Shown here: in pieces, positions 1 to 22,105 of the stretch | Layout of the letters: every line of letters starts with the position of its first letter | Position numbering within the stretch: position 1 is the first letter of the stretch | Virus record (IMG/VR): IMGVR_UViG_2671180609_000024 | Length of the DNA: 22,105 nucleotides | Source of the DNA: a virus | Taxonomy: Duplodnaviria > Heunggongvirae > Uroviricota > Caudoviricetes | Reading direction: 5' to 3' (one strand) | The notes under the pieces: model-generated | Databases searched by the model: none | Told to the model about the DNA's origin: nothing | What the model saw: the letters and a program-made list of their open reading frames with translations, nothing else | Position numbers and translations under genes: made by a program

Positions 1-1254
1 ATGCTGGAACAAATGGGCATTGCCGCGAAGCAAGCCTCGTATAAATTAGCGCAACTCTCCAGCCGCGAAAAAAATCGCGTGCTGGAAAAAATCGCCGATG
101 AACTGGAAGCACAAAGCGAAATCATCCTCAACGCTAACGCCCAGGATGTTGCTGACGCGCGAGCCAATGGCCTTAGCGAAGCGATGCTTGACCGTCTGGC
201 ACTGACGCCCGCACGGCTGAAAGGCATTGCCGACGATGTACGTCAGGTGTGCAACCTCGCCGATCCAGTGGGGCAGGTAATCGATGGCGGCGTACTGGAC
301 AGCGGCCTGCGTCTTGAGCGTCGTCGCGTACCGCTGGGGGTTATTGGCGTGATTTATGAAGCGCGCCCGAACGTGACGGTTGATGTCGCTTCGCTGTGCC
401 TGAAAACCGGTAACGCGGTGATCCTGCGTGGTGGCAAAGAAACCTGTCGCACTAACGCGGCAACGGTGGTGGTGATTCAGGACGCCCTGAAATCCTGTGG
501 CTTACCGGCGGGTGCCGTGCAGGCGATTGATAATCCTGACCGTGCGCTGGTCAGTGAAATGCTGCGTATGGATAAATACATCGACATGCTGATCCCGCGC
601 GGCGGGGCTGGTTTGCATAAACTGTGCCGCGAGCAGTCGACGATCCCGGTGATCACAGGTGGTATAGGCGTATGCCATATTTATGTTGATGAAAGTGCAG
701 AGATTGCTGAAGCCCTGAAAGTAATCGTCAATGCGAAAACTCAGCGTCCGAGCACATGTAATACGGTAGAAACGTTGCTGGTGAATAAAAACATCGCCTA
801 TAGCTTCCTGCCCGCATTAAGCAAACAAATGGCGGAAAGCGGCGTGACGTTACACGCAGATGCATCTGCGCTGGCGCAGTTGCAGACAGGCCCTGCGAAG
901 GTGGTGGCGGTTAAAGCCGAAGAGTATGACGATGAGTTTCTGTCATTAGATTTGAACGTCAAAATCGTCAGCGATCTTGACGATGCCATCGCCCATATTC
1001 GTGAACACGGCACGCAACACTCCGATGCGATCCTGACCCGCGATATGCGCAACGCCCAGCGTTTTGTTAACGAAGTGGATTCGTCCGCTGTTTACGTTAA
1101 CGCCTCTACGCGTTTTACCGACGGCGGCCAGTTTGGACTGGGTGCGGAAGTGGCGGTAAGCACACAAAAACTCCACGCGCGTGGCCCAATGGGGCTGGAA
1201 GCACTGACCACTTACAAGTGGATCGGCATTGGTGATTACACCATTCGTGCGTAA
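1..1254 (+). CDS. proA: Gamma-glutamyl phosphate reductase (glutamate-5-semialdehyde dehydrogenase), complete 417 aa
   Basis: Full-length ORF; the translation matches enterobacterial ProA as I remember it along its whole length ([20 protein letters not shown] ... [12 protein letters not shown]). Conserved core-genome GC and codon usage. Confidence 0.95.
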
Positions 1255-1368
1255 ATAAAACCGGGTGATGCAAAAGTAGCCGTTTGATTCACAAGGCCAT
1301 TGACGCATCGCCCGGTTAGTTTTAACCTTGTCCACCGTGATTCACGTTCGTGAACATGTCCTTTCAGG

Positions 1369-1444
1369 GCCGATATAGCTCAGTTGGTAGAGCAGCGCAT
1401 TCGTAATGCGAAGGTCGTAGGTTCGACTCCTATTATCGGCACCA
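1369..1444 (+). tRNA. thrW: tRNA-Thr (anticodon CGU), 76 nt with encoded CCA
   Basis: GCCGATATAGCTCAGTTGGTAGAGCAGCGCATTCGTAATGCGAAGGTCGTAGGTTCGACTCCTATTATCGGCACCA; cloverleaf with anticodon loop TTCGTAA; sits immediately downstream of proA as thrW does in E. coli. Confidence 0.93.
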
Positions 1445-1458
1445 TTTAAATCAATAAG

Positions 1459-2433
1459 TTACACATCATTAGTACCTTCCTTATTTTTTGACTGGGACAA
1501 ATTTGGGACCGATGGGTTCAGGATCGAGTCTATTTGCCGTGCGTGTTCGGTAAGGTGATTAGGTGCAAGGTGAGCATATCGACGAACCATTTCGATAGAC
1601 TCCCAGCCTCCCATTTCCTGTAACACTGACAACGGGACTCCGGCTTGAACCAGCCAACTTGCCCAGGTGTGTCTCAAGTCGTGAAATCTGAAATCATCAA
1701 TACCAGCCCGTCTCAGCGCCGCTTTCCAGGCTGTGTTTGCGTCATACCGCATCTTCCTTACTGTTGGCGCTTTCGTTCCGTCTGGTTTGGTACAGCTTTC
1801 CTTGTACACAAATACCCAACGGTGATGATTACCGATTTGTTTTTTCAATACGCGACATGCAGTATCATTCAGCGCAACGCCAATTGCGCGGTTTGATTTA
1901 CTCTCTTCCGGGTTTATCCATGCCACCCGGCGCTGCATATCTATTTGTTGCCATTCAAGGTTGATGATGTTCGAGCGTCTTAAGCCTGTTGCCAGTGCAA
2001 ATTCAACAACAGACTTTAATGGCTCCGGACATTCATCAATCAGCCTTTGTGCTTCATGGGGCTCCAGCCAGCGGATCCGTTTATTCTTTGGTTGAGGCAC
2101 TTTAATAATTGGTGCCTTATCGAGCATTTTCCATTCACGCTCTGCGGCTCTTAGCAGGGCCTTTATAAATGAAAGATGCGTAGCCTTCGTTGCAACGGAC
2201 GCTGGTTTTGGCGTGTATTCTGGAACAGGTTTCCCTTTTTTTCTGCATGCTTCTGCCCTGAGTTTCCAGTTTTCCTCATGACGCCGGTTCGTCATTTTCT
2301 GCATTGCTGAATAAATTTTTGATTCAGTAATGTCTCTTAGTTGCATTCCTGCGAAATGTTGAAGCCAGAATCCGATCTGCTTTCCATTGAGCCTGTTTCT
2401 CTGCGCGACGTTCGCGGCGGCGTGTTTGTGCAT
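1459..2433 (-). CDS. Tyrosine-type phage integrase, lambdoid/DLP12-like catalytic domain; the first 19 codons of the ORF are an out-of-frame reading of a lambda-N-like gene start, so the native N-terminus is probably missing
   Basis: C-terminal catalytic signature [39 protein letters not shown] (R..HxxR..Y tyrosine recombinase motifs). Adjacent to and transcribed toward the tRNA. The ORF start [19 protein letters not shown] is the +1-frame reading of ATGGATGCACAAACACGCCGCCGCGAACGTCGCGCAGAGAAACAGGCTCAATGGAAAGCAG. Confidence 0.8.
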
Positions 2434-2437
2434 CCAT
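2377..2437 (-). pseudogene. Lambda N-like antiterminator gene fragment (first 20 codons, [20 protein letters not shown]), then breakpoint
   Basis: Minus-strand sequence ATGGATGCACAAACACGCCGCCGCGAACGTCGCGCAGAGAAACAGGCTCAATGGAAAGCAG matches the lambda N start as I recall it, then diverges. The listed ORF 2324..2569 is a read-through of this fragment. Confidence 0.8.
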
Positions 2438-2592
2438 CTGGATTCTCCTGTTAGTTAGCTTTGGTTGTGTGTGGGAGTCGTAGTCCTGAACGAAAACACC
2501 CCGCAATGGCACATTGGCTGCTAATCCGGATTCGCACTTCCGGCCAATGCTTCGTTTCGTATCACACACACCAAAGCCTTCTGCTTTGAATG

Positions 2593-2607
2593 CTGCCCTT
2601 CTTCAGG
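2593..2607 (-). promoter_or_regulatory. nutL boxB-like hairpin (GCCCTGAAGAAGGGC on the minus strand)
   Basis: Plus strand reads GCCCTTCTTCAGGGC, the reverse complement of the lambda nutL boxB; it lies between the PL-like promoter and the N fragment, as in lambda. Confidence 0.75.
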
Positions 2608-2664
2608 GCTTAATTTTTAAGAGCATCACCTTCATGGTGGTTAGTGCGTCCTGCTGATGTGCTT

Positions 2665-2693
2665 GGTATCACCGCTAGTGGTATTTGTGTCAA
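2665..2693 (-). promoter_or_regulatory. Lambda PL-like promoter (-35 TTGACA, 17-bp spacer, -10 GATACC) firing toward N' and int
   Basis: Minus strand reads GATGTTGACACAAATACCACTAGCGGTGATACCAAGCACATCAGCAGG, near-identical to the lambda PL core (TTGACATAAATACCACTGGCGGTGATACT). Confidence 0.75.
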
Positions 2694-2727
2694 CATCGCC
2701 AGAGATAATTTATCACCGCAGATGGTT
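2667..2727. promoter_or_regulatory. Three lambda-type CI operator sites (OL1-, OL2-, OL3-like 17-mers)
   Basis: TATCACCGCTAGTGGTA (2667-2683), CAACATCGCCAGAGATA (2691-2707), TATCACCGCAGATGGTT (2711-2727); each within one mismatch of lambda OL1/OL2/OL3 as I recall them, with lambda-like spacing. Confidence 0.8.
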
Positions 2728-2908
2728 ATCTGTATGTTTTTTATATAGATTTATTTTTTGCAGGGTTGTGTGGCTTGGGAGGTGATCGAGAGATCAGAAT
2801 TGCGTTGTTTAGTGAGTTGCACCTATTAATTTTAAAATAAATACAATTGGTATCGATGAATTACAGTTGGTGGGCTGTTGGTGAGTAATTTTATTCAGGG
2901 TGATTTAT

Positions 2909-3352
2909 ATGGACGAATATGTTTATAGCGCAAGGCATAATGCTTTTTTCCCTGTGGATATGATTGATAAATATAAATCAGAGGGATGGGATTTATCAGA
3001 CGCTAAGGAAGTAAATCAAAATATTATCAGTGAGTTTATGGCTGAACCGCCACAAGGAAAAATCCGTATTGCCGGAGATGATGGGCTGCCTGCGTGGGCA
3101 GATATTCCTCCACCCACGCATGAAGAGCTTATTGAAATTACTGAATCAGAAAGACAGCTACTAATTAACCAGGCCAACGAATACATGAACAGTAAGCAAT
3201 GGCCCGGTAAAGCGGCTATTGGTCGTCTGAAAGGTGACGAACTGACGCAATATAATTTGTGGCTGGATTATCTGGACGCACTGGAGCTGGTCGATACTTC
3301 CGGTGCGCCAGATATTGAATGGCCTACGCCTCCGGCAGTTCAGGCCAGATGA
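2909..3352 (+). CDS. tfa: Tail fibre assembly protein (Tfa family)
   Basis: C-terminal Tfa signature LELVDTSGAPDIEWPTPP (compare lambda Tfa VDTSTAPDIEWP). Likely start is the ATG at 2909; the listed ORF begins at an upstream GTG at 2900. Confidence 0.8.
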   Translation: MDEYVYSARHNAFFPVDMIDKYKSEGWDLSDAKEVNQNIISEFMAEPPQGKIRIAGDDGLPAWADIPPPTHEELIEITESERQLLINQANEYMNSKQWPGKAAIGRLKGDELTQYNLWLDYLDALELVDTSGAPDIEWPTPPAVQAR

Positions 3353-3917
3353 CATCCGGCGCGGTGCTGGTATCTGTTGCCGTCACCGCGTCAATGTAAT
3401 CCAGCACGGCGTTAAGTCGGGTTGTTTCTGCCTGAGTCAGTTTCCGTCCGGCCTGTAACTTCAGCTGAATCAGACTAATGGAAGCCATTGCTGCATCAAT
3501 CAGTGATTGGCGCTGTGCTTCTGCCGCGTCTACTGCGGCACTGTGTTGTGCCTCAGTGTCTGTCACCCATTTCTCACCATCCCATTTATCGTATGGCGTT
3601 AACGGTGAAATCGTGACATAACCGTCTTTGATGGCACCGATATAATCCACTGTAACAGCTGCGCCATTTTCGATTGAGTAAACAGTCTCATTGCGATGGT
3701 CTTCTTCATGGCTCCATCCCTTACCTGTAAATACTGCCACTCTTCCCGGAATGTTTTCGCCAGGGTCAATACCAGTGGAACAGGCGGGCATACTTACGCC
3801 AGTATTAATATATTCATCAGACCAGCCCGTATACTCAGATGTTTCAGCATCATAATAAAAACAACGCATATCGCCCGGCACTGTAGCCAGCCCATTTTCA
3901 TCAAAAACAGGTTTCAT
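3324..3917 (-). CDS. Tail fibre assembly protein, alternative copy in inverted orientation (Tfa')
   Basis: C-terminus ...DYIDAVTATDTSTAPDVIWPELPEA carries the same Tfa signature; convergent with the plus-strand tfa, as in Mu G / P1 C / e14 P invertible segments. Confidence 0.8.
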   Translation of the reverse strand: MKPVFDENGLATVPGDMRCFYYDAETSEYTGWSDEYINTGVSMPACSTGIDPGENIPGRVAVFTGKGWSHEEDHRNETVYSIENGAAVTVDYIGAIKDGYVTISPLTPYDKWDGEKWVTDTEAQHSAAVDAAEAQRQSLIDAAMASISLIQLKLQAGRKLTQAETTRLNAVLDYIDAVTATDTSTAPDVIWPELPEA

Positions 3918-4414
3918 TATTTAGCCCTCACCAGAAAGTTAAATGCAATATTTCGCGGTCTGACTGCAACAAAATTCACACCATCACCCACAGAGTTACT
4001 GGTGAAATTAAATCGTGAAAATCCTGGCTGATTTCCGGCGATGCCATCATGAAAGTTAATTGCGTGTCCCGCACCTTCGCCTATATTCCCGGCAAACTGA
4101 GAAAAGTTTGTAGCTGCCTGCCAGCTTAATAATTCGCGACCACCGTCTGCACCTCGCCCGTCATCCCAGATACGAATGAAATCACCGCGGGCTTCAGGTA
4201 ATACCAGCGAAGGAAACACTTTCGCCAGCACAGGATAATCAGTGGCAGAGAATTTCGCGCCGTTGAACTTCAAAAACACCATACAGGACCAGCTGTCGAT
4301 TACAGTATTTGGCATTGCAGCGGACGGCCAGAAGAACGGAACGCCAATAGCTGGAGCACCTTCTCTCAAACCAACGTTTATGAAAATGCAGAAATAACGA
4401 GCAAATGGCATCAT
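3917..4414 (-). pseudogene. Tail fibre C-terminal variable-segment fragment (Stf'-like); no constant N-terminal tail-fibre part in the window
   Basis: Gly/Asn/Phe-rich ORF immediately upstream of, and coupled to, tfa' (3917 overlap); its 5' end contains the recombinase crossover-like site. By position it is the alternative variable exon of an invertible tail-fibre gene. Confidence 0.6.
4361..4386. promoter_or_regulatory. Candidate Hin/Gin/Pin-type crossover site (hix/gix/pix-like 26-mer)
   Basis: TTCTCTCAAACCAACGTTTATGAAAA matches hixL (TTCTTGAAAACCAAGGTTTTTGATAA) at about 19 of 26 positions; about 55 bp upstream of the invertase start, where crossover sites lie in known systems. Confidence 0.5.
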
Positions 4415-4440
4415 TCCTGCTTTTGTCAGGGAGATCTACC

Positions 4441-4995
4441 ATGCTTATTGGCTATGTACGTGTGTCAACAAATGACCAGAACACAGATCTACAACGTAAT
4501 GCGCTGAACTGTGCAGGATGCGAGCTGATTTTTGAAGACAAGATAAGCGGTACAAAGTCCGAAAGGCCGGGACTGAAAAAACTGCTCAGGACATTATCGG
4601 CAGGTGACACTCTGGTTGTCTGGAAACTGGATCGGCTGGGGCGCAGTATGCGGCATCTGGTCATTCTGGTTGAGGAGTTGCGCGAACGTGGCGTTAATTT
4701 TCGCAGCCTGACGGATGCTATTGATACCAGTACCCCAATGGGGCGCTTTTTCTTTCATGTGATGGGGGCCCTGGCTGAAATGGAACGAGAACTGATTGTT
4801 GAACGAACAAAAGCTGGACTGGAAGCTGCTCGCGCACAGGGACGAATTGGTGGACGTCGTCCCAAACTTACACCAGAACAATGGGCGCAGGCCGGACGAT
4901 TAATTGCAGCAGGAATTCCTCGCCAGAAGGTAGCGATCATCTATGATGTTGGTGTATCGACACTGTATAAGAAGTTTCCGGCCGGAGATAAATGA
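4441..4995 (+). CDS. pin: Serine-type DNA invertase, Pin/Hin/Gin/Cin family
   Basis: MLIGYVRVSTNDQNTDLQRNAL... resolvase/invertase catalytic domain with the active-site Ser in YVRVST, plus a C-terminal HTH. SD GGGAG 7 nt upstream of the ATG at 4441; the listed ORF begins 12 codons upstream. Confidence 0.9.
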   Translation: MLIGYVRVSTNDQNTDLQRNALNCAGCELIFEDKISGTKSERPGLKKLLRTLSAGDTLVVWKLDRLGRSMRHLVILVEELRERGVNFRSLTDAIDTSTPMGRFFFHVMGALAEMERELIVERTKAGLEAARAQGRIGGRRPKLTPEQWAQAGRLIAAGIPRQKVAIIYDVGVSTLYKKFPAGDK

Positions 4996-5052
4996 AACCG
5001 TAGCACGTCGTATGCAAGATCGTGCTGCGGTTTATGCTTACCACTTGAAGAT

Positions 5053-5922
<870 letters not shown>

Positions 5923-6006
5923 CTAACCCTTTGAATTTACATAGCGCAAAAAGATACCTTTCCTCATAATGTGAGCTAATTTTATGTTTCGTTTGATGAT
6001 CGGGTC

Positions 6007-6067
6007 GGTCTCGAAAACCGGAGTAGGGGCAACTCTACCGGGGGTTCAAATCCCCCTCTCTCCGCCA
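6007..6067 (+). pseudogene. 3' fragment (about 61 nt) of a tRNA-Ser gene (serU-type) - an att-site remnant, not a functional tRNA
   Basis: GGTCTCGAAAACCGGAGTAGGGGCAACTCTACCGGGGGTTCAAATCCCCCTCTCTCCGCCA matches the anticodon-arm-to-3'-end of E. coli tRNA-Ser(CGA) as I recall it; upstream sequence does not form the acceptor or D arm. Confidence 0.8.
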
Positions 6068-6649
6068 CTTTATCAATGACTTATCTCCCGACTTCCCGTC
6101 TTGCTTTTCCTAAACAGAACAATCGTAGAATATTCTTGAAGGGTTAGATCGTCACTGTTTTCTGTTCGATACTGTGACATTCAGCACTTGATTCGCTATG
6201 GATCTGACAGGAAGGTTTTGAGCGAAAATCTGCAGTTATTCAGTCGTTTTCTTATCGGTCACCATTATTCTTTTAGACATTGATCCTACAAAGCTGCCGC
6301 AAAGTTGGTGGTGGGAACTGAAGTTGCGTAGAGAAGGGGTCAATACCCGGAGGCAAACATGGGCTGGCAAAAGTGTAGCGGTATTAGGCGCAGCTATTTA
6401 GCCTAGTTATGTTTTATGAAAACTTGATATCATATAAGTGTCTTACTTATTGGCTGTAAATAAGTTTTTCCTAAGGAATTGTTTCTTGAGTATCATTTGT
6501 AACTGTAACGGAATTTATAATCCTTTGCTTTATTGTTACGGTATTTTTTATCACACCCTATTTTTAGTGGTTTTTTATACTGAAGTTTGGCAAAGTGAAC
6601 TTTATATACATATACTTCATCCTGGTTTCAGTTAAATTGGGGGGATGAT

Positions 6650-7393
6650 ATGGCAACTACATGTTCAGTTATATTGATTTTGGAGTCCTTTGATGTTTAT
6701 TTCGGAAAAGAGAGTGTGTTTCTGGAGAGAGGTTCATCTGTACTTGTCGACTCTAGCTCTAGAGATTTTTTCCTGACATATCCTGAAAGAGTGATAGTGG
6801 CGGATTTTGGCGCTGAGTTTATTAGTCGCTATTTGAAAGCTAATAACTTAAGGGATATTTCTGATTGTAGGGAATATCCATCTTATTTAAAAATAAACTT
6901 TGCTGACTTCAGTTTAATTAAAGGATTAATTAGTTGGGCTAATCACTGTGCTGAATACATAGAAATTTTTGATGAGTCTATTGCTTTTACATGTCTCTCT
7001 GCATTTTCTTCTGAAAAACAATTTGGAGTATTTCTGTTTGGATGTTTGAAAAGCACAGGGGCTAAAGTTAAAACGATTATTCATACGGATTTATCTGCAC
7101 CATGGCGTCTTAAGGATATATCATCAAGATTATATCTCAGCGAAAGTTTACTAAAGAGGAAATTGAAAGAAGAGGGGGTATCATTCAGTAAGATCATACT
7201 TGATGAGAGGATGCAAATGGCTGAATATTTACTCAGCACTCGTTGTTATCCTATTAGTAAAGTAGCTAAGGTCTGTGGTTATGCCAGTGTCTCATACTTT
7301 ACTTATGTATTTAGACGTTATTTTGGTGTTTCTCCAAGTCAATACTCTCAGAGGAGTTCAGAAAGTAAAATTCTTACTCACCAGGGAATCTGA
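6650..7393 (+). CDS. AraC/XylS-family transcriptional regulator (AppY/GadX/Rns-like)
   Basis: C-terminal dual-HTH AraC domain (WRLKDISSRLYLSESLLKRKLKEEGVSFSKIILDERMQMAEYLL ... VCGYASVSYFTYVFRRYFGVSPSQY) aligns by eye to AppY. Very AT-rich gene with a long AT-rich leader; SD GGGGGATGA before the ATG. Confidence 0.85.
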   Translation: MATTCSVILILESFDVYFGKESVFLERGSSVLVDSSSRDFFLTYPERVIVADFGAEFISRYLKANNLRDISDCREYPSYLKINFADFSLIKGLISWANHCAEYIEIFDESIAFTCLSAFSSEKQFGVFLFGCLKSTGAKVKTIIHTDLSAPWRLKDISSRLYLSESLLKRKLKEEGVSFSKIILDERMQMAEYLLSTRCYPISKVAKVCGYASVSYFTYVFRRYFGVSPSQYSQRSSESKILTHQGI

Positions 7394-7395
7394 TC

Positions 7396-7872
7396 ATTGT
7401 TCTTGCCCCCTTATTTCCAGACAGGGGGGGTATCTTAAGTTAACGTTACCCGCTGACGTCGATATTCTCGCGGAGAGCGATAACCCAACGCACTGTGCGG
7501 ATGGTTTTCATTGTAATGTTCGATCGCCACTGCAAGATTATGCAATGCCGTTCTTACATTCGGTTTCGGCATGAACGCGATGTAGTCTTCCTTCATCGTT
7601 TTCACGAACCTTTCTGCAATTCCATTACTCTGAGGACTGCTGATTGCCGTTGTGCAGGGCTCCAGATTCAACTCTCTGGCGAACTGCCGTGTTTCATGCG
7701 CTCTATACGCTGAACCGTTATCTGTCAGCCACTGGATGGACTGTTCCGGTACTTTATCGCCAAAGCGTTTTTCTATCGCTCCTAACATGACATCCTGCAC
7801 TGTCGCTTTATCGTAACCTCCCGTGCTTGCGGCCCAGTCTATGGCTTCACGATCGCAACAGTCCAGGGCGAT
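7396..7872 (-). mobile_element. IS2-like (IS3-family) element remnant: 3' part of the orfB transposase plus a terminal inverted repeat; 5' truncated
   Basis: Translation ...[38 protein letters not shown]...[18 protein letters not shown] matches the IS2 InsD C-terminal region as I recall it. Terminal sequence around 7396-7420 (revcomp CCCCCCCTGTCTGGAAATAAGGGGGCAAG) resembles an IS2 end. In-frame stop at 7873-7875. Confidence 0.8.
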
Positions 7873-8147
7873 TCATCTGGGCCAATCCTTGCTCATAACA
7901 GGCATTCACTTCAGTCATGGCAGAAAGGTATGCATGCTGGAGAAGTCGTGAAAGAAAAGAAGACTGCTGCGCCGTTTGTCGTCACGTTTATCTTCATTGG
8001 CTATGCAAGTCGTAATACAAGGTGGGACAAAACTGAGACACATAAGGCCTCGCAATGGCTTGCAAGGCTTTACATGTTTTGATGTGGTGGGACGTGTGAG
8101 CGCAGTGTTGATGGGGTAATGCTTTGAATTAGAAGCGGATTCTTATA

Positions 8148-8193
8148 ATTCGTAATGCGAAGGTCGTAGGTTCGACTCCTATTATCGGCACCA
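8148..8193 (+). repeat. Direct repeat of the tRNA-Thr 3' end (46 bp, exact): att junction between element 1 and the P4-like element
   Basis: ATTCGTAATGCGAAGGTCGTAGGTTCGACTCCTATTATCGGCACCA is identical to positions 1399-1444 of the full tRNA gene. Confidence 0.9.
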
Positions 8194-8355
8194 TCTCAAC
8201 TTCCTCAAACGTCCGTATTAGTCCATAAAATCTCTGATTTATAACATTTTTTATTCTTTTAAGTCCATAGTAGTCCGTAACCATCCAGTAGAATCCGGTA
8301 CTGAATGTGTATAGGATTGTGTATATGTTCCTGTTCGGTCTGGATTCCTATACAC

Positions 8356-9537
8356 ATGCCTTTAAACGATATGCAGATTCGCCGCGCTAAGCCTGAAGCT
8401 AAAGCCTATACATTTGGAGATGGGCTAGGGTTGTCATTACTTATAGAACCTAATGGAAGCAAGAGTTGGCGGTTCCGCTATCGCTATGCCGGCAAACCCA
8501 AAATGATCTCGCTTGGTGTTTACCCAACGATCACCCTTGCCGATGCTCGTTCCCGTCGTGATGAAGCTCGAAAACTTGTGGCAGAAGGAAAGAACCCTAG
8601 TGAGGTTCGAAAAGAGCAAAAGCTAGCTATGCAAACAGAGTCAGAGAACGCCTTCGAAAAGATAGCCAGAGAGTGGCATCAACTTAAATCTGCTAAATGG
8701 TCGGCGGGATATGCATCAGACATCATGGAAGCGTTTAAGAACGACATTTTTCCTTATGTCGGAACAAGGCCTGTGGGAGAGATTAAACCGCTAGAGCTGC
8801 TGAACGTTCTGCGTAAAATTGAGAAACGTGGTGCGTTGGAGAAAATGCGCAAAGTGCGGCAGCGTTGCTCCGAAGTGTTTCGCTACGCAATTGCAACGGG
8901 TAGGGCGGAGTACAATCCTGCGGCTGATCTCTCCAGCGCTCTCGAAGTACACCAATCCAATCATTTCCCATTCCTAAAAGCTGATGAGATACCTGATTTT
9001 CTACGTGCCTTAGAGGGTTACTCCGGGAGTAAGCTTGTCCAGATAGCCACGAAATTACTGATGATTACGGGTGTGAGAACCATCGAATTACGCGCGGCAT
9101 TATGGCAAGAATTTGATCTGGATAACGCTATTTGGGAAATTCCTGCTGAAAGGATGAAAATGCGTAGGCCACATCTTGTGCCCTTATCATCTCAAGCGGT
9201 AGATTTACTCAATGAACTCAAGATCATGACAGGGAACTATCGTTATGTTTTTCCAGGGCGGAACGATCCGAATAGGCCAATGAGCGAAGCGAGTATAAAT
9301 CAAGCCATTAAGCGTATTGGGTATGGAGGAAAAGTCACTGGACATGGTTTTCGTCATACCCTTTCTACAATCCTGCATGAGCAAGGTTTTGAGAGTGCTT
9401 GGATTGAAATCCAGTTGGCTCATGTAGATAAAAATTCTATTAGGGGGACTTATAACCATGCTCAATATTTTAGTGGAAGGAAGTCTATGATGGACTGGTA
9501 CAGTAATTTGATATTTGAAAGACTAAAAAGGAGTTAA
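8356..9537 (+). CDS. int: P4-type tyrosine integrase (N-terminal arm-binding domain + catalytic domain)
   Basis: N-terminus MPLNDMQIRRAKPEAKAYTFGDGLGLSLLIEPNGSKSWRFRYRY is the classic P4/CP4-type integrase start; C-terminal HGFRHT ... Y catalytic motifs. Immediately follows the tRNA-derived repeat and reads away from it. Confidence 0.92.
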   Translation: MPLNDMQIRRAKPEAKAYTFGDGLGLSLLIEPNGSKSWRFRYRYAGKPKMISLGVYPTITLADARSRRDEARKLVAEGKNPSEVRKEQKLAMQTESENAFEKIAREWHQLKSAKWSAGYASDIMEAFKNDIFPYVGTRPVGEIKPLELLNVLRKIEKRGALEKMRKVRQRCSEVFRYAIATGRAEYNPAADLSSALEVHQSNHFPFLKADEIPDFLRALEGYSGSKLVQIATKLLMITGVRTIELRAALWQEFDLDNAIWEIPAERMKMRRPHLVPLSSQAVDLLNELKIMTGNYRYVFPGRNDPNRPMSEASINQAIKRIGYGGKVTGHGFRHTLSTILHEQGFESAWIEIQLAHVDKNSIRGTYNHAQYFSGRKSMMDWYSNLIFERLKRS

Positions 9538-9540
9538 TTT

Positions 9541-9957
9541 GTGTCTCAACCACTTTCGGAAATATTGACATGGGATGATGAACAATGGGAGGTATTTGTC
9601 CATGATTGGCTTATTGTCTGTAAATCAGATGATTACCCGTGGAGCGAACGTTTGGGAGGAGCTGGAGATAAAGGTAGAGACGTTGTTGGATATAAATCGG
9701 ATCCTAACGTAGAAGGTTATTCTTGGGATAATTATCAATGCAAACTGTACAAAAAAAGTTTAGGGTTCTCTGATGTTGTAGTTGAGTTTGGAAAACTTAT
9801 CTATTTTACTCTGAATGGTGATTATCCCATCCCTCAGAAGTACTTTTTTGTGGCACCCTATGATTTATCTACTACATTTTCTAATTTATTGAAAAATAAA
9901 AACGAGCTTAAAAAAGCAGTCCTTGATTCATGGGATTCAGCAATTTCAAAAAAATAA
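9541..9957 (+). CDS. Cargo gene 1: small protein with a PD-(D/E)xK (Mrr-like) nuclease motif; possibly the N-terminal part of a longer protein (see findings)
   Basis: GTG start 7 nt after SD AAGGAG and 3 nt after the int stop. Motifs GGAGDKGRDVVGY and, about 20 aa later, YQCKLYKK (D ... QxK) look like a restriction-endonuclease-like core. Very AT-rich. Confidence 0.6.
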   Translation: MSQPLSEILTWDDEQWEVFVHDWLIVCKSDDYPWSERLGGAGDKGRDVVGYKSDPNVEGYSWDNYQCKLYKKSLGFSDVVVEFGKLIYFTLNGDYPIPQKYFFVAPYDLSTTFSNLLKNKNELKKAVLDSWDSAISKK

Positions 9958-10547
9958 CTAAAAAGATTGATATTCCATTAGATGATGAAATAAAAAAATA
10001 TATTGAGGATTTTGATTTTAGTATTTTTTACTCTCTACCCTTATCATTGATTTTAAATGATATTGCAAATACACACCTTTATTTTAAGTACTTTAACGAG
10101 CTGTATGTCGTGAGAATCCCTCCAAATGAAATTCCAACATACAATTCAAAAAAAGAGTCTGTATATGTTAATGCACTGCTTCAAGCCTATTCAGAGCATG
10201 GAAATAAAACTTATAGTTCTTTCTTAGAGCTTGATGATCCATACAGACGACACTTTAATAATAGTAGAAATGATTTTTATTTTGCATCTTCGCTTGAGGT
10301 TTTTGTCCGCGAAGTATTTAAAGATGATGTATTCAAAGCATTGAAATGTTACATTTCATCTTCAATTGAACCCGTCTTTTATGAAGACCATAATTATGCA
10401 TTTATTAGGTGTAATGCAGTCTTGAAGCAGGCTGTTCTGACACCAATTGCACATTCAGTACTATCAAAAATATGTGAAGCAAATGATAAAAAAGGAATAT
10501 GCCATCATTTGGTTAATGATGGTGAAGTAATTTGGACGGTGAGATAA
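9930..10547 (+). CDS. Cargo gene 2: hypothetical protein (205 aa as listed); may be the C-terminal part of gene 1 joined by a shift in an A7 run
   Basis: ORF overlaps gene 1 by 28 nt in another frame; both frames pass through the A7 homopolymer at 9948-9954. No domain recognised by eye. Confidence 0.5.
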   Translation: MGFSNFKKITKKIDIPLDDEIKKYIEDFDFSIFYSLPLSLILNDIANTHLYFKYFNELYVVRIPPNEIPTYNSKKESVYVNALLQAYSEHGNKTYSSFLELDDPYRRHFNNSRNDFYFASSLEVFVREVFKDDVFKALKCYISSSIEPVFYEDHNYAFIRCNAVLKQAVLTPIAHSVLSKICEANDKKGICHHLVNDGEVIWTVR

Positions 10548-11005
10548 TGGTTAGAATTTATAATTCAAGTTTAGAAGTGGCATGTCGAATGGCGAAAGTG
10601 CTCGTCGCTATTTATCCTTCTTCATTAAGCCTTGAACGGCTTATTTGTTTTGATTTTATTTTAGTAAATCTTAAGGATTTTTTACCTGAAGAGATTAGTC
10701 TTCATCCTCCAATACCCCGTAGAGATGCTCAGTTAGCCCTAAAACGAGAGATTGTTTTAGAATCATTGGCTTTGTTGCAAGGCTATGAACTAGCCTCAAA
10801 AATTTATACACATCGTGGTTTTGTATATAAAGCTTCTGAAAAAACATATGCATTTACAAATTCTCTACATAATGAATATGTTGCGCAGATGGAGCATAAT
10901 ATAAATTTGGTGGTTAAGTTATATAGTGATATTCCTGATGAGCAGTTGCAATCAATTATAAAAAATAAAATTGGCAAATATGATATGGAATTTAATTATG
11001 AATGA
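10547..11005 (+). CDS. Cargo gene 3: hypothetical protein (about 152 aa)
   Basis: ATG overlaps the gene-2 stop (TAATG at 10545-10549); its stop overlaps the next gene's start. Same AT-rich composition. Confidence 0.55.
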   Translation: MVRIYNSSLEVACRMAKVLVAIYPSSLSLERLICFDFILVNLKDFLPEEISLHPPIPRRDAQLALKREIVLESLALLQGYELASKIYTHRGFVYKASEKTYAFTNSLHNEYVAQMEHNINLVVKLYSDIPDEQLQSIIKNKIGKYDMEFNYE

Positions 11006-11630
11006 CAATTTTTTTACGTTCAGAAAAATAAAGGTAACCGGATTCAATAAATTAGATGCTATAATTGAATTTGGTTCTAAATTGACTATTTTATATGGTG
11101 GTTCTGACTCTGGAAAAACATACATATATTATTTGATTCGATATTTATTAGGGAGTGAAAAACTAAAAAATAAAGATATCGATCATGCTCAAGGTTATGA
11201 TTTAGCCTATCTGGAATTTAATTTTCAAGGTAGGGTAATGACAATTGAGAGGTCTCTTCAGGATAGCGCCCATTACAGATTATATGATTCGAGCATTGAA
11301 AATGTTAGTGAAGCTAATCTGTTGATGGTTTTTTCCAAAAGTGCTTCGTCTAAAAAGAGTTTTTCATCATACTTTTATGGTAGGTTGAATTTCAAAGAGG
11401 CTAAAGTAAGAACAAACTTAAGTAATACTCTTCATAAATTTAATCTTAATAATGTTTTTGAATTTTTTTGTATTGATGAATTAAGAGTGTTAACTGAGAA
11501 GTCGTTAATTCTTTCTGATATTCCTAGCGAGGAGACAAAAAGAAAGTCTGAATTTAAATTCCTTTTAACTCAGAGAGATGATACTAACTCCTTAGCAGAA
11601 AAACCAAATAAAAAAGCAAGATATTTTTAA
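10998..11630 (+). CDS. Cargo gene 4: N-terminal head of an SMC/Rad50/RecN-like ABC ATPase (Walker A)
   Basis: FRKIKVTGFNKLDAIIEFGSKLTILYGGSDSGKTYIYYLIRYLLG is the canonical SMC-like N-terminal strand-loop-Walker A arrangement (GxxxxGKT). The ORF ends at a TAA inside a T5/A7 tract and the next ORF continues in the same frame. Confidence 0.65.
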   Translation: MNDNFFTFRKIKVTGFNKLDAIIEFGSKLTILYGGSDSGKTYIYYLIRYLLGSEKLKNKDIDHAQGYDLAYLEFNFQGRVMTIERSLQDSAHYRLYDSSIENVSEANLLMVFSKSASSKKSFSSYFYGRLNFKEAKVRTNLSNTLHKFNLNNVFEFFCIDELRVLTEKSLILSDIPSEETKRKSEFKFLLTQRDDTNSLAEKPNKKARYF

Positions 11631-11660
11631 AAAAATCAAATTGCAAATATTTATGAGGAA

Positions 11661-12251
11661 TTGAAAGCGCAATTAATTTATCCTGAATATGATCAAGTCA
11701 TTGTTTCAAGAGAACTTGAGAAAGTAGAGCAAGATATTGAATCATCGAAAGATATATTGAAAGGTATTGTTGATGCACTTGATGATAAGAAGCAATTATT
11801 AAAAGAGTTAAGTGATGAATTATATTCAATCAGTGACAGGGAAAAATACTTATCATTACTCATTGAAAGATTTAGTCTTCTTAAAGACCAATACTTTATA
11901 GATCTACAAAGAATAGATGTTGTATCACAGGCGAATTTCTATTTAAATAATTTTGCAGATATTTATTGTGAGTTCTGTAATACACCGCAAAAAAAAGAAA
12001 ATGAAATATCATATGATGATTGTTTTTTGTCGTGTAATGCAGAAAAATTGAAAATCAAAAGCCAGCTGAAAGGATTAATTGAATCAATCGGATCTAATGT
12101 TCGCGAACATGAATTAATTATGTTAAGAAAAAATGATGTTAATGAAATTTATCAATCAGAAAAAAGTGATTTTAAGACGTTAGAAGATAAAAATATAAAA
12201 CAATACATTCATCTCTTGAATCACTTTATGAATATAAAGACAATCTTTTAA
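11661..12251 (+). CDS. Cargo gene 5: coiled-coil segment of the SMC/Rad50-like ATPase with a Cys4 cluster (CxxC-x14-CxxxC); probably not independently translated
   Basis: Heptad-rich sequence (EKVEQDIESSKDILKGIVDALDDKKQLLKELSDELYSI...), cysteines in YCEFCNTPQ...DDCFLSCN. Same frame as gene 4, separated by a single TAA; the listed start is a TTG with no convincing SD. Confidence 0.5.
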   Translation: MKAQLIYPEYDQVIVSRELEKVEQDIESSKDILKGIVDALDDKKQLLKELSDELYSISDREKYLSLLIERFSLLKDQYFIDLQRIDVVSQANFYLNNFADIYCEFCNTPQKKENEISYDDCFLSCNAEKLKIKSQLKGLIESIGSNVREHELIMLRKNDVNEIYQSEKSDFKTLEDKNIKQYIHLLNHFMNIKTIF

Positions 12252-12817
12252 TGGATCACACAAAACATAGCATTCTATCTTCATTACAAGATAAAGAAGA
12301 TGATGTTGACGAACTTAAATACTCCGCCGAGGACTTTGACTCCTTAACAGTAGCTGATTTGTATGATATAGAAATAGCGATGCAAGACTTTTTGAATGAT
12401 ATAAATTTTGAAAATTCTAAAGATAACAAAGTGCGATTTGACGAAGATACATATGACTTTAATATCAATGGGAAACGCCGAGGAATGTTTGGTAAAGGTA
12501 CCCGTGCAGTAATGCATGCTATATTTACCATTTGCTTTGCGGAATTTTTATCAAGAAAAGGGAATCCATTCATTGGATTTGTTGTGCTTGATAGTCCATT
12601 AGTGACGCACTTTGATAAAGATAGAGGGGGTTCTCTATCGGATGTTAATAGCGTCAGTCTCAGTGATTCATTTTATCACGCATTAATCAAAAGGGACTAT
12701 AATTTCCAGATTGTAATTCTTGAGAATAAAGGTCCGACGTTCCAAATAAAAATTAATGATGCAAATAAAATCCATAACTTAAATAAGAATGGAAGCTCTG
12801 GTTTTTATCCTGTTTAA
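12251..12817 (+). CDS. Cargo gene 6: C-terminal head of the SMC/Rad50-like ABC ATPase (signature-like region, Walker B/D-loop, H-loop)
   Basis: FGKGTRAVMHAIFTICFAEFL followed by PFIGFVVLDSPLVTHFD (hydrophobic strand + D, Walker B-like) and a downstream His (FYHAL). ATG overlaps the gene-5 stop (TAATG). Confidence 0.6.
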   Translation: MDHTKHSILSSLQDKEDDVDELKYSAEDFDSLTVADLYDIEIAMQDFLNDINFENSKDNKVRFDEDTYDFNINGKRRGMFGKGTRAVMHAIFTICFAEFLSRKGNPFIGFVVLDSPLVTHFDKDRGGSLSDVNSVSLSDSFYHALIKRDYNFQIVILENKGPTFQIKINDANKIHNLNKNGSSGFYPV

Positions 12818-13175
12818 TACATTAAAAATATAACTGCTAATTGGGGTGCTCGAAATTATATTTCGTTTCGAGCGCTCAGTTCATTTCTAAATAATTTGCA
12901 AAATTATTTTGGGTACTTTCGCCTCTACACTTCCTTCGGGTGGTTCCACAATAATGGATCTCACCGGCGTTTGATATTTTATAATCTAACCCCTTAGCGC
13001 GCGCAGCCCCCCACGCCTGCTCGCTTCGCTTAACAGACTGGTTTTCATGCATTCCGCAAATCGTCTCAGAAGCCACCACACAAGGGCTTTCGCGTCAAAA
13101 ATGGTGCATGAGAATCATGCGTTTTCATGCGCTATAGACATGCACTCATGCGCTCTCAGGCCAGCCAGGGAAAAG

Positions 13176-13215
13176 GCGTAAAAAATCCCAGTACTGGACC
13201 GGGATTACGTGGGCT
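13176..13215 (-). terminator. Rho-independent terminator for the minus-strand sid-psu-delta operon (possibly bidirectional)
   Basis: Stem AATCCC (13184-13189) / GGGATT (13201-13206), flanked by an A-run on one side and a T-run on the other; on the minus strand the hairpin is followed directly by TTTTTT. Lies just 3' of the Ogr/Delta-like gene. Confidence 0.6.
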
Positions 13216-13226
13216 TTTTTTGCTAA

Positions 13227-13499
13227 TCAGACAGGAATTTGCTGACGGCTTGACAGCTTTGACGCGGAGCCATAGCGATTGAGAGTTTGCTGTTGTTTTT
13301 CCGGCATTTGTGCTTTCTCTGATTCCTGTTCATTGCGCCGGGGCTTCATGATTATCGTATCCACACTTTCCAGTGCGGTAAATGTGTAGGAACATTCAAG
13401 ATTCTGGCACTGATACCATGAGCGTTTAACCGATGGTGCTTCATAGGCGGAGGTTCTGGCGTGTGCCGTCGTACCGCATTCGGGACATTTAAGTGCCAT
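13227..13499 (-). CDS. Ogr/Delta-family zinc-finger late-gene activator (single-domain, 90 aa)
   Basis: MALKCPECGTTAHARTSAYEAPSVKRSWYQCQNLECSYTFTALESVDTIIMKP aligns by eye with P2 Ogr (CPxC..AHARTS ... QCQN.xCS.TF..ESV). Confidence 0.85.
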   Translation of the reverse strand: MALKCPECGTTAHARTSAYEAPSVKRSWYQCQNLECSYTFTALESVDTIIMKPRRNEQESEKAQMPEKQQQTLNRYGSASKLSSRQQIPV

Positions 13500-13504
13500 T
13501 AATA

Positions 13505-14056
13505 TTACTCCTGCATGCCGTTAATGTAATCCAGACGTTGCTGAAAGCGCAGTTGTTGTGCAGGGGTGTAAGAGCTCTGGCAATCACGAACCATCATGGG
13601 GTCAGGCATCACACCGGATTCATCCAGAATCATACGATAATCCCCGGCAATTTCAGGCGGTGTTATTGCCAGCTGGCGAACCAGAGCATTGCGTAATATA
13701 CGGGACGCAACGTCAACCCCTCCGCGCCCCTTCAGGAACGGAGCCAGTGCAGATGTCAGGGCTGCTCCATTCGCCTGCATAAAATTGCTGAGAGCGTCTT
13801 CTGTGCAGGCCTCCATCAGTTGATGCTGCGAGTAAATGCATTCGCGCGCAGCACAGTTAATTTGCCATTTCAGCACATCCAGATGTTCCCGCTGTAATTC
13901 GAGCTGTCGAGCATAATCTGCTGGTTTTTCCATGGCAGTGAGGAGTGATTCTATCTGTTGTTCAACGGCTTTTCGGCTCTCACTATGTCCAGCCCACAGA
14001 ATACGGGCATTTCTAAAACTGATAAGCGCTTGGTCTGGAGTGACTCGGGCCATCAT
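13505..14056 (-). CDS. psu: Psu-like polarity suppression / capsid decoration protein
   Basis: Segment LDVLKWQINCAARECIYSQHQ ... LSNFMQANGAALTSALAPFLKG ... TPAQQ resembles P4 Psu as I recall it (KWQ.N.AA ... FMQ.HG.AL..ALAP.L.G ... TPAQ). Size 183 aa against 190 aa. Confidence 0.7.
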   Translation of the reverse strand: MMARVTPDQALISFRNARILWAGHSESRKAVEQQIESLLTAMEKPADYARQLELQREHLDVLKWQINCAARECIYSQHQLMEACTEDALSNFMQANGAALTSALAPFLKGRGGVDVASRILRNALVRQLAITPPEIAGDYRMILDESGVMPDPMMVRDCQSSYTPAQQLRFQQRLDYINGMQE

Positions 14057-14805
14057 ACTGCTTTCTCCTTCTCAGCACGTTCCTGACGAACCTTCATTTT
14101 ATGCATAGCTGCTGGAGAGAGTTTATTACTGAAATCCAGACGGGCCGCATAATCCGGGGCAACTCCCGCCAGTTTAAACACGGGGTCCTGTTCGGGCATC
14201 GCATCGTTAGTCAGAGCCGGTCTGGTGATATGTTTATGAATAAAATCTTTCAGCAGTGTGTCCGGGTCATTAACTGAATGCACCACACCGACAACTGCGC
14301 TGGCTTCCCTGCCCATTGTTGATTTGAGCAGGCTTAGTGTCTGGATTAGTGCTTTTCCATGCGACTGCATAAAATCTTCCCAGATTTGTTTTGCGCGAAT
14401 ACCCACAAGGGTGTCGTGCGCGTGGATATACTTTCCGGCTAATTCCGCAGCCTCCTGCGGCAAAAGTGCATTTTCGCTTTCCTGAGCCGCCAGCAGCTCA
14501 TCAAAATCCTCAAGCGTTTCTCGTCCCAGCGCAATTTCCGTGCGCAGTTTTTTCATTTCCTTTGAGACTACGCCCTGACTTTCACGAAATAGCGTGCGCC
14601 ACTCCTCATTCAGGGCGTTCGTCGTGGCTTCCATTTCAGCGCGGCGCTGGCGGATTGTCGCAATATTATCCGCTGCCGCTTTTTGCTGACGACGTGCTTC
14701 AAGCCATGCAGATTTGGTGGCATTCACTTTCTCAAGCGCCTGTTGCGTCGAAACAGGGATAGAAATTTCAACGATCGGGTTATTGTTCTGTTCTGGGATT
14801 GTCAT
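14053..14805 (-). CDS. sid: Probable Sid-like external scaffold (capsid size determination) protein
   Basis: 250-aa alpha-helical, Ala/Glu/Gln-rich protein, first gene of the minus-strand operon and overlapping psu by 4 nt; size and position match P4 Sid (244 aa). Called by context, not by a recognised motif. Confidence 0.5.
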   Translation of the reverse strand: MTIPEQNNNPIVEISIPVSTQQALEKVNATKSAWLEARRQQKAAADNIATIRQRRAEMEATTNALNEEWRTLFRESQGVVSKEMKKLRTEIALGRETLEDFDELLAAQESENALLPQEAAELAGKYIHAHDTLVGIRAKQIWEDFMQSHGKALIQTLSLLKSTMGREASAVVGVVHSVNDPDTLLKDFIHKHITRPALTNDAMPEQDPVFKLAGVAPDYAARLDFSNKLSPAAMHKMKVRQERAEKEKAV

Positions 14806-14971
14806 GTCAGCACCTAGTGGTTTGTCGTGGTGTCAATTGTGCTGTGATGCATACAAAGCTGCCATTGAACGCCATTGTGCGAGCGACAAGACAAAGACTG
14901 AACCGCCCCGGACCTCTTTTGGCTAGCCAGAAAAGGCCTCGTTTAACTAAGGCTGTTTCAGACTTACCTTA

Positions 14972-15187
14972 ACTATTCACTACTATTCACTTAGGTAAAA
15001 AAAATAGGTAATACAGAAGGTTATAAGGTGAAGGGTTGGCATGGCAGTATTCATCGACTGTTCATAACTGTTCACATGGGAATAAAATTATTTATGGTAT
15101 TTTTTCATAATGGGTGGTTTTTTTATTCCTCGTAGCTATTTGTTTTTTGCTCCTCACCACTATTCACCCTTATTCAGGAGTATTCAA
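14972..15187. repeat. Cluster of about 8 direct iteron-like repeats, T(A/G)TTCA(C/T) (P4 type-I-iteron-like TGTTCACC variants), in the divergent intergenic region
   Basis: ACTATTCACT ACTATTCACT (tandem, 14972-14991), AGTATTCAT (15047), TGTTCAT (15059), TGTTCAC (15069), TATTCACC (15161), TATTCAG (15171), TATTCAA (15181), all in the same orientation. Confidence 0.6.
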
Positions 15188-15738
15188 CAGGCACATAAAT
15201 AGACTGCATGTTTTTGCCGGGGAATAACATTTTCGCCTCTGGCCATGGTGTTGCATTTCATACTGATTTTTATAAAACTAGATCTGTCCGGTTCTTTATG
15301 GATTCATTCGGATATATTTTACGATTTAAGGTGATGTTATTTAATATCAAGGTTTTTATGCAGGCCCAATGTTTATAAGTTGGATGCGATTCAAAAATAT
15401 GCCCGGAAATTGGGGCCTGCAATGCAAGGCCTCGTGTAGAAGTTGTACTGCCTTGCTGTATTGGCGGTGGGGTTAGCACTATCAGGTGCAATGACCCATA
15501 GGATAGTAAACCCTGGGTGAATGGTAGTTCCTATTAATGCTCCTGTATTTATAGTCCGCAGGCATGGTATTTATTATGTCATTTTATATGGTTTAATCGG
15601 GCTTTAAATTCCATAAAATCAATATGTGACGCTAAATAAAAAATGCGTGCGCAGGTGGTTTATATACACATAATAAGGAACTACCTGAACCCGGATAAAT
15701 TCATCCGGACTGTTGTGGAAATTAAAGAGGGTAGATAA

Positions 15739-15999
15739 ATGCGTAATATTTCTGTGTCTGCGCCAGCTCCTGCTGCGCCATTATTTCCTGTATCGAACCA
15801 TCATGAGCGATTTTTACGCCTGCCTGAGGTGATGCACTTATGCGGGTTGTCCCGTTCGACCGTTTACGACCTGATCAGCCGCGATGCGTTTCCGAAGCAG
15901 ATCCCGCTTGGCGGTAAAAATGTCGCCTGGGCACAGTCTGAGGTCAGCGCATGGATGGCGGACCGCATCAGCGCCCGTGGGCGGGGATGTGATGCATGA
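15739..15999 (+). CDS. AlpA/Vis-family small DNA-binding regulator (excisionase-like HTH)
   Basis: [48 protein letters not shown] matches the AlpA/Vis HTH pattern. SD AGAGGG 7 nt before the ATG. Confidence 0.8.
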
Positions 16000-16549
16000 T
16001 GATACCTGCATACATTAAATACCTTTATTCTGGCTTGCTTACTGTCGTCATTTCCAGGTATAGTTTTTCCGCTGTCGCAAAATCGGCAGCCGGAATTGGC
16101 GTTCCGTATAACTTATTGGCGACAATTGACGCCCCTTGCGTCTTTTTTTACGTCGTAGCTCAGGCACAACCATTTTCAGGGCTGTGGTGTTTATGCTTAC
16201 ACCATGGTTCTATCGAGATAATGGTAGTCCGGGCGGGGCAGCCTTCGGGCTGGCCGGTTTCCAATAAGGCCGGTTACGCCAACCCCGTTCGGGCTGCCAC
16301 CAGTGAAATTGGCGTTTCCGGTGGTAGCAATAACCGCTACTTATTGGAGGCTGCCATCATGGCTACAATCCTCACCCCGTCACACCCGCAATATGTCTTT
16401 GTGTTTGCCGCAATCCGCCGTGCTGACACTCACCCCCGCATCTGTATGCTTCGCACTGTCTCCTGCGATGAGCGTTCCGCGCGCCGTTTGCTAGTCCGAG
16501 ATTATGTACTCTCCCTTTCTGCACGGCTGCCTGCCGGGGAGGTGACGCT

Positions 16550-16771
16550 ATGAACCAGTTTGAGATTTCCTACGACGATGTTGTAAGGCTGAAACATTTA
16601 CGCAATGTGGGTGAGTATGTAACTGGCATGGCAGCCCTGCAGGACTGTTATGAAAAGCCAGCAGGTGCCCAATGCGAACAACTGGTTTCCCTCATTTATC
16701 TGATGACAGAGCAACTGGATGGAGTGGTGCAACGCTGCCATGACGACCTGATGAATGCGGAGGTGGCCTGA
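16550..16771 (+). CDS. Hypothetical small protein of the P4-like early operon (73 aa)
   Basis: SD GGGAGGTGA 4 nt before the ATG; ATGA-type overlap with the next ORF; same operon as alpha. Function unknown (positional analogue of P4 epsilon/orf151). Confidence 0.55.
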
Positions 16772-17094
16772 TGATATGCTGTGAATCTCTTCTGGCACTT
16801 CGTGCCGCTCTGTATCGCCGTGCCGTTGCCTGTGCCTGGCTGGCTCTAAGCAATCATCAGGAACGTTATTCCGGCCTGACGCTCGCTGAACTTGAAGATG
16901 CCATAGCCCGCGAGCTGGAAGGGTTCTATCTGCGCCAGCATGGGCAGCAAAGAGGGCTGGAAATTGCCTGCGCGTTGCTTTCGGATCTGATGGAGTCGGG
17001 GCCGCTTAAAGCCTGTCCGGTTCTCTCACTGCTCGGAATGACGGTCATGGATGAACTTTGTTCCCGTCACCTCAACAAACCAGCGCTGCACTAA
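16771..17094 (+). CDS. Hypothetical protein of the P4-like early operon (107 aa)
   Basis: SD GGAGGTGG upstream; start overlaps the previous stop; ends 13 nt before the alpha start. Confidence 0.55.
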
Positions 17095-17107
17095 GGAGGG
17101 CCGCACA

Positions 17108-19441
17108 ATGTCAGGAATGAAAGTTAGCCAGGCTGAGAAAGCAGCTCGGGGTCACTGGTCAAGAATTTTACCTGCGCTGGGCGTAAATGTACTGAAAAAT
17201 CGGCACCAGCCCTGCCCGGTCTGTGCCGGGAAAGACCGCTTTCGATTTGATGACCAGGAAGGGCGGGGAACGTGGTTCTGTAACCAGTGCGGGGCAGGTG
17301 ATGGCCTGGCGCTTGTAAGTAAAGTACTGGATGTAGGCATTAGTGAAGCGGCAGACAGAATAAACGGCATTATCGGAAACCTGCTGCCAGTATCTCAGGG
17401 AATGCTTGAATCTGGTTCTCCTGAAAAAGAGGACGGGAGAAAAGCTGCAGCAGTGCTGGCTGCCCGTTTGTTTGATAAGTCCCGCCAGACCACTGGCAAT
17501 GCCTATCTGACGAGTAAAGGGTTTCCTGCACTGCCTTGCCGGGAATTAACCGCTATGCATAAAGTCGGTGGTGTGGCATTTCGCGCGGGAGATCTTGTCG
17601 TTCCATTGTATGCAGATGGAGAGCTGGTAAATCTGCAGTTAATCAACGCTAATGGGGGCAAATGCTTCCTTAAAGGCGGTCAGGTTAAGAATGCCTTTTA
17701 CCTGGTTGAAGGTACTGCCAAAGCAGCCAAACGGCTCTGGATAGCGGAAGGATATGCCACCGCACTTACTATCAACTATCTGACTGGCGATGCTGTCATG
17801 GTGGCCTTTTCGTCCGTCAATTTCCTTTCCCTGGCGAGCATTGCCTGCAGTGAGTACCCAACGCACCAGATAATTATTGCTGCTGACCGCGATCTCAACG
17901 GTGCGGGGCAAACAAGGGGCGCAGCTGTTACCGGGGCCTGCAATTGCACAATGGCGCTCCCGCCTGTGTTTGGTGACTGGAACGATGCATTCACGCAAAA
18001 CGGCGAAGAAGCCACCCGGCATGCAATTCATGAAGTAATAAAACCAGCTGTTGCCAGCCCCTTCGACACAATGAGCGAAGCTGAATTTACCGCGCTGAGC
18101 GTCAGCGAAAAAGCGCAGAGGGTAGTGGATCACTATAAAAATTCACTGGCAGTAGACCCGAACGGGCAGCTCCTTTCACGCTATGAGGCGGGGGCCTGGA
18201 AAGTTATCTATTACGCCGATTTTGCCCGTGATGTCGCTGCGCTGTTTCAGCGCCTCGACGCACCTTTTTCATCCGCGAAAATTGCGTCTCTCGTGGAAAC
18301 CCTCAAACTGATCGTTCCGCAACAGCAGAATCCGGCGCGGCAACTTATCGGATTTCGCAACGGTGTGCTCGATACCCGGACAGGATTGTTCAGCCCGCAC
18401 GATAAGAAGCACTGGTTACGTACGCTGTGCGAGGTGGATTACACGCAGCCCGTTGACGGTGAGTCACTGGAAACCCATGCCCCGGCATTCTGGCGCTGGC
18501 TGGATCGTGCCGCAGGTTTTAATCCTGAAAAACGGGACATTATTCTGGCTGCATTGTTTATGGTGCTGGCTAACCGTTATGACTGGCAGCTGTTTCTGGA
18601 GGTCACTGGCCCTGGCGGAAGTGGAAAGAGTATTCTTGCTGAAATAGCAACCATGCTGGCGGGTGAAGATAACGCGACCTCGGCAACCATTGAAATGCTT
18701 GAGTCGCCAAGAGAACGAGCTGCGTTAATAGGTTTTTCACTGATTCGACTTCCCGACCAGGAAAAGTGGAGCGGTGACGGGGCCGGACTAAAAGCCATCA
18801 CTGGCGGCGATGCGGTATCCGTTGATCCCAAATATCAGAACGCCTATTCAACCCACATCCCGGCGGTCATCCTGGCTGTGAACAATAATCCGATGCGCTT
18901 CACTGATCGTAGTGGTGGAGTTTCACGCCGAAGGGTGATCCTGCATTTCCCCGACCAGATAGCCCCGGAGGAACGCGATACCCAGCTCAAAGAGAAAATT
19001 GCCAGTGAGCTAGCGGTGATTGTTCGCCAGCTTATGCAGCGTTTCAGCGACCCAATGAGTGCCAGGACATTGCTTCAGTCACAGCAGAACTCCGATGAAG
19101 CGCTCACCATCAAACGTGATGCTGATTCAGCTTTTGATTTTTGCGGCTACCTTGAGGTCCTACCTGACACCACGGGCATGTTTATGGGGAACGCTAATAT
19201 TGTTCCACGTCAGCCTCGAACTTACCTCTACCATGCCTATCTGGTCTACATGGAGGCTAACGGCTATAAAAATACGCTCAGTCTGACCATGTTTGGCAAG
19301 GGGCTACCGTTAATGCTCAAGGAATATGGGCTGCAGTATGAGAAACGACGGACCAATCAAGGAATGCAGACTAATCTGGCCCTAAGAGAGGAAAGCAATG
19401 CTGACTGGTTGCCAAAATGCGATGAGTTTGCAGCGAAATAA
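17108..19441 (+). CDS. P4 alpha-like bifunctional primase-helicase (777 aa)
   Basis: SD AAGGAGGG before the ATG at 17108. N-terminal zinc-binding primase motif CPVCAGKDRFRFDD...GTWFCNQCGAGDG; central P-loop EVTGPGGSGKSIL (D5-type helicase Walker A). Length equals that of P4 alpha (777 aa). The listed ORF starts 19 codons upstream. Confidence 0.9.
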   Translation: MSGMKVSQAEKAARGHWSRILPALGVNVLKNRHQPCPVCAGKDRFRFDDQEGRGTWFCNQCGAGDGLALVSKVLDVGISEAADRINGIIGNLLPVSQGMLESGSPEKEDGRKAAAVLAARLFDKSRQTTGNAYLTSKGFPALPCRELTAMHKVGGVAFRAGDLVVPLYADGELVNLQLINANGGKCFLKGGQVKNAFYLVEGTAKAAKRLWIAEGYATALTINYLTGDAVMVAFSSVNFLSLASIACSEYPTHQIIIAADRDLNGAGQTRGAAVTGACNCTMALPPVFGDWNDAFTQNGEEATRHAIHEVIKPAVASPFDTMSEAEFTALSVSEKAQRVVDHYKNSLAVDPNGQLLSRYEAGAWKVIYYADFARDVAALFQRLDAPFSSAKIASLVETLKLIVPQQQNPARQLIGFRNGVLDTRTGLFSPHDKKHWLRTLCEVDYTQPVDGESLETHAPAFWRWLDRAAGFNPEKRDIILAALFMVLANRYDWQLFLEVTGPGGSGKSILAEIATMLAGEDNATSATIEMLESPRERAALIGFSLIRLPDQEKWSGDGAGLKAITGGDAVSVDPKYQNAYSTHIPAVILAVNNNPMRFTDRSGGVSRRRVILHFPDQIAPEERDTQLKEKIASELAVIVRQLMQRFSDPMSARTLLQSQQNSDEALTIKRDADSAFDFCGYLEVLPDTTGMFMGNANIVPRQPRTYLYHAYLVYMEANGYKNTLSLTMFGKGLPLMLKEYGLQYEKRRTNQGMQTNLALREESNADWLPKCDEFAAK

Positions 19442-19448
19442 CTGACCT

Positions 19449-19469
19449 AAGACCGGCTGTGCCGGTCTT
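19449..19469. terminator. Perfect palindrome / hairpin (AAGACCGG ... CCGGTCTT) between the convergent alpha and cargo genes; no U-tract
   Basis: AAGACCGGCTGTGCCGGTCTT forms an 8-9 bp stem, 8 nt after the alpha stop. No flanking T-run on either strand, so terminator function is uncertain; it could be a protein-binding palindrome. Confidence 0.35.
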
Positions 19470-19573
19470 AAATCCGCTACAGGAAATTATCTCAAAATAT
19501 ATATCGATAAAATTTAAAAGTTATATGCTAAGGCGTCAGCGGAAAATGCATCTAATTCATTGTTAGATGATGT

Positions 19574-20530
19574 TTATTTTTGAATTGATTTAAACATCCC
19601 ATCGAGTTGTAATTTATTTATGTCGGTTTTCTTTATGGCTTTAATTAAGTTTTCAATAACTTCCAAAGAAAAAATTACATCTTTCTTTTCAATTCTAACC
19701 CCCCCGTGGTGGCTGCAAGCATTAAGGATGTCCTTTGTAATTTCAACATCATTTTTCATTAATGGTTCATAGTCCAGAGCCTCAATAACAGAAACTAAAC
19801 TACCTAGCATTTGCTCTTGGTATTGAACGTTGTTTAAATGCATTATACGAATATTAACAAGCATGAGAATATATTCTAAATATCTCCTGGCAGTATTTCC
19901 TTTCTCTTGTAAAGAATCACGATCATATTCCTCAATACTCATGACTTCATTATGTAAAGAGGCTATTTTGTGCTCTGCTAATGAAATATTTATCGCATCC
20001 ATGAGGTTTCGTGAGAAGCCTGTAGATGTAACATGACCATTTGCGGGCCTTGTTAAAATACATGTAGTATAGCAATTTATATTTGGGGTCTGGATTGTCT
20101 CATTTACTCTTTTAACCGTTCTATAAACGTCTACCATATAAGAACCTGAGTTTTCAAATGAACATGAAGAGCATTTTGTATTATATATTCTATTTAGAGA
20201 TAACTGATTGTGATAGTATCCCTTTAAGAAAGCATATATAGTGTCATTAAACTCGACAAACACAACGGACTCAATATATATATGGAATTTATCATTGGGG
20301 TGCCACTCTAATTCAAGTCTTCTTGTAGAGTCATCAAAGGAAAAGTTTGAAATAAAATCCCAGTTACCTAAATCTATAAAATCAACGATATTTCTACCTG
20401 CACCATGGATATTTTTATTTATTAAAGTTGTGATTGAGTTTTTTATAATGTCCCAATCATGAATTTCATGATCGAATTTATTATTGATGGTTTCTTTTAT
20501 TTGATTGGAAAAGTTTGAATAACTAGTCAC
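19574..20530 (-). CDS. Orphan AT-rich cargo gene, hypothetical protein (318 aa), between alpha and the distal att remnant
   Basis: Long ORF with a GTG start preceded by a GAGG SD; strongly AT-rich, Asn/Ile/Lys-rich composition unlike the flanking P4-like genes. No domain recognised by eye. Confidence 0.6.
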   Translation of the reverse strand: MTSYSNFSNQIKETINNKFDHEIHDWDIIKNSITTLINKNIHGAGRNIVDFIDLGNWDFISNFSFDDSTRRLELEWHPNDKFHIYIESVVFVEFNDTIYAFLKGYYHNQLSLNRIYNTKCSSCSFENSGSYMVDVYRTVKRVNETIQTPNINCYTTCILTRPANGHVTSTGFSRNLMDAINISLAEHKIASLHNEVMSIEEYDRDSLQEKGNTARRYLEYILMLVNIRIMHLNNVQYQEQMLGSLVSVIEALDYEPLMKNDVEITKDILNACSHHGGVRIEKKDVIFSLEVIENLIKAIKKTDINKLQLDGMFKSIQK

Positions 20531-20829
20531 TTGTTAGCCTCAAAATTAATAATGAGTATTAAAATTTAATTGATATTGTCTATAAAATGTAGCGATGCAA
20601 TTTTATTGCAACGAAATGATTTTTACAACATACCATTATCGCTAAACAAAATCGCACCCATCAAATCAACTTACGTTACAATCACTACAAAGCGATTGCA
20701 TTTAAATTCAAAACAGTTTTCTGTTGGGCGCATTTTTTGTTGTACTGGACTAAAGAGAAAAAATGGGGTAAGGAACAAATACCTTCCGTGCTCAAAAATT
20801 AGGTTTTTATGCACTTATTAATCAGTCAA

Positions 20830-20921
20830 GGTGAACAGTAAAGTGTTCACTTCTTATCAATCGTTAATTTCATATCTTTTTGAATATTAATGAAAAAAAA
20901 CACAATGAGTAGTATGAACAG
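20830..20921. repeat. Inverted pair of P4 type-I-iteron-like octamers (GGTGAACA gtaaag TGTTCACT) plus a further inverted copy (ATGAACAG)
   Basis: GGTGAACAGTAAAGTGTTCACT at 20830-20851 (GGTGAACA is the reverse complement of TGTTCACC); ATGAACAG at 20914-20921. Confidence 0.5.
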
Positions 20922-21060
20922 TTTTCCCCCAAAAAAAGTTTTTTCTGCCTTGAGAATGCGCGGAAAGCGAACGCCTTCACCAATGTGTATAGGGGTGTGT
21001 GTAGTTTAAATCTTCTATTTTAATTTATGTATTAAAATCATTGTGTTGGTGGCGATTATT

Positions 21061-21100
21061 GGTTCCTATTATCGCACCATTTAAATCAAGTAGTTACCCC
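21061..21100 (+). repeat. Degenerate third copy of the tRNA-Thr 3' end plus flank (distal att remnant of the array)
   Basis: GGTTCCTATTATCGCACCATTTAAATCAAGTAGTTAC against the tRNA 3' end plus its flank GGTTCGACTCCTATTATCGGCACCATTTAAATCAATAAGTTAC at 1420-1462 (a 5-nt and a 1-nt deletion, two substitutions). Confidence 0.6.
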
Positions 21101-21205
21101 ATATTTAAATACACCACGTTTCCTCCTGTGCCGCATTTGTGCCATTGTAACCCTGGCAATTAATCAAAATACTGTTCTGACATCAGGCAATGCAGGTGCA
21201 GACAT

Positions 21206-22105
21206 TTAAGCCAATTGCTGCCGCCATTCCTTAACGTGGTCAATCAGAGCGCGGAGCTTTGGTGCAATATTGCGACGCTGTGGGAAATACAGATAGAAGC
21301 CCGGAAATTGTGGAAGAAAGTCATCAAGCAGAGATACAAGCTTACCGCTTTCAATATACGGCCTGAAAGTTTCCTGAGTGGCAATTGTTATTCCTCCGCC
21401 GGCAAGAGCCAGCCTCAACATCAGACGCAGATCATTAGTCGTAATCTGCGGTTCAATCGCAAGGTCGAAAGCTCTCCCGTTTTCTTCAAATGGCCAGCGA
21501 TAAGGCGCAACCTCCGGGGACTGACGCCAGCCGATACACTTATGATTCACAAGTTCACGCGGATGAACAGGTGTGCTGTTGGCTGCGAGATAGGAGGGAG
21601 AGGCAACGACCATTTCACGCTGCCTGCCGGTAAGGGGCACAGCAATCATGTCTTTTTCAATGACCTCTCCGAGCCTTACGCCAGCATCGTAACCTGCGGC
21701 CACGATATCGAATTCCTCATCCGTGACAACAATATCAAGCGTAACGGCTGGATTGGCTGCTGCAAACGAAGCGATTAGCGGACCTGAAAGAAATTCTTCA
21801 GCTATTGACGTCACCGCGATTCTGAGAAGTCCGCGTGGCACATGGTCAGAAACCATCTCTTCGAACGCTGCCTCAATACCGGATAAAGGTAATGACAGCG
21901 ATTTATGCAGCCGTTCTCCCGCTTCTGTCAAATTAACTGAGCGCGTGGTCCGCATTACAAGCATTGTCCCGAATGCATCTTCAAGGCGTCTTATTCCCTG
22001 ACTGACCGCTGAACGGGTAACGCCCAGCCGTGCGGCGGCTTTACTAAAATTACTCTCTTCTGCTACCGCGATAAAAATGGGTAAAAGATTAAGATCGATT
22101 TTCAT
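21206..22105 (-). CDS. LysR-family transcriptional regulator (299 aa; start codon at the window edge)
   Basis: N-terminal LysR HTH (MKIDLNLLPIFIAVAEESNFSKAAARLGVTRSAVSQGIRRLEDAFG) and C-terminal substrate-binding domain. Core-genome-like GC. The ATG is the last three bases of the window. Confidence 0.85.
   Translation of the reverse strand: MKIDLNLLPIFIAVAEESNFSKAAARLGVTRSAVSQGIRRLEDAFGTMLVMRTTRSVNLTEAGERLHKSLSLPLSGIEAAFEEMVSDHVPRGLLRIAVTSIAEEFLSGPLIASFAAANPAVTLDIVVTDEEFDIVAAGYDAGVRLGEVIEKDMIAVPLTGRQREMVVASPSYLAANSTPVHPRELVNHKCIGWRQSPEVAPYRWPFEENGRAFDLAIEPQITTNDLRLMLRLALAGGGITIATQETFRPYIESGKLVSLLDDFLPQFPGFYLYFPQRRNIAPKLRALIDHVKEWRQQLA

Follow-up and report, generated by a model that had tools for sequence, protein, structure and literature searches.

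A stump of early-left control DNA at thrW of Escherichia coli O157:H7, probably a sub-lineage variant of the defective lambdoid prophage Sp1

The early-left control region described here is very likely a stump of Sp1 (CP-933H), a defective lambdoid prophage inserted at thrW of Escherichia coli O157:H7, in the form of a sub-lineage variant. The Sp1 control remnant is an already described element and a product of ordinary prophage decay, and the stump module is best regarded as a non-functional relic with no working switch. In itself it is of little significance, being a clean worked example of stepwise lambdoid prophage reduction, in which illegitimate deletion, IS629 insertion, IS-adjacent deletion, and IS loss with a microhomology scar are exemplified in sequence. 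For annotation purposes the reading frame at 1459-2433 should be kept as a pseudogene, and the operators should not be taken for a working switch. Presence of the cI block varies within O157:H7 and is known as a lineage marker, and the only new, mildly useful detail is the T-7 to C change in the −10 hexamer of PL in a sub-lineage.

The analysed DNA, further called the window, is the whole stretch of 22,105 nucleotides, and its positions 1-2850 differ from strain Sakai at 3 positions. In the Sakai annotation the element is designated as "prophage Sp1, lambda-like phage" (genes ECs_0271-ECs_0288; CP-933H of EDL933, S-loop#16/OI#8), where ECs_0271 is the intD pseudogene and ECs_0272 is a "phage early gene regulator", followed by a hypothetical gene and by the genes for CI, Cro, CII, O, and P. 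Common to the window and to Sakai Sp1 are the thrW site, the joint of N codon 20 with int codon 83, the nutL, PL, and OL region, the rightward tail-fibre assembly, pinE, GIY-YIG, and AraC genes, and the tandem P4-like Sp2 beyond the repeated 47-bp thrW end; this exact repeat of the thrW 3′ 47 bp (1399-1445) is found at 8148-8194, after which a P4-like integrase follows. Unlike Sakai, the window lacks about 3.8 kb, from ECs_0273 to most of ECs_0280 (the hypothetical gene, cI, cro, cII, O′, P′, and most of the tail-fibre gene), and it carries GATACC as the PL −10 hexamer and one extra change in OL2. The Rfam scan of positions 1200-3200 returned only the tRNA, and no curated Rfam family is known for nutL or boxB. 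The features of the region are as follows.

1369-1444, plus strand: thrW, tRNA-Thr(CGU), the prophage attachment site (ARAGORN; Rfam tRNA, 71.8 bits; Sakai annotation).
1459-2376, minus strand: int′, codons 83-387 and the stop of a SfII/SfI/P22-type tyrosine integrase (tblastn against SfII, SfIV, SfI, and SfV Int).
1459-2433, minus strand: chimeric open reading frame of 324 aa, the ECs_0271 "intD" pseudogene in Sakai (open reading frame list, translation).
2324-2437, minus strand: N′ reading frame of 37 aa, lambda N residues 1-20 and 17 residues from int DNA in the other frame.
2595-2625, minus strand: nutL, boxB and boxA (lambda feature mapping, RNA fold, alignment).
2658-2693, minus strand: PL, with −35 TTGACA at 2688-2693, a 17-bp spacer, −10 GATACC at 2665-2670, and +1 at 2658.
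2667-2683, minus strand: OL1, 16/17 identical to lambda.
2691-2707, minus strand: OL2, 16/17 identical to lambda, with one lineage-specific change at 2696.
2711-2727, minus strand: OL3, 17/17 identical to lambda.
2728-2850, no strand: lambda/ev099-like spacer right of OL3, ending where relatives carry IS629 (alignment and flank comparison).
2849-2851, no strand: joint "GGT" scar, where IS629 and 8 bp (1318 bp in total) are gone relative to the nine closest complete genomes.
2852-3352, plus strand: final ~40 bp of a tail-fibre gene (gp53-like), then a tail-fibre assembly gene (yfdK-like), the right partner of the joint.

The original prediction considered this region as a relic of lambda-type immunity and early-left DNA, and alignment to the lambda PL/N region confirms it: positions 2377-2851 are 91.8% identical to lambda (J02459, 35300-35771; E = 0) and 96.4% identical to phage ev099. 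Every feature of that prediction was recovered close to the position given for it, and the matches greatly exceed what chance would produce. The three near-consensus CI operators of the same prediction, defined here by alignment to the annotated features of lambda, were recovered with the identities listed above and with the lambda offsets of 24 and 44 bp. The OL1 17-mer with up to 3 mismatches gave one occurrence in the window versus 0.04 expected, and this search finds OL1 alone, as OL2 and OL3 are too unlike OL1. The predicted nutL boxB is likewise present, since the annotated nutL 17-mer (2594-2610) is identical to lambda at 17/17 positions; the boxB hairpin GCCCUGAAGAAGGGC at 2595-2609 is the same as in lambda nutL and folds as RNA into a 5-bp stem with a GAAGA loop. 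The boxA at 2617-2625 reads TGCTCTTAA, while that of lambda reads CGCTCTTAA, the first C being replaced by T (8/9 identical), and this variant is shared by ev099 and every Sp1 copy. In general, the window shares with lambda (J02459) and ev099 the operator sequences and their spacing, the −35 hexamer, boxB, N residues 1-20, and the transcript start context; however, it lacks cI, rexAB, and cro, its N is cut after residue 20, tL1 has been deleted together with the entire PL operon, T-7 is missing from the −10 hexamer, and the downstream integrase is of SfII/P22 type instead of lambda Int. On the right side the lambda/ev099-like sequence stops at 2850/2851 according to alignment, so that the end proposed earlier, at about 2853 before tail-fibre DNA, was nearly exact.

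The left end of this segment is a deletion joint. The N gene starts with the ATG at 2437, over codons 1-20 (2437-2378) it does not differ from lambda, and the similarity is gone after 2377, where the two partners of the N/int joint share a single G; int′ begins at Ile83 (2376) directly after the N DNA, in agreement with the prediction of N cut after codon 20 and joined to the integrase body. The joint is present in every Sp1 copy examined. Residues 1-20 of N, the arginine-rich boxB-binding motif, account for the match of N′ to the Pfam N36 family (PF11438, E = 3.8e-10, profile positions 1-20). The full-length lambda N comprises 107 aa as usually counted and includes NusA- and RNAP-binding regions, and N′ is not such a protein, as it retains residues 1-20 only and its reading frame closes after 37 aa. 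The overlapping 324-aa frame consists of 19 residues translated out of frame from N DNA and then of Int 83-387, and its translation agrees with the fusion that had been foreseen.

Residues 83-387 of int′ are identical at 305/305 positions to SfII Int (full length 387 aa), and the deleted part corresponds to the N-terminal 82 residues, which comprise the arm-binding domain and the first part of the core-binding domain. In line with this, the Pfam search of int′ detected the C-terminal catalytic domain (PF00589, E = 2.3e-47) and no arm-binding domain. In lambda-family integrases the N-terminal arm-type DNA-binding domain is needed for both integrative and excisive recombination. Judged from its sequence, int′ would not be expected to perform autonomous excision, and in RefSeq it is annotated as a pseudogene with missing N-terminus. 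The P22-type Int proteins of SfII, SfIV, SfI, and SfV (387 aa) also integrate at thrW, like the element in the window, and phage SfI also has a lambda-type N region, a modular make-up as in the Sp1 ancestor; compared with these Shigella phage integrases, int′ is devoid of the first 82 residues, of xis, and of its own start of the reading frame. In published work on Sakai Sp1 the int gene was scored as defective, xis was absent, and no circularisation was observed. Any transcript from PL would pass nutL, could yield the 37-aa N′, and would run into the integrase fragment, which would have neither arm-binding domain, proper start codon, nor Xis partner.

The absence of cI from the window had been noted in the original prediction, and tblastn with lambda CI and with Sp1 CI agrees, giving no match in the 22 kb. 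In Sakai a lambda-immunity cI lies about 0.5 kb rightward, and for Sakai and strain 9000 the distance is 0.5-1.8 kb rightward. The Sp1 CI shows no difference from ev099 CI (100% identity) and matches lambda CI at 234/238 aligned positions (stop codon included), with four substitutions. A repressor supplied in trans was sought by megablast in nine related genomes with a composite query, which had a longer anchor, and with an anchor-only control, and a cI of less than about 85% DNA identity would escape this search. No cI-like DNA elsewhere was found in 8/9 complete genomes with the same deletion, the sole exception being 644-PT8 with one extra cI-like place. In Sakai-type genomes without the IS, the relic and cI are joined at 70% coverage of a shorter-anchored composite query of relic, tfa, and cI. 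In a published CGH study ECs0272-ECs0280 were absent in 12/12 lineage II strains, and their loss has been reported as a lineage II marker. These observations suggest that OL1-3 are orphan operators without a cognate repressor.

The promoter itself is altered. The PL-like promoter that had been predicted retains the −35 TTGACA and the 17-bp spacer; however, its −10 hexamer reads GATACC, whereas lambda, ev099, Sakai, and strain 9000 all have GATACT, and the promoter consensus scan that calls PL at 10/12 in lambda and strain 9000 does not call the site in the window. With the change from GATACT to GATACC at 2665, a −10 element that was weak to begin with is deprived of its conserved T at −7. Conservation among −10 bases is highest at T-7 and A-11, and the T-7A substitution lowers RNAP affinity 8- to 710-fold (PMC3753650). 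Within O157:H7 the T-7 to C change marks a sub-lineage of about 29 complete genomes. The consensus −35 hexamer with the 17-bp spacer might still provide appreciable PL activity despite GATACC.

According to the original prediction, PL could be constitutive, and in its full form this explanation supposes that with cI gone PL fires continuously and, tL1 and other terminators being deleted, drives the truncated integrase fusion without N. This is rather unlikely, though several facts are in its favour. Besides the absence of cI from the window and from elsewhere in the 8/9 genomes above and the unaltered −35 and spacer, the minus strand has no terminator-like site from PL to int′ (2658 to 1300), so that N would be unneeded for read-through; the retained part of the integrase is fully identical to a working phage integrase; and the early genes of Sakai Sp1 are induced by mitomycin C in published experiments, which indicates that the ancestral promoters work and fits a working CI in strains retaining cI. 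Against it, the −10 hexamer has lost T-7 and the site is no longer called, which makes the constitutive part of the claim doubtful, and the claim is supported only in part. Moreover, translation from the start codon preferred after the ribosome-binding site of N yields the 37-aa N′, and the int frame begins 4 nt later in the other frame; Int is without residues 1-82 and xis is absent; and Sp1 does not circularise even in Sakai. Most likely, as far as can be read from the sequence, PL now works as a weak promoter without regulation and not as a strong, constitutive one.

The window differs from strain 9000 at five positions over 13.2 kb, and two of them lie within 32 bp of the PL/OL2 core, one being at the critical −7 position. 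Such clustering could suggest that the changes at 2665 (PL) and 2696 (OL2) are compensatory and were selected to silence PL after the loss of the repressor. This explanation was rejected as highly improbable: strain DEC4E carries both changes and strain 3-5-1 carries the −10 change, and in both of them cI, cro, and cII are still present; therefore the changes are older than the deletion of the cI block.

A role of the stump in the host may also be proposed, where the N′ peptide or the nutL RNA serves as a decoy against N-dependent antitermination of lambda-type phages, or the operators titrate repressor. It is suggested by N residues 1-20 and boxB, which are perfectly conserved, and by the N′/int′ joint shared by the Sp1 copies examined; however, O157:H7 is a young clone, and for this reason the conservation is without weight, PL is weakened, and no data point to a phenotype. 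In the most specific version, low transcription of the PL-nutL-N′ cassette would provide N′ or boxB RNA decoys that disturb the antitermination of incoming or resident lambda-type phages, and, if true, the prophage stump would be a small anti-phage or prophage-taming module. Such co-option, in either form, is very improbable, and the region is better considered as a decayed remnant of Sp1.

The right-hand joint has a more complex origin than the left one. The prediction of at least two large deletions holds, with about 5.7 kb lost between N and int (judged versus SfI) and about 3.8 kb right of OL3; the second junction, however, is not a plain deletion but rather a result of IS629 insertion, IS-adjacent deletion, and IS loss. 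Several alleles of this site are found. Sakai and EDL933 have cI and no IS; strain 3-5-1 has both IS629 and cI; nine complete genomes (e.g., strain 319) share this left IS junction and have lost the stretch from cI through the tail-fibre gene; and in 180-PT54 the deletion next to this IS is far larger and extends to hyxA. In strain 319 the flanks are CAATTGGT-TA-(IS629, 1310 bp)-CACGGT-ATCG, and in the window the joint is CAATTGGT-ATCG, so that the window allele equals the strain 319 type from which 1318 bp have been lost, with a GGT microhomology at the joint. According to BLAST overlap, the GGT of the joint is also the right end of the loss from the hypothetical gene to the tail-fibre gene. 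The opposite order, in which the joint of the window is ancestral to the IS-bearing allele, was rejected: strain 319 keeps native TA on the left and CACGG on the right, which are absent in the window.

In published studies IS629 with IEE undergoes excision and produces adjacent deletions, with microhomologies of 2-4 bp and a deletion size near the IS length. The likeness to IEE-promoted excision consists in the 3-bp microhomology and in the loss of 1318 bp versus the IS length of 1310 bp, and by its sequence the joint resembles the scars described for IS elements lost with the help of IEE. The known IS629 (IS1203) polymorphisms of O157 also resemble this case, as the same site is occupied in relatives and nested deletions extend from one IS end (strain 319 type, 180-PT54).

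The IS-less joint is known from one assembly and had no match in 5,426 complete E. coli genomes or in metagenome contigs, and the nine closest genomes all have IS629 exactly there. According to these facts the joint could be an assembly artefact, where IS629 was dropped at contig joining and the real strain is like 319. This seems quite unlikely, however, as the removal of the IS is unclean: eight extra flanking bases are gone, and with the 3-bp microhomology this has the look of biological IS629 loss. The IS-free allele of Sakai is similarly nibbled relative to IS-bearing alleles. Furthermore, the window is without the second IS629 of strain 319 and differs from that strain by a SNP at 4366, which indicates that it comes from a distinct strain. 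A true loss of IS629 is therefore preferred.

Comparison of the alleles shows a history of five steps. Initially, a phage that had an integrase of SfI/SfII type and the same immunity region as ev099 (lambda immunity) entered thrW. An illegitimate deletion of about 5.7 kb then brought N codon 20 next to int codon 83, with the loss of xis and of all intervening PL-operon genes. Then IS629 inserted just right of OL3, and an IS629-adjacent deletion took the ~3.8 kb block that includes cI. Finally, the strain of the window lost IS629 and 8 flanking bp across the 3-bp GGT microhomology. At the IS site the order of events is not entirely clean, as DEC4E, 3-5-1, and strain 319 are grouped in one way by the OL2 SNP and in a conflicting way by the IS629 allele.

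A promoter-like site over the new joint on the minus strand (2856-2829) has a chance-level score. Rightward, the tail-fibre assembly gene belongs to the Pfam family Caudo_TAP (E = 2.9e-30), the region is colinear with strain 9000 from its position 8001, and the Pin-invertible tail-fibre segment lies in the opposite orientation in the window compared with Sakai Sp1.

Insertion site, the particular deletion joint, and near-identity of sequence all assign the locus to prophage Sp1 (CP-933H) of E. coli O157:H7. Window positions 1-2850 differ from strain Sakai at three positions, and the Sakai annotation names this stretch "prophage Sp1, lambda-like phage", recording a 324-codon ORF as intD pseudogene (ECs_0271) and the N stump as "phage early gene regulator" (ECs_0272). 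Then in Sakai a hypothetical gene, CI, Cro, CII, O and P pseudogenes, tail-fibre genes, and pinE follow, and farther right the thrW end occurs a second time, ahead of the P4-like prophage Sp2. The right-hand genes of the window match those of Sakai, and an exact 47-bp thrW repeat (8148-8194, a copy of 1399-1445) is found in both.

Features at the left end of the window
1-1254: proA, at the left end
1369-1444: thrW, tRNA-Thr(CGU)
1459-2433, minus strand: ORF of 324 codons, beginning 14 bp past thrW

From residue 20 to its end at 324, this ORF matches the SfII integrase (387 aa, Shigella phage) at every position of residues 83-387 (305/305), and the SfIV, SfI, and SfV enzymes are nearly identical to the same part; the Pfam search of the ORF detected the catalytic domain only and no arm-binding domain. 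The integrase frame is entered at an ATG that lies 4 nt further downstream than that of N and in a different frame, so that the long ORF opens with 19 out-of-frame residues from N DNA, exactly as the original prediction had claimed. In phage SfI the same integrase and a lambda-type N region are separated by about 5.7 kb, which demonstrates that a phage of such modular make-up exists and indicates the size of the first deletion, that between N and int.

The adjacent control region (2377-2851) is 91.8% identical to lambda (J02459, 35300-35771) and 96.4% identical to Escherichia phage ev099. Its features were placed by transferring the feature table of lambda itself onto the window.

Features of the lambda-like control region
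2711-2727: OL3, 17/17 identical to lambda
2691-2707: OL2, 16/17 identical to lambda
2667-2683: OL1, 16/17 identical to lambda
2688-2693: PL -35 hexamer TTGACA, identical to lambda
2671-2687: PL spacer, 17 bp as in lambda
2665-2670: PL -10 hexamer, GATACC (GATACT in lambda)
2658: PL +1, context as in lambda
2617-2625: boxA, first C changed to T relative to lambda
2595-2609: boxB, identical to lambda, folding into the expected 5-bp stem with GAAGA loop
2437: N start codon, identical to lambda

N codons 1-20 are those of lambda, the similarity ends one base later (2377), and integrase codon Ile83 is next; the N frame extends for 17 further codons, giving a 37-aa ORF with a Pfam N36 match (E = 3.8e-10). 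On the other side the lambda/ev099-like sequence stops at 2850/2851, where it adjoins the last ~40 bp of the tail-fibre gene and then the tail-fibre assembly gene. CI was not found anywhere in the window by tblastn with lambda CI and Sp1 CI. The predicted arrangement, a lambda-like OL/PL/nutL/N' relic joined to an integrase with no cI in the window, was confirmed in every detail. Sp1 CI shows 100% identity with the CI of ev099 and departs from lambda CI at four positions, none in the DNA-recognition helix region; the operators are accordingly of the genuine lambda immunity type. In comparison with the early-left control region of lambda the sequence and layout are the same; however, the window has no repressor, no full-length N, and a -10 hexamer that is probably damaged, and thus the relic falls outside the lambda early-left system in just those features on which the switch depends.

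Without CI supplied in trans PL had been suggested to be possibly constitutive and to drive the truncated integrase; orphan operators and a terminator-free path agree with this claim, while the -10 change makes a constitutive PL doubtful. The proposed search for cI in the rest of the genome was run on relatives, namely, nine complete genomes carrying the same deletion as the window: Sp1 cI was appended to a 2.8-kb anchor, and the matching places per genome were compared by megablast with an anchor-only search. No extra place was detected in eight of the nine, so that in most strains of this kind the operators are orphaned as far as megablast can detect. The single extra match to a Sp1/lambda-type cI was in 644-PT8 (NZ_CP015831.1; 5.83 Mb, the largest of the nine), which may carry another lambda-immunity prophage able to repress the orphan operators. 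No terminator-like site was found on the minus strand between PL and the integrase, and hence N would not be required for read-through.

The -10 hexamer reads GATACC in the window and GATACT in lambda, ev099, Sakai, and strain 9000. [quoted passage not shown] PL was called at 10/12 by a consensus promoter scan in lambda and strain 9000, and the same scan made no call for it in the window. OL2 carries another lineage-specific change, at 2696, located three bases upstream of the -35 hexamer; about 29 complete genomes share the -10 change, and 11 share that in OL2. Selection of these changes to silence PL after cI loss is ruled out, because strains DEC4E (both changes) and 3-5-1 (the -10 change) keep cI, cro, and cII. 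A minus-strand promoter-like site (2829-2856, TCGATA-16-TAAAAT, 9/12), whose -35 half comes from tail-fibre DNA, spans the deletion joint and points leftward into OL/PL; two promoter-like sites were found in the region against 2.6 expected, that is, at chance level, and this one is probably meaningless.

As the best estimate PL would be weak and unregulated, and translation from the N ribosome-binding site would yield mainly the 37-aa N' peptide, the integrase frame lacking a start codon of its own. Any integrase protein would be devoid of the arm-binding domain, and xis is absent. In Sakai Sp1 was scored as int defective and without xis, and it did not circularise, while the residual early genes of this cI-carrying prophage were induced by mitomycin C (PMC2669165); these data are consistent with CI and PL working together in the ancestral allele and with a recombination module that is dead in every allele. 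A decoy role of the N' peptide or nutL RNA against lambda-type antitermination lacks positive support and is highly improbable.

The sequence right of OL3 had also been attributed to a large deletion, which is indeed there; however, it is not a simple one, as the site carries an IS629-related allele series.

Alleles right of OL3
Sakai and EDL933: no IS, cI about 0.5 kb to the right
Strain 9000: IS629 in one orientation, cI present
Strain 3-5-1: IS629 in the orientation opposite to 9000, after CAATTGGTTA, cI present
Nine genomes (319, 350, 644-PT8, 7636, Z1834, 1613, and three NCCP strains): left IS junction as in 3-5-1, cI gone
Strain 180-PT54: same IS, far larger deletion extending to hyxA
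DEC4E: no IS, more ev099-like sequence kept, cI present

In the nine 319-type genomes all sequence between the IS and the final 40 bp of the tail-fibre gene is lost. The window shows no differences from this type in 2850 bp on the left side, and at the joint 1318 bp of 319 are absent (TA, the 1310-bp IS629, and CACGGT), the ends meeting at GGT microhomology. Native bases that are absent in the window flank the IS of 319 on either side; the window allele is therefore derived from an IS-bearing one, and the same bases rule out the window joint as ancestor of the IS-bearing allele. IS629 in O157 causes adjacent deletions, and its excision depends on the transposase and the IS-excision enhancer (IEE), with short-microhomology joins and deletion sizes of about the IS length (PMC9943667; bioRxiv 10.1101/2023.06.07.543989); judged by its sequence, the right-hand scar appears to fit this biology. 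The IS-less joint was not found in any complete E. coli genome or metagenome contig and is therefore known from the assembly of the window alone, yet an assembly artefact is unlikely, given the eight extra bases missing at the joint, the microhomology, and the fact that a second IS site and position 4366 also distinguish the window from 319.

At 4366 the window has T and strains 319, 9000, and 3-5-1 have C; this together with the two absent IS629 copies indicates that the strain of the window is not among complete RefSeq genomes. The second IS629 of 319 (8938-10244 of its locus L001; window ~5813-5818), located in or beside the GIY-YIG gene region and absent in the window and 9000, represents a further strain-level IS629 polymorphism in Sp1.

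Among O157 genomes the site right of OL3 (2850/2851 and its equivalents in the comparison loci L001, L002, L005, L006, L007, and L009) has at least six alleles: without IS (Sakai), with IS629 in either orientation (9000, 3-5-1), a longer IS-free form (DEC4E), and three with different adjacent deletions (319 type, 180-PT54, and the window). With ev099 as reference, the missing stretches (22-586, ~18-588, and 17-593) are nested, their ends falling within a few bases of one another; this is suggestive of recurrent insertion and excision of IS629 with nibbling, and the IS-free state of Sakai may itself be an excision product. The OL2 change is common to DEC4E and the 319 type and not to 3-5-1, while the IS629 insertion with a ~565-bp adjacent deletion is common to 3-5-1 and the 319 type and not to DEC4E; homoplasy, reversion, or recombination must account for one of these two characters.

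By array hybridisation ECs0272-ECs0280 were missing from 12 of 12 strains of lineage II, and every strain of lineages I and I/II had them (PMC1890555). The window has the ECs_0272 sequence (2324-2569) intact and lacks ECs0273-0280, while Table 4 of that study lists ECs0272 as absent in lineage II; either the deletion in the tested lineage II strains extends further, like that of 180-PT54, or some other factor affected the ECs0272 probe.

On the whole the original interpretation was partly supported, and the feature is a known one, all its essentials being covered by earlier publications or the Sakai annotation; only the exact IS-less joint and the sub-lineage T-7 to C change in PL are details not found elsewhere.

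The 47-bp copy of the thrW 3' end at 8148-8194 is the Sp1/Sp2 boundary, after which the P4-like Sp2 spans 8177 to ~20600 and also includes ogr/psu/sid-like genes.

Located features of Sp2
8305/8356-9537: integrase with arm-binding domain
~9930-11630: genes annotated in relatives as "ABC-three component system", and AAA ATPase
17051-19441: primase-helicase

The Pin-invertible tail-fibre/assembly segment (2852-4414; 12639-14872 in the Sakai locus L009) adjoins pinE (4405/4440-4995) and points the same way in the window, 9000, 319, and 3-5-1, whereas in Sakai and DEC4E it is inverted. Since the orientation differs among strains, the Pin invertase of this otherwise dead prophage may still be, or may recently have been, active.

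Follow-up and report, generated by a model that had tools for sequence, protein, structure and literature searches.

The window, a stretch of 22,105 nucleotides, was found to be the thrW locus of Escherichia coli O157:H7 carrying the prophage remnants Sp1 and Sp2, and its 100% megablast matches among the 5,426 complete E. coli genomes searched were O157:H7. It begins with proA (1–1254, located by ORF scan) and tRNA-Thr(CGT) (1369–1444, located by tRNA scan), and a truncated lambdoid integrase gene (1459–2379, minus strand) lies 3′ of the tRNA gene. In the annotation of strain Sakai, “prophage Sp1, lambda-like” (300042–310627) is followed by “prophage Sp2, P4-like.” The Sp1 remnant is bounded in the window by a 47-bp direct repeat (1399–1445 and 8148–8194), an att sequence corresponding to the 3′ end of tRNA-Thr, and these repeats mark the tandem integration at thrW of Sp1, a lambdoid remnant, and Sp2, a P4-like satellite. 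The region spanning 2434–2900 is N′/nutL-pL remnant DNA of Sp1. The remnant ORF itself (2324–2437, minus strand) has a lambda-N-like N-terminus with the arginine-rich motif of N proteins, and DNA similar to it carries the annotation “antitermination protein N” elsewhere. An old deletion has joined this N-terminus to the region upstream of the truncated integrase, and xis is absent. Further into the Sp1 remnant, an AraC-family regulator gene (6650–7393, plus strand) was noticed in an AT-rich stretch, and a fragment of an IS3-family integrase core (7435–7800, minus strand) lies 3′ of it.

The original prediction had described two opposed tfa genes and one orphan variable tail-fibre exon with no constant N-terminal exon, in the arrangement of the e14 P region and the Mu G segment, and this anatomy was confirmed. 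The first gene, tfa (2909–3352, plus strand), encodes the 147-aa chaperone partner of a deleted exon and matches Pfam Caudo_TAP (E = 2.7e-30) and phrog_188 (2.4e-62). Its start is ATG 2909 according to RefSeq WP_000344820.1, which has identical DNA, and GTG 2900 merely opens the ORF. The convergent tail-fibre assembly chaperone gene, tfa′ (3324–3917, minus strand; 197 aa; Caudo_TAP E = 2.3e-27 and phrog_105 8.1e-85), overlaps tfa by 29 bp at its 3′ end, and its product is identical to K-12 TfaE at 131 of 194 residues. The orphan exon, equivalent to stfE (3917–4372, minus strand), matched phrog_3100 (E = 2.4e-50) over profile positions 214–381 of 382 only, that is, the C-terminal part. Since it matches only the C-terminal third of the fibre families, it is a variable exon without the N-terminal part. 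Its frame runs across the crossover site to ATG 4411, outside the segment, giving a product of 164 aa that starts MPFARYFCIFINVGLREG; this version is on record, and a lookup of a 165-aa version of the ORF starting MMPF returned no record. The exon is identical to K-12 stfE at 84 of 153 positions, and the leader MPFA.YF.IFINVGL is common to both. A promoter scan gave no more hits than were obtained in shuffled sequences and nothing convincing for pin or this pin-proximal ORF. At the place where relatives have a constant exon of 112 codons, N′/pL remnant DNA abuts position 2849 of the window.

The Pin crossover site, a pix/hix-like 26-mer with the sequence TTCTCTCAAACCAACGTTTATGAAAA, was located at 4361–4386, where a hix-like sequence had been predicted. 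The half-sites TTCTCTCAAACC and TTTTCATAAACG flank a central AA at 4373–4374, and the 26-mer can also be written TTCTCTCAAACC AA CGTTTATGAAAA. One base separates it from the pinE-proximal site of K-12 e14, and its position coincides with a natural inversion breakpoint between the O157:H7 strains Z1826 and Z1768, which maps to 4360–4384 of the window. The likeness of this sequence to Pin-type sites is homology and not chance. At 4366, which is position 6 of the inner half-site, C is replaced by T, and GLGEG of the orphan exon thereby becomes GLREG; this substitution is the sole difference of the window from 86-24 and strain 350 over 2849–9000. This T was present in none of the 5,426 complete genomes and was found in draft assemblies (42 index blocks). 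Across the Mu, P1, e14 and Sp1 sequences (gix, cix and pix), half-site position 6 was found to be C, G, T or A, and the inner half-site of P1 cix, TTCTCTTAAACC, likewise has T there. Because position 6 varies among functional half-sites, the T at 4366 is probably neutral for Pin binding.

The pin gene (4441–4995, plus strand) begins 54 bp beyond the crossover site and encodes a full-length Din-family serine DNA invertase of 184 aa. The long ORF opens at 4405, and the true start is ATG 4441 (MLIGYVRVSTNDQ), with the ribosome-binding site GGGAG (4429–4433) 7 nt ahead of it. The expectation of an intact Pin was upheld by a full set of domains, namely the serine resolvase domain (Resolvase, PF00239, 8.3e-52, residues 3–135) and a C-terminal HTH (HTH_7, PF02796, 1.1e-15, residues 138–181), and by a length to be compared with about 185–195 aa in the family. 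Over its whole length the protein can be aligned with the Mu Gin structures 3uj3 and 4m6f (E = 1e-92); it has the Ser9 motif YVRVSTNDQ and the DRLGRS motif, and MLIGYVRVSTNDQ aligns with Gin 4m6f. Its identity is 178/184 (97%) with K-12 PinE, 143/181 with Gin and 151/181 with Cin, and the pin DNA is identical to that of the strains in which the segment switches. A putative recombinational (Fis) enhancer stretch was assigned to 4459–4530 (plus strand) from the annotation of P1 cin (nt 18–90 of the gene); it is identical to K-12 pinE at 70 of 72 positions and to the P1 enhancer at 55 of 72, a likeness that coding constraint alone could account for. Pin is probably still made, and it could plausibly bind the orphan site and act in trans on sites elsewhere. 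Gin, Cin, Hin and Pin cross-complement each other. In K-12, PinQ, PinR and PinE each invert the e14 segment (PMC12529663). The pin gene lies beside a segment that is seen in both orientations in other strains, where other invertases could contribute, and inversion in undeleted strains is thus not strict proof of the activity of this Pin allele, since part of it could be catalysed by those enzymes. Next to pin lies PD-T4-3, a single-gene anti-phage system (5053–5826, minus strand), with a full-length match to PADLOC PDLC04031 (E = 2e-140) and to the Pfam LEM-3-like GIY-YIG family.

The matching inverted site to the left of tfa, which the original prediction had reported missing, was searched for by comparing every 26-mer along the 22,105 bases with the half-sites of Sp1 and e14, with shuffled sequences as control; hix and gix half-sites served as extra queries. 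The site at 4361 scored 0 mismatches, and the next best candidate in the window had 8 of 24, a level at which shuffled sequences, reaching 5 to 8, also stand. Furthermore, an inverted-repeat search of the window yielded no partner for 4361–4386. The left site of relatives falls inside the DNA that is deleted here. This result covers the visible 22 kb of the genome, and sites may exist elsewhere in it. When a 100-bp probe centred on the site was used, two matches each were obtained in four complete genomes of the deletion lineage (NZ_CP018241.1, NZ_CP018243.1, NZ_CP015831.1 and NZ_CP038421.1), and the second match may be a partner site or a second pin locus.

The complete module, with the second site, the 112-codon constant exon and a second variable exon, was found in most O157:H7 genomes, Sakai among them. 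In these intact relatives the left site, CTCTTCAAAACCTTGGTTTGGGAGAA (L004 3655–3680), lies 346 bp to the left of the point matching window position 2849. Their constant exon (MAKNDF...LQNLGLGE) matches the N-terminus of tail-fibre families and joins either a gp53-like exon, giving 236 aa, or the stfE-like exon, giving 264 aa. Between Z1826 and Z1768 the flanks are identical and a 1.85-kb segment lies in opposite orientations; the breakpoints, read from where the flank alignments overlap with that of the segment, fell at 4360–4384 on the right and at CTCTTCAAAACCTTGGTTTGGGAGAA on the left. The pin-side junction of orientation A, with the stfE-like exon beside pin as in the window, was found in 107 records at an identity of at least 99%, and that of orientation B, with the gp53-like exon beside pin, in 384 records including Sakai, EDL933, EC4115 and TW14359. 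Orientation B encodes a 136-aa gp53-like protein, consisting of MPFARYFCIFINVGLGE followed by the gp53-like part. The 86-24 derivatives NADC 6564 and NADC 6565 also differ in the orientation of the segment. The occurrence of both orientations among strains and within the derivatives of 86-24 indicates, therefore, that the intact Sp1 module is a live switch. In NADC 6564 (NZ_CP017251.1, L012 1163–3091) the segment is shorter than in the sister isolate and contains many frameshifts, which are probably a consensus artefact of a culture of mixed orientation. No paper describing the inversion of Sp1 specifically was found in the literature searched.

When the window was compared with Sakai, 3.84 kb was absent between the parts matching 1–2851 and 2849–4384, the latter being inverted in Sakai. 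ECs_0273, cI, cro, cII, O′ and P′ lie in the missing DNA, as do the left site and the constant and gp53-like exons. The deletion junction shows a GGT microhomology at 2849–2851, with the N′/nutL-pL remnant on its left and the last codons of the lost exon on its right. By comparison with the 236-aa protein of Z1826, the residue of the gp53-like variable exon (2850–2888, plus strand) amounts to its last 12 codons and the stop codon (VSMNYSWWAVGE and stop). The nine closest complete genomes carry the same deletion with IS629/IS1203 at the junction. In strain 350, TA, IS629 (1310 bp) and CACGGT lie between the same flanks, such that the window equals strain 350 minus 1318 bp, and this looks like a near-precise loss of IS629 across the GGT microhomology. 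Excision of the IS-excision-enhancer type is known from the biology of IS629 in O157, and the element could reasonably have been lost here in that manner.

The IS-free junction was found in none of the 5,426 complete E. coli genomes. The draft assembly GCA_026889435.1 has it and is 100% identical to the window over 917–7411 (6.5 kb), and about 18 more contigs are similar. An assembly or editing artefact, considered in view of there being no complete genome with the IS-free junction or with T at 4366, was ruled out by the identical draft assembly, and the configuration is therefore real. In the common O157 form, IS629 is found at the same left point in the orientation opposite to that of the deletion lineage, and Sakai is without IS629. 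A simple IS-adjacent deletion from this common form was rejected as the whole story; because the IS629 of strain 350 and that of Z1826 lie in opposing orientations, the history must be more complex. Colinearity with the window extends across the site in all nine deletion genomes and in the draft contig L013, in one orientation. A single orientation in the nine genomes is what a lock predicts, and the nine are probably one clade and do not amount to nine independent tests.

The e14 P region of K-12 (stfP-tfaP-tfaE-stfE-pinE) has the same gene order and orientations as the window. Its leader ORF likewise crosses the site, both tfa genes match those of the window at ~90% DNA identity in their 3′ halves, and mcrA follows pinE where PD-T4-3 follows pin, both being nuclease-type defence genes. 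The two loci differ in that e14 has kept both sites and the constant exon and inverts, whereas in the window a single site is left and the constant exon is missing; the variable exons have also diverged (84 of 153 for the stfE type), and e14 resides at icd and Sp1 at thrW. In Sakai, where the intact Sp1 switch is annotated as ECs_0280–ECs_0284 and lies in orientation B, the sequence differs from the window at 4 positions over 2849–9000; the intact forms (Sakai, Z1826, Z1768 and 86-24) have 3.84 kb more, and this includes the left site and both the constant and the gp53-like exon. The G segment of Mu (Gin) and the C segment of P1 (Cin) follow the same logic of a constant exon, two inverted variable exons with their own chaperones and an adjacent invertase, and they have in common with Sp1 the 26-bp sites with an AAACC core. 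Unlike the window, which holds a non-invertible stump without other tail genes, these are complete switches of functional phages with long fibre genes. The system, a decayed version of one described in textbooks, is known in kind and lies in an annotated prophage; what is added to the known picture is the exact deletion, the evidence of an active parent switch and an orphan-site SNP that marks the lineage.

The region is very likely a locked and decayed Din-family tail-fibre switch of Sp1 at thrW, with a single site and an intact Pin, in agreement with the original view that it is probably locked and non-functional for tail fibres. In the intact form, Pin-catalysed inversion between two inverted 26-bp sites would link a short constant exon to either of two variable C-terminal exons, and behind each of these lies a dedicated chaperone gene. 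The 3.84-kb deletion relative to Sakai took cI-cro-cII-O-P′, the left site and the constant exon, and of one variable exon it spared almost nothing; IS629, which marks the junction in the closest relatives, would since have been lost here through the 3-bp microhomology. The segment is in this manner frozen with the stfE-like exon beside pin, and the surviving site is still intact, as are Pin, the ribosome-binding site of its gene and the putative enhancer stretch. Instead of two inverted sites the window contains one, instead of two variable exons it contains one and 12 codons of the other, and the constant exon is absent; the invertase gene is present directly outside the one crossover site. 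Because one site is left, Pin is without a partner in cis and the segment cannot invert, and no fibre can be made because there is neither a constant exon nor any other tail gene. Nothing in the data was found to contradict this explanation.

The module might still invert, or recombine in cis, by way of a cryptic or distant partner site, in which case another or a larger segment would be flipped. The tolerance of Din invertases for degenerate sites, as seen from all four bases occurring at position 6 of gix, cix and pix, and the second chromosomal match of the site probe in four complete genomes of the deletion lineage would fit such activity, but the best other candidate in the 22 kb stands at shuffle level, no inverted-repeat partner occurs in the window, and colinearity across the site in 9/9 deletion genomes and contig L013 speaks against any flipping. 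We considered continued inversion in cis exceedingly unlikely. The remnant might also have been co-opted as a host phage-defence module of the kind reported for K-12 e14, acting through the 164-aa pin-proximal ORF or a trans-acting Pin alongside PD-T4-3. In e14, inversion by PinQ or PinE makes StfE2, in which the pin-proximal leader is joined to the gp53-like exon, and StfE2 blocks the adsorption of T2, while StfE was found ineffective (PMC12529663). Together with this published result, the leader MPFA.YF.IFINVGLGE kept between e14 and Sp1, the 136-aa product of Sp1 orientation B as the counterpart of StfE2, and the full-length PD-T4-3 gene adjoining pin are in favour of a defence role. However, a product of the StfE2 type cannot be made here because the gp53-like exon is lost, and the state retained corresponds to StfE, the ineffective one; in addition, no promoter above chance was detected upstream of the 164-aa ORF, and the O157 exons and their K-12 counterparts are only distant relatives. 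A defence role of the remnant was judged to be very unlikely on this balance.

A related idea, which we regard as improbable, is that the orphan site and Pin have been retained because Pin acts in trans on the invertible segments of other prophages or on a second pix-like junction, of which related genomes give a hint, and that the loss of the StfE2-type exon then alters the phage susceptibility of the sublineage. If this were true, the deletion would have changed a recombinase-controlled anti-adsorption system in a way that matters for the phenotype, and would not be neutral decay.

The locked and decayed switch matters little beyond annotation. At this locus, in one O157:H7 sublineage, a deletion associated with IS629 has locked a phase-variable module of a prophage and left the recombinase in place, and the locus provides a natural “locked” control for studies of Pin inversion. 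It also bears on the anti-phage role recently proposed for inverted fibre fragments of the e14 type, and both the IS-free junction and the T at 4366 can serve as lineage markers. Separately, in GCA_012910455.1, which carries the T SNP, an IS629-like element 95–97% identical to IS1203 was observed to interrupt the 5′ end of tfa (L014 4477–4657, ~window 2936), and another contig (L015) breaks off there as well. In Sp2, the stretch of ~8500–13000 past its integrase encodes RefSeq “ABC-three component system” proteins and an AAA ATPase that is a pseudogene in Sakai, and this stretch is likely a hotspot of defence cargo.

Follow-up and report, generated by a model that had tools for sequence, protein, structure and literature searches.

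The tRNA-Ser fragment inside the thrW prophage of this DNA (22,105 nt, analysed at its full length and referred to here as the window) is, judged from sequence comparison, one part of an entire prophage attR junction that goes beyond a scrap of tRNA and includes a phage arm, an attachment core and host flanking DNA. We consider it very probable that this junction, derived from serU, was captured together with its host flank, and that it is now a passenger, probably inert, in other phages and in the thrW prophage. We refer to it as an orphan attR because the left end of the element that carries it is thrW, with a thrW-adjacent integrase. The orphan attR and the DNA to its right comprise the following features (loci numbered L are comparison loci).

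4993-6005, no strand: type-A phage arm (P arm) belonging to the orphan serU attR; right end of an e14/SfV-like serU prophage
5053-5826, minus strand: LEM-3-like GIY-YIG gene (Pfam PF22945)
6006-6069, plus strand: core (O), 62 nt of serU (positions 29-90) plus CT
6070-6345, plus strand: captured host flank (B'), native DNA downstream of serU
6346-6401, plus strand: IS630-family stub, the last 56 bp including the right inverted repeat, 98% identical to L014:2501-2556
6402-7393, plus strand: AraC-family regulator cassette, with a gene at 6650-7393 (247 aa; Pfam HTH_AraC/HTH_18)
7435-7871, minus strand: remnant of an IS3-family transposase (C-terminal rve domains; Pfam rve_3/rve)

The tRNA fragment

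Positions 6006-6067 of the window (cggtctcgaaaaccggagtaggggcaactctaccgggggttcaaatccccctctctccgcca) are identical to positions 29-90 of the serU tRNA-Ser(CGA) gene at 62 of 62 nucleotides, the reference being the 90-nt serU of strain NU14 (L002:2973-3062). The preliminary description had recognized about 61 nt of the 3' part of a tRNA-Ser, lacking the 5' portion, at 6007-6067; the actual fragment starts at 6006. Identity to serU extends from the 5' strand of the anticodon stem to the CCA. Immediately 5' of this core is an imperfect serU-like stretch of ~10 nt (5997-6005) with three mismatches. The 5' strand of the acceptor stem and the D arm are missing, and the DNA upstream of the fragment has no match to serU positions 1-18. 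A chance match is excluded because the identity is complete over 62 nt and the next 278 bp match the DNA downstream of serU.

The fragment cannot be extended to a complete tRNA. ARAGORN, applied to the whole window, and Rfam, applied to the window at the gathering threshold, both called thrW as the sole tRNA and nothing at 6006-6067. A permissive scan of 5850-6200 returned only sub-threshold partial matches, among them a match to tRNA-Sec of 27.5 bits (gathering score, 47) in which the acceptor stem is unaligned. In seven related loci, ARAGORN likewise called no tRNA at the corresponding position. The sequence at 6006-6067 does not form the complete cloverleaf, with all arms paired, of a functional tRNA-Ser gene.

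The tRNA part is unchanged in the copies that we fetched from serU loci, which include intact genes (NU14 and Q5) and attR copies (Q5 and MS6193). Among copies of the fragment in IMG/VR, 12 of 30 have changes in the T stem, at positions 39-41 of the fragment, within a run of G. One IMG/VR copy, L023 (IMGVR_UViG_2537561945_000005), is interrupted by ~1.35 kb of inserted DNA, presumably an IS, that separates the first 41 nt of the tRNA fragment from the GIY-YIG arm. A promoter scan found no promoter-like site directly upstream of the fragment. Since the 5' third of the tRNA is missing, there is no promoter-like site upstream, and the T stem is altered in other copies, the fragment probably has no tRNA function.

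The phage arm and the host flank

The 278 bp that follow the CCA (6068-6345) have 96-98.5% identity to sequence downstream of serU in almost every one of 5426 E. coli genomes, and the homology to the serU flank ends at 6345. Because this flank matches DNA downstream of serU, the source of the fragment is serU and no other tRNA-Ser gene.

On the other side of the core, the window has a counterpart in a genuine serU prophage in strain Q5 (L015), whose right end is 96.6% identical to window 4993-6345; the 100 nt adjoining the core are identical in the window and the Q5 attR. The Q5 prophage is ~39 kb long and e14/SfV-like, with contractile-tail and baseplate genes. At its right end, an acyltransferase gene, a GIY-YIG gene and the 3' fragment of serU are followed by zinT-msrQ-msrP, and at its other end are the integrase and an intact serU that adjoins mtfA. 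The attL and attR of this prophage have in common a 64-bp core that consists of the 62 nt of tRNA and CT. We also constructed a chimeric query in which window 5600-6345 (arm A, core and flank) is joined to the native serU flank beyond 6345. This query occurs contiguously in real genomes, e.g. that of strain Q5. The earlier proposals that an element once integrated at serU left the fragment, and that the GIY-YIG gene came from such an element, are borne out by these comparisons; it had been suggested that the flanking genes be checked for co-occurrence with serU elsewhere, and the GIY-YIG gene does co-occur with it, in the Q5 prophage.

The orphan thus has the composition of an attR: a core that is the 3' part of the target tRNA and starts at the anticodon stem, with the end of a prophage integrated at serU (in Q5) on one side (4993-6005) and native chromosome downstream of serU on the other (6068-6345). 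Neither a partner attL nor a cognate integrase accompanies it; the window contains no serU and no second serU core. The preliminary description had interpreted the fragment as the duplicated 3' end of a tRNA. The 3' part of the tRNA is real, but it is embedded in a full attR that includes 278 bp of chromosome.

At least three unrelated phage arms abut the serU core (at window 6006/6007, L003:8001 and L047:6940). The first is the GIY-YIG/e14-like arm (arm A). The second is a lambda-like arm (arm B) found in strain MS6193, which has a lambda-like prophage at serU with yodB/zinT after the attR, and in phage ev099. The third is that of O157 Sp14, with tccP-espJ. Identity begins at the anticodon stem for all three arm types. 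Because three unrelated arms have the same core start, we conclude that serU has been hit by several phage lineages at one sublocation. Integration at an anticodon-loop sublocation of tRNA genes was reportedly described by Williams in 2002.

The GIY-YIG arm, equivalent to window 5004-6023, recurs in a prophage at ssrA in AVS0453 (L008:6990-7060) and in a thrW-type prophage in 36C_1_fosA3 (L009:6980-7060). These two loci have just the first 15-18 nt of the serU core, i.e. the anticodon stem-loop, CGGTCTCGAAA[A/C]CCG. Beyond the stem-loop their cargo differs: a Dcm methylase and a type II restriction enzyme versus a SIR2-family gene. The break is where the cut of a serU-type integrase would be expected, and the arrangement could reflect either a past swap of int modules or a hotspot for cargo. 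We considered whether it could be a phage attP (P-O-P') and rejected this, since the DNA past the stem-loop is unlike the P' arm of the Q5 attL.

The IS630 joint

At 6345/6346 the captured host DNA is joined to an IS630-family sequence. An intact copy of this element in strain E5 (L014) is 1116 bp long and has the inverted repeats CTAAATAGCTGCGC. The end of the element at 6401 was confirmed in CFT073, Nissle 1917 and other strains. Whereas an IS630-family element has both inverted repeats and a transposase gene, only the right end is present at 6346-6401. We rejected 6345/6346 as a terminus made by the transposase: in the intact IS, CCCGGAGG lies within the element, 56 bp short of its right end. 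Because the fusion point is internal to the IS630 sequence, the joint represents an illegitimate fusion.

The same point in the IS has been used in a different setting. E423 (L012, about 4975-5010) has a truncated terminase gene joined to the identical first base of the 56-bp IS630 stub. The joint sequences are GGTTA/CCCGGAGG in E423 and CAATA/CCCGGAGG in the window, and the TA at the joint is native to both partners. This recurrent IS630 joint may reflect a deletion that ended here by chance, or a fragile site.

The AraC gene and the IS3 remnant

The AraC gene to the right of the stub has a promoter-like site upstream, at 6587-6616 (promoter scan), and the CP-933H-type element has no other AraC gene. 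[quoted passage not shown] Given this secondary citation, and because there is no second AraC gene in the element, the gene at 6650-7393 is probably patE of CP-933H.

Two homologues of the AraC protein, 84% and 55% identical, are encoded between Q and the holin gene in lambdoid prophages (L010:8001-8735 and L011:8001-8735, respectively). At the DNA level, the copy in L010 is an 82.6% homologue of the cassette, and the homology starts at 6408, just past the IS stub. The protein database contains close copies of the regulator and these 84% and 55% homologues only, and when one genome per species was scanned with the back-translated sequence, no chromosomal relative turned up. The preliminary description had allowed that the AraC gene perhaps came from the serU element. 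This does not hold, and neither does an origin in the DNA flanking serU: the gene is beyond both the flank and the IS630 stub, the scan of one genome per species yielded no chromosomal relative, and its homologues are cargo of the Q-holin interval in lambdoid prophages. Hence, the AraC gene is a phage moron that belongs neither to the serU element nor to the neighbourhood of serU. The PatE regulator family is placed at two distinct cargo sites of lambdoid genomes.

The IS3 remnant that follows is annotated in RefSeq as "integrase core domain, missing N-terminus". It is truncated at 7871, where the block common to phages ev099 and mEp332 also has its right limit.

Distribution of the block in phages and genomes

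Window 6005-7871 is present in the complete genomes of phages PhiR70_1, ev099 and mEp332, at 98.8-99.3% identity. The block shared with these phages consists of the core, the flank, the IS630 stub, the AraC gene and the IS3 remnant. In ev099, where it is flanked by the tail-fibre assembly gene (tfa) and int-xis, it occupies the site of the lambda b region; in mEp332 it comes past the tail-fibre genes, close to the end of the record. The lambdoid phage mEp332 is reported to form plaques and is maintained as a lysogen of K-12 (PMC3442831). The left arm in all three phages differs from that of the window and is arm B, the attR arm of the MS6193 serU prophage. As in transducing phages, these genomes contain host DNA adjoining a prophage junction.

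The exact flank/IS630 joint occurs in 30 IMG/VR contigs, with arm A (GIY-YIG) in 22 and arm B (lambda-like) in the other 8; for these eight loci, arm B was assigned by direct inspection of the sequence, a BLAST search with the arm-B reference having given no hits. The same joint is found in 542 of the 5426 complete E. coli genomes, 414 of which have the window-type arrangement (4996-8300, covered over at least 80%). Carriers are located at thrW (O157 and E7476) and at the lambda attachment site by ybhB-bioA (NC19, E423 and IAL7255). The occurrence of an identical breakpoint in several contexts argues for one capture, followed by spread and exchange of arms.

The host element at thrW and the rest of the window

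The element that now carries the block, together with its neighbour in the window, has the following features.

1369-1444, plus strand: intact thrW tRNA-Thr(CGT), attL side of element 1 (ARAGORN, Rfam)
1459-2433, minus strand: tyrosine integrase of a thrW prophage of the CP-933H/Sp1 type (Pfam Phage_integrase, 1e-47 class)
7892-8199, plus strand: attR-proximal arm of the thrW prophage and second copy of the thrW 3' part (repeat)
8305/8356-9537: P4-like integrase
9541-11630: ABC-three-component (ABC-3C) system with an AAA ATPase, right behind the P4-like integrase
13227-14805, minus strand: psu/delta/sid-like genes of the P4-like prophage
16071-16304: isrK and C4 antisense RNA of the P4-like prophage
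17051-19441: primase-helicase of the P4-like prophage
21074-21097: third partial thrW repeat

The 3' part of thrW is directly repeated at 1399-1450 and 8148-8199, the two copies being 96% identical, and it is at the second copy that element 1 really ends and the P4-like element starts. The serU block lies 2.1 kb inside the true attR of a decayed prophage of the CP-933H/Sp1 type. The region at 7892-8199 is 94% identical to the corresponding region of the thrW-type prophage in 36C_1_fosA3, and the integrase at 1459-2433 is annotated in the matching RefSeq genome as "site-specific integrase, missing N-terminus". The view of element 1 as a mosaic at thrW is upheld, with a GIY-YIG side from a serU phage and true ends that are thrW repeats. 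Sp1 has been described as chimeric or highly disrupted (PMC2669165). The literature that we searched contained no description of the serU fragment or junction in Sp1/CP-933H.

EDL933 and many other O157:H7 genomes match window 1300-8350 at 99.9-100% identity. Over this interval, copies of the EDL933 type are ~3.8 kb longer than the window. At 2434-2900, in the interval from the truncated integrase to the tail-fibre genes, the window is without a segment of ~5 kb that is present in strain 27_141091 (L001:3234-8188) and that contains IS1203, a cI-like repressor of the LexA family, cro, cII and replication genes. Because this cI-cro-cII-replication segment is absent and the EDL933-type copies are longer, we regard the window as a further-deleted variant of CP-933H/Sp1.

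Two other parts of the window deserve mention. Tail-fibre assembly genes are in opposite orientation at 2900-3352 (plus strand) and 3324-3917 (minus strand), with an unassigned open reading frame at 3917-4414 (minus strand), and a serine invertase of the Pin/Gin type (4405-4995) adjoins them. The layout of 2900-4995 is that of an invertible host-range switch, kept in a prophage without structural genes. A P4-like satellite prophage of the Sp2 type is in tandem with element 1 at thrW (8148-21097).

Origin of the orphan attR

How did an attR from serU come to be inside a prophage at thrW? Our preferred explanation starts with a temperate phage that would have integrated in the anticodon-loop region of serU, creating a junction of phage arm, 64-bp core and host flank. 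A later illegitimate recombination event would have reached 276 bp past the junction into host DNA, fusing it to the inside of an IS630-family element that preceded a phage AraC (patE) cassette. The capture itself may have been an aberrant excision of the lambda bio type, after which a new int/attP module was acquired. Alternatively, a serU prophage may have recombined illegitimately, anchored by homology, with a lambdoid phage whose b region already contained IS630-patE. The block would then have been carried as a passenger in the "b region", between the tail-fibre genes and attP-int, by phages that use other integration sites, i.e. lambda att and thrW.

We infer this mechanism of capture, the order of its steps and the present inertness of the fragment from the segments described above and from the genomes in which they recur. 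A one-step model of the lambda bio type is insufficient because present carriers have an intact int/attP of a different specificity. Furthermore, at least one additional exchange, at the core or the flank, has to be assumed because one and the same captured block occurs with two different arms, A and B. In a search with a chimeric query, none of the 5426 genomes contained the predicted precursor, in which a longer IS630 would be joined to the region upstream of patE, and no native serU locus was seen with an IS630 at the position of the flank breakpoint.

Could the orphan attR still be a live recombination site? If it were, a serU-type Int with Xis could recombine the orphan with the attL at an occupied serU. 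Several observations are consistent with this: the 64-bp core and ~1 kb of phage arm are intact and match the functional-looking attR of Q5; serU prophages of the Q5 type that have an integrase exist; and attL and attR are both present at serU within one O157 cell. However, no locus that we examined has a thrW-serU rearrangement, the resident serU phage of O157 has another arm type, so that binding of Int to the arm sites may be mismatched, and the core is mutated in many copies. Hence, we consider that a recombination site of this kind would be improbable. A variant is equally doubtful, namely that the 340 bp of host homology would let carrier phages enter serU by RecA. Taken together, an orphan that is alive both as a substrate for serU Int/Xis and as a RecA landing site at serU for mEp332 and ev099 has, in our estimation, a low probability. 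If it were true, the block would favour rearrangements of the chromosome between thrW and serU or alternative lysogeny, and would have helped the acid-resistance regulator patE to spread among E. coli phages.

An origin in situ, in which the resident serU prophage (Sp14/CP-933U) would have recombined with the thrW prophage within the O157:H7 lineage, is very unlikely. It is true that serU of O157:H7 is occupied by a lambdoid prophage whose attR adjoins tccP and espJ, that genomes of the O157 type have three copies of the core, and that recombination between prophages has been documented in O157 (PMC2669165). However, the left arm of the prophage resident at serU in O157 is of a third, unrelated type. 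Between the orphan flank and the serU flank of O157 itself there are 9 differences in 337 positions (97.3% identity), and the native flank in O157 is uninterrupted and runs into yodB. Moreover, the identical block, with identical breakpoints, occurs outside O157, in strains that have it at thrW or at the lambda site and in free phage genomes. Because the block differs from O157's own serU flank, we conclude that it was assembled outside this genome and imported.

Even less credible is that the fragment bounds a separate small integrative element, comprising the AraC gene and the IS remnants, in a serU-like site of the prophage. The ends of islands are often marked by 3' fragments of tRNAs, and the DNA on the right (the AraC gene and the IS pieces) is foreign to the left arm, but the AraC segment has no integrase, no second core repeat and no attL, and the DNA right of the core is the chromosomal flank of serU. 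The truncated IS630 end that separates the AraC cassette from this flank points instead to an illegitimate fusion.

Finally, although some phages have annotated tRNA-Ser sequences with 88-95% similarity to the fragment (vB_EcoS-689R5 and ST101-KPC2phi6.3), we see practically no prospect that the fragment is a phage-encoded tRNA-Ser gene or pseudogene, i.e. a degraded tRNA for translation, given that it is 100% identical to host serU, begins precisely where att cores begin, at the anticodon stem, and has an identical junction as the attR of genuine serU lysogens, a reading that the 278 bp of host DNA from downstream of serU that come next refute.

Comparison with known systems

The captured orphan attR resembles the lambda bio and lambda gal transducing phages, in that a phage genome contains host DNA adjoining one prophage junction. 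The likeness to lambda bio extends to the nature and position of this DNA: an attR (P-O-B') with 276 bp of right-side DNA, between the tail region and the int end. Unlike in lambda bio and lambda gal, the captured piece is tiny and non-coding, and the carriers have regained an intact int/attP of other specificity (lambda att or thrW). Furthermore, the host DNA ends in an IS630 stub here but in phage early genes there, such that extra recombination would be needed. The lambda bio-like origin is one that we infer from the sequence.

Genuine serU prophages include those of Q5 (e14/SfV-like), MS6193 (lambda-like) and O157 (Sp14/CP-933U), and phage SerU-LTIIb. The orphan has the same core, starting at the anticodon stem, and the same host flank; arm A is that of Q5, and arm B is that of MS6193. 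In contrast, the flank in serU prophages continues to yodB/zinT, with an intact serU and an integrase at the opposite end, whereas here the flank stops at 6345 and the element ends are thrW repeats with a thrW-type integrase. Compared with CP-933H/Sp1 of O157:H7, also at thrW, the difference is the cI-cro-cII-replication segment that EDL933-type copies have and the window does not.

Fragments of tRNA 3' ends at the boundaries of islands and prophages share the tRNA sequence from its anticodon stem through to its 3' end, and so do the thrW repeats of the window and the serU fragment. Unlike those boundary fragments, the serU fragment is internal to its element, and it has been moved to another tRNA locus together with its flank.

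Function and significance

What does the fragment do today? Its core and phage arm are intact and could still be bound by a serU-type Int/Xis. We propose that it is probably a neutral fossil that hitch-hikes beside patE.

Remnants of att sites, mosaic prophages and transducing-type capture of host DNA are textbook kinds, and the orphan attR reveals no new mechanism or kind of element; it is an ordinary, if tidy, footprint of phage mosaicism. Nonetheless, it corrects the map of the CP-933H/Sp1 region of O157:H7: the piece of tRNA-Ser is a displaced junction with its flank and marks no element boundary, the true ends of element 1 being the thrW repeats. The 6345/6346 joint is a precise sequence marker that links patE of EHEC to a block circulating in lambdoid phages. 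More generally, the orphan attR represents a natural case in which a temperate phage fixes a piece of host chromosome beside an old attachment junction.

Follow-up and report, generated by a model that had tools for sequence, protein, structure and literature searches.

The 22,105 nucleotides of DNA analysed here (the window) are the thrW region of E. coli O157:H7, that is OI-8, in which the P4-like element Sp2 comes after prophage Sp1/CP-933H. Within Sp1/CP-933H lies an open reading frame on the forward strand that encodes a 247-residue AraC-family protein and has neither a frameshift nor a truncation, damage that the initial annotation had considered possible. The gene is patE, next to a pinE invertase gene and a tail-fibre module in the window, and the features around it are collected in Table 1. 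The duplicate of the thrW 3' end to the right of patE repeats positions 1399-1444, which fall within an intact tRNA-Thr gene, and in the Sakai annotation Sp1 ends and Sp2 starts at this duplicate. The prophage itself is degraded, its integrase gene being partial and its replication gene frameshifted.

Table 1. Features in and around the patE region of the window
Feature	Coordinates	Strand	Basis
Fossil host DNA: 3' part of the tRNA-Ser gene serU (anticodon stem to CCA, ~62 nt) and 278 bp of its native downstream flank	6005-6345	+	sequence identity
AT-rich upstream region, ~30% GC, probably regulatory	6346-6586	+	composition, alignment
Predicted patE promoter: −35 TTGGCA (6587-6592), 18-nt spacer, −10 TATACT (6611-6616)	6587-6616	+	consensus scan, conservation
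Shine-Dalgarno sequence GGGGGGA, 4-5 nt before the ATG of patE	6639-6645	+	read from sequence
patE (Z0321 / ECs_0287) CDS, AraC/XylS-family activator	6650-7393	+	open reading frame, Pfam, identity to EDL933/Sakai
Partial ISEc48 (IS3 family, IS2-like): 3' end of transposase gene and IS terminus	7398-7867	−	Pfam, Sakai annotation, IS2 identity
Duplicate of thrW 3' end: right attachment site of Sp1/CP-933H, bounds the patE-carrying element	8148-8193	+	direct repeat, Sakai annotation

The encoded protein is 100% identical to WP_000246059.1, which is ECs_0287 of Sakai and its counterpart in EDL933. In EDL933 it is encoded at 309101-309844, between thrW and the duplicated thrW 3' end, and in Sakai it sits inside a feature annotated 'prophage Sp1, lambda-like phage'; the thrW prophages of both strains hold only this one AraC-family gene. 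In the literature z0321 on OI-8 encodes PatE (PMC10877973, citing Bender et al. 2012), Z0321 appears in a list as 'putative regulator (prophage CP-933H), O-Island 8', the tail-fibre genes of CP-933H are Z0314 and Z0316, and a putative regulator, z0342, lies at about 324.0 kb. At its right end the window has a LysR gene that matches z0342, and so the gene order agrees with the Z numbering. It is position in OI-8/CP-933H, uniqueness there and gene order, rather than a match of locus tags, that identify the open reading frame as Z0321 and hence as patE. Set beside the PatE of EDL933 CP-933H/OI-8 (Bender et al. 2012, cited in PMC10877973) the protein is identical, and island, neighbours and family match. 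The locus is thus that of an already characterised prophage-carried AraC-type regulator of host acid resistance, a finding that is real but ordinary.

Positions 6380-7420 are 100% identical across hundreds of O157:H7 genomes, and 658 of 5426 complete E. coli genomes have the open reading frame intact, at 98-100% conservation, as do viable phages. The marked AT-richness that the initial annotation saw in the gene and its upstream DNA holds locally: the coding sequence has 35.2% GC (27% at third codon positions) and the 200 bp upstream 30.5%, against 42-50% in the flanks (44.6% for 5878-6379, 49.3% for the IS remnant) and 43.9% for the whole window. The average for the E. coli genome is about 50.5% GC, and the AT content of patE and its upstream DNA is well above that of the host. 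More extreme stretches exist in the window, however, since the cargo of the P4-like element (about 9.5-12.8 kb) has only 26-28% GC, and so 21% of 744-nt windows equal or exceed patE in AT content.

Upstream region and candidate promoter

The gene had initially been given a start at 6438 and a long leader, and neither is borne out. Position 6438 is the GTG of a 65-residue open reading frame (6438-6635) in a frame other than that of patE, which starts at its own ATG; this short frame was rejected as a gene, having no Pfam match and being broken by seven gap columns relative to the locus of an 84%-identical homologue. The only conserved promoter-like site lies close to the gene. It matches the consensus at 10 of 12 positions, and a transcription start predicted from it near 6623 would put about 27 nt of 5'UTR before the gene. 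The block around it (6571-6625) is 87% identical to the locus of the 84% homologue, against 68% further upstream, and five loci that encode proteins of only 47-84% identity to PatE all keep a C-x-TATACTT motif unchanged. The site is likely to be the patE promoter in use. It carries A at −13; sigma-S promoters typically have C there. The GG-GGATGATATG of the Shine-Dalgarno region is likewise kept in homologous loci.

Judged by sequence, the AT-rich stretch is more likely an untranscribed region than a long leader. Homology to the locus of the 84% homologue starts near 6405 (68% identity onward, 47% before), and by this alignment the share of the upstream region that belongs to the conserved patE cassette runs only from about 6405. 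A search of 5800-8400 with Rfam gave no riboswitch or small RNA in the supposed leader, only sub-threshold tRNA-like matches to the serU fragment. On the other side of the gene no terminator follows patE in the window, because the ISEc48 remnant begins 4 nt after the stop codon and, compared with the homologous locus, has taken the place of the 3' flank; at the locus of the 84% homologue the gene is followed by a stem-loop and then a T-run.

The PatE protein and its relatives

[quoted passage not shown] Both Pfam models lie above their cut-offs (HTH_AraC at 60.7 bits against 26.6, E 1.3e-16; HTH_18 over residues 158-235 at 58.4 bits against 33.6), and the protein divides into an N-terminal companion domain (about residues 1-135) and the DNA-binding domain (about 138-235). 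Among solved structures that of the GadX DNA-binding domain (3mkl, E 3e-24) matches best, with 43-44% identity to the domain of PatE, followed by CsvR, Rns and ToxT. The model of the DNA-binding domain has a pLDDT of 85-95 and superposes on the GadX domain with a TM score of 0.87-0.90 and an rmsd of 1.7 Å, as well as on the MarA, AraC and SoxS domains. In the N-terminal part the model has beta strands at 4-54 with a low-to-moderate pLDDT of 35-70; a reading of this domain as a ligand pocket was dropped, as the confident model covers the DNA-binding domain only. The C-terminal domain binds DNA, and the N-terminal domain presumably serves dimerisation or signal sensing.

The initial annotation had likened the C-terminal domain to AppY, GadX and Rns. 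The likeness stands, and homology to YdeO, GadW and AppY spans the whole protein. BLASTP gives full-length matches to YdeO (35%, 4e-48), GadW (33%, 1e-46) and AppY (28%, 2e-35), with alignments running from residue 1 of PatE to about residue 236 and residues 1-135 pairing with the N-terminal domains of all three, and a match to GadX of 35% over the C-terminal 160 amino acids. YdeO and GadW are thus the nearest K-12 proteins at full length, and the closest homologues are not sugar regulators; AraC, RhaR and XylR match PatE through the DNA-binding domain only, at 34-54 bits, and so a housekeeping sugar regulator was rejected. The top NCBIfam model is YdeO, over residues 1-235, and PatE misses the equivalog cut-offs both for it (148 bits against 348) and for GadX (110 bits against 500). 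By these sequence comparisons PatE is placed as a distinct paralogue within the YdeO/GadW/AppY subgroup, an orthologue of neither YdeO, GadW nor GadX. A scan of species-representative genomes with the single PatE sequence, a method that reaches close relatives only, confirmed no relative.

YdeO (b1499) is colinear with PatE over residues 1-242 of 253 at 35% identity, and the two have in common an N-terminal MxxVCSVI motif and the same DNA-binding domain. In E. coli K-12 YdeO is an EvgA-controlled AraC-type activator of gadE, with ydeO under EvgAS control. The ydeO gene is chromosomal and adjoins safA, whereas patE is phage-borne and dependent on RpoS and stationary phase; both proteins feed into gadE and the acid fitness island (literature including PMC10877973). 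GadW (b3515) and GadX (b3516) have target genes in common with PatE (literature including PMC10877973), but unlike PatE they are encoded within their own target island, the acid fitness island, and the N-terminal domain of GadX does not align with that of PatE. AppY (b0564) of the K-12 cryptic prophage DLP12 resembles patE in its placing, as a prophage moron after tail-fibre assembly genes at the prophage end, and according to a review it too activates gadE and AR2 genes. In sequence it is more distant from PatE than YdeO or GadW, and for its further roles, the control of hya, app and biofilm genes and the stabilisation of RpoS, the reviews gave no counterpart report on PatE.

The prophage AraC-like proteins PsrA and PsrB (EDL933 OI-50 and OI-57) reportedly raise gadE and bind the hdeA promoter in the −132 to −45 region that PatE also uses (PMC10877973). 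WP_000301797.1, a 237-residue HTH protein from the slot between Q and the holin gene of the OI-57 prophage, shares 37% identity with PatE at full length and is probably PsrB; its modest identity and its different prophage slot set it apart from PatE. When PsrA was sought, the OI-50 region of resequenced EDL933 gave no annotated AraC gene and no tblastn match to PatE, and a 171-residue hypothetical protein of OI-50 proved unrelated. Abundant 243-residue relatives that are 53% identical to PatE were also rejected as PsrA or PsrB, not being O157 genes.

The patE cassette and its carriage by phages

The mobile unit that contains patE is a fixed cassette (6005-7871), with the serU fossil and its 278 bp of flank at its start. 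Nearly all E. coli have a native serU locus to which the fossil is 96-97% identical; ARAGORN found no intact tRNA gene in it, and with Rfam it gives a weak match to the tRNA clan. At the other end, the IS2-like remnant that had been noted beside the gene is confirmed as a partial ISEc48: the Sakai annotation calls it 'ISEc48 Family: IS3 partial', the open reading frame at 7435-7800 has the Pfam domains rve_3 and rve, and the remnant is about 71% identical, in nucleotides as in amino acids, to the C-terminal 140 amino acids of IS2 OrfB.

The cassette is found in the viable lambdoid phages ev099, mEp332 and PhiR70_1, and in ev099 it occupies the b region, between a tail-fibre assembly gene and int. 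At a protein identity of at least 98%, patE is present in 4 of 50,697 phage records, which come to three distinct phages, ev099 having been deposited twice. The backbones that carry it vary: in O157 and ECE228 the tail module is e14/Mu-like, and ev099 and NC19 have lambda-like tail fibres. Relatives of PatE at 47-84% identity lie between the Q antiterminator and holin genes of lambdoid prophages. patE is a moron in the sense that it lies between phage functional modules and is absent from related phages.

The 3' part of serU followed by its native downstream flank at the start of the cassette has the structure of a right prophage-host junction. A chimeric query that joined mtfA, serU and its flank to the 5' half of patE was covered to at least 80% by none of 5426 genomes, and so in none of them does patE stand beside an intact native serU. 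Its present, fixed place is the b region of viable lambdoid phages with integration sites other than serU. Tentatively, it may be the fossil of a capture of the specialised-transduction type, in which aberrant excision of a serU-integrating phage took patE from or next to serU and recombination among lambdoid phages later spread it, though we regard this as less probable than not. Alternatively patE may have come from the Q-to-holin slot of another phage and landed beside an older serU fossil.

PatE and the acid fitness island

That the gene is a horizontally acquired regulator of the acid-resistance or virulence class, with targets outside its island, had been proposed from the sequence, and the published work on patE agrees on both counts. 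PatE activates gadB, gadC, gadE and hdeAB, for which it uses a cis-element between −132 and −45 in the hdeA promoter, and it down-regulates six LEE genes; a patE null mutant is reported to have lower gad and hde expression (PMC10877973), and further reviews concur. All these targets are located far outside the island. Z0321 shows 6-fold RpoS dependence in stationary phase with a high wild-type microarray signal (log2 12.4), and ECs0287 is induced at the transition to stationary phase. Our literature search for PatE together with H-NS found nothing on patE, and the stationary-phase expression argues against complete silencing by H-NS; the gene is not simply silent.

Overall patE is best explained, with a probability of roughly 0.93, as a phage-borne, RpoS-dependent activator of acid-resistance genes, its regulon, binding at hdeA and RpoS dependence being drawn from the literature. 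As a part of this explanation, and held with equally high confidence, patE is an intact, probably self-promoted moron at the tail-fibre and attachment-site end of the lambdoid prophage remnant Sp1/CP-933H at thrW. The gene would be transcribed chiefly as cells enter stationary phase, in dependence on RpoS and likely from the TTGGCA-18-TATACT site. PatE would then act in trans on the chromosomal acid fitness island by binding the hdeA promoter, and would raise gadE, gadBC and hdeAB for better survival of acid, and LEE and type III secretion genes would be lowered either directly or through GadE.

The composition of the locus (30-35% GC in patE and its upstream DNA), the degraded state of the host prophage and the IS remnant that replaced the 3' flank could suggest that patE is H-NS-silenced cargo, decaying and functionally inert. 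The expression data contradict this reading, which is largely refuted and very unlikely: Z0321 gives its strong RpoS-dependent signal in stationary phase, ECs0287 is induced on the way into it, the null mutant has a reported effect on gad and hde (PMC10877973), and the reading frame is intact and conserved both in hundreds of genomes and in viable phages. It seems equally improbable that PatE is an activator of the Rns/CsvR/ToxT type, serving chiefly an operon for fimbriae or an adhesin, perhaps under the control of fatty acids, and not acid resistance. CsvR, Rns and ToxT are significant sequence matches (E about 1e-16 to 1e-13) as well as the top full-length fold matches to the PatE model, and PatE is reported to alter LEE expression (PMC10877973). 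Yet the fold matches reach a TM score of 0.40 only, with an rmsd of about 17 Å, identity to Rns and CsvR is 17-22% as against the 33-35% at full length for YdeO and GadW, no fimbrial or adhesin operon adjoins patE in any context examined, and the reported effect on LEE is repression, not activation (PMC10877973).

The neighbouring pinE invertase and tail-fibre module, with the placing of PatE relatives in the Q-to-holin slot, would also fit a regulator directed at the phage itself, at the invertible tail-fibre segment or late genes, with the host effects as artefacts of overexpression. However the cassette occurs on differing backbones with differing neighbours, and so patE is tied to no phage target; in K-12 the related YdeO, GadW and AppY each target the acid fitness island (review), and it is a null mutant, and not overexpression alone, that is reported to change gad and hde expression (PMC10877973). 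A phage-directed role is hence scarcely credible, and the activator of host acid-resistance genes is the reading preferred here.

PatE is among several AraC regulators, AppY and PsrB being others, that are encoded by phages and feed into the acid fitness island of E. coli. Regulators of this kind are considered part of the reason why O157:H7 infects at a low dose. Its function is established work, and this class of regulator is recognisable from sequence alone. What is added here is a candidate promoter with a −10 element that does not vary within the phage-borne PatE-like family, a placing of PatE nearer to YdeO and GadW than to the Rns-type virulence regulators, and the view of patE as a fixed cassette with a fossil serU junction. 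The presence of that cassette in viable lambdoid phages makes the regulator transferable to new strains by lysogeny, and the capture at serU, if true, would be a traceable example of the birth of a regulatory moron.

Identity and family of the regulator

The AraC-type ORF is securely the already characterised patE (Z0321), on the basis of its island, its uniqueness there and the gene order. The AraC-like gene on OI-8/CP-933H has been named z0321 or patE (PMC10877973), and the Z0321 entry reads 'putative regulator (prophage CP-933H), O-Island 8'. The encoded protein is WP_000246059.1; in EDL933 no other gene of the AraC family lies between thrW and the thrW repeat, and the Sakai counterpart is ECs_0287. 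The CP-933H tail-fibre genes Z0314 and Z0316 lie a few genes upstream of patE in the window.

Bender et al. are said to have found in 2012 that acid survival goes up when PatE expression is raised. In a patE null mutant the expression of gadB, gadC, gadE and hdeAB is reduced (PMC10877973; further reviews agree), and the reported target is a cis-element in the hdeA promoter, located at −132 to −45, with negative regulation of six LEE genes also reported (PMC10877973). Because of these reported gad/hde and LEE effects, the initial annotation was right to propose an acid-resistance or virulence regulator with targets outside the island. A literature search found no H-NS findings on patE.

Both AraC-family Pfam models score well over their cut-offs across residues 158-235, as expected of the AraC-family gene first called here. 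Model scores, pairwise identities and structure matches taken together make PatE a paralogue in its own right among the acid-resistance regulators of the YdeO/GadW/AppY group. The best NCBIfam model is YdeO (residues 1-235, 148 bits against an equivalog cut-off of 348), and identity over the full length is 35% to YdeO, 33% to GadW and 28% to AppY, with 35% to GadX over the C-terminal 160 residues only. An N-terminal M-x-x-(V/T)-C-S-V-I motif is common to the relatives compared, GadX and EnvY excepted. The solved structure that matches best is the GadX DNA-binding domain (E 3e-24), followed by CsvR, Rns and ToxT at about 1e-16 to 1e-13, in line with the C-terminal domain having been described as AppY/GadX/Rns-like; the Rns/ToxT virulence regulators are more distant kin. 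An AlphaFold model built with 11 homologues as input is confident in the DNA-binding domain only (pLDDT 85-95), which overlays that of GadX at 1.7 Å, and the N-terminal half is modelled as beta strands at pLDDT 35-70, too uncertain for pocket claims. Housekeeping sugar regulators are not the closest kin, the YdeO/GadW/AppY group being nearest, and likeness of PatE to sugar regulators is confined to the shared DNA-binding domain.

Promoter, composition and the IS neighbour

A consensus scan of the plus strand upstream of patE gives one sigma-70-type site, TTGGCA-18-TATACT at 6587-6616. Five loci encoding proteins with 47-84% identity to PatE have just two upstream blocks that never vary, a −10 motif of the form C-x-TATACTT and the ribosome-binding region GG-GGATGATATG; these, with the identity of the promoter block to the locus of the 84% identical homologue (Table), support a predicted transcription start near 6623, which would leave about 27 nt of 5'UTR. 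In that case the AT-rich DNA beyond the promoter, first described as a long leader, is more likely an untranscribed stretch with a regulatory role. A −10 of the TATACT type agrees with the 6-fold dependence on RpoS reported for Z0321 and with ECs0287 being induced at the transition to stationary phase; in patE itself, however, position −13 is an A where sigma-S promoters typically have C.

GC content is 35.2% in the patE CDS (27% at third codon positions) and 30.5% in the 200 bp upstream, compared with 44.6% in the left flank (5878-6379) and 49.3% in the IS remnant to the right. The gene had been called far more AT-rich than its surroundings, and the local contrast is real, but other parts of the window go further than patE: the cargo of the P4-like element goes down to 26-28% GC, and 21% of stretches of patE length are at least as AT-rich. 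Hundreds of E. coli O157:H7 chromosomes carry 6380-7420 at 100% identity. The gene had been started at 6438, but the GTG there opens a 65-aa ORF in a different frame; that ORF has no family match and is disrupted by 7 gap columns against the homologous locus. The IS2-like label was fair, because the ISEc48 remnant is 71% identical to IS2. Its terminus lies 4 nt past the patE stop codon, and so the native 3' flank has been lost; in the 84% homologue this flank contains a stem-loop and then a T-run.

Features of the patE region; percentages are nucleotide identities of the patE locus to the locus of the 84% identical homologue
Feature	Position	Strand	Remarks
thrW, tRNA-Thr(CGT), intact	1369-1444		tRNA gene search
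Invertible tail-fibre module, e14/Mu/P2-type	2900-4995		opposed tail-fibre and tail-fibre-assembly ORFs beside invertase
Tail-fibre/assembly ORFs of the module	2900-3352; 3324-3917; 3917-4414	+; -; -	
Pin/Gin-family serine invertase	4405-4995		Resolvase E 1e-51
LEM-3-like GIY-YIG nuclease-domain gene, 274 aa	5053-5877	-	between invertase gene and serU fossil
serU fossil	6005-6345		copy of host DNA: tRNA-Ser serU from the anticodon stem through CCA (3' part) with 278 bp of native downstream flank
Further upstream	6346-6404		47%, chance level
Distal upstream	6405-6570		68%
Promoter block	6571-6625		87%
patE ORF, 247 aa	6650-7393	+	
patE CDS, compared segment	6650-7381		86%
3' of patE stop codon			identity lost
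Partial ISEc48, IS3 family	7398-7867	-	Sakai annotation
Repeat of thrW 3' 46 nt	8148-8193		repeat search of window
P4-like satellite prophage Sp2	8194-21079		tandem behind Sp1 at thrW
Sp2 integrase	8305-9537		
Degenerate thrW 3' repeat, about 20 nt	about 21061-21079		repeat search of window
AraC-like HTH gene of EDL933, 237 aa	L020:35275-35988 = EDL933 1905274-1905987		OI-57 prophage, Q-to-holin slot

The thrW island and the serU fossil

The thrW 3' end is present three times in the window and the copies delimit two tandem elements, with 22 of the 24 nt directly after the first and third copies alike. The Sakai annotation calls thrW to the first repeat 'prophage Sp1, lambda-like phage' and what comes after it 'prophage Sp2, P4-like phage'; the same arrangement in EDL933, at 300-323 kb, is O-island 8, with prophage CP-933H. 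Beyond the island, at about 324 kb, comes z0342, a putative regulator gene belonging to OI-9, to which the LysR-family ORF at the window's right end corresponds. Besides its integrase, Sp2 encodes a primase and has ogr/delta, psu and sid-like genes. For its very AT-rich cargo block (about 9541-12817, 26-28% GC), a candidate anti-phage defence hotspot, NCBI annotation gives an ABC-three-component system together with an AAA ATPase. In Sp1, the tail-fibre and tail-fibre-assembly protein accessions of TR01 and EDL933 are unlike, and a repeat search with the default seed reported no crossover-site inverted repeat for the invertible module. The LEM-3-like gene is intact in EDL933 and ECE228 and annotated as truncated in TR01.

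The serU fossil is 96-97% identical to the serU locus in nearly every E. coli. With patE and the IS remnant it makes up a cassette (6005-7871) whose left boundary is constant across contexts: in strain NC19 it lies in a lambdoid prophage at the bio/ybhB site, in ECE228 in a prophage adjoining pao genes, and it recurs at 99% identity in the isolated phages ev099 (b region, between a tail-fibre assembly gene and the integrase gene), mEp332 (after the tail-assembly gene) and PhiR70_1. In none of the complete E. coli genomes does patE adjoin a native serU that is intact. Phage DNA, tRNA 3' part and native flank follow one another as they do at a right prophage-host junction, and the cassette has the look of a remnant left when a phage excised aberrantly from serU. 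Equally possible is an intra-phage origin of patE beside an older serU fossil, because the more distant PatE relatives (84%, 55%, 53% and 47% identity) all lie between the Q antiterminator and holin genes of lambdoid prophages.

Phage-borne relatives of PatE

That slot is the stx position in Stx phages. The PatE-like proteins there, sampled at four lambdoid prophage loci of other E. coli (L011, L014, L015 and L016), are 237-244 aa long and 47-84% identical to PatE and have thousands of database members, and their loci share the invariant C-x-TATACTT −10 element; no characterised member was seen among them. EDL933 itself carries a relative in OI-57, with a full-length identity of 37% to PatE and flanked by a Q-like antiterminator and tRNA-Ile/tRNA-Arg genes, which is probably PsrB. 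Reviews place PsrA (z1789) in OI-50; in resequenced EDL933 the OI-50 region has no PatE-like sequence and the slot of its prophage equivalent to that of OI-57 is without an AraC-like gene. With patE itself already characterised, the interest left lies in the promoter element conserved across the family and in the cassette with its serU fossil, present in viable lambdoid phages.

Follow-up and report, generated by a model that had tools for sequence, protein, structure and literature searches.

The window analysed here, a 22,105-nucleotide stretch of DNA, carries at positions 9541–12817 a block of six open reading frames (ORFs; GC 0.31) within the P4-like prophage Sp2 of E. coli O157:H7 Sakai. 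The question raised by this locus is whether the block encodes a new anti-phage system or a known one, and in what state it is found. We estimate a probability of roughly 0.8 that the block sits as cargo in the int-proximal defence hotspot of Sp2, a thrW-integrated P4-like satellite, and is what remains of a short type II Lamassu (ABC-3C), Mrr-like in its effector, after recent decay through two 1-nt deletions and one stop codon. The original prediction, made from the sequence, had proposed a Lamassu layout in this hotspot, with profile searches, structure comparison and comparison with intact homologous cassettes as ways to check it. The layout and its location are supported by the results below, which establish both the identity of the system and its three lesions.

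The surroundings of the block are those of a P4-like hotspot, with cargo between a P4-type integrase and delta-psu-sid, with ash and the alpha primase in the backbone, and with integration at a tRNA gene:

8148–8193, 46-bp repeat of the thrW 3′ end, with a degenerate second copy ending at 21079
8356–9537, + strand, P4-like tyrosine integrase, left border of the hotspot (RefSeq intS/ECs_0289)
12844–12877, + strand, candidate terminator-like hairpin with a 13-bp stem, 27 nt past the last stop codon of the block (from a consensus scan only)
13227–14805, − strand, delta (ogr/Delta), psu and sid, P4-like satellite genes that border the hotspot on the right (RefSeq annotation)
15996–16553, Ash, part of the satellite backbone
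17051–19441, alpha primase, part of the satellite backbone

Pfam Psu matches were detected in the delta-psu-sid region (4.8e-42 and 7.1e-10), and the integrase shares 92% amino acid identity with that beside an intact cassette in the metagenome contig L009. Within the block, profile searches (Pfam, PADLOC) found Lamassu families for all six ORFs:

9541–9957, + strand, ORF1, 5′ fragment of lmuA (138 aa, GTG start), Mrr-like PD-(D/E)xK nuclease domain; PADLOC LmuA PDLC03852, 9e-41
9930–10547, + strand, ORF2, 3′ fragment of lmuA (205 aa), conserved LmuA C-terminal domain (ABC-3C CTD6); Pfam CTD6 PF20282, 7.7e-30
10547–11005, + strand, ORF3, lmuC (152 aa), the sole intact gene, ABC-3C middle component 2; Pfam MC2 PF20288, 6e-30
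10998–11630, + strand, ORF4, lmuB fragment 1 (codons 1–210), N-terminal ABC ATPase head; PADLOC LmuB PDLC03863, 8.4e-50, model positions 3–199 of 610
11631–12251, + strand, lmuB fragment 2, coiled coil and CxxC apex (ORF5 as listed runs from a TTG, 11661–12251); PADLOC LmuB PDLC03863, 1.6e-21, model positions 231–412
12251–12817, + strand, ORF6, lmuB fragment 3 (188 aa, codons 419–606), C-terminal ATPase head; PADLOC LmuB PDLC03863, 5.1e-37, model positions 428–608

The integrase ends at 9537, so ORF1 begins 3 nt later, and the tight coupling of the six ORFs from this point was confirmed by their common strand and coordinates. The overlaps that had been claimed are real (TAATG at 10545–10549, 8 nt at 10998–11005 and TAATG at 12249–12253). 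ORF3 starts at the ATG at 10547, the TTG at 10532 being a mechanical start only, and ORF4 starts at the ATG at 10998, with its mechanical start at the TTG at 10971. The AT-richness first noted from the sequence also held, as the GC content is 0.309 in the block versus 0.451 in int, 0.502 in delta–sid and 0.522 in the primase. ORF4 and ORF5 lie in one frame and are divided by a single TAA, and ORF1/2 and ORF5/6 are each divided by a −1 frame shift. Chance is excluded by the strong profile matches of every ORF (PADLOC E-values 1.6e-21 to 8e-50).

Consistent with the proposal that genes 1 and 2 are a split PD-(D/E)xK (Mrr-like) nuclease protein, ORF1 and ORF2 matched one PADLOC LmuA model (PDLC03852) end to end, at model positions 10–140 of 336 and 141–333 (3.9e-44 for ORF2), respectively. 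The effector domain and the conserved C-terminal domain of LmuA are thus both present but no longer fused in this window. Homology of ORF2 to intact LmuA begins at about 9955, and the GTG start of ORF1 is also used in intact lmuA homologues. The motifs on which the original prediction relied (GAGDKGRDV at 9658–9684 and YQCK at 9733–9744 in ORF1, GGSDSGKT and FVVLDSP in lmuB) are all present, and in the alignments of homologues they occupy columns that hardly vary. In ORF1, the motif residues G40-G42-D43-G45-R46-D47, Q66-C67-K68 and E82-G84-K85 fall on columns that are nearly invariant among 45 homologues, including D43, D47 and Q66-x-K68. Against Pfam Mrr_cat (PF04471), ORF1 scored 12.2 bits (E 0.2), under the cut-off of 21, and 5 of the 45 LmuA homologues matched this family (best 1.6e-6). 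When an AlphaFold model of an intact LmuA homologue (pLDDT 94) was used for a structure search, solved LmuA chains came first (9nxx, 9hqx, 9ny1, 9uxl), followed by Cap4, MspJI and FokI; the matches of this model to Cap4, MspJI, FokI and EndoMS support a predicted PD-(D/E)xK fold. The Mrr assignment rests on the motif, these fold matches and the 5 of 45 homologues with Mrr_cat, ORF1 itself being sub-threshold, and is worded here as 'Mrr-like'.

ORF3 is the small middle component between lmuA and lmuB, as the Lamassu layout had suggested for gene 3. Its Pfam MC2 match was above the cut-off, PADLOC identified it as LmuC (PDLC03871, 2.5e-36), and its length and its 1-nt and 8-nt overlaps are identical to those in intact cassettes. 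Similarly, ORFs 4–6 matched one PADLOC LmuB model end to end, in agreement with the idea that genes 4–6 are one SMC/Rad50-like ABC ATPase in three pieces. Fragment 1 carries the Walker A motif GGSDSGKT at 11097–11120 (Pfam AAA_23, 2.2e-7). Fragment 2 contains the ascending coiled coil, the CxxC apex (11967–11978) and part of the descending coiled coil, and its final ~20 codons are out of frame. Fragment 3 carries GKGTR (12491–12505), the Walker B motif FVVLDS(P) (12578–12598) and QIVILENKG (12707–12733), all on nearly invariant columns. The 'Cys4 cluster' described earlier was sustained in part: the C-x2-C of the apex (C324 and C327 of LmuB) is nearly invariant, a third Cys is shared by close relatives, and the fourth is unconserved. 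With a repaired length of 606 aa, a Walker A motif, a coiled coil and a Walker B motif of the form hhhhD[Q/S/T/E], the protein is an SMC/Rad50-like ABC ATPase of the ~600 aa expected for LmuB.

The model of an 86%-identical intact LmuB homologue (pLDDT 86) has predicted helices at 233–318 and 339–439, and retrieved solved LmuB chains first (9uxh, 9hqx, 9hqu, 9nyg; E 1e-15 to 1e-12), then Rad50 and SMC. The proposed structure comparison thus ranked solved LmuA and LmuB chains at the top for both homologue models. Gabija GajA, Septu PtuA and PARIS AriA were rejected as identities for the ATPase, with only weak matches to the N-terminal head (E 1e-6 to 3e-3) versus 8e-50 for LmuB; a profile search found no GajB, PtuB or AriB partner gene beside the ATPase in the block.

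The system belongs to a recognised kind, the short Lamassu with a probable Mrr effector, and not to a new family. It had been left open whether the block was a known Lamassu subtype, an ABC-3C system or something new; it is Lamassu and ABC-3C at once, because ABC-3C is another name for type II Lamassu. As in the short type II Lamassu with an Mrr-family LmuA ('Lamassu-Mrr'; Millman et al. 2022, Haudiquet et al. 2025), the gene order is lmuA-lmuC-lmuB with overlapping ends, LmuA combines an N-terminal PD-(D/E)xK nuclease with a conserved C-terminal domain, LmuC belongs to the MC2 family, and LmuB is about 600 aa long with Walker A, a Walker B of the form hhhhDS and one CxxC apex. The length, Walker B and single CxxC also match the published definition of short LmuB, for which Mrr is a listed effector. 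Unlike Lamassu-Mrr, the window's lmuA is in two pieces and its lmuB in three, by mutation. Vibrio cholerae DdmABC and Salmonella LmuACB (9uxh, 9hqx, 9hqu, 9ny5, 9nyg) gave the best structural matches to the models of the LmuA and LmuB homologues and have the same three-component layout, but their effector is Cap4, not Mrr-like, and V. cholerae LmuB lacks a zinc hook. Sequence identity of the LmuA/LmuB homologues to solved Cap4-type Lamassu is only 8–14%, and no match to these systems was found by sequence alone. LmuB also resembles Rad50/SbcC-Mre11/SbcD and SMC in its split ABC head, antiparallel coiled coil and CxxC hook; unlike them, it has a far shorter coiled coil, no Mre11-like partner and DS rather than DE in Walker B, and its gene sits in a mobile defence hotspot. 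SbcCD has been proposed as the origin of Lamassu.

Operons with intact genes (335, 152 and 606 aa) are found between int and delta, as in the window, in the P4-like satellite of Pantoea alhagi (CP019706.1; L008) and on the metagenome contigs L009 and L010; another such operon lies on a Proteus mirabilis island (L007). The arrangement in Pantoea alhagi is proA-thrW-int-cassette-delta-psu-sid, as here, and the GC content of the intact cassettes is about 0.31. Genes of all these cassettes are uninterrupted, whereas those of the window are broken. The satellite backbones around the intact cassettes have diverged from that of the window (amino acid identity 40% for psu, 44% for sid and 68% for alpha; 92% for the integrase). 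Three lesions interrupt the reading frames of the window relative to these homologues:

9948–9954, + strand, lesion 1, A7 run one base shorter than in intact homologues (AAAGAAAA or AATAAAA); DNA alignment with L007, L009 and L010
11628–11630, + strand, lesion 2, in-frame TAA at lmuB codon 211 (TTA>TAA, T>A at 11629); alignment with homologues
12189–12193, + strand, lesion 3, A5 run one base short (A6 in Proteus); DNA alignment

Lesion 1 moves lmuA into the −1 frame after codon 138, with a TAA at 9955–9957; codon 211 of lmuB is Leu in O55:H7, Proteus and L009; and lesion 3 shifts the frame at codon ~398 of lmuB, within the descending coiled coil. Repair of the three lesions yields proteins of exactly 335, 152 and 606 aa, and the repaired LmuA, LmuC and LmuB are 92%, 91% and 88% identical to those of Proteus and 86%, 82% and 76% identical to those of Pantoea. 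The six-ORF form results from mutational decay of a three-gene operon and is no architecture in its own right. As the frames are interrupted relative to intact homologues and the frameshifts are fixed in all 309 records, the block is a pseudogenised Lamassu member rather than a working one; the system is of a known kind and most likely dead.

The lesions are lineage-specific and stepwise, and the comparisons show in which order they arose and that they have become fixed. The two frameshifts (lesions 1 and 3) are common to O55:H7 and O157:H7, and the TAA at 11629 occurs only in O157:H7. O55:H7 has no TAA stop there, its ORF4 and ORF5 forming one 394-aa ORF, but has a different extra 1-nt deletion at 12155–12160. 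A restored frame at lesion 1 or lesion 3 was found in none of the 309 E. coli records, and no intact E. coli copy was found among 5.8 billion protein clusters; all other homologues found have single-chain LmuA and LmuB. In three strains, IS1203 lies inside the cassette. In a few individual strains, A-runs differ by one more base, possibly through sequencing errors. Of the substitutions since the O55/O157 split, 7/8 are nonsynonymous, a sample (n = 8) of little power, and the dN/dS of the repaired frames versus Proteus is 0.10–0.12, equal to that between intact copies.

The novelty ascribed to the cassette was not borne out, since annotations of this locus, as ABC-3C or a pseudogene, already exist and the O55:H7 allele has been published. 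In the examined text of the Domainator paper (PMC11754643), this allele from strain TB182A (CP038295, 4116517–4120474), cloned as 'Lamassu-var', is treated as a new, abundant variant with 3–9 CDSs, and frameshifts are not mentioned there. It reduced the plaque size of T2, T4, T6 and RB69, a weak phenotype, and that text reports no catalytic-mutant control. 'Lamassu-var' is the sister lineage's orthologue of this locus: the nucleotide identity is 99.7%, the integrase gene, delta, psu and sid flank it as they do here, and both frameshifts are shared; it differs in having TTA, not TAA, at 11629, giving five ORFs instead of six, and in the extra deletion at 12155–12160.

The original operon would have comprised lmuA (335 aa, Mrr-like PD-(D/E)xK nuclease and C-terminal domain), lmuC (152 aa) and lmuB (606 aa), the last encoding an ABC ATPase of the Rad50/SMC-like type whose short coiled coil has a CxxC apex. 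No Mrr-type Lamassu structure has been solved; the solved ones have a Cap4 effector, and describe an LmuA1B2C1 complex, DNA-end sensing and tetramers of C-terminal domains. From these Cap4-effector systems of Vibrio and Salmonella, we infer that an intact LmuA1-LmuB2-LmuC1 complex would use the C-terminal domain of LmuA to keep the nuclease monomeric and inactive. LmuB would sense phage DNA ends or replication intermediates, with slow ATP turnover, and the released LmuA would form a tetramer via its C-terminal domains, cut DNA and abort the infection. The three mutations of the window break this chain: lesion 1 parts the nuclease domain from the C-terminal domain, its presumed tether and activator, the nonsense codon severs the coiled coil from the N-terminal ATPase head, and lesion 3 cuts the coiled coil ahead of the C-terminal head. 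All three components are needed in the Lamassu systems tested so far.

The reported shrinking of T-even plaques by the five-ORF O55:H7 allele, in which both frameshifts are present but the stop is not, suggests that the broken system may not be fully inert. The fragments might thus still work as a multi-subunit 'Lamassu-var', in which the free nuclease domain, the C-terminal domain, LmuC and two or three pieces of LmuB assemble without covalent links and give some anti-phage defence, a reading that we consider unlikely. For Rad50, a head can be reassembled from N and C halves that are separate chains, the catalytic and nucleotide-binding residues are all retained in the fragments, which counts against full inactivation, and the stop-start overlap at the start of ORF6 (12249–12253) might permit re-initiation. 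The cassette is also retained in 309 genomes; however, this retention at ≥99% identity is explained by how young the O157:H7/O55:H7 clone is rather than by selection, and 7/8 changes are nonsynonymous. Further arguing against working fragments, each of the two lineages has an extra lesion of its own, an IS element is inserted in some strains, no convincing ribosome-binding site precedes ORF2 or ORF5, the O157:H7 allele has one break more than the tested allele, and every other homologue found has single-chain LmuA and LmuB. A similar P4-hotspot Lamassu variant was non-protective in another study. In solved systems the LmuA C-terminal domain serves as tether and also brings the nuclease into tetramers, so by analogy a nuclease domain cut off from it should not become active.

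Full-length proteins could also arise in some cells if the A-runs were slippery sites or ON/OFF tracts, and here we considered transcriptional slippage, −1 ribosomal frameshifting at A_AAA_AAA before TAA (9948–9957) and contingency tracts. Indeed, both frameshifts lie in A-runs and require a −1 shift, and in lmuA a stop codon comes after a perfect A_AAA_AAA heptamer. Such recoding or phase variation is nevertheless very improbable: a restored tract was found in 0 of 309 records at either site, and the population thus lacks an ON state; the intact homologues are interrupted at these sites (AAAGAAAA; GCTGAAA), so neither slippery site is conserved. Additionally, the runs are short (A7 and A5), the second site (T_AAA_AAT) is a non-canonical heptamer, and slippage cannot bypass the TAA at 11628–11630. 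The position of both indels in homopolymer runs, together with the one-base differences in a few strains, would likewise fit sequencing or assembly errors in genes that are really intact. This explanation is effectively refuted, since more than 300 complete genomes, sequenced independently and with Sakai and EDL933 among them, share the same three lesions, and one of the lesions is a base substitution, not an indel.

Decay of a three-gene Lamassu operon is the reading that we prefer. That the broken cassette still gives low-level, T-even-specific defence, either through assembly of the detached pieces, with the split ATPase halves joined by the coiled coil, or through some full-length LmuA made by rare −1 slippage at A_AAA_AAA-TAA, is quite unlikely; if true, the cassette would be a natural split Lamassu and would reveal which covalent links are dispensable.

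Bases 9541-12817 were 100% identical to the DNA of Sakai, EDL933 and about 300 more complete genomes of E. coli O157:H7, and the Sakai region is annotated as 'prophage Sp2, P4-like phage'. The setting of this six-ORF cassette in the window is as follows.

1369-1444: tRNA-Thr(CGU) gene thrW, preceded by proA, in the left part of the window
1445-8147: lambda-like prophage remnant, between thrW and the satellite
8148-8193: 46-bp exact copy of the 3' part of thrW, just ahead of the P4-like integrase
8356-9537: P4-like integrase
9541-12817, + strand: six-ORF cassette (ORF1-ORF6)
12844-12877: terminator-like hairpin with a 13-bp stem, 3' of the cassette
13227-14805, - strand: delta, psu and sid
beyond delta-psu-sid: ash, then alpha primase
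about 21064-21079: degenerate copy of the thrW 3' part, at the satellite's far end

The arrangement of thrW and its copies is consistent with the lambda-like remnant and the P4-like satellite having integrated in tandem at thrW. The lambda-like remnant spans ~6.7 kb in the window versus 10.6 kb in Sakai (Sp1). This region is variable among O157:H7 strains, whereas the Lamassu remnant is not, and the genomes that match the window best differ from it by one IS1203. Inside the lambda-like remnant, a GIY-YIG protein (5053-5877, - strand) aligned over nearly its whole length with the defence protein PD-T4-3 (PADLOC PDLC04031, 2.3e-140) and matched Pfam LEM-3 GIY-YIG at 3.8e-14. Next to the broken Lamassu, the remnant seems to hold an intact defence system of a single gene. 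A second AT-rich block (GC ~0.31), lying between alpha primase and the satellite's right end, is occupied by a 318-aa ORF (19574-20530, - strand; ECs_0304 in Sakai). This ORF had no match in Pfam, PADLOC, PHROGs or NCBIfam and may represent uncharacterised cargo in the distal variable region of the satellite.

The structure described in the original prediction, namely six ORFs starting after a 3-nt gap past the integrase stop, three overlaps and the quoted motifs, was found in the window throughout. The cassette is also AT-rich as described, with a GC content of 0.309 versus 0.45-0.52 for the satellite core genes. ORF4 and ORF5 share a frame and are separated by one TAA, while ORF1/ORF2 and ORF5/ORF6 are each offset by a -1 shift. 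A promoter scan of the sequence returned 22 sites against 19.6 expected from shuffled sequence, no better than chance.

Profile searches assigned the six ORFs to three genes. ORF1 and ORF2 aligned to positions 10-140 and 141-333 of one 336-position PADLOC LmuA model (9e-41 and 3.9e-44), and ORF3 matched PADLOC LmuC (2.5e-36). ORF4, ORF5 and ORF6 covered positions 3-199, 231-412 and 428-608 of one 610-position LmuB model (8.4e-50, 1.6e-21 and 5.1e-37). Pfam recognised CTD6, a C-terminal domain of ABC-3C, in ORF2 (7.7e-30) and the middle component MC2 in ORF3 (6e-30), ABC-3C being the former name of type II Lamassu; the Mrr_cat match of ORF1 was below threshold (E 0.2). Mrr is one of the LmuA effector types listed in the literature. 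NCBIfam profiles gave no useful match for any of the six ORFs. PHROGs families matched ORF1 (9541-9957) and ORF3 (10547-11005) end to end. One of them, phrog_32369, seems to have been built from a pseudogene fragment, because its 138 positions equal the truncated ORF1 in length.

We then compared folds using models of intact homologues. For an intact LmuA homologue (P0038), the AlphaFold model (mean pLDDT 94.2) matched solved LmuA chains best (9nxx, 9hqx, 9ny1 and 9uxl), followed by the nucleases Cap4, MspJI, FokI and EndoMS. The model of an intact, 86%-identical LmuB (P0001, pLDDT 85.8) comprises a head, a helix (233-318), an apex, a second helix (339-439) and a head; its top matches were solved LmuB chains (9uxh, 9hqx, 9hqu, 9ux7 and 9nyg; E 1e-15 to 1e-12), followed by Rad50 and SMC. 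Solved Lamassu chains were reached by fold comparison only; PDB sequence searches returned nothing meaningful, whether the query was one of the repaired proteins (LmuA, LmuB, LmuC) or a LmuA profile. In the alignments, nearly invariant residues were G40, G42, D43, G45, R46, D47, Q66, C67, K68, E82, G84 and K85 of LmuA, and G34, S36, G39, K40, E161, C324, C327, G499, K500, G501, R503, D532, S533, P534, Q571 and N577 of LmuB. All of them are present in the fragments of the window. At ~600 aa, with one CxxC and a Walker B of the form hhhhDS, the cassette LmuB agrees with the 'short' LmuB described in the literature. The profiles from PADLOC and Pfam and the fold comparison support the originally proposed Lamassu-type interpretation; the system is of a known kind, here in a pseudogenised copy.

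Searches with the conceptually repaired proteins recovered uninterrupted homologues. Full-length, single-chain LmuB of 606 aa was found in Proteus mirabilis (86%) and Pantoea alhagi (74%), many Enterobacterales have a full-length LmuA of 334-337 aa, and the homologous loci carry uninterrupted operons encoding proteins of 335, 152 and 606 aa. The operon occupies the identical slot (proA, integrase, cassette, delta-psu-sid) in Pantoea alhagi and two metagenome contigs. Short lmuA calls in a Pantoea alhagi locus (201 aa in L008 6543-7550, CP019706.1) and a Proteus mirabilis locus (145 aa in L006 6543-7550) arose where the gene caller missed a GTG start; both genes are intact on translation, and recurrent lmuA inactivation was dropped. 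A 344-aa metagenome protein (P0027) has an MC2 domain and shares 96% identity with the N-terminal third of LmuB; it is apparently a read-through fusion of lmuC and lmuB from another cassette copy. DNA alignment with intact copies located three lesions.

9948-9954: lesion 1, one base lost from an A-run of lmuA (intact copies read AAAGAAAA or AATAAAA)
11629: lesion 2, TTA>TAA at lmuB codon 211
12189-12193: lesion 3, one base lost from an A-run at lmuB codon ~398

The T-run at 12246-12249 was ruled out as the ORF5/ORF6 frameshift site, as alignment with intact homologues pointed to the A-run at 12189-12193. Undoing the three lesions restored the exact lengths of 335 aa and 606 aa, and repaired LmuA, LmuC and LmuB were 92%, 91% and 88% identical to the Proteus proteins.

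Among 5426 complete E. coli genomes, 309 carried the cassette, all of them O157:H7 or O55:H7. Both frameshifts also occur in O55:H7, the sister lineage. O55:H7 has Leu (TTA) in place of the stop, and ORF4 and ORF5 therefore form a single 394-aa ORF; it also carries a private 1-nt deletion at 12155-12160. The dN/dS of the repaired frame versus Proteus (0.10-0.12) was the same as that of intact copies among themselves (0.07-0.12), which indicates that evolution as a three-gene system persisted until recently. Since the O55:H7/O157:H7 split, the cassette has acquired eight substitutions, seven of them nonsynonymous, against two in ~2.9 kb of satellite DNA on its flanks. In three O157:H7 strains (hits H1-H3; loci L004, L005), IS1203 lies within the cassette. 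Single strains show extra one-base A-run losses at 9584, 11537 and 11989, which reflect either ongoing decay or homopolymer sequencing errors. The cassette is an ordinary three-gene short Lamassu whose reading frames were lost before the two lineages split.

Recoding or phase variation at the A-runs would keep the genes expressible, but this is highly improbable. Queries in which the A-runs were restored aligned to all 309 E. coli records, always with a single gap. Fixation of the frameshifts follows from this, and both phase variation and sequencing error were rejected as sources of the frame breaks. Moreover, the slippery sequence is not conserved in intact homologues, and slippage cannot bypass the stop codon. 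That the fragments keep some residual function is unlikely, though less so: the published smaller-plaque effect of the O55:H7 allele speaks for it, whereas it is disfavoured by the extra lesions specific to each lineage, a substitution pattern that has relaxed, the lack of ribosome-binding sites and the role played by the C-terminal domain of LmuA.

That role comes from the published mechanism of Cap4-type Lamassu, which we took over by homology as a model for the intact ancestor; our searches found no Mrr-type Lamassu structure. On this model, the ancestor would have assembled a LmuA1-LmuB2-LmuC1 complex, from which DNA ends or phage replication origins, plus slow ATP hydrolysis, would release LmuA. 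Freed LmuA would then tetramerise via its C-terminal domains to give an active nuclease site. The lmuA frameshift would cut the nuclease domain off from the tethering and activating domain, the stop at codon 211 would sever the N-terminal head from the arm, and the frameshift at codon ~398 would break the descending coiled coil, each presumably disabling. All three components were needed in the Lamassu systems tested in the literature. The O157:H7 cassette is probably inactive and pseudogenised.

In RefSeq the ORFs carry the names 'ABC-three component system protein' and 'middle component 2', and the Sakai ATPase is flagged as a pseudogene. In the Domainator paper (PMC11754643), the cluster, with 259 instances of '3 to 9 CDSs', is the commonest content of the 'P4-like hotspot' and Lamassu-var is an abundant new variant, whose cloned O55:H7 TB182A allele gave smaller T-even plaques; frameshifts are not mentioned there. 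We confirmed that the window cassette is orthologous to this allele. A 2026 survey found defence pseudogenes to be very rare in P4 hotspots and took this rarity as an argument for swap-before-decay turnover. The kind of system and the locus were thus already known; new here is that the Lamassu-var 'variant' is a frameshifted standard system. Across nearly all O157:H7 genomes, automated tools score the cassette as Lamassu-family, and the practical value of our analysis is a correction: O157:H7 defence inventories should mark it as probably inactive. The repaired cassette and the intact Proteus and Pantoea copies would offer convenient test systems for Mrr-type Lamassu, and the locus provides a clear, datable defence-system pseudogene in a P4 hotspot, a kind of case that the survey found to be very rare.

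Follow-up and report, generated by a model that had tools for sequence, protein, structure and literature searches.

A homopolymer frameshift splits lmuA in a probably decaying Lamassu cassette of the P4-like prophage Sp2 of Escherichia coli O157:H7

Two open reading frames (ORFs) overlap by 28 nt at a run of seven adenines in the 22,105-nt stretch of Escherichia coli O157:H7 DNA analyzed here (the window). Are these two genes, one gene that can be switched or recoded, or the remains of a gene that has been lost? Gene 1 starts at a GTG and encodes 138 amino acids (aa); gene 2 starts at an ATG, encodes 205 aa and lies in the -1 frame with respect to gene 1. The sequence from 9946 to 9957 reads TCA AAA AAA TAA, with the stop codon of gene 1 (9955-9957) directly after the A7 run, and insertion of a single A into that run yields a 335-aa ORF that reads ...SAISKKITKKIDIP... 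across the junction (its sequence is also given as ...DSWDSAISKKITKKIDIPLDD...). The tract with the stop codon behind it has the form of an A_AAA_AAA -1 slippery heptamer in the frame of gene 1. The initial annotation had described this overlap and a fusion of about 335 aa as the product of one extra A, and its coordinates and arithmetic are all correct on re-reading the sequence. It offered three explanations: a true frameshift in an inactivated system, slipped-strand phase variation and a homopolymer sequencing error. The evidence collected here favors the first, with a probability of about 0.93, in the form of a model whereby genes 1 and 2 are the halves of an ancestral lmuA and the whole system is a decaying pseudogene cassette that is neither switchable nor recoded.

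By itself the A7 run is not unusual. The cassette that contains it (9541-12817) has a G+C content of 31% and holds six runs of at least seven A, where about 1.5 are expected from base composition. What goes beyond chance is that the two ORFs, once joined at the run, match one protein family from end to end and without a gap. The fused 335-aa protein matches the PADLOC model for the Lamassu effector LmuA (PDLC03852; E 8e-89) with its residues 3-333 on model positions 10-333 of 336, and a Pfam ABC-3C CTD6 domain covers residues 206-332 (E 2e-29). The N-terminal part carries the nuclease core motif G40-x-G42-D43-K-G45-R-D47 ... Q66-C67-K68, in which D43, D47, Q66 and K68 are invariant in an alignment of 118 sequences; this residue numbering and the CTD6 limits refer to the repaired 335-aa sequence. 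The fused protein is best read as an LmuA with a PD-(D/E)xK-type N-terminal domain followed by ABC-3C CTD6, and the suggestion in the initial annotation that a nuclease-like motif would head an effector of about 335 aa agrees with the PADLOC, CTD6 and fold matches. Only after repair to A8 does the sequence fit the LmuA model over its whole length. As encoded, the match is split after codon 138, and the locus does not give the single polypeptide, N-terminal effector plus ABC-3C C-terminal domain, that makes up an LmuA; to judge from these matches, it is a pseudogene of an LmuA family member. None of the five products matches an NCBIfam model.

The genes downstream place lmuA in a larger unit. 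lmuC appears intact and matches Pfam MC2 (E 5e-30, profile positions 2-142 of 145) and PADLOC LmuC (E 3e-36); its ATG overlaps the lmuA stop codon (TAATG), and it shares 8 nt with lmuB. LmuB proteins are SMC/Rad50-like ABC ATPases of about 600 aa, defined by a Walker A motif, a coiled coil that may or may not bear a CxxC hook, and a Walker B motif of the form hhhhD[Q/S/T/E] (PMC12663957). Here, ORFs at 10998-11630, 11661-12251 and 12251-12817 tile the PADLOC LmuB model PDLC03863 (610 positions) at positions 3-199, 231-412 and 428-608. Aligned to the 604-aa LmuB of Xenorhabdus bovienii, the fragments are 53-57% identical, and GGSDSGKT, CEFC and FVVLDSP are all seen in the alignment; as in other short Lamassu systems, Walker A (GGSDSGKT), CxxC hook and Walker B (hhhhD[S]) are present, and HMMs for LmuA, LmuC and LmuB all match. 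One tblastn segment (11025-12245) passes straight through an in-frame TAA at 11628-11630, which was probed with a surrounding 201-mer and where the aligned residue of X. bovienii is Leu209. LmuB is recognized by the homology of a disrupted gene, not by an intact ORF, and with this reading both LmuB and LmuC have the features of a short (type II) Lamassu. Because PADLOC and Pfam assign LmuA, LmuC and three pieces that tile one LmuB model, the locus can be identified at the sequence level as an lmuA-lmuC-lmuB operon of the short (type II) Lamassu or ABC-3C type (Table 1).

Table 1. Positions of the Lamassu cassette, its lesions and the flanking genes of prophage Sp2 in the window
Feature	Position	Strand	Basis
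P4-type tyrosine integrase, left border of the hotspot	8305..9537	+	Arm-DNA-bind_3, Phage_int_M, Phage_integrase; intS of prophage Sp2
lmuA 5' fragment (gene 1, ECs_0290, 138 aa)	9541..9957	+	PD-(D/E)xK-type core; premature TAA from frameshift
A7 homopolymer, where an ancestral in-frame A8 (TCA AAA AAA ATA = S-K-K-I) probably lost 1 nt	9948..9954	+	sequence; Aeromonas dhakensis A8; 309 E. coli records
lmuA 3' fragment (homologous part of gene 2, ECs_0291, ORF 9930-10547)	9954..10547	+	ancestral residues 139-335; CTD6 206-332
lmuC (ABC-3C middle component 2, 152 aa), appears intact	10547..11005	+	Pfam MC2, PADLOC LmuC
lmuB fragment 1 (Walker A, GGSDSGKT), ends at nonsense TAA	10998..11630	+	PDLC03863 positions 3-199/610
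lmuB fragment 2 (coiled coil, CxxC motif CEFC), same frame as fragment 1	11631..12202	+	LmuB positions 231-412
lmuB 1-nt deletion, approximate site, frame 0 to 2	12195..12205	+	common to O157:H7 and O55:H7
lmuB fragment 3 (C-terminal ATPase half, Walker B FVVLDSP), other frame	12203..12817	+	LmuB positions 428-608/610
delta-psu-sid helper-subversion operon of P4-like satellite, right border of the hotspot	13227..14805	-	record annotations

Is the effector a single protein elsewhere? A search of a collection of 5.8 billion proteins with the fused protein as query gave 157 relatives, of which the best 120 were analyzed. Apart from two truncated entries, each of these is a single protein of 298-381 aa, and more than 115 homologues, of 324-381 aa, span 97-100% of the fusion. 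The closest is a 335-aa protein of X. bovienii, 67% identical with zero gaps, and no full-length relative above 67% identity is found in that collection. The 118-sequence alignment has no gap where the two ORFs meet. W131 is invariant in it, and at least 90% of the sequences keep I139, which is the first codon past the tract and can be read only in the fused frame. The same holds at the level of genomes, where all 80 loci, from many phyla, match without an internal stop; in most of them an lmuC-sized ORF comes next and then an lmuB-sized ORF of 600-650 aa. The continuous ORF that the initial annotation proposed to look for in homologues is present in every one of these genome loci and in more than 115 single proteins.

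Intact cassettes also show what the tract may have looked like before the break. Those of X. bovienii and Aeromonas dhakensis have the same gene order and sizes (335-337, 151-152 and 604-608 aa), and their LmuA proteins, encoded by uninterrupted ORFs, are 57-67% identical to the fusion. In X. bovienii all three genes are intact (lmuA, 335 aa; lmuC, 152 aa; lmuB, 604 aa) and meet at the same junctions, a 1-nt stop/start overlap followed by one of 8 nt; unlike the cassette studied here, this copy adjoins phage terminase and portal genes and does not lie in a P4-like satellite. At the aligned codons, the intact A. dhakensis lmuA reads TCA AAA AAA ATT (S-K-K-I), an in-frame A8; the neighboring lmuC (151 aa) and lmuB (608 aa) are intact too. 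This supplies the A7 versus A8 comparison between orthologous cassettes that had been proposed as a check. The closest relatives have no heptamer (AGT AAA ATA in Xenorhabdus, CGT AAA ATC in Serratia), and other relatives read AGT AAA AAA ATA, AGC AAA AAG ATA or AGT AAA ATA; a Chryseobacterium relative has an in-frame A9, and the A-run is four or shorter in most. It is the peptide K-I-T/S that is kept among relatives, not the nucleotide tract.

Could gene 2 nevertheless be a gene in its own right, after a genuine fission that made the nuclease domain and the C-terminal module separate working subunits? Lamassu architectures do vary, with one short-Lamassu clade lacking an LmuA effector domain (PMC12663957), and RefSeq annotates two separate coding sequences (CDSs). 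However, no homologue is split at this junction, lmuB is broken, and gene 2 lacks the marks of a start site. Its ATG at 9930 is formed out of frame by the invariant Trp131 codon (tcA TGg), its first eight codons (9930-9953) are lmuA sequence read in the wrong frame, and no Shine-Dalgarno motif is present in the 20 nt upstream. The genuine operon junctions look different, with AGGAG 8 nt upstream of the lmuA GTG start and GGTGAG before the TAATG of the lmuA/lmuC junction. Two separate overlapping genes with the same A7 tract in other genomes, along with ribosome-binding evidence for gene 2, were what the initial annotation named as evidence against a fusion; instead the overlapping pair is confined to a single clonal lineage, and a ribosome-binding site for gene 2 is lacking. 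Gene 2 is no independent gene.

The predicted structure of the effector points the same way. As a proxy, the gap-free, 67% identical Xenorhabdus LmuA was modeled with AF2 on a 117-sequence alignment, which gave a two-domain protein (pLDDT 95, pTM 0.80). An N-terminal alpha/beta core with strands at 34-37, 48-51, 62-67 and 100-105 carries the G-x-G-D-K-G-R-D ... Q-C-K motif; a helix at 120-138 stops exactly at the frameshift break, residues 139-185 prolong the fold, and an extended stretch at about 186-202 leads to a helical C-terminal domain. The break falls at a helix end within a continuous modeled fold and not in the predicted inter-domain linker (about 186-202), which argues further against fission, a reading whose probability is next to nil. 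The top Foldseek matches are the solved LmuA chains 9nxx, 9ny1, 9hqx and 9uxl from Vibrio cholerae and Salmonella, at a probability of about 1.0, followed by the nucleases Cap4, MspJI and FokI. The modeled resemblance to solved LmuA comes with low TM-scores (0.25-0.30), which may be attributed to a differing relative orientation of the two domains, and with identities of 7-12% in structural alignments, undetectable by profile search. The link to the solved structures comes from this fold comparison because a PDB profile search with the LmuA alignment gave no match at E <= 0.01.

Known relatives with a solved or described organization include the DdmABC system of V. cholerae (Lamassu Vc-Cap4) and LmuACB of Salmonella enterica, which likewise combine an effector LmuA with a small LmuC and with an SMC/Rad50-like LmuB that is about 600 aa long. 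The cassette described here differs from the solved systems in the type of its C-terminal domain (CTD6) and of its LmuC (MC2), and in that this copy, with its lesions, is predicted to be non-functional. In the solved complexes, the C-terminal domain docks LmuA onto LmuB and LmuC and mediates the tetramerization that forms the active nuclease site (PMC12663957). The 138-aa fragment lacks this domain, so it should be neither regulated nor activatable. By analogy, the ancestral system would have functioned as do other short Lamassu systems whose effector is of the PD-(D/E)xK type.

Runs such as A7 or A8 are classic error sites on some sequencing platforms, and the fused ORF fits the family perfectly, so that the true genome might have A8 and an intact lmuA. 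The spread of the allele leaves virtually no probability to such a sequencing or assembly error. The island is carried by 308 of 5,426 complete E. coli genomes (309 records), a set that takes in O55:H7 strains as well as the reference genomes of Sakai and EDL933. A native 87-mer with A7 is identical in 309 of 309 records, from 308 independently sequenced genomes. The A8-repaired 88-mer is found at 100% in none of them (each record listed matches at 98.9%), and no intact A8 allele exists among the 5,426 complete genomes. The T to A change at 11629 in lmuB is moreover a base substitution and not an indel-type error.

The same census bears on phase variation, in which slipped-strand changes would toggle the defense between A7 (off) and A8 (on). 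In its favor, the lesion alters one unit of a mononucleotide run at a site where A8 is in frame. Both tract lengths would then be expected among isolates with the rest of the locus intact, yet the ON allele occurs in none of the 308 genomes, which span O55:H7 and O157:H7. Nor is tract length kept in relatives, which mostly have runs of four or fewer. In every genome analyzed closely, lmuB has two breaks of its own, and because it carries these two independent lesions, a restored A8 would not restore the system. A switch is highly improbable on these grounds. With both the switch and the sequencing error set aside, the true frameshift is the only one of the three explanations in the initial annotation to survive: A7 is fixed, and lmuB is broken as well.

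Could the tract instead be a recoding site, at which -1 ribosomal frameshifting or transcriptional slippage gives rise to full-length LmuA alongside a 138-aa product that has the nuclease only? The A7 run is a canonical X_XXY_YYZ heptamer in the frame of gene 1 with a stop immediately after it, and a -1 shift gives exactly the family consensus S-K-K-I-T. The slippery heptamer is, however, the only hallmark of programmed frameshifting that is present. No stimulatory RNA structure is predicted in the 80 nt downstream (9955-10034), where the minimum free energy of -5.9 kcal/mol is worse than that of shuffled sequences (z-score +1.0), and the site is not conserved: the heptamer is absent from the closest and from most relatives, all of which have one ORF. 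With the LmuB sensor/ATPase dead, a full-length effector would also be left without its partner. Recoding is very unlikely as an explanation of the locus, and any frameshifting is probably an unselected low-level leak. In a weaker variant, a little full-length LmuA may still be made by -1 slips at A_AAA_AAA-TAA.

The reading that is left is that of a decaying pseudogene cassette. lmuA is the effector gene of a short (type II) Lamassu, and prophage Sp2 carries this system as cargo in its defense hotspot. Its in-frame A8 (TCA AAA AAA ATA, Ser-Lys-Lys-Ile) would have been shortened by one A, with replication slippage as the most likely cause. The loss would put a TAA directly after Lys138 and sever the PD-(D/E)xK nuclease domain from the remainder of the protein, CTD6 included. 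The A8 ancestral state is taken from relatives, the nearest full-length one being 67% identical. At least three lesions lie in the window, the lmuA frameshift, the lmuB nonsense codon and the lmuB 1-nt deletion, and the system is therefore best viewed as a decaying pseudogene cassette. With three disruptive lesions, any protection against phages or plasmids by the native locus is predicted to be lost.

Comparison with O55:H7 suggests an order for these events. Strain CB9615 (O55:H7) and O157:H7 both carry the lmuA A7 and the lmuB frameshift at 12.2 kb. The codon at 11628-30 is TTA (Leu) in CB9615 and TAA in O157:H7, and CB9615 has two private indels, a T added to the T7 run at 11463-69 and an A missing from the A6 run at 12160-65. 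The lmuA mutation is fixed in the O55:H7/O157:H7 lineage and is old, because it is common to O55:H7; the shared lmuA and lmuB frameshifts probably predate the split of the compared strains, with the nonsense codon arising on the O157:H7 side and the two homopolymer indels on the O55:H7 side. Lesions acquired independently in each lineage, mostly in homopolymers, are the signature of stepwise neutral decay after inactivation.

Was the loss selected rather than neutral? Phage replication is sensed and plasmids are removed by Lamassu systems, whose effectors become toxic on over-expression. A knockout of lmuA in the O55:H7 ancestor could then have relieved autoimmunity, or could have eased the later accumulation of pO157 and lambdoid prophages that defines O157:H7. 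Selected loss is unlikely. Several observations sit less easily with a pseudogene cassette as a whole. lmuC is intact and gene 1 keeps a good Shine-Dalgarno motif and start codon, so that fragments may still be expressed; the A_AAA_AAA heptamer followed by a stop could let a little full-length LmuA be made; no intact version of the allele with A8 is found; and defense pseudogenes are reported to be rare in P4 hotspots (PMC13586616).

That last point concerns the genomic setting. Positions 4360-22000 of the window are 99.994% identical to strain Sakai, where the region is annotated as "prophage Sp2, P4-like phage". Record annotations give the P4 core genes int, delta, psu, sid and primase, and Rfam adds C4 antisense RNA and isrK in the immunity region. 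The G+C content of the Lamassu cassette (31%) stands against 50% in the P4 core. The main defense hotspot of P4-like satellites is the interval from the integrase to psu-delta-sid (PMC13586616), and the cassette lies exactly between a P4-type integrase and delta-psu-sid. In a recent P4 survey, defense pseudogenes made up less than 1% of P4 pseudogenes, and defense systems in these hotspots were argued to be swapped before they decay (PMC13586616). The dead Lamassu cassette, retained in an important lineage of pathogens, is a clear exception to this reported turnover and atypical for its location. A full-text literature search on Lamassu, P4-like satellites and hotspots returned no description of this pseudogene, and the P4 survey does not mention O157 (PMC13586616).

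Database annotation currently keeps the pieces apart. Across about 30 O157:H7 genomes and O55:H7 CB9615, RefSeq lists the two halves of lmuA as "hypothetical protein" and "ABC-three component system protein"; in the same records the pieces of lmuB are separate CDSs, an ATPase and hypothetical proteins, and in the Sakai record only the ATPase is marked as a pseudogene. Each fragment should carry a pseudogene label and be assigned to a single Lamassu operon, so that censuses of defense systems neither count the locus as functional nor overlook it as a relic. As a degenerate member of a well-described family, it leaves the understanding of the Lamassu mechanism unchanged. For the turnover of defense systems it offers a datable counter-example, a dead system carried through the O55:H7 to O157:H7 transition while gaining lineage-specific, mostly homopolymer lesions. 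Some of these differences could serve as typing markers, namely TAA/TTA at 11629, T7/T8 at 11463-69 and A6/A5 at 12160-65.

Three sites in lmuB carry disruptive, lineage-specific changes when the O157:H7 window is set against the corresponding locus of O55:H7 CB9615, one of them the nonsense codon (see table). The two sequences show 10 differences over approximately 1.8 kb of lmuB and 3 over the 1.2-kb integrase gene, counts that are consistent with relaxed constraint on lmuB. The three sites could also find use as lineage markers. The P4 satellite backbone looks better preserved than this defence cargo, since int, delta, psu, sid and primase, which belong to the P4 core, are all annotated as ordinary CDSs. 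In the immunity region of the satellite, Rfam models identify isrK with a score of 72 bits and the C4 antisense RNA with 84 bits.

Features of the window, with the states of the lmuB sites in the two lineages
Feature	Window position	Strand	Description
417-aa ORF	1-1254
tRNA-Thr(CGT)	1369-1444
324-aa ORF	1459-2433	minus
lmuB site	11463-11469		T8 in O55:H7 CB9615, T7 in O157:H7 window
lmuB site	11628-11630		TTA in O55:H7 CB9615, TAA in O157:H7 window
lmuB site	12160-12165		A5 in O55:H7 CB9615, A6 in O157:H7 window
isrK / C4 antisense RNA	16071-16148 and 16217-16304		P4 immunity region (Rfam)

The A7 tract in lmuA occupies what may be a site of recurrent mutational weakness in the family: the position aligned to window 9946-9957 is repeatedly a long homopolymer. 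The intact lmuA homologue of Chryseobacterium hispalense carries an in-frame A9 (GAA AAA AAA ATT) whose codons align with this same stretch.

Observations from relatives also concern lmuB. In a second strain of Xenorhabdus bovienii (L004 7459-8103), lmuB departs from the intact X. bovienii copy directly past ...KVARSFL, at the same codon as the E. coli O157 nonsense mutation, and the contig ends 12 nt further on; the break probably marks the edge of an insertion or a repeat. Serratia fonticola GTA-SR07 (L005 approximately 5400-9002), the nearest relative within the species-representative genome collection, has intact lmuA and lmuC, and no lmuB-sized ORF is present downstream of them, where G+C content is visibly raised. 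Replacement or interruption may have affected lmuB in this genome as well.

Within E. coli, the cassette occurs twice in a single genome, with one copy lying in a record labelled plasmid. In three O157:H7 genomes (M1300706002, 6535NalR and 6535WT) the 3.6-kb region is further interrupted by IS1203, an IS3-family element.

The left part of the window touches on prophage Sp1. Positions 1-2848 are not collinear with the compared stretch of the Sakai reference genome, and the Sp1 region of this strain may therefore differ from that of Sakai. The adjacent segment, 2849-4384, lies beside the pinE DNA-invertase gene of Sp1 and matches Sakai at 99.8% in inverted orientation; this is apparently the invertible tail-fibre segment, captured the other way round.

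Follow-up and report, generated by a model that had tools for sequence, protein, structure and literature searches.

The in-frame TAA of lmuB as a probable nonsense substitution in an already inactive Lamassu cassette of the Escherichia coli O157:H7 prophage Sp2

In the P4-like prophage Sp2 of Escherichia coli O157:H7, the in-frame TAA that interrupts lmuB very probably represents a fixed nonsense substitution in a Lamassu cassette that occupies the int-psu hotspot and was already inactive when the substitution occurred. Based on comparison of the sequences, this reading is given a probability of about 0.93, and the analysis found no evidence that contradicts it. The stretch of DNA analysed (22,105 nucleotides, IMG/VR record IMGVR_UViG_2671180609_000024) is referred to here as the window, and all positions are numbered along it. 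The disruption of lmuB is in itself already known, as RefSeq carries 10998-12817 in Sakai as one ordinary pseudogene, ECs_0293 'AAA family ATPase'. The same coordinates and a single disrupted gene were recovered here; the existing annotation leaves the system unnamed, lacks the order of the lesions, and retains lmuA as two 'hypothetical proteins'.

A Lamassu cassette in a P4-like satellite

Between 9400 and 13000 the window is 100% identical to E. coli O157:H7 Sakai, to EDL933, and to approximately 300 other complete genomes. The Sakai annotation describes the region as 'prophage Sp2, P4-like phage', with a gene order of intS, five short ORFs, ogr/delta, psu, sid, regulators, and alpha primase. 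Within it, 9541-12817 (3.3 kb) forms an island of low G+C content, at 28-33% as against about 50% in the flanks. Matches to PADLOC and Pfam profiles mark it as a short Lamassu / ABC-3C system with its genes arranged lmuA-lmuC-lmuB (Table 1), in which the 3' end of lmuC overlaps the start of lmuB and lmuC, with 152 aa, has the same length as in intact cassettes. The lmuB pieces tile a single 610-position LmuB profile collinearly. The first consists of 210 codons and the TAA, with its profile match over 10998-11627; the second keeps the frame of 10998, its profile match spanning 11631-12248; and the third, for which the listed ORF opens at ATG 12251 and the profile match extends over 12251-12814, scores 23.2 bits against Pfam DUF3732, just under the cut-off of 25.

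The N-terminal part of LmuA contains a GDKGRD...YQCK motif, seen by eye, which suggests a PD-(D/E)xK / Mrr-like nuclease; this effector domain had no Pfam match. NCBIfam likewise yielded no match for LmuB, LmuA, or LmuC, and a PDB sequence search with the LmuB profile returned no match at E<=1e-3, indicating that this LmuB clade is distant from the solved Lamassu structures.

Table 1. Features of the Sp2 Lamassu cassette and of its borders, in window coordinates
Feature	Position	Strand	Basis
Sp2 intS, P4-type tyrosine integrase, bounding the cargo hotspot on the left	8356..9537	+	Sakai ECs_0289; ORF
lmuA fragment 1, N-terminal effector part	9541..9957	+	PADLOC LmuA PDLC03852, E=9e-41, profile 10-140/336
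lmuA A7 tract with 1-base deletion, frameshift	9948..9954	+	Alignment to intact 335-aa Proteus and Pantoea LmuA genes
lmuA fragment 2, ABC-3C CTD6 domain	9930..10547	+	PADLOC LmuA 141-333/336, E=3.9e-44; Pfam PF20282 CTD6, E=7.7e-30
lmuC, ABC-3C middle component 2, 152 aa, intact here	10547..11005	+	PADLOC LmuC, E=2.5e-36; Pfam PF20288 MC2, E=6e-30
lmuB fragment 1, N-terminal half of ABC/SMC head, Walker A GGSDSGKT	10998..11630	+	PADLOC LmuB PDLC03863, E=1.3e-49, profile 3-199/610
TAA from TTA (Leu211), T>A at 11629	11628..11630	+	DNA alignment; Leu in 10/10 homologues
lmuB fragment 2, ascending coiled coil, CxxC apex (CEFC), most of descending coil	11631..12193	+	PADLOC LmuB 210-412
A6 tract, length variable by lineage	12160..12165	+	DNA alignment
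A5 tract, 1-base deletion (A6 to A5), lmuB frameshift at about codon 398	12189..12193	+	Alignments with homologues
lmuB fragment 3, end of descending coil and C-terminal head half, Walker B VVLDS, DUF3732-like	12194..12817	+	PADLOC LmuB 428-608, E=5.1e-37
Satellite genes ogr/delta, psu, and sid (P4-like), bounding the hotspot on the right	13227..14805	-	Sakai annotation; Psu family match

The stop codon and the reading frame of lmuB

Direct reading of the window letters places a T5 tract at 11624-11628 and an A7 tract at 11629-11635, with the TAA at 11628-11630 spanning their junction and closing the ORF opened by ATG 10998. The ORF list and translation show that this frame stays open beyond the TAA to 12251 without a further stop, the read-through peptide being ...KARYF(stop)KNQIANIYEELKAQLIYPEYDQ... 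across it. Frame 0 thus holds one stop in 417 codons, and the other two forward frames hold 40 and 67. Given that base composition (70% A+T) predicts about 37 stops in frame 0, and that the probability of one or fewer is about 5e-16, this is an interrupted gene and not a chance lining-up of two ORFs. The first possible start past the TAA is TTG 11661, 30 nt downstream, and the sole purine-rich stretch beside it, GAGGA at 11655-11659, ends 1 nt upstream, too close to offer a usable ribosome-binding site with Shine-Dalgarno spacing.

When the joined lmuB pieces were used as a protein query, 26 homologues of full length (594-612 aa) came back; the best matches, each of 606 aa, belong to Proteus mirabilis, at 86% identity, and Pantoea alhagi, at 73%. 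Ten intact homologues were aligned, namely these two and eight other enterobacterial/Aeromonas proteins, and all are single proteins of 605-612 aa that show no variation in Walker A (GGSDSGKT), in C324 and C327, or in VVLDS of Walker B. The column of the stop is Leu in every one of the ten, inside a conserved F-L-K-x-Q motif that follows an invariant EKPNK, and none of them has a split head gene or a separate coiled-coil gene at this position. At the DNA level, a T>A transversion at 11629 converted T6A6 to T5A7. As judged from these alignments, the TAA is a real nonsense change of Leu211 from TTA to TAA.

The Proteus and Pantoea contigs carry intact cassettes of 335 + 152 + 606 aa, and in Pantoea the cassette occupies the equivalent int...ogr/psu/sid slot of a P4-like element. 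Their LmuA gene calls are truncated (Proteus L004, 5113-5550, 145 aa; Pantoea L006, 4945-5550, 201 aa), with the full frames open; LmuA decay in these two was considered and rejected, as both genes are intact at 335 aa and the calls missed a GTG start.

An AlphaFold2 model of the intact Proteus LmuB (86% identical; mean pLDDT 85.6) begins with the N-terminal head, which reaches roughly residue 195, and passes through a linker of low confidence (200-203) into helices 205-224 and 233-318; beyond the apex, which bears the CxxC, a helix returns at 339-439 and leads to the C-terminal head half. According to this model, codon 211 is placed where the coiled-coil arm begins, in helix 205-224 and just past the head and linker, and residue ~398, where the frameshift lies, falls within the descending helix.

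These results largely agree with the first-pass annotation, made from the window letters alone. It had described an in-frame TAA within T5/A7 with the frame continuing into the next gene, and a TTG as the only start of that gene, without a convincing Shine-Dalgarno sequence; the direct reading and the position of GAGGA confirm both. Its proposal of a nonsense mutation in a single ATPase gene gains from the collinearity of the three pieces on one LmuB profile, and the split that it drew between head and coiled coil is matched by the predicted place of residue 211 in the first arm helix of the homologue model. It had also advised alignment to intact homologues, which yielded a sense codon throughout, and had held that homologues ending the head gene at this point and encoding the coiled coil separately would speak against it; such homologues were looked for and did not appear. 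To its account should be added a second lesion within lmuB itself, the 1-base deletion in the A-tract at 12189-12193.

Distribution of the stop among lineages

A DNA alignment was made of five E. coli lineages (the window type, O55:H7 DEC5A, O55:H7 CB9615, sorbitol-fermenting O157 493/89, and O157:H7 LSU61) with two outgroups, Proteus and Pantoea. Only the window type, which is that of typical O157:H7, has A at 11629; the base is T (codon TTA) in DEC5A, CB9615, 493/89, LSU61, and Proteus, and the Pantoea codon is CTG. By BLAST, 309 E. coli records contain the region. Over 181 bp, ten of these, comprising eight of O55:H7 type together with 493/89 and LSU61, match the TTA version exactly, and about 295 are one base off it, like the window, with a few carrying additional SNPs, the number of TAA carriers being a count of BLAST identity bands over 181 bp rather than of records inspected one by one. 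The presence of TTA in the relatives and of TAA only in typical O157:H7 indicates that an A truly replaced the T here and that the TAA did not arise in assembly. According to the stepwise model in the literature, descent ran from O55:H7 through an LSU-61-like intermediate to sorbitol-fermenting O157:H- and to non-sorbitol-fermenting O157:H7 (PMC3309690), and the distribution of TTA and TAA on this model places the origin of the TAA on the branch to typical O157:H7. Across the 3.28-kb cassette, only the nonsense change and one synonymous substitution (C>T at 12280) separate typical O157:H7 from 493/89.

Further lesions are peculiar to particular lineages or strains. A TAT>TAA stop at 10807 in lmuC occurs in DEC5A only, and CB9615 alone has an extra T at 11462. 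An IS1203 element (IS3-like) inside the cassette splits the match to 9400-13000 in three O157:H7 records (NZ_CP089270.1, NZ_CP089034.1, and NZ_CP089032.1). In Logan SRR7251010 (L010 2383-3417, corresponding to about 10981-11651 of the window), a deletion of ~670 bp removes the whole lmuB head and fuses LmuC in frame to the LmuB coiled coil (...SIIKN joined to QIANIYEEL...). This deletion lies between imperfect direct repeats of about 25 nt, TAAAAAAT(A/C)AAATTG(G)CAAATAT, and the T5A7 region is itself one of the repeat arms.

The A-tract at 12160 is A5 in DEC5A and CB9615, A6 in the window, 493/89, and Proteus, and A7 in LSU61; in Pantoea it is A5 followed by G, equal in length to the A6 state. 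Three length states are therefore found in this tract (12160-12165) among very close lineages. The idea that the A5 of O55:H7 is ancestral and the A6 of O157 an insertion was rejected because Proteus and Pantoea are longer, and it is countered also by homologues that read ...EKSDFK... in the O157 frame. In the search with 9400-13000, one copy was on a plasmid record and one genome had two copies.

Frameshifts older than the stop

Indels are confined to four columns of the DNA alignment. At two of these, 9947/8 (lmuA, at the head of the A7 tract) and 12188/9 (lmuB, A6 to A5), a base has been lost in all five E. coli lineages and kept in both outgroups. At the latter position the homologues read ...LEGKKYKKIH... 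and frame 0 of the window reads LEDKN, the true continuation being carried in the next frame of the window: KYKTIHSSLESLYEYKDNLL, KYKTIHSSLESLYEYKDNLLMDH... Queries of 181-202 bp were used for the stop region and for the repaired frameshifts. Neither the query with the lmuB frameshift repaired nor that with the lmuA frameshift repaired had a 100% match among 5,426 complete E. coli genomes, and the best match was 99.5%, equal to a one-base gap. Given that both 1-base deletions are common to all E. coli copies, they predate the O55:H7/O157:H7 split. This order of events rests on the stepwise model (PMC3309690) together with the two outgroups, and on these aligned sequences the cassette is shown to have been already inactive, as far as its coding capacity can be read, before the TAA arose. 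In lmuA the deletion takes the CTD6 part of the effector out of frame, and in lmuB the deletion at 12189-12193 cuts off the C-terminal head half with Walker B.

Probable decay of a dead cassette and competing explanations

Gene decay is the best-supported account of the TAA. The Lamassu cassette would have arrived together with the P4-like satellite and would have been inactivated by two slippage deletions in A-tracts, one in lmuA and one in lmuB. It would then have drifted, the TAA being one later and presumably neutral secondary lesion, and other lineages would have gained lesions of their own: the lmuC stop, the extra T at 11462, the length changes at 12160, IS1203, and the ~670 bp deletion. 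Dislocation mutagenesis, in which the strands misalign transiently, predicts substitutions at homopolymer junctions that copy the neighbouring base. The T>A at 11629, by which the final T of its run became an A like the base next to it, would fit such a mechanism. The coiled-coil and C-terminal pieces of lmuB would not be expected to serve as useful products, and the O157:H7 cassette in Sp2 probably gives no Lamassu defence. The suspicion of the first-pass annotation that the cassette is decaying is upheld by the TTA of the relatives and by the additional lesions peculiar to each lineage.

That annotation had also allowed that the stop and the frameshift might both be assembly errors. Homopolymer junctions are indeed error-prone on some platforms, and a miscalled T5A7 could hide a sense codon; the identical sequence is nonetheless present in about 295 complete O157:H7 genomes, Sakai and EDL933 among them, that many laboratories sequenced and assembled independently on many platforms, the TTA state tracks phylogeny (O55:H7, 493/89, and LSU61 only), and the difference is a substitution as opposed to a change in run length, so that the chance of an error here is close to nil. 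It is only marginally easier to credit a functional split, in which head and coiled coil would be separate subunits, or a designed read-through of the TAA. The frame that stays open past the stop and the TTG 30 nt downstream would suit either arrangement, but no homologue is split or stopped here and Leu stands throughout in the conserved FLKxQ, the TTG at 11661 lacks usable Shine-Dalgarno spacing, and the effector gene lmuA is frameshifted too. Read-through would still run into the frameshift at 12189-12193 and so would not deliver the Walker B half, and the TAA is younger than both frameshifts. A programmed read-through stop should moreover be conserved in homologues, and TTA or CTG was found in every non-O157:H7 DNA examined. 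An equally slim chance attaches to a phase-variable contingency switch, by which homopolymer tracts would toggle a toxic abortive-infection system. All three indel lesions do lie in A-tracts, and the tract at 12160-12165 is A5, A6, or A7 by lineage. Against this, the tracts run to only 5 to 7 bases, their states are fixed within a lineage over hundreds of genomes, and a repaired query has no 100% match in any of the 309 records; furthermore, the TAA cannot revert by slippage, and function would require three simultaneous reversions. A contingency locus would be expected to vary in length within populations, and each of the two frameshift tracts keeps one length among the best-matching E. coli records, only that at 12160 varying among the tracts compared, and then between lineages.

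Whether some of the pieces might have been kept for a new role deserves separate consideration. On this proposal the open pieces (lmuC, the 210-aa Walker-A head, and the CTD6 fragment of lmuA) would have been exapted, for example to interfere with an incoming Lamassu. In its favour, O157:H7 has an undamaged lmuC, the whole remnant was in place before O55 and O157 split and has not been swapped out since, and defence pseudogenes are rare in P4 hotspots according to a recent survey (PMC13586616). Yet lmuC carries a stop in O55:H7 DEC5A, the lmuB head is deleted in one sequenced sample, and IS1203 interrupts the cassette in some O157:H7 strains, which together argue that no piece is protected by selection, and the proposal is very unlikely. 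The fact that O157:H7 retains open frames for lmuC and for the head fragment of 210 codons cannot by itself separate recent decay from retained use. In a more specific form, lmuC and the Walker-A head, possibly with the CTD6 fragment, would be retained because, as decoys or dominant-negative partners, they influence satellite-helper interactions or other defence systems of the SMC type; this too is a long shot, although, if true, it would explain why a dead cassette remains in a hotspot of rapid turnover.

Comparison with known systems

The cassette resembles the short Lamassu/ABC-3C systems, with their LmuB of about 600 aa, in its lmuA-lmuC-lmuB order and overlapping genes, and in an LmuB that combines GGSDSGKT as Walker A with a coiled coil bearing CxxC at its apex and, as Walker B, VVLDS of the form hhhhD[S]. 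A Walker B of the hhhhD[Q/S/T/E] type has been reported for short Lamassu (PMC12663957). The features by which a Lamassu system is recognised are thus present: an SMC/Rad50-like LmuB comprising a Walker A head half, a coiled coil, and a Walker B half, an LmuC next to it, and an LmuA effector with a conserved C-terminal domain for coupling to LmuB/LmuC, here distributed over two fragments that include CTD6. The middle component MC2 and the LmuA with CTD6 are likewise those of ABC-3C. Unlike in a working Lamassu, where all components are intact, lmuA is frameshifted (9948-9954) and lmuB has one nonsense codon (11628-11630) and one frameshift (12189-12193); in light of these three lesions, the cassette is to be regarded as a Lamassu pseudo-system and not as a working member. 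A literature search found no paper testing phage protection by the Sp2 Lamassu cassette.

The int-psu interval is a hotspot for defence cargo in P4-like satellites (Rousset et al. 2022, PMC9122126), and the cassette conforms to this by lying exactly between a P4-type integrase and ogr/delta-psu-sid. The inactive P4 system of O157:H7 FRIK944 described in the same work (PMC9122126) was considered as evidence and rejected, since it belongs to a different P4-like element and is a cytidine deaminase. A 2026 survey found recognisable defence pseudogenes to be rare in P4 hotspots and argued for a swapping of systems ahead of their inactivation (PMC13586616). Sp2 departs from this usual pattern, in that its core genes look intact and its defence cargo is dead.

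Implications

The significance of these findings beyond correct annotation is small. The five Sp2 ORFs described as 'hypothetical protein / AAA ATPase' amount to one broken three-gene Lamassu and should be left out of any count of working defence systems. The T>A at 11629 parts typical non-sorbitol-fermenting O157:H7 from O55:H7, 493/89, and LSU61 and is consequently a clean marker on the stepwise tree. More broadly, the locus offers a dated case of a defence system decaying in place within a P4 hotspot, with lesions arising independently in each lineage. That a dead system has been kept in an intact-looking satellite throughout the O55:H7/O157:H7 radiation is mildly notable when set against the rarity reported in PMC13586616.

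Elsewhere in the window

Outside the cassette, the window is collinear with Sakai from 4360 onward, with one mismatch. The 1.5 kb at 2849-4384, by the pin invertase gene (4405-4995), is inverted relative to Sakai, with 99.8% identity on the opposite strand, and looks like a Pin-type invertible tail-fibre segment in its other orientation; window 1-2848 had no match to the upstream Sakai stretch that was compared. At the far end of Sp2, past the primase, a 318-aa ORF on the minus strand (19574-20530; ECs_0304, hypothetical) lies in a second patch of low G+C content (31-32%); it had no Pfam match and could be further accessory cargo. The hypothetical gene ECs_0285 (5053-5877, minus strand) has a LEM-3-like GIY-YIG nuclease domain (E=3.8e-14) and is situated in a stretch of 41-42% G+C between the pin invertase and an AraC-type regulator (6650-7393). 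Just left of the Sp2 boundary, 7435-7800 (minus strand) holds the remnant of an IS3-family transposase, annotated as a partial ISEc48.

Follow-up and report, generated by a model that had tools for sequence, protein, structure and literature searches.

A predicted zinc hook at the coiled-coil tip of an inactivated Lamassu LmuB gene in Escherichia coli O157:H7

A cluster of four cysteines encoded at positions 11967-12035 of a 22,105-nucleotide viral record (IMG/VR record IMGVR_UViG_2671180609_000024; the whole of this stretch is hereafter called the window) very probably represents the coiled-coil tip of LmuB, in which C324 and C327 form the zinc hook and the second pair is no conserved ligand pair, in a Lamassu system that is not made in O157:H7. 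The zinc-hook reading of the LmuB apex is correct but has already been published (10.1101/2025.03.14.643221; PMC12663957; PMC10586767).

In the frame of the open reading frame (ORF) at 11661-12251 on the plus strand, the 69 bases translate to CEFCNTPQKKENEISYDDCFLSC, a CxxC-x14-CxxxC pattern (CEFC-x14-CFLSC) that reproduces exactly both the cluster and the peptide quoted in the original prediction. The repaired LmuB has 605 residues and six cysteines (158, 324, 327, 342, 346, and 512), and four of them falling within 23 residues would be expected with p ~0.002 under random placement (p ~0.05 for the CxxC alone). The first pair, CEFC (11967-11978, plus strand; C324 and C327 in repaired numbering), was identified as the conserved zinc-hook CxxC by conservation, AlphaFold, and profile alignment. 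It is followed by N, and the usual Pro and Gly of CPxCG are missing. The codon of C342 (TGT, 12021-12023, plus strand) is a lineage-specific change from Tyr to Cys that arose by a single A to G transition, the P. mirabilis copy having TAT. The codon of C346 (TGT, 12033-12035, plus strand) is partly conserved in the homologue alignment and lies three residues before the invariant E349.

A Lamassu operon in the cargo slot of a P4-like satellite

The window comes from E. coli O157:H7. Of 5426 complete E. coli genomes, 309 carry the stretch 9500-12900 at an identity of at least 99%, Sakai and EDL933 among them, and all 55 of the serotype-bearing records listed for it are O157:H7. The 309 genomes with the lmu locus form one family of at least 99% identity, which rises to at least 99.8% in all but one of the assemblies listed. 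The Sakai annotation names the region prophage Sp2, a P4-like phage.

On its left, the cargo slot is bordered by a P4-type tyrosine integrase gene (intS, 8305-9537, plus strand; Pfam Arm-DNA-bind_3, Phage_int_M, and Phage_integrase). The right border (13227-14805) is made up of three minus-strand genes, namely delta/ogr (13227-13499; Pfam Ogr_Delta and annotation), psu (13505-14056; Pfam Psu and annotation), and sid (14053-14805; annotation), beyond which follow, in order, alpA, ash, DUF5375, and the alpha primase-helicase gene (17051-19441). The Lamassu block between int and delta/psu spans 3.3 kb at approximately 30% GC, and because of the surrounding gene order (integrase, delta/psu) we consider this low-GC block to be cargo in the int-to-psu slot of a P4-like satellite.

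Two further CxxC...CxxC motifs in the window are ordinary P4 features: the one at 17213 (plus strand) lies in the zinc-binding domain of the primase-helicase (PF08273), and the one at 13487 (minus strand) lies in the Ogr/Delta zinc finger (PF04606). Just past the alpha primase-helicase gene, an ORF of 318 amino acids (19574-20530, minus strand; approximately 31% GC) had no match in Pfam or PADLOC and may be a second cargo gene of the Sp2 satellite.

The three-gene block is a short type II Lamassu (ABC-3C) operon composed of lmuA with CTD6, lmuC of the MC2 type, and lmuB, with ABC-3C corresponding to type II Lamassu in the literature (PMC10586767; 10.1101/2025.06.23.660979). The effector gene lmuA, with its C-terminal CTD6, occupies 9541-10547 on the plus strand as two ORFs (9541-9957 and 9930-10547), which match positions 10-140 and 141-333 of the PADLOC LmuA model PDLC03852; the second ORF carries Pfam CTD6 (PF20282, E=7.7e-30), an ABC-3C family. 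On the same strand, lmuC (10547-11005, in ORF 10532-11005) was recognized as the ABC-3C middle component MC2 by Pfam (PF20288, an ABC-3C family, E=6e-30), PADLOC (LmuC PDLC03871, E=2.9e-36), and the RefSeq annotation, and it appears intact. RefSeq labels the neighboring genes as ABC-3C proteins, and NCBIfam assigned no family to LmuA, LmuB, or LmuC.

The third gene, lmuB (10998-12817, plus strand), is a pseudogene for an SMC/Rad50-like ABC ATPase with a coiled-coil insert, and lmuA and lmuC lie directly upstream of it, in the same three-gene order as in P. mirabilis. Its three pieces (10998-11630, 11661-12251, and 12251-12817) are colinear on the 610 positions of the PADLOC LmuB model PDLC03863, which they match at 3-199, 210-412, and 428-608 with E=1e-49, 5e-22, and 5e-37; the intact P. 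mirabilis LmuB, 85% identical, matches the PADLOC LmuB model at E=3.4e-117. Pfam found AAA_23 in the first piece (ORF 10998-11627), no match in the middle fragment by itself, and only a below-threshold DUF3732 in the C-terminal piece. The Walker A motif or P-loop, YGGSDSGKT, is translated from 11094-11120 on the plus strand (GGSDSGKT from 11097-11120), and its residues G34, S36, D37, G39, and K40 are invariant in the homologue alignments. The Walker B variant GFVVLDS (12575-12595, plus strand) has the form hhhhD-S, with D531 invariant and S532 present in 173 of 179 homologues, and fits the pattern hhhhD[Q/S/T/E] described for short Lamassu (PMC12663957). No SbcD-like gene, as a candidate Mre11/SbcD partner, was found within the cargo, where the neighbors of lmuB are the LmuA and LmuC genes.

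A 344-residue protein from a Logan assembly (P0027) matches the N-terminal 36% of the repaired LmuB at 96% identity and gives a Pfam MC2 (LmuC) match as well. It could stem from a gene call that fuses LmuC with LmuB, or from a further broken form of the locus.

Decay of the operon in O157:H7

The original prediction had spoken of a repaired ATPase, and such a repair is indeed needed. A premature TAA stop at codon 211 of lmuB (11628-11630, plus strand) stands in place of a Leu codon that strain LSU61 retains as TTA; the homologues also encode Leu there. Further downstream, one A has been lost from a run that is A5 in the window (12189-12193, plus strand) and A6 in P. mirabilis, and the frameshift caused by this 1-bp deletion splits the middle piece of lmuB from the C-terminal one. 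In lmuA, a frameshift at an A7 run (9946-9952, plus strand) separates ORFs 9541-9957 and 9930-10547, and the two ORFs align end to end with the intact 335-residue LmuA of P. mirabilis. Two of the three operon lesions are single-base changes within A-runs.

The A-run frameshifts were considered as possible sequencing errors, and this was rejected given that the locus is at least 99% identical in 309 complete genomes; it is also opposed by the RefSeq annotation, which splits the genes alike in the listed genomes, among them Sakai and EDL933, with two exceptions. The Sakai annotation marks lmuB as a pseudogene. LSU61, which is also O157:H7, keeps TTA at the equivalent of 11629 and has an insertion in a different A-run, with an extra A at the equivalent of 12159 that leads to a stop of its own. 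The lesion sets therefore differ between the sublineages represented by LSU61 and the window, and decay must have gone on after these lineages diverged. We sought an intact E. coli copy of lmuB among the 309 genomes with the locus, and every copy examined was broken. As read from these sequences, lmuB is inactivated in the O157:H7 genomes examined, and the gene is a member of LmuB by descent and not a working one. Because both lmuB (nonsense mutation and frameshift) and lmuA (frameshift) are broken, Lamassu is not operating in O157:H7.

Intact LmuB homologues of 606 residues are found in Proteus mirabilis (P0001, 85% identical) and Pantoea alhagi (P0002, 73% identical). The closest intact operon is that of P. 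mirabilis (6543-9821), which encodes an LmuA of 335, an LmuC of 152, and an LmuB of 606 residues. It sits in an integrase-bearing island beside smpB and not in a P4-like satellite, and thus the same cargo moves among different mobile elements.

Conservation of the hook and its surroundings

A profile search of 1.84 billion representatives returned 4436 relatives at E<=0.001. We aligned 179 full-length LmuB sequences, consisting of the listed representatives from this search and the homologues of the first homologue search, and additionally used a smaller alignment of 27 sequences that reached down to 20% identity. C324 and C327 are each Cys in 179 of 179 homologues and are also invariant in the smaller alignment. 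Among their neighbors, Pro occupies +1 in 120 of 179 and Gly occupies +4 in 157 of 179 homologues, giving the consensus C-P-x-C-G. The second pair is different. Position 342 is Cys in none of the 179 homologues and is instead a conserved hydrophobic position (I in 48, V in 42, L in 37, Y in 29, and F in 17), with Tyr in the two closest homologues (85% and 73% identical). Position 346 is Cys in 79 of 179 (44%) and otherwise A, V, I, or S; in the 27-sequence alignment, C346 is retained only in the clade of at least 43% identity, in every such homologue. Judging by these alignments, the cluster is an invariant CxxC joined by one partly conserved Cys and one private substitution at a conserved hydrophobic position. 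Conservation thus upholds the first pair of the predicted Cys4 cluster (179/179 each) and fails for the second (0/179 for C342 and 79/179 for C346). The conservation of C324, C327, and C346 in intact homologues also means that three of the four cysteines are older than the inactivation.

The helices on either side of the hook carry further conserved residues. On the ascending helix (approximately 11868-11912), R291, L295, Y299, D302, and R305 are invariant. On the descending helix (12042-12053), E349 is Glu in all 179 homologues and K352 is present in 163 of 179. By analogy with the solved Lamassu complexes, these seven residues probably form a docking surface for LmuC and the LmuA C-terminal domain.

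The intact P. mirabilis homologue P0001 gave no match to the Pfam model Rad50_zn_hook (PF04423) at E<=0.1, and the model scored only a sub-threshold 16.3 bits, against a cutoff of 24.3, in one distant homologue.

Predicted structure and structural matches

AlphaFold models were made for monomers of the intact P. mirabilis LmuB (with the family alignment) and of the middle fragment of the window (with a 78-sequence alignment). The AlphaFold2 model of P0001 (mean pLDDT 85.8) has a helix at 233-318, a loop at 319-338 that contains the CxxC, and a helix at 339-439. The model of the window fragment (pLDDT 92.6) likewise has a helix at 22-107, a loop at 108-127, and a helix at 128-205, and in the numbering of this fragment the hook cysteines 113 and 116 fall in the loop while C342 and C346 correspond to 131 and 135. 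Thus, the models put the CxxC at the tip of an antiparallel coiled coil that is inserted between the two halves of the head and whose arms are approximately 85-100 residues long. This agrees with the original prediction, which had located the cluster in the middle of the gene within a coiled coil (it is mid-protein, between two long predicted helices) and, as a possibility, at the coiled-coil tip. In the fragment model, C342 lies in the first and C346 in the second turn of the descending helix, a position that would be compatible with treble-clef geometry and that rules out a ribbon, as there is no second knuckle. Of the two options that had been offered for the apex, the zinc hook is therefore favored by the invariant CxxC, the consensus CPxCG, and the alignment with CPMCG of 9HQU, and the ribbon or Cys4 site is disfavored by a second pair that is helical and unconserved.

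A Foldseek search of the PDB returned LmuB chains (9uxh, 9hqx, 9hqu, 9nyg, and 9ux7) at E=4e-15 to 9e-12, and LmuB chains made up five of the top six and seven of the top eight matches, at an identity to the solved chains of only 13-14%. The fourth rank was held by 9a6c, an integrative model of B. subtilis YydD-YydB, and Rad50 and then SMC heads came next. The placing of Rad50 directly after the LmuB chains (and the one YydD-YydB model) bears out the expectation that this ATPase is nearer to Rad50/SbcC than to SMC proteins with a hinge. The family profile aligned with Salmonella LmuB (9hqu_A) at E=5e-18, with the hook columns on CPMCG (ESDCPMCGSH). A phmmer search of PDB sequences with the intact homologue found nothing relevant, and the LmuB structures were reached by the family profile only. 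When the hairpin model was searched in isolation, Foldseek gave no significant match; the best, amid generic coiled coils, were LmuB 9ux7_A (E=0.0066) and the human Rad50 hook 5gox_A (E=0.03), and this search was given no weight.

Comparison with known systems

Published LmuB has an ABC head, a coiled coil, and a zinc-hook dimerization domain, and in Salmonella Lamassu the hook is required for phage defence (10.1101/2025.03.14.643221). Cryo-EM has shown two LmuB hooks juxtaposed near LmuC and the LmuA C-terminal domain (10.1101/2025.03.14.643221), and the hook zinc was not resolved in the maps because local resolution was too low (10.1101/2025.03.14.643221; 10.1101/2025.06.23.660979). The hook of B. 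cellulasensis LmuB is 285-CQYC-288 at the distal end (10.1101/2025.06.23.660979), a CPxCG or similar motif occurs in many LmuB proteins (PMC10586767), and in short LmuB the copy number of CxxC (0, 1, or 2) has been mapped over the LmuB tree (PMC12663957).

The Salmonella enterica LmuACB (9HQU/9HQX) and Bacillus cellulasensis LmuAB (9UX7) proteins belong to the same family as the window's LmuB and share its split ABC head, an antiparallel coiled coil of approximately 100 residues, and a CxxC tip; these systems also resemble the window in their LmuA and LmuC partners and in the hhhhD-S form of Walker B. The window copy differs from both solved proteins in belonging to another subfamily, the one paired with MC2 and CTD6, in possessing the extra cysteines 342 and 346, and in being a pseudogene. 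Its hook reads CEFCN instead of the CPMCG of Salmonella LmuB. The top Foldseek match, Vibrio cholerae DdmC/LmuB (Lamassu Vc-Cap4; 9NY5/9NYG/9UXH), also comes from a short three-gene Lamassu, and its kinked coiled coil touches LmuC and the LmuA C-terminal domain with its apex (PMC12663957). However, Vibrio LmuB has lost the CxxC hook (PMC12663957), whereas the family of the window keeps it in 179 of 179 members.

Rad50 and SbcC resemble LmuB in that their antiparallel coiled coil rises from an ABC head and bears a CxxC at its apex, and Lamassu has been argued to descend from SbcCD (PMC12663957). The E. coli SbcC hook (PF04423) reads C506-P-L-C509-G-STSHP, and the LmuB consensus CPxCG is, like that hook, often followed by His 8-14 residues past the first Cys. 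However, the LmuB arms are far shorter than those of SbcC (1048 residues), at approximately 85-100 residues each in a protein of 605, and Lamassu has LmuA and LmuC in place of the Mre11/SbcD nuclease. The solved Lamassu complexes also differ from Rad50 in binding DNA ends at the side of non-engaged heads. Treble-clef and zinc-ribbon Cys4 sites are like the window in having a CxxC knuckle followed by two cysteines near a helix start, but the second pair of the window is unconserved (0% and 44%) and forms a CxxxC within a coiled-coil helix.

Extra His and Cys residues after the hook

Across the 179 homologues, His is enriched 10-15 fold at +9 to +14 from the first hook Cys, with a frequency of 0.17-0.28 at five of these six offsets (0.07 at +13) against a background of 0.018. 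Cys reaches 17% at +16 and 44% three residues before E349, with a background of 1%. At least two extra His or Cys residues lie between the hook and E349 in 152 of 179 homologues (85%), as compared with 4-6% for flanking coiled-coil windows of equal length. We considered whether this His-rich stretch was a new feature and rejected this in part: the hook of E. coli SbcC, CPLCGSTSHP, likewise has a His at +8, and at least part of the His enrichment is therefore ancestral.

In the MC2/CTD6-paired LmuB proteins, the extra His and Cys residues might complete an intramolecular site, or zinc might switch between intra-chain and inter-chain binding and so couple the opening of the hook to the release of LmuA/LmuC; we consider this proposal unlikely. 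The subclade of the window has no His in residues 328-349 (bases 11979-12044), and the number of extra ligands is one in the nearest relatives of the window (C346) and two in the window itself. If the proposal were true, the O157 change of Tyr342 to Cys would bring the extra ligands to two, where the closest intact members of the subclade have only one.

Alternative readings of the cluster

The cluster could be taken as an intramolecular four-ligand zinc site of the ribbon or treble-clef kind, in which the CxxC, C342, and C346 would hold one Zn per protomer and build a folded cap or a DNA-contact module. The low chance of finding four cysteines in 23 residues (p ~0.002) is in keeping with such a site, as are the predicted CxxC loop with its small beta-bridge, the treble-clef-like spacing of C342 and C346 (i, i+4) in the first two helix turns, and the homologues at large, 152 of 179 of which have at least two extra His/Cys and 44% of which have Cys at 346 against a background of 1%. 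However, the cysteine that completes the four occurs only in pseudogene copies: position 342 is never Cys in the 179 homologues and is a conserved hydrophobic position, with Tyr in the 85% and 73% identical proteins. C346 is missing from 56% of homologues, a ribbon would call for a second knuckle where a helical CxxxC is found, and the hooks of the two protomers are juxtaposed in the solved LmuB complexes. Moreover, 27 of the 179 homologues lack two extra ligands, so that only the CxxC is universal, which favors a 2+2 hook over the intramolecular site. We therefore regard the latter as very unlikely.

It is even less probable that the whole cluster is chance drift in a decaying pseudogene, functionless in the past as in the present. 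In those O157:H7 genomes that were examined among the 309 carriers, the gene is inactivated, and C342, a single A to G change found only in the lineage of the window, fits drift well. C342 is also the only one of the four that does, as drift is refuted for C324, C327, and C346 by their conservation: the first two are invariant in 179 intact homologues and the third is common to all homologues of at least 43% identity. We give the least credence, which is to say hardly any, to the idea of disulfides or a redox switch at the apex in place of a metal site. Clustered cysteines could in principle oxidize, and nothing more specific speaks for it, but LmuB resides in the bacterial cytoplasm, its invariant CPxCG is the signature known from Rad50/SbcC hooks (e.g., SbcC C506-P-L-C509-G-STSHP), and the motif is treated as a zinc hook in the literature (10.1101/2025.03.14.643221; PMC10586767; PMC12663957; 10.1101/2025.06.23.660979).

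Proposed mechanism and implications

The zinc-hook reading can be placed in a mechanism by analogy with Rad50/SbcC and the solved Lamassu complexes. LmuB is the proposed DNA sensor of short three-gene Lamassu, and two LmuB protomers would each contribute their CxxC to one shared Zn2+ in a 2+2 intermolecular arrangement. The zinc-bridged apex would then tie the LmuB dimer together beside the docking site of LmuC and the LmuA C-terminal domain, and docking of LmuC and LmuA at the apex may hold the effector inactive. According to the published model, LmuA would be released once a DNA end has been sensed and ATP has driven the heads to engage, and the freed LmuA would oligomerize to become the active effector.

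The main value of these results is a correct annotation, namely that of a documented LmuB zinc hook in a copy that O157:H7 has lost. The residue-level conservation map of the MC2/CTD6-paired LmuB subfamily is a useful by-product, and the extra His and Cys residues found past the hook in most members could guide mutagenesis in structural work on Lamassu. The locus also provides a worked example of a defence system decaying in the cargo slot of a P4-like satellite across a pathogen lineage.

Follow-up and report, generated by a model that had tools for sequence, protein, structure and literature searches.

A probable two-dyad late promoter resembling P4 Psid upstream of the sid operon in a P4-like satellite prophage of Escherichia coli O157:H7

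Which of the TGT-N12-ACA dyads upstream of the sid operon are sites for an Ogr/Delta-type activator? The preliminary description had proposed two such dyads as activator sites. It called the first, about 42 bp from the sid start codon, awkward for a site at -55, and noted that the second overlaps an array of iterons. Both dyads are present exactly as claimed in the window, the whole stretch of 22,105 nucleotides that was analysed: TGTGCTGTGATGCATACA at 14838-14855 and TGTTCATAACTGTTCACA at 15059-15076. The sid ATG is at 14805, 41.5 bp away from the centre of the first, and the second does fall within the repeat array. A third exact dyad, TGTGCGAGCGACAAGACA at 14876-14893, had been missed. The awkward distance is resolved because the first dyad is best read as the proximal site of a pair, with the missed dyad as the -55 site. 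The region 14828-14893 on the minus strand is very probably the orthologue of the P4 promoter Psid, driving sid-psu-delta with two Ogr/Delta sites, and the second of the dyads noted earlier consists of iterons.

The window is E. coli O157:H7 DNA with a P4-like satellite prophage; positions 14700-15750 share 100% identity with E. coli O157:H7 chromosomes. A tRNA-Thr (CGT) gene (1369-1444, plus strand) is located at the window's left, followed by lambdoid prophage remnants and then by the P4-like element. The plus strand of the element encodes an integrase (8357-9538), accessory genes, an AlpA-type regulator (15739-15999), an Ash/Icd-like ORF (15996-16553), a DUF5375 ORF and an alpha-type primase-helicase, the alpha homologue (17051-19441). 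Between the integrase and the delta end, 9931-11631 (plus strand) codes for ABC-three-component system proteins and an AAA ATPase according to the RefSeq annotation. This interval is a known defence hotspot in P4-like satellites (PMC13586616). Inside the Icd-like/Ash ORF, Rfam models matched isrK at 16071-16148 (plus strand, 71.9 bits) and C4 antisense RNA at 16217-16304 (plus strand, 84 bits). This stretch is likely the RNA-based immunity region of the satellite, and the two matches put the coding extent of the ORF in question.

The late operon is encoded on the minus strand. Its first gene is a sid homologue (14053-14805, minus strand) coding for 250 aa, with a weak match to the Psu family in Pfam. 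The protein shares 24% identity with P4 Sid over the full length, and the gene is positioned as in P4. A psu homologue (13505-14056, minus strand, 183 aa; Pfam Psu, E = 4.8e-42) and a delta/ogr-type activator gene (13227-13499, minus strand, 90 aa; Pfam Ogr_Delta, E = 1e-16) complete a contiguous group in the order sid-psu-delta, with delta as the last gene. This order is present in about 20% of P4-like elements (PMC8628076). The translation of 13227-13499 contains one zinc finger with the exact pattern CX2CX22CX4C (C5-C8-C31-C36). It shares 41% identity with the N-terminal half of P4 Delta, and 49% with P2 Ogr. The element thus encodes its own Ogr/Delta-like protein, as had been stated before. 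A terminator-like hairpin with a T-run is located at 13106-13120 on the minus strand, about 107 bp past the delta stop codon; it is plausibly the end of the sid-psu-delta operon.

Upstream of sid, the distal dyad (site I, 14876-14893, minus strand) and the proximal dyad (site II, 14838-14855, minus strand) both match TGT-N12-ACA exactly. The centre of site I at 14884.5 and that of site II at 14846.5 are separated by 38 bp, and the sid ATG lies 79.5 bp downstream of the former and 41.5 bp downstream of the latter. The predicted -10 hexamer, CACAAT (14836-14841, minus strand), overlaps the ACA arm of site II. It agrees with TATAAT at four of six positions, among them the key A2 and T6. By eye, only two of six positions agree with TTGACA in the hexamer located 17 bp upstream of CACAAT, and a sigma-70 two-hexamer consensus scan gave no promoter at the position of the sid promoter. 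As read from the sequence, the sid promoter has a recognisable -10 and no usable -35. We infer a transcription start for sid-psu-delta at 14828-14831 (minus strand), 7 +/- 1 nt past the -10 and 55 bp from the centre of site I, so that the leader would be about 25 nt long. Counted from about 14829, 7 nt past the predicted -10, site I falls at -55, the predicted Ogr/Delta position, and site II at -17/-18. The -55 and -18 assignments are thus predictions from the putative -10 and from the likeness to P4 and P2. The start offset equals that of P4 and of P2 PO in an alignment on the annotated P2 transcription start site (TSS).

Other readings of these elements were considered and rejected. An alternative sid start codon is not available, as no other in-frame ATG precedes residue 57, and relatives use the same start. 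A CRP/FNR-type site (TGTGA-N6-TCACA, equivalent to TGT-N10-ACA) does not fit a spacing of N12 in every Sid class and inner bases that are not conserved. The dyads could also have been -55 sites of divergent rightward promoters in the style of P2 PP/PO; there is no -10 at the needed distance and no rightward gene before alpA.

The closest known counterpart is P4 (NC_001609). Exactly two dyads precede its sid gene, one at 9493-9510 and the other at 9531-9548. The distance between their centres (9501.5 and 9539.5) is 38 bp, as in the window, and the distances to the sid ATG are 81.5 and 43.5 bp, compared to 79.5 and 41.5 bp in the window. The two upstream regions align in register, whereas the interiors and flanks of the dyads are unrelated in sequence. 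Both promoters have CACAATT after the proximal dyad and no -35, both drive an operon that includes the activator gene, and both border an iteron origin. Differences concern the gene order, which is sid-delta-psu in P4, and the size of Delta: the P4 activator is a tandem protein of 166 aa, the 90-aa protein of the window a single domain. As a diverged orthologue of the known P4 Psid, the sid promoter is an ordinary further copy of a known promoter type.

The P2 record (NC_001895, L130) provides annotated starts for comparison. The distance from the annotated TSS to the centre of the activator site is 55-58 bp. In an alignment on these TSSs, site I occupies the positions of the P2 PO site, and so does the distal dyad of P4. 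P2 PP/PO, PV and PF each have one annotated activator site, without a -18 site. None of the annotated P2 sites (3057-3087, 10239-10266 and 17555-17583) is an exact TGT-N12-ACA: the sites of PO/PP and PF are TGT-N12-CCA, and that of PV is TGT-N11-ACA. P2 has five exact matches, all of them outside its annotated activator sites. Because the annotated sites of P2 are inexact, an exact match to the motif cannot be taken as necessary or as sufficient. The exact textbook consensus is found only in the satellite promoters.

Conservation was studied with loci gathered by Sid protein similarity, independent of the DNA motif. Protein-anchored loci were used because DNA-level divergence from P4 is too great: a blastn search of phage records with the intergenic region yielded no hits. 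The dyad offsets were anchored on the start of the tblastn match of Sid. Seven loci came from species-representative genomes of Shigella, Enterobacter, Citrobacter, Pseudocitrobacter and Pantoea. IMG/VR contributed 30 loci with a window-type Sid and about 76 with a P4-type Sid, and 21 further loci from two more distant Sid classes raised the total to 134, of which 113 were retrieved without use of the DNA pattern. The 38-bp dyad pair was present beside the sid start in all of them (134/134). Many of these loci are near-identical, and the independent support amounts to about seven sequence classes. An alignment of 12 diverged Sid-anchored sequences from -160 to +3 has few invariant blocks besides the ATG: TGT and ACA of site I, and TTGT...CACAATT of site II, along with a few single columns scattered over the alignment. 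No class departs from CACAATT. The twelve inner bases of the dyads differ between Sid classes.

This pattern of conservation bears on the role of the proximal dyad. It could be that only the distal dyad at 14876-14893 is an activator site and that 14838-14855 is conserved as part of the core promoter, serving as -10 and spacer. The ACA arm of site II is inside the invariant CACAAT, and the overlap of its right arm with the -10 hexamer means that the conservation of site II could partly reflect the -10. P2 late promoters work with one annotated activator site, and site II of P4 Psid is reportedly dispensable for activation. The left arm is not accommodated by this reading: TTGT is located about 24-27 bp upstream of the start, outside the sigma-70 elements, and is invariant in all classes. 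The spacing of N12 is kept exactly while the 12 inner bases vary freely. In the L002 class, the two dyads are identical to each other at 15 of 18 positions, which suggests the same protein at both sites. P4 Delta reportedly footprints the -55 position in all P2/P4 late promoters and is said to footprint a second site, at -18, in P4 promoters. The two-site geometry of the sequence agrees with these footprints, and the one on the -18 site speaks against a purely core-promoter role. A promoter with the distal site only is, in our assessment, improbable.

The two-site promoter is therefore the preferred reading. Conservation argues for selection on site II because its left arm, outside any core element, is invariant. 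The earlier proposal of Ogr/Delta sites for the sid operon stands for its first dyad, with the proximal -18 position in place of the -55 role, and not for its second. We infer the following order of events from the arrangement of sites and genes. The sid promoter would be silent without activator. Site I would be occupied by Ogr supplied by a P2-type helper, or by the 90-aa Delta of the element itself, and the bound activator would recruit RNA polymerase to the sid promoter. With delta at the end of the operon, activation would feed back positively. A second activator molecule at site II, overlapping the -10, may tune the output. This provides a concrete and testable promoter model for the late operon of an O157:H7 satellite prophage. 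The understanding of how P4-type late promoters work is unchanged by these results.

The architecture was also used as a query. A scan of IMG/VR for the bare pattern TGT-N12-ACA-N19-TTGT-N11-CACAATT yielded at least 80 loci. In 77 of the 80 matches listed, CACAATT is followed at 27-31 nt by the start of an ORF of 120 aa or more; in 75 of the 80 this ORF is a Sid homologue with 39-100% identity to the Sid of the window or of P4. Two matches appear to be natural sid-loss variants. IMGVR_UViG_3300048919_000469 (L172) has a 184-aa Psu-like ORF directly after the two-dyad promoter and no intact sid; L209 has a truncated ORF of 124 aa without significant match. Three AT-rich IMG/VR contigs (L156, L178 and L236) contain the two-dyad pattern without a downstream Sid-like ORF and are probably chance matches. 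The false-positive rate of the two-dyad pattern is, as a rough estimate, 3 in 80 among the matches listed. The pattern TGT-N12-ACA, N19, TTGT-N11-CACAATT with the sid ATG about 30 nt downstream is of modest use for the annotation of P4-like satellites, since the loci recovered with the bare pattern are almost all Sid operons.

The second dyad of the preliminary description lies in the putative replication origin. A P4-type origin iteron array at 14972-15187 (plus strand) consists of about eight direct ACT(A/G)TTCA(C/T) units in three clusters. The units are spaced by 10-11 bp, and the adjoining stretch has about 29% G+C. Five of the eight exact ACTRTTCAY matches of the 22-kb window are located in this array, and one inverted unit is present at 15517-15525. 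The dyad at 15059-15076 (plus strand) is composed of two adjacent iterons, ACTGTTCAT at 15057 and ACTGTTCAC at 15067. Together these neighbouring units, TGTTCAtaacTGTTCAca, spell TGT-N12-ACA by virtue of their 10-bp spacing. The iterons are conserved among close relatives; in the relative L013, the ACA of the dyad is changed to ATA and the iteron is kept. Distant Sid classes have iterons of the same types ahead of their sid promoter, and a dyad at the position equivalent to 15059-15076 was not found in the other Sid classes compared. Measured from its centre, the dyad is 262.5 bp away from the sid ATG and about 670 bp away from alpA. The match is most likely incidental to an origin iteron pair and not part of the sid promoter.

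The array resembles the P4 origin in several respects. In P4, type-1 repeats TGTTCACC are located between sid and orf88/vis, and the window array lies in the same sid-alpA interval. Both have clustered TGTTCA(C/T) units with a spacing of 10-11 bp beside an AT-rich stretch, and an alpha-type primase-helicase is encoded nearby. Most units of the window are ACTATTCAC and not TGTTCACC, and the P4 iterons do not spell TGT-N12-ACA, whereas the window pair does. The type-1 iterons of the P4 origin are bound by the alpha protein, and presumably the alpha primase-helicase binds the iterons of the window. Another group of P4-type iterons is located about 1.4 kb beyond the alpha stop codon, with an inverted pair at 20831-20850 (GGTGAACAGT and AGTGTTCAC) and further units at 20905-20922. 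The cluster 20831-20922 may be the equivalent of P4 crr.

The iteron structure also speaks against an arrangement in which both noted dyads are sites of the -55 type, the first for sid and the second for a late promoter in the origin region or as a site shared by alpha and Delta that couples replication to late transcription. Both dyads are exact motif matches, a rightward CATAAT hexamer is present at 15106-15111 downstream of the second dyad, and a two-hexamer scan gave weak rightward candidates at 15061-15098. A -55 site centred at 14846.5 would, however, place the start near 14791, inside the sid ORF, which has no other start codon before residue 57. The CATAAT hexamer would put the centre of the second dyad at about -51 and not at -55, and the nearest rightward gene, alpA, is about 670 bp from this centre. 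The second dyad is broken in L013 and missing at the equivalent position in other classes, and two iterons spaced by 10 bp fully account for its TGT and ACA. Two -55 sites are thus very unlikely, and a role of the second dyad as an activator site is not supported.

The motif has only six specified bases, and its overall frequency in the window is not enriched: six exact matches were found and 5.5 expected. Three of the six lie within 14838-15076; the other three are inside ORFs. Of 3000 dinucleotide shuffles of the window, 20 had three matches within 239 bp and 6 had a pair exactly 38 bp apart. That all dyads are chance matches to a low-information motif, as the window-wide count and the matches within ORFs could suggest, has next to no probability for the sid pair in view of its rarity in the shuffles, its P4-identical spacing and position, its presence at 134/134 Sid loci and its invariant TGT and ACA with varying interiors. 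For 15059-15076, a chance match by way of the iteron sequence is the preferred reading.

A further conserved element is located upstream of the Psid-like promoter. The 24-bp near-perfect palindrome CCTCTTTTGGCTAGCCAGAAAAGG at 14913-14936 is single-copy in the window. Most Sid classes have a version of CCTTTyCTGGCTAGCCAGrAAAGG, centred at about -79 and some 25 bp upstream of the -55 site. Compared with the intact palindrome of the window, that of P4 is degenerate and that of the L002 class differs; none was found in P2. In the window, a 15-bp insertion relative to the close relatives L012-L015, GACTGAACCGCCCCG at 14896-14910, separates the palindrome from site I. The insertion moves the centre of the palindrome in the O157:H7 copy from about -79 to about -95, corresponding to about 1.4 helical turns. 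A function as intrinsic terminator was rejected, as neither strand has a T-run; the sole terminator-like match nearby is weak (14953-14936, minus strand). The palindrome could be the site of a further regulator. We know of no described regulator for a palindrome upstream of the -55 site. There is some chance, if a small one, that the invariance of the -18 site and the conserved palindrome lie outside the textbook model with a single -55 site. In that case, the conservation of the -18 site in all Sid-encoding elements studied, left arm beyond the -10 included, would argue that it is needed for function, although in P4 it reportedly proved dispensable for activation.

At the other end of the interval, the region 15625-15708 upstream of alpA is homologous to the core and leader of P4 PLL. 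It includes a -10, CATAAT, at 15669-15674 and a leader hairpin, CCGGATAAATTCATCCGG, at 15691-15708, which compares with P4 9060-9077. A search for a PLL-type Delta site upstream of alpA gave only a degenerate and shifted remnant, TGTGACGCTAAATAAAAA, in which ACA is changed to AAA. The remnant is 5 bp closer to the -10 than the dyad in P4, and its TGT is lost in relatives. From this degenerate, shifted dyad it follows that the early-left operon of this lineage may no longer be responsive to Ogr/Delta.

Follow-up and report, generated by a model that had tools for sequence, protein, structure and literature searches.

Results and discussion

Genetic context

The window, by which we mean the whole stretch of 22,105 nucleotides that was analysed, contains a P4-like element, as the initial annotation had proposed. 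The core set of int, psu, delta, sid, alpA, epsilon/ash and alpha is present in the conserved order with psu and delta swapped, a variant that has been reported in 20% of elements (PMC8628076). Full-length versions of alpha, int, alpA, sid, psu, delta and the cnr homologue are present. The repeat array that is the subject of this work lies between the divergent sid and alpA genes, where it had been placed originally. The coordinates are collected in Table 1.

A tRNA-Thr gene is found at 1369–1444. Its 3′ part is repeated at 8148–8199, and a further partial copy is located at 21074–21097 (by eye, from near 21064). Because these copies of the tRNA 3′ end mark the boundaries, the element is taken to span about 8200–21097 (ca. 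12.9 kb); the host LysR gene follows at 21206, past the element. There are two elements in tandem at thrW, and the first of them (1445–8147) differs from the matching region of strain TR01. Many E. coli O157:H7 chromosomes contain the sid–alpA spacer at 100% identity, and the RefSeq O157:H7 genomes show no annotated features in this spacer. One of the prophages of strain Sakai, Sp2, is P4-like (PMC2669165); our element fits the published description of Sp2 and is probably the same prophage.

The ORF with the RefSeq label Icd-like/Ash contains isrK (16071–16148) and a C4 antisense RNA (16217–16304), which belongs to the P4 immunity RNA family. A 73-aa ORF lies between this ORF and that of the DUF5375 protein. 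The gene family of P4 ORF106/DUF5375 has been named cnr, for copy-number regulator, and is located between epsilon and alpha (PMC8628076). Since C4, isrK and a cnr-family gene were all found, the whole replication and immunity module of P4 is present.

The Lamassu cargo between the integrase and delta, parts of which RefSeq labels as ‘ABC-three component system’, is fragmented and probably pseudogenised; this copy of the element has therefore accumulated damage. The P4/P2 cos 19-mer, GGCGAGGCGGGGAAAGCAC, was not found within 3 mismatches. A diverged GC-rich block at about 13020–13050, gcgcgcgcagccccccacgcctgctcgc, is cos-like, with only a loose resemblance to the neighbourhood of P4 cos. The divergence may reflect a different specificity for the helper, or loss of cos.

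Table 1. Features of the P4-like element and of the repeat array in the window. A dot in the strand column marks a feature without strand.
Feature	Coordinates	Strand	Remarks
Integrase	8305–9537		ORF
LmuA, two ORFs	9541–9957, 9930–10547		Lamassu cargo between integrase and delta (9541–12817)
LmuC	10532–11005		Lamassu cargo
LmuB, three ORFs	10971–11630, 11661–12251, 12251–12817		Lamassu cargo
delta	13227–13499	−	
psu	13505–14056	−	Full length
sid, 250 aa	14053–14805	−	Full-length Sid homologue, 23% identity, E = 5e-12
Iteron cluster A	14972–14991	+	Two direct units, ACTATTCACT ACTATTCACT; matches P4 type-1 repeats 9406–9413 and 9396–9403
Conserved A-rich spacer	14992–15026	.	TTAGGTAAAAAAAATAGGTAATACAGAAGGTTATA; family consensus AAAAAgATAAGTAATACAGtaAgtTAA
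Degenerate inverted unit	15027–15034	−	GGTGAAGG; GGTGAACA in P4 (9353–9360) and most relatives
Iteron cluster B	15046–15076	+	Three direct units, AGTATTCATC g ACTGTTCATA ACTGTTCACA; spacing 11 and 10 bp
AT-rich stretch, 72 bp	15077–15148	.	Between clusters B and C; candidate DNA-unwinding region
Iteron cluster C	15149–15188	+	Four units, GCTCCTCACC ACTATTCACC CTTATTCAGG AGTATTCAAC; 10-bp phase
alpA/vis, 86 aa	15739–15999	+	63% identical to P4 ORF88; Pfam Phage_AlpA
DUF5375 protein	16771–17094	+	P4 ORF106 homologue; Pfam DUF5375, E = 1.7e-49
alpha, 777 aa	17108–19441	+	Primase, SF3 helicase, C-terminal origin-binding winged-helix domain; presumed iteron-binding initiator
Orphan ORF, 318 aa	19574–20530	−	No Pfam or PADLOC match; visibly AT-rich DNA; alpha terminator on one side, crr-like unit on the other
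Single crr-like unit	20828–20944	.	GGTGAACA-N6-TGTTCACT, A-rich segment, TGAACAG, A7/T6 tract

The repeat array

A pattern search of the sid–alpA spacer for T[AG]TTCA gave eight matches, all on the plus strand within 14974–15186, with starts at 14974, 14984, 15048, 15059, 15069, 15161, 15171 and 15181. This agrees with the initial annotation, which had counted about eight copies of T(A/G)TTCA(C/T) in the same orientation within 220 bp. No match was seen on the minus strand within the 933-bp intergenic region. The perfect 10-bp tandem duplication that had also been described is ACTATTCACT, present twice at 14972–14991. The third and fourth units of the array end in T (TATTCAT and TGTTCAT). A repeat finder adds two degenerate units, an inverted GGTGAAGG and a direct TCCTCACC (15151–15158), the latter sharing the 10-bp phase of the final three units. 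The GC content is 28% at 14960–15019 and reaches its minimum of 25% at 15080–15139, inside the AT-rich stretch.

A chance origin of the array is ruled out by two calculations. Elsewhere in the window, T[AG]TTCA has a background frequency of 0.0008 per base and strand, giving an expectation of about 0.17 per 210 bp and a Poisson probability of about 1e-11 for at least eight matches, or about 6e-7 with a crude correction over all window positions. Furthermore, when the intergenic region was simulated 20,000 times with a first-order Markov model, the largest cluster of the hexamer on one strand had 4 copies. A coding sequence or an RNA gene is also unlikely, since no ORF of at least 40 aa spans the array and 14800–15760 has no Rfam match even at E ≤ 1. 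Integrase arm sites are likewise an unlikely reading, as the annotated attP arm repeats of P4 (4151–4174, GGGGCACAAAAG-type) are unrelated in sequence to the iteron.

Comparison with the P4 origin

In the GenBank record of P4 (X51522), a rep_origin is annotated at 9086–9809, between sid and ORF88, with six 8-bp ‘ori type 1 repeats’, TGTTCACC, at 9310–9413 and three 10-bp ‘type 2’ repeats at 9176–9205. Type-1 repeats are also annotated in crr (4291–4590), which bears out the statement in the initial annotation that P4 has these iterons in both ori1 and crr. In the orientation of the window, the P4 order is CTGTTCACC tCTGTTCACC, then ttaataaaaaagataagtaatacagtaagttaaag, the inverted GGTGAACA, 13 nt, and CTGTTCACC gtCTGTTCACC aCTGTTCACC.

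Pairwise alignment places window 14972–15076 against P4 9413–9310 unit for unit and in register, and takes in the spacer (AAAAAA.ATA.GTAATACAG) as well as the place of the inverted unit. The counterparts of cluster B are the P4 type-1 repeats at 9331–9338, 9320–9327 and 9310–9317. The two regions thus share the slot between sid and ORF88/alpA, the strand bias, and the arrangement of two direct units, an A-rich spacer with GTAATACAG, one inverted unit and three direct units at 11 and 10 bp. They also share a cognate alpha initiator, 72% identical between the two, with a conserved origin-binding domain. However, the correspondence does not extend to the last three or four units of the window (15149–15188), which have no counterpart in P4; the window adds the 72-bp AT-rich stretch and the four phased units of cluster C, and its sid–alpA intergenic region is 933 bp long, compared with 552 bp in P4. 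Conversely, the three type 2 repeats of P4 are absent from the window, as a repeat search of 14800–15750 did not find a 10-bp triple repeat of this kind. The units themselves are T(A/G)TTCAY in the window, and the inverted unit is degenerate. None of the units in the array is a perfect TGTTCACC; they carry 1–3 mismatches with the core T-N-TTCA kept. The sole perfect TGTTCACC in the whole 22-kb window is at 20830–20837 (−), inside the crr-like unit.

The alpha gene is intact and starts 1.9 kb downstream of the array, close to the 2 kb given originally. Its product has the Pfam domains Zn_Ribbon_Prim, Toprim_3, D5_N, DUF5906 and Pox_D5, and residues 671–770 match PDB 1KA8, the solved origin-binding domain of P4, with E = 9e-46. 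The in-register alignment and an intact alpha with its origin-binding domain argue for the initial proposal of an iteron array for alpha and a candidate origin. We consider it very likely that the array represents an origin of the ori1 type, belonging to a P4-like satellite prophage at thrW of E. coli O157:H7, the element of about 8200–21097 that is probably Sakai Sp2. By sequence comparison, the array is an ori1 homologue, and hence of an already known kind, with modest lineage-specific variation in the form of cluster C, relaxed units and the absence of type 2 repeats.

Could the repeats instead be operators at which regulators such as Delta/Ogr or Vis/AlpA act on the divergent late and early promoters, and not replication sites? 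The array does lie in the divergent promoter region between sid and alpA, and the late promoters of P4 are under the control of DNA-binding activators. However, the annotation of P4 assigns the homologous repeats to the origin and lists them again in crr, far from these promoters, and the unit of our array likewise recurs downstream of alpha, both in the window and in >25 loci. In addition, the Delta/Ogr site, a TGT-N12-ACA dyad, is unlike a phased direct repeat. An operator function in place of a replicative one is thus very improbable.

The ori1 module in other elements

We compared 80 loci that encode alpha homologues, one genome per species. As blastn-short with the ori core recovered 8 loci only, we turned to scanning for the motif, to an alignment anchored on the pattern and to a profile search with nhmmer. 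In a pattern-free scan of the 80 loci, the densest same-strand TRTTCA cluster was found about 1.65–3.55 kb upstream of alpha in almost all loci that had a close alpha and sufficient flanking sequence, and the densest opposite-strand cluster was usually just downstream of alpha, in the place of crr. About 50 elements of other Enterobacterales have the layout of the module upstream of an alpha-type gene.

Alignment over the full module of two units, spacer, one inverted unit and three units was obtained for 42 elements, with spacings of 9–10, 63–66, 11 and 10 bp; the 11/10 spacing of cluster B is identical in all 42. The first unit is ACTATTCAC(T/C) in 30 of the 42, and TATTCAC is its commonest form (71%). 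The inverted unit is GGTGAACA in 29 of 42 and, as in the window, GGTGAAGG in 3. These 42 elements were selected with a pattern that demanded the units, so the 100% invariance of T..TTCA among them is partly circular. Independent support comes from the pattern-free scan, from the core-conservation test on six members described below, and from a profile search: the nhmmer profile built from the 42 elements found the module at the expected place in 8 more that the pattern had missed (L036–L039, L041–L043 and L086), in which some units are CCTTCACC or TCTTCACC.

The family consensus unit is T-N-TTCAC(C/T). Given this consensus, and with TATTCAC as the commonest first unit, T(A/G)TTCA(C/T), the motif of the initial annotation, can be read as a legitimate family variant.

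In distant alpha relatives (40–45% identity; Zobellella and Morganella), an ori1-type module of two units, spacer, inverted unit and three units is found immediately downstream of alpha (L054, 6931–7167; L056, 6868–7042). Three Yersinia loci (L058, L060 and L061) have their densest TRTTCA clusters just past alpha on both strands, and the ori profile gives no module match there. In a Kluyvera genomosp. 3 locus (L050), the alpha homologue is 95% identical, with an origin-binding domain that is alignable only through ‘MFGKG’ and is about 40 residues short; no ori module was found in the 4.5 kb upstream of this alpha. The Kluyvera alpha locus is probably a truncated remnant.

Cluster C and the sublineage

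Units at +86, +96 and +106 past unit 5 are found only in the window, in Scandinavium L066 and in E. coli L084, L085 and L086. Enterobacter L053 has a partial cluster C with one strict unit, and the cluster is missing from 36 other elements, P4 among them. Neither the 72-bp stretch nor cluster C has an annotated counterpart in P4. The stretch ahead of cluster C is 73–79% AT in all members of the sublineage. The six members were aligned with cluster A as the sole anchor. Of the 42 columns that make up the hexamer cores of clusters B and C, 36 are invariant, compared with 166 of 435 (38%) elsewhere (Fisher p = 2.5e-9). The cores of the relatives in this sublineage are 90–98% identical to the window, and the rest of the region is 55–88% identical. 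Because the variant units have been kept in relatives whose flanks are only 55–88% identical, they represent a selected lineage state and not decay of the O157 copy.

What is the function of cluster C? It might lie outside the origin proper and be a separate control site, for example a set of copy-number sites that titrate or handcuff alpha, or the site of another protein of the element that acts on a promoter-like block at about 15251–15284. Its absence from 36 other P4-like origins, including that of P4, indicates that cluster C is not needed for ori1 function in general. A conserved TTGCAT...TATAAA block follows it at a distance of about 65 bp, and the units of cluster C diverge most from TGTTCACC. 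On the other hand, cluster C shares with clusters A and B the core (TNTTCA/TCCTCAC), the strand and the 10-bp phasing, and the variants TCTTCACC and CCTTCACC occupy iteron positions elsewhere in the family as well as in the crr of P4. Two sets of iterons around an AT-rich segment are, furthermore, a known origin layout (PMC6092414). We judge a separate control function unlikely, and favour cluster C as part of the origin.

A bolder suggestion is that the sublineage with swapped psu and delta and a long spacer has a remodelled origin, with T(A/G)TTCAY in place of TGTTCACC, the inverted unit lost, and a four-unit block added so that the AT-rich region is bracketed on both sides, and that this origin could define a separate replicon-specificity or incompatibility type. 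If so, elements of the sublineage could coexist in one cell with canonical P4-like elements, with no cross-activation or titration of alpha. We regard this as distinctly doubtful. A binding domain of alpha specific to the sublineage was considered as an explanation for the variant units and rejected: the type found in the window (LSLTMFGKGL...RRTNQGMQ) is common to many elements with canonical TGTTCAC units, and the variant iterons thus have no special binding domain. A modest clue to the drift of origin specificity in satellites is provided by cluster C, specific to the lineage, and by the relaxed iteron.

The crr-like unit

The initial annotation had left the choice between a replication origin and a cis replication region. 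The first of these fits the ori1 register of the array; the second applies to the separate crr-like unit downstream of alpha, which lies inside the att boundaries of the element and matches the crr regions of >20 loci by BLASTN. Like P4 crr, it has type-1 units in the order of inverted unit, direct units, A-rich segment, inverted pair and A/T tract. However, alpha of P4 is directly followed by two repeats of 120 bp, separated by 60 bp, whereas the window has one partly decayed unit, with about 3 of the usual 6 units intact and about half lost relative to relatives.

That the array itself is crr instead of an origin might be entertained because crr is also built of type-1 repeats. Moreover, the ori1-core profile matches crr units on the opposite strand with E down to 1e-10, at 4298–4406 in P4 (L001) and downstream of alpha in >25 loci, so that a crr unit resembles a paralogue of the ori1 core that has been inverted and rearranged. 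However, both the position between sid and alpA and the register of the array fit ori1, and a distinct unit with the layout and homology of crr is present at 20828–20944. The chance that the array is crr is accordingly minimal, and we retain its assignment as the origin.

The 318-aa cargo ORF sits between alpha and the crr-like unit. In L006, L029 and L055, two crr-like units are found about 1.7–1.9 kb apart. Together, the position of the ORF and these split units suggest a second cargo-insertion spot at or inside crr.

Proposed mechanism and activity of this copy

By homology with P4, alpha would, after derepression, use its C-terminal winged-helix domain to bind the T(A/G)TTCAY units. As the units are 10–11 bp apart, the bound proteins would be located on one face of the helix. 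Alpha would also bind the crr-like unit; P4 needs crr in cis for replication. The alpha hexamer would then open adjacent AT-rich DNA, most plausibly the stretch at 15077–15148, which in the sublineage is bracketed by clusters B and C, and would act as helicase and primase for theta replication by the host Pol III. P4 replication is not known to need DnaA, DnaB or DnaG. Alpha binding to the variant units, the site of melting and the activity of this copy are predicted by analogy with P4. The P4 side of the mechanism is drawn from the annotation of X51522, the title that PMC8628076 gives for Ziegelin et al. 1993, and general background on P4.

Is this copy of the origin still fired by alpha? The array may be homologous to ori1 and yet be a non-functional relic in a defective prophage, a reading that disputes its activity and not its identity, and so partly overlaps our preferred one. 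P4-type satellites are activated by a P2-type helper and are not known to be SOS-inducible. When Sakai was treated with mitomycin C, neither circularisation nor replication nor packaging of Sp2 was observed (PMC2669165). Loss of function would also be in keeping with the lack of perfect octamers in the ori, the single, half-decayed crr unit, the splitting of LmuA and LmuB into fragments, and the failure to find the P4/P2 cos 19-mer. However, the need for a P2-type helper in place of SOS induction makes the negative result for Sp2 weak evidence, and mitomycin C is not known to be the natural inducer of such satellites. Furthermore, the deviant units TATTCATC and TGTTCATA and cluster C are conserved in relatives with flanks of 55–88% identity, and, as noted above, alpha and six other genes of the element are full length. 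A relic is a possibility to be taken seriously, but we think it unlikely, and the array as an ori1-type origin remains our preferred reading.

Comparison with other origins

The layout of two iteron sets around an AT-rich putative melting site is also seen in the origins of Gram-negative PICIs, such as EcCICFT073, where it is found beside a primase–helicase initiator in an AlpA-regulated satellite (PMC6092414). The PICIs have different alleles of the initiator family and unrelated iteron sequences, and their origins adjoin pri-rep instead of lying between sid and alpA; the likeness is one of layout, and no homology is claimed. Iteron-controlled plasmid origins similarly combine an AT-rich unwinding element with adjacent initiator sites that are directly repeated and in helical phase. 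They differ in that the initiator of the window combines primase, helicase and origin binder, and in that P4-type replication depends on crr as well, a second cis site at a distance.

P4-like satellites have been surveyed at population level with respect to their genes, not to ori or crr (PMC8628076). The gain from the present analysis is mainly one of annotation, namely the exact coordinates of ori and crr in the O157 element, and the array overturns or opens no major question. The ori1 module of P4 is a conserved and recognisable landmark across the satellites of Enterobacterales, and the coordinates are useful for testing prophage replication and for P4-based delivery vectors.

Other features of the sid–alpA spacer

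From cluster C to alpA (15190–15738), there is about 550 bp of conserved non-coding DNA, in a spacer that is 381 bp longer than that of P4. The indels among relatives in this stretch are not multiples of three. Its strongly conserved blocks are TTGCATTT (15251–15258), AAATCAATATGTGACGCTAAATAAA, and a CCGGA...TCCGG hairpin directly before alpA. On the sid side of the array, about 40 bp from cluster A, the palindrome TGGCTAGCCA at 14921–14930 is invariant in the sublineage; at the matching place, P4 has CGGCAAGCCAGG. This palindrome may be part of the control of the sid promoter. Closer to the start of sid, TGT-N12-ACA dyads, considered as Delta/Ogr sites but with no role claimed for them, are found at 14838–14855; they would lie in the sid leader by analogy with the annotated −10 of the P4 record.

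Follow-up and report, generated by a model that had tools for sequence, protein, structure and literature searches.

Does the GC-rich, hairpin-rich DNA in front of this primase operon hold an RNA-based immunity system of the kind known from satellite phage P4, or is it simply the coding sequence of the 185-aa protein with which it is annotated? The original prediction, made from the sequence of the window (the whole stretch of DNA analyzed here, 22,105 nucleotides in length), had pointed to two direct repeats flanking a complementary sequence, and had proposed that this triplet is analogous to seqA, seqB, and seqC, the sites through which the CI RNA of P4 acts. The same prediction had treated the open reading frame (ORF) that covers the region as dubious. 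Both parts of that picture bear on how the locus should be read, and the features of the immunity region described below all lie on the plus strand.

Genomic setting

Sequence comparison finds the window unchanged in many E. coli O157:H7 chromosomes. For this identical O157:H7 stretch, PGAP lists a prophage gene set of int, delta, psu, sid, vis/alpA, and an alpha primase-helicase, in the P4 arrangement; the full order is integrase, a variable cargo block, delta/psu/sid (minus strand), AlpA/Vis, the 185-aa ORF, two small ORFs (one of them DUF5375 by Pfam), and the alpha-type primase-helicase. The P4-like status is also backed by the Pfam AlpA and DUF5375 matches and by DNA similarity to P4. Judged from these comparisons, the region is part of a P4-like satellite prophage in the E. 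coli O157:H7 chromosome. The element is of a kind already known: it belongs to two curated Rfam families that standard models detect, corresponds to an antisense-RNA switch that is among the best studied, and comes from a much-sequenced bacterial lineage. The region's predicted location, between a Vis-like gene and the alpha operon, was right: it follows a Vis/AlpA-family helix-turn-helix gene at 15739-15999, the homolog of P4 orf88/vis (Pfam Phage_AlpA, E = 1.2e-19; so annotated by PGAP, and aligning with P4 ORF88), and stands at the head of the alpha (primase) operon.

Several features of the wider neighborhood may be recorded here. A block of six plus-strand ORFs (9541-12817), parts of which PGAP labels as "ABC-three component system" proteins and an AAA ATPase, is flanked by the P4-type integrase (8305-9537) and by psu (13505-14056, minus strand); the int–psu position is an anti-phage hotspot in P4-like satellites (PMC9122126). 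A tRNA-Thr (CGU) gene at 1369-1444, which the P4-like integrase does not adjoin, is followed by a degraded lambdoid prophage (~1459-5900) with frameshifted replication genes, tail-fibre genes, the pinE invertase, and a GIY-YIG protein. The satellite prophage may itself be defective in O157, and the switch described below could then be vestigial. A literature search returned no paper on this O157 locus.

Two structured RNAs

A covariance-model search of Rfam, suggested as a check alongside the original prediction, placed two RNAs exactly at the region, a C4/CI RNA and an isrK/seqA leader. The C4 antisense RNA family (RF01695) matches at 16217-16304 with 84.0 bits against a threshold of 45 (E = 1.7e-15), spanning model positions 1-87 of 87 without non-canonical pairs, and its fold is a long outer stem round two hairpins. 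The isrK family (RF01394) matches at 16071-16148 with 71.9 bits against a threshold of 50 (E = 7e-14), across model positions 1-77 of 77, and comprises two 5′ hairpins, seqA, and an intrinsic terminator. Both RNAs are members of these families. IsrK has been equated with the P4 seqA element, and C4 with CI RNA (PMC3632133, PMC4825925); authentic P4 (X51522) gives both Rfam matches in the same order and spacing, with a C4 score of 74.9 bits.

Folding, the other check suggested at the outset, gave the CI-like RNA a minimum free energy (MFE) of -50.2 kcal/mol, far more stable than its shuffles (z = -5.28; 0 of 200 equally stable). The Rfam consensus structure places seqB in a 12-nt loop of hairpin 2, while the thermodynamic MFE structure closes part of this loop through extra U-A/U-G pairs and leaves 6 nt unpaired. 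Of the hairpin elements named beforehand, the CCGG...CCGG arms are where they were said to be (16254-16257 and 16270-16273), and the GCAGCC-TTCG-GGCTG hairpin exists, with its position shifted by one base (16238-16252 instead of 16239-16253).

In the leader fold, seqA (16112-16119) sits in a single-stranded stretch between the two 5′ hairpins and the terminator. The terminator itself (16128-16148; GACGC-CCCTT-GCGTC followed by a run of seven T residues) is kept in P4 and was found independently of the isrK model by a terminator scan; its hairpin (16128-16142) begins 8 nt past seqA, and hairpin and tail correspond to the 3′ hairpin and U-tail of the isrK model. Its P4 counterpart is presumably the terminator that Briani called "t1" in 2000. 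The t1 and t4 terminators of P4, and processing by RNase P and PNPase, are reportedly treated in that work and in reports by Forti from 1995 and 2002. An equilibrium anti-terminator, disrupted when seqA is occupied, was considered as a link between seqA and the terminator and was rejected: with the seqA 8-mer forced to be unpaired, 62 of 69 leaders kept the same predicted terminator.

Upstream of the leader lies a putative P_LE-like promoter (16035-16064), with a -35 element TTGCTT (16035-16040), an 18-nt spacer, and a -10 element TATAGT (16059-16064) that aligns column for column with the annotated "-10" of P4 record X02534. The isrK model starts 7 nt downstream of this putative -10. A simple consensus promoter scan did not list the P_LE-like promoter, because its -35 matches at only three of six positions, and the assignment is therefore made by homology only. 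The candidate promoter lies upstream of seqA, inside the eta frame, and by homology with P4 would be constitutive. The spacer that separates the CI RNA from the leader terminator (16149-16216) is the least conserved part of the region and is 39 nt shorter than that of P4 (gaps of 5 and 34 nt); the eta frame is nonetheless kept.

Three complementary sites

The repeats and their complement are exactly where the original prediction had put them, with the 9-mer ACTTATTGG at 16111-16119 and 16339-16347 and the complement CCAATAAG at 16261-16268. The true complementary core is the 8-mer pair CTTATTGG/CCAATAAG, the leading A of the 9-mer being opposite G and unpaired. In the resulting anatomy, seqA, the upstream target of the CI loop, is CTTATTGG at 16112-16119, an 8-bp perfect complement of seqB. 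The seqB loop, UUUCCAAUAAGG (16258-16269), corresponds to the 12 loop nucleotides of hairpin 2 in the C4 model, and its core at 16261-16268 is the specificity determinant. The downstream target, seqC (CTTATTGGAGG, 16340-16350), forms an 11-bp duplex with the loop, including two G-U pairs and spanning GGAGG; it thereby overlaps the Shine-Dalgarno sequence of the kil gene (GGAGG, 16346-16350). Within the transcript of ~1 kb, the best duplex partners of the loop are seqC (-12.7 kcal/mol) and seqA (-9.7), with the next at -7.3. The hexamer CCAAUAAG lies in the exposed loop of the CI-like RNA, and its complement recurs just before an intrinsic terminator and over a ribosome-binding site.

Aligned with the immunity region of P4, the window at 15990-16570 shows 82% column identity, and each of the three short sites occupies the columns of its P4 counterpart: seqA reads TTCACAGG in P4 and CTTATTGG here, seqB reads CCTGTGAA in P4 and CCAATAAG here, and seqC again reads TTCACAGG in P4 and CTTATTGG here (the full seqC of P4 being TTCACAGGAGG). 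Four of the eight core positions differ from P4, each time with compensating changes across the three sites.

A third copy of ACTTATTGG occurs in the window at 6445-6453 (plus strand), in AT-rich intergenic DNA upstream of an AraC-family gene. This copy is probably due to chance, since it has neither Shine-Dalgarno nor terminator context.

Covariation across relatives

Relatives were collected by a search, in a single genome of each species, for the conserved CI stem (an exact 21-nt match), with the loop left free. The scan gave at least 120 loci, mostly from Enterobacterales with some from Ralstonia and Cupriavidus, and 107 elements were usable among the matches listed. These 107 carry at least 44 distinct loop sequences on a near-invariant CI scaffold, in a sample that is biased to close scaffolds by its selection on the stem and whose members are phylogenetically related. 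Among the matches listed, the complement of an element's own loop recurs ~117-123 nt upstream and ~80 nt downstream. Perfect complements of at least 7 nt on both sides are found for the own loop in 32 of 44 types, as against 21 of 1792 combinations with swapped loops, again among the matches listed; the other 12 types fall short of a 7-nt perfect complement on at least one side, some of them with G-U pairs or single mismatches.

Formal covariation was scored, with 500 shuffles, on 48 distinct rows from the matches listed, anchored and aligned without gaps. Between seqA and seqB, 90% of cells are paired and the score is 0.654, compared with 0.187 in shuffles; between seqB and seqC, the figures are 86%, 0.509, and 0.165, and in neither case was the observed score reached by any of the 500 shuffles. 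Shifting the register by one, two, or three columns lowers the paired fraction in these 48 rows to 31-60% of cells, and covariation collapses. Each of the six variable loop positions uses three to five standard pair types, with both seqA and seqC, among the matches listed. Although the members are related, linkage alone cannot create complementarity in dozens of types. The covariation analysis across P4-like elements that had been proposed finds both seqA and seqC tracking seqB over 44 loop types among the matches listed, and the suggested analogy with the seqA/seqB/seqC triplet of P4 is borne out by the pair of Rfam families, by the shared P4 columns, and by this covariation.

Two further observations concern the loop. 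The window's own loop is the most frequent, present in 19 of 107 elements among the matches listed and found there in Phytobacter, Kosakonia, Enterobacter, Ewingella, Kluyvera, Yersinia, Serratia, Edwardsiella, and Raoultella. The hexamer that varies also spans precisely two eta-frame codons, and the distance from seqA to seqC is 76 codons, with the same frame offset at both.

The overlapping reading frame

The 185-aa ORF (15996-16553) does cover the region, as the original prediction had said, but it is not dubious: it is a homolog of P4 eta whose frame is kept open, running through the promoter, the leader, the CI RNA, and seqC and ending as kil. The long ORF of P4 has 199 aa, begins at a triple ATG upstream of P_LE, and ends where the old "cI" CDS ends; the two proteins are 57% identical. 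At its start, the stop of vis/alpA and the eta-like start codon overlap as ATGA (15996-15999) with a second ATG next to it, where P4 has ATGATGATG; this arrangement agrees with the report that eta of P4 is translationally coupled to the alpA homolog.

Nested in the eta frame is a kil-like ORF of 64 aa (16359-16553), whose ATG (16359) lies 8 nt past GGAGG and in frame with the longer ORF. It belongs to the Icd-like cell-division inhibitor family: the model NF033153 (phage_ICD_like, NCBIfam; E = 1.2e-18) matches kil aa 12-58, or aa 133-179 of the long ORF, inside kil only. A kil ORF of 63-65 aa is present in 65 of 94 elements among the matches listed, and upstream of the kil ATG its frame is open for ~113 codons in 68 of the 94, versus 12 and 4 for the other frames. 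Column entropy by codon position in the matches listed is 0.94/0.83/1.35 in kil and 0.68/0.71/0.62 in the 48 codons over the CI RNA. The third-position excess is thus a property of kil and is missing over the CI RNA, from which it follows that the frame is kept open there while the amino acids are not conserved; by this measure, only the kil part of the 185-aa ORF appears to be conserved at the amino-acid level. Pfam PF10554 (Phage_ASH, E = 4.8e-30) matches ORF aa 22-132 (16059-16392), which is the stretch of promoter, leader, CI RNA, and seqC, and codon-position periodicity is absent from it across 59 homologs among the matches listed. For that reason, the conservation captured by Phage_ASH looks to be driven by the RNA, together with the need for an open frame, and not by a protein domain.

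In P4 itself, according to PMC10111431 (citing Forti et al. 1999), a transcript from the internal promoter is quickly terminated through CI/seqA interactions, and Kil is made on read-through; full-length Eta arises only from the upstream late promoter, coupled to the alpA homolog, and eta translation prevents termination as part of the same switch. The original prediction had held that a translated and conserved ORF would speak against an RNA element. This does not follow, because the RNA elements and the ORF coexist, and P4 eta belongs to the very switch in question.

The kil stretch also contains a putative Rho-dependent terminator. The Rho-dependent terminator t_imm of P4 was cloned as positions 8365-8209 of X51522 (PMC3177188), a fragment that corresponds to 2097-2253 of the P4 locus analyzed here and starts at the kil ATG. 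Its candidate equivalent in the window (16359-16515) is 79.6% identical without gaps and contains 36% C and 20% G, the top C/G ratio of the region, a composition that would be expected of a Rho-utilization (rut) region.

Alternative explanations

One alternative account of the locus is that it merely encodes a 185-aa protein (Pfam "Ash", annotated "Icd-like"), the repeats and hairpins being incidental and no RNA regulator being present. The ORF is indeed intact and annotated by PGAP, its Phage_ASH match at aa 22-132 is strong, and its frame is the one that stays open in most homologs (68 of 94, against 12 and 4, among the matches listed). Yet the third-position excess that marks kil is missing from the 48 CI RNA codons in the matches listed, two structural models of Rfam match at full length, the Icd-like protein model matches the kil part only, and compensatory changes tie together three sites up to 228 nt apart. 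In P4, moreover, the ORF (eta) has a function alongside the RNA elements (PMC10111431), and an ORF does not exclude an RNA. As an exclusive explanation, the protein is contradicted by the missing codon periodicity and the three-site compensation, and we consider it extremely improbable. That the three short matches are functionless chance repeats in GC-rich structured DNA is an idea that draws on the shortness of the core (8 nt) and on the extra 9-mer copy at 6445. The window holds three copies of the 9-mer against 0.19 expected, however, with 0 of 100 shuffles reaching three; the sites of interest lie at the exact positions of P4's experimentally defined sites, and complementarity is kept in dozens of specificity types among the matches listed. 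Shuffle statistics and covariation together reject chance, to which we attach virtually no probability.

An RNA mechanism different from that of P4 could also be envisaged. The leader, a full-length IsrK-family member, might act as in Gifsy-1, where a short leader in trans remodels a read-through transcript and activates translation of a small ORF with toxic effect; the C4-like RNA would then be secondary. The layout parallels isrK-orf45-anrP, including a processed stable RNA (STnc1160) downstream of IsrK (PMC4825925), and a short leader bearing seqA could at least titrate the CI RNA. Against this, the element is 69-82% identical to P4 over the whole immunity region and lies within a P4-type satellite, and the covariation of the C4 loop with seqA and seqC is the signature of CI-directed repression. 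As the principal mechanism, action of this kind is very unlikely, although IsrK-type and P4-type mechanisms are not mutually exclusive.

Proposed mechanism and implications

The reading we favor, at a probability of roughly 0.93, is that a P4-like satellite prophage has its immunity (lysogeny-maintenance) region here, most likely working as it does in P4. Transcription, RNA processing, CI-dependent termination, Rho dependence, and eta-mediated readthrough are carried over from P4 genetics in what follows. The constitutive promoter, with its -10 at 16059-16064, would start a transcript at ~16071, and processing of this transcript would yield a stable, structured CI-like RNA of ~70-80 nt from within 16217-16304, whose 12-nt loop would expose the CCAAUAAG of seqB. 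Pairing of the loop with seqA (16112-16119) on nascent transcripts would favor an early stop at the terminator (16128-16148), and pairing with seqC (16340-16350) would cover the kil ribosome-binding site and block kil translation. The untranslated, C-rich kil RNA would then expose the t_imm-like Rho-dependent terminator, leading to termination within kil; with the terminator exposed in this way, the replication operon for alpha (primase/helicase) would stay silent. Transcripts from a late promoter upstream of vis, by contrast, would be translated continuously through eta (15996-16553), coupled to vis by ATGA, and since ribosomes on eta would mask both the target sites and the rut region, late transcription may be insensitive to immunity.

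A more speculative joint reading, which we regard as unlikely, is that the loop hexamer constitutes a programmable address code, with at least 44 specificities, and that the seqA leader, short and abundant, also acts as a trans sponge for the CI RNA, much as IsrK works in trans in Salmonella, so that the whole forms an RNA–RNA titration circuit. In such a code, the CI-loop hexamer must be mirrored at two target sites, and this also inside eta; if the reading were true, the titration circuit could fix the level at which derepression, or cross-talk among co-resident satellites, begins. Apart from this reading, the list of immunity specificities could predict mutual exclusion among P4-like satellites, and the comparative data show cleanly, in nature, how three sites evolve by mutual compensation beneath an overlapping reading frame. 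The locus also has a value for annotation, as the PGAP "Icd-like" CDS of 185 aa and the Pfam "Ash" family hide two RNA genes, a putative promoter, and a terminator.

Comparison with known systems

The relationship to IsrK of Gifsy-1 (RF01394) is one of family membership and partial layout: the leader matches the IsrK family at full length, and a stable RNA (putative here) and a small ORF follow it in both settings (PMC4825925). IsrK of Gifsy-1, however, is a trans activator of orf45/anrP translation in a lambdoid prophage (PMC4825925). For the leader in the window, by contrast, both the context and the covariation point to a role as the target (seqA) of the CI RNA.

The c4 RNA of P1 and P7, the founder of the Rfam C4 family (RF01695), acts with icd-ant and shares its RNA fold family with the window. 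Its loop pairs with two sites on the same transcript, one of them at the ribosome-binding site of an Icd-like gene; the resulting block of Icd-like translation silences downstream genes, and differences in specificity lead to heteroimmunity (PMC12197685). The gene downstream in P1/P7 is an antirepressor (ant), whereas in the window it is the satellite replication operon, and the upstream target in the window, unlike that in P1/P7, sits in an IsrK-type leader, coupled there to an intrinsic terminator. Stx1a and Stx2a phages, phiP27, and phage 2H10 (LC567819, AJ298298, LR595862, and others) show 70-82% identity to the window at 16218-16377 only. In these phages, the stretch, which comprises the CI RNA, seqC, and the start of kil, adjoins or lies inside genes annotated as antirepressors. 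These stretches, ~70% identical in the Stx phages and phiP27, are P1-type c4-icd-ant modules, so that one RNA scaffold controls different cargo in helpers or in other prophages of the same hosts.

The closest likeness is to P4 itself. The element order and spacing (P_LE, putative here; seqA; cI RNA with seqB; seqC; kil/eta; t_imm, likewise putative here) are common to both, as are the terminator past seqA, the position of seqC over the kil Shine-Dalgarno sequence, the nesting of kil in eta, the C-rich t_imm-like kil region, the ATGATG eta start overlapping the vis stop, and a satellite genome with int, delta, psu, sid, vis, and alpha. The differences are a spacer 39 nt shorter here, an eta of 185 instead of 199 aa, a kil of 64 instead of 65 aa, and the specificity hexamer of the loop, which is CCAAUAAG here and CCUGUGAA in P4; P4 carries CCUGUGAA/UUCACAGG at the aligned columns where the window has its own hexamer and complement. 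Retronphage phiR73 likewise differs from P4 in immunity specificity. As the six variable loop bases differ from those of P4, the element should, judged from its sequence, be a heteroimmune relative of P4.
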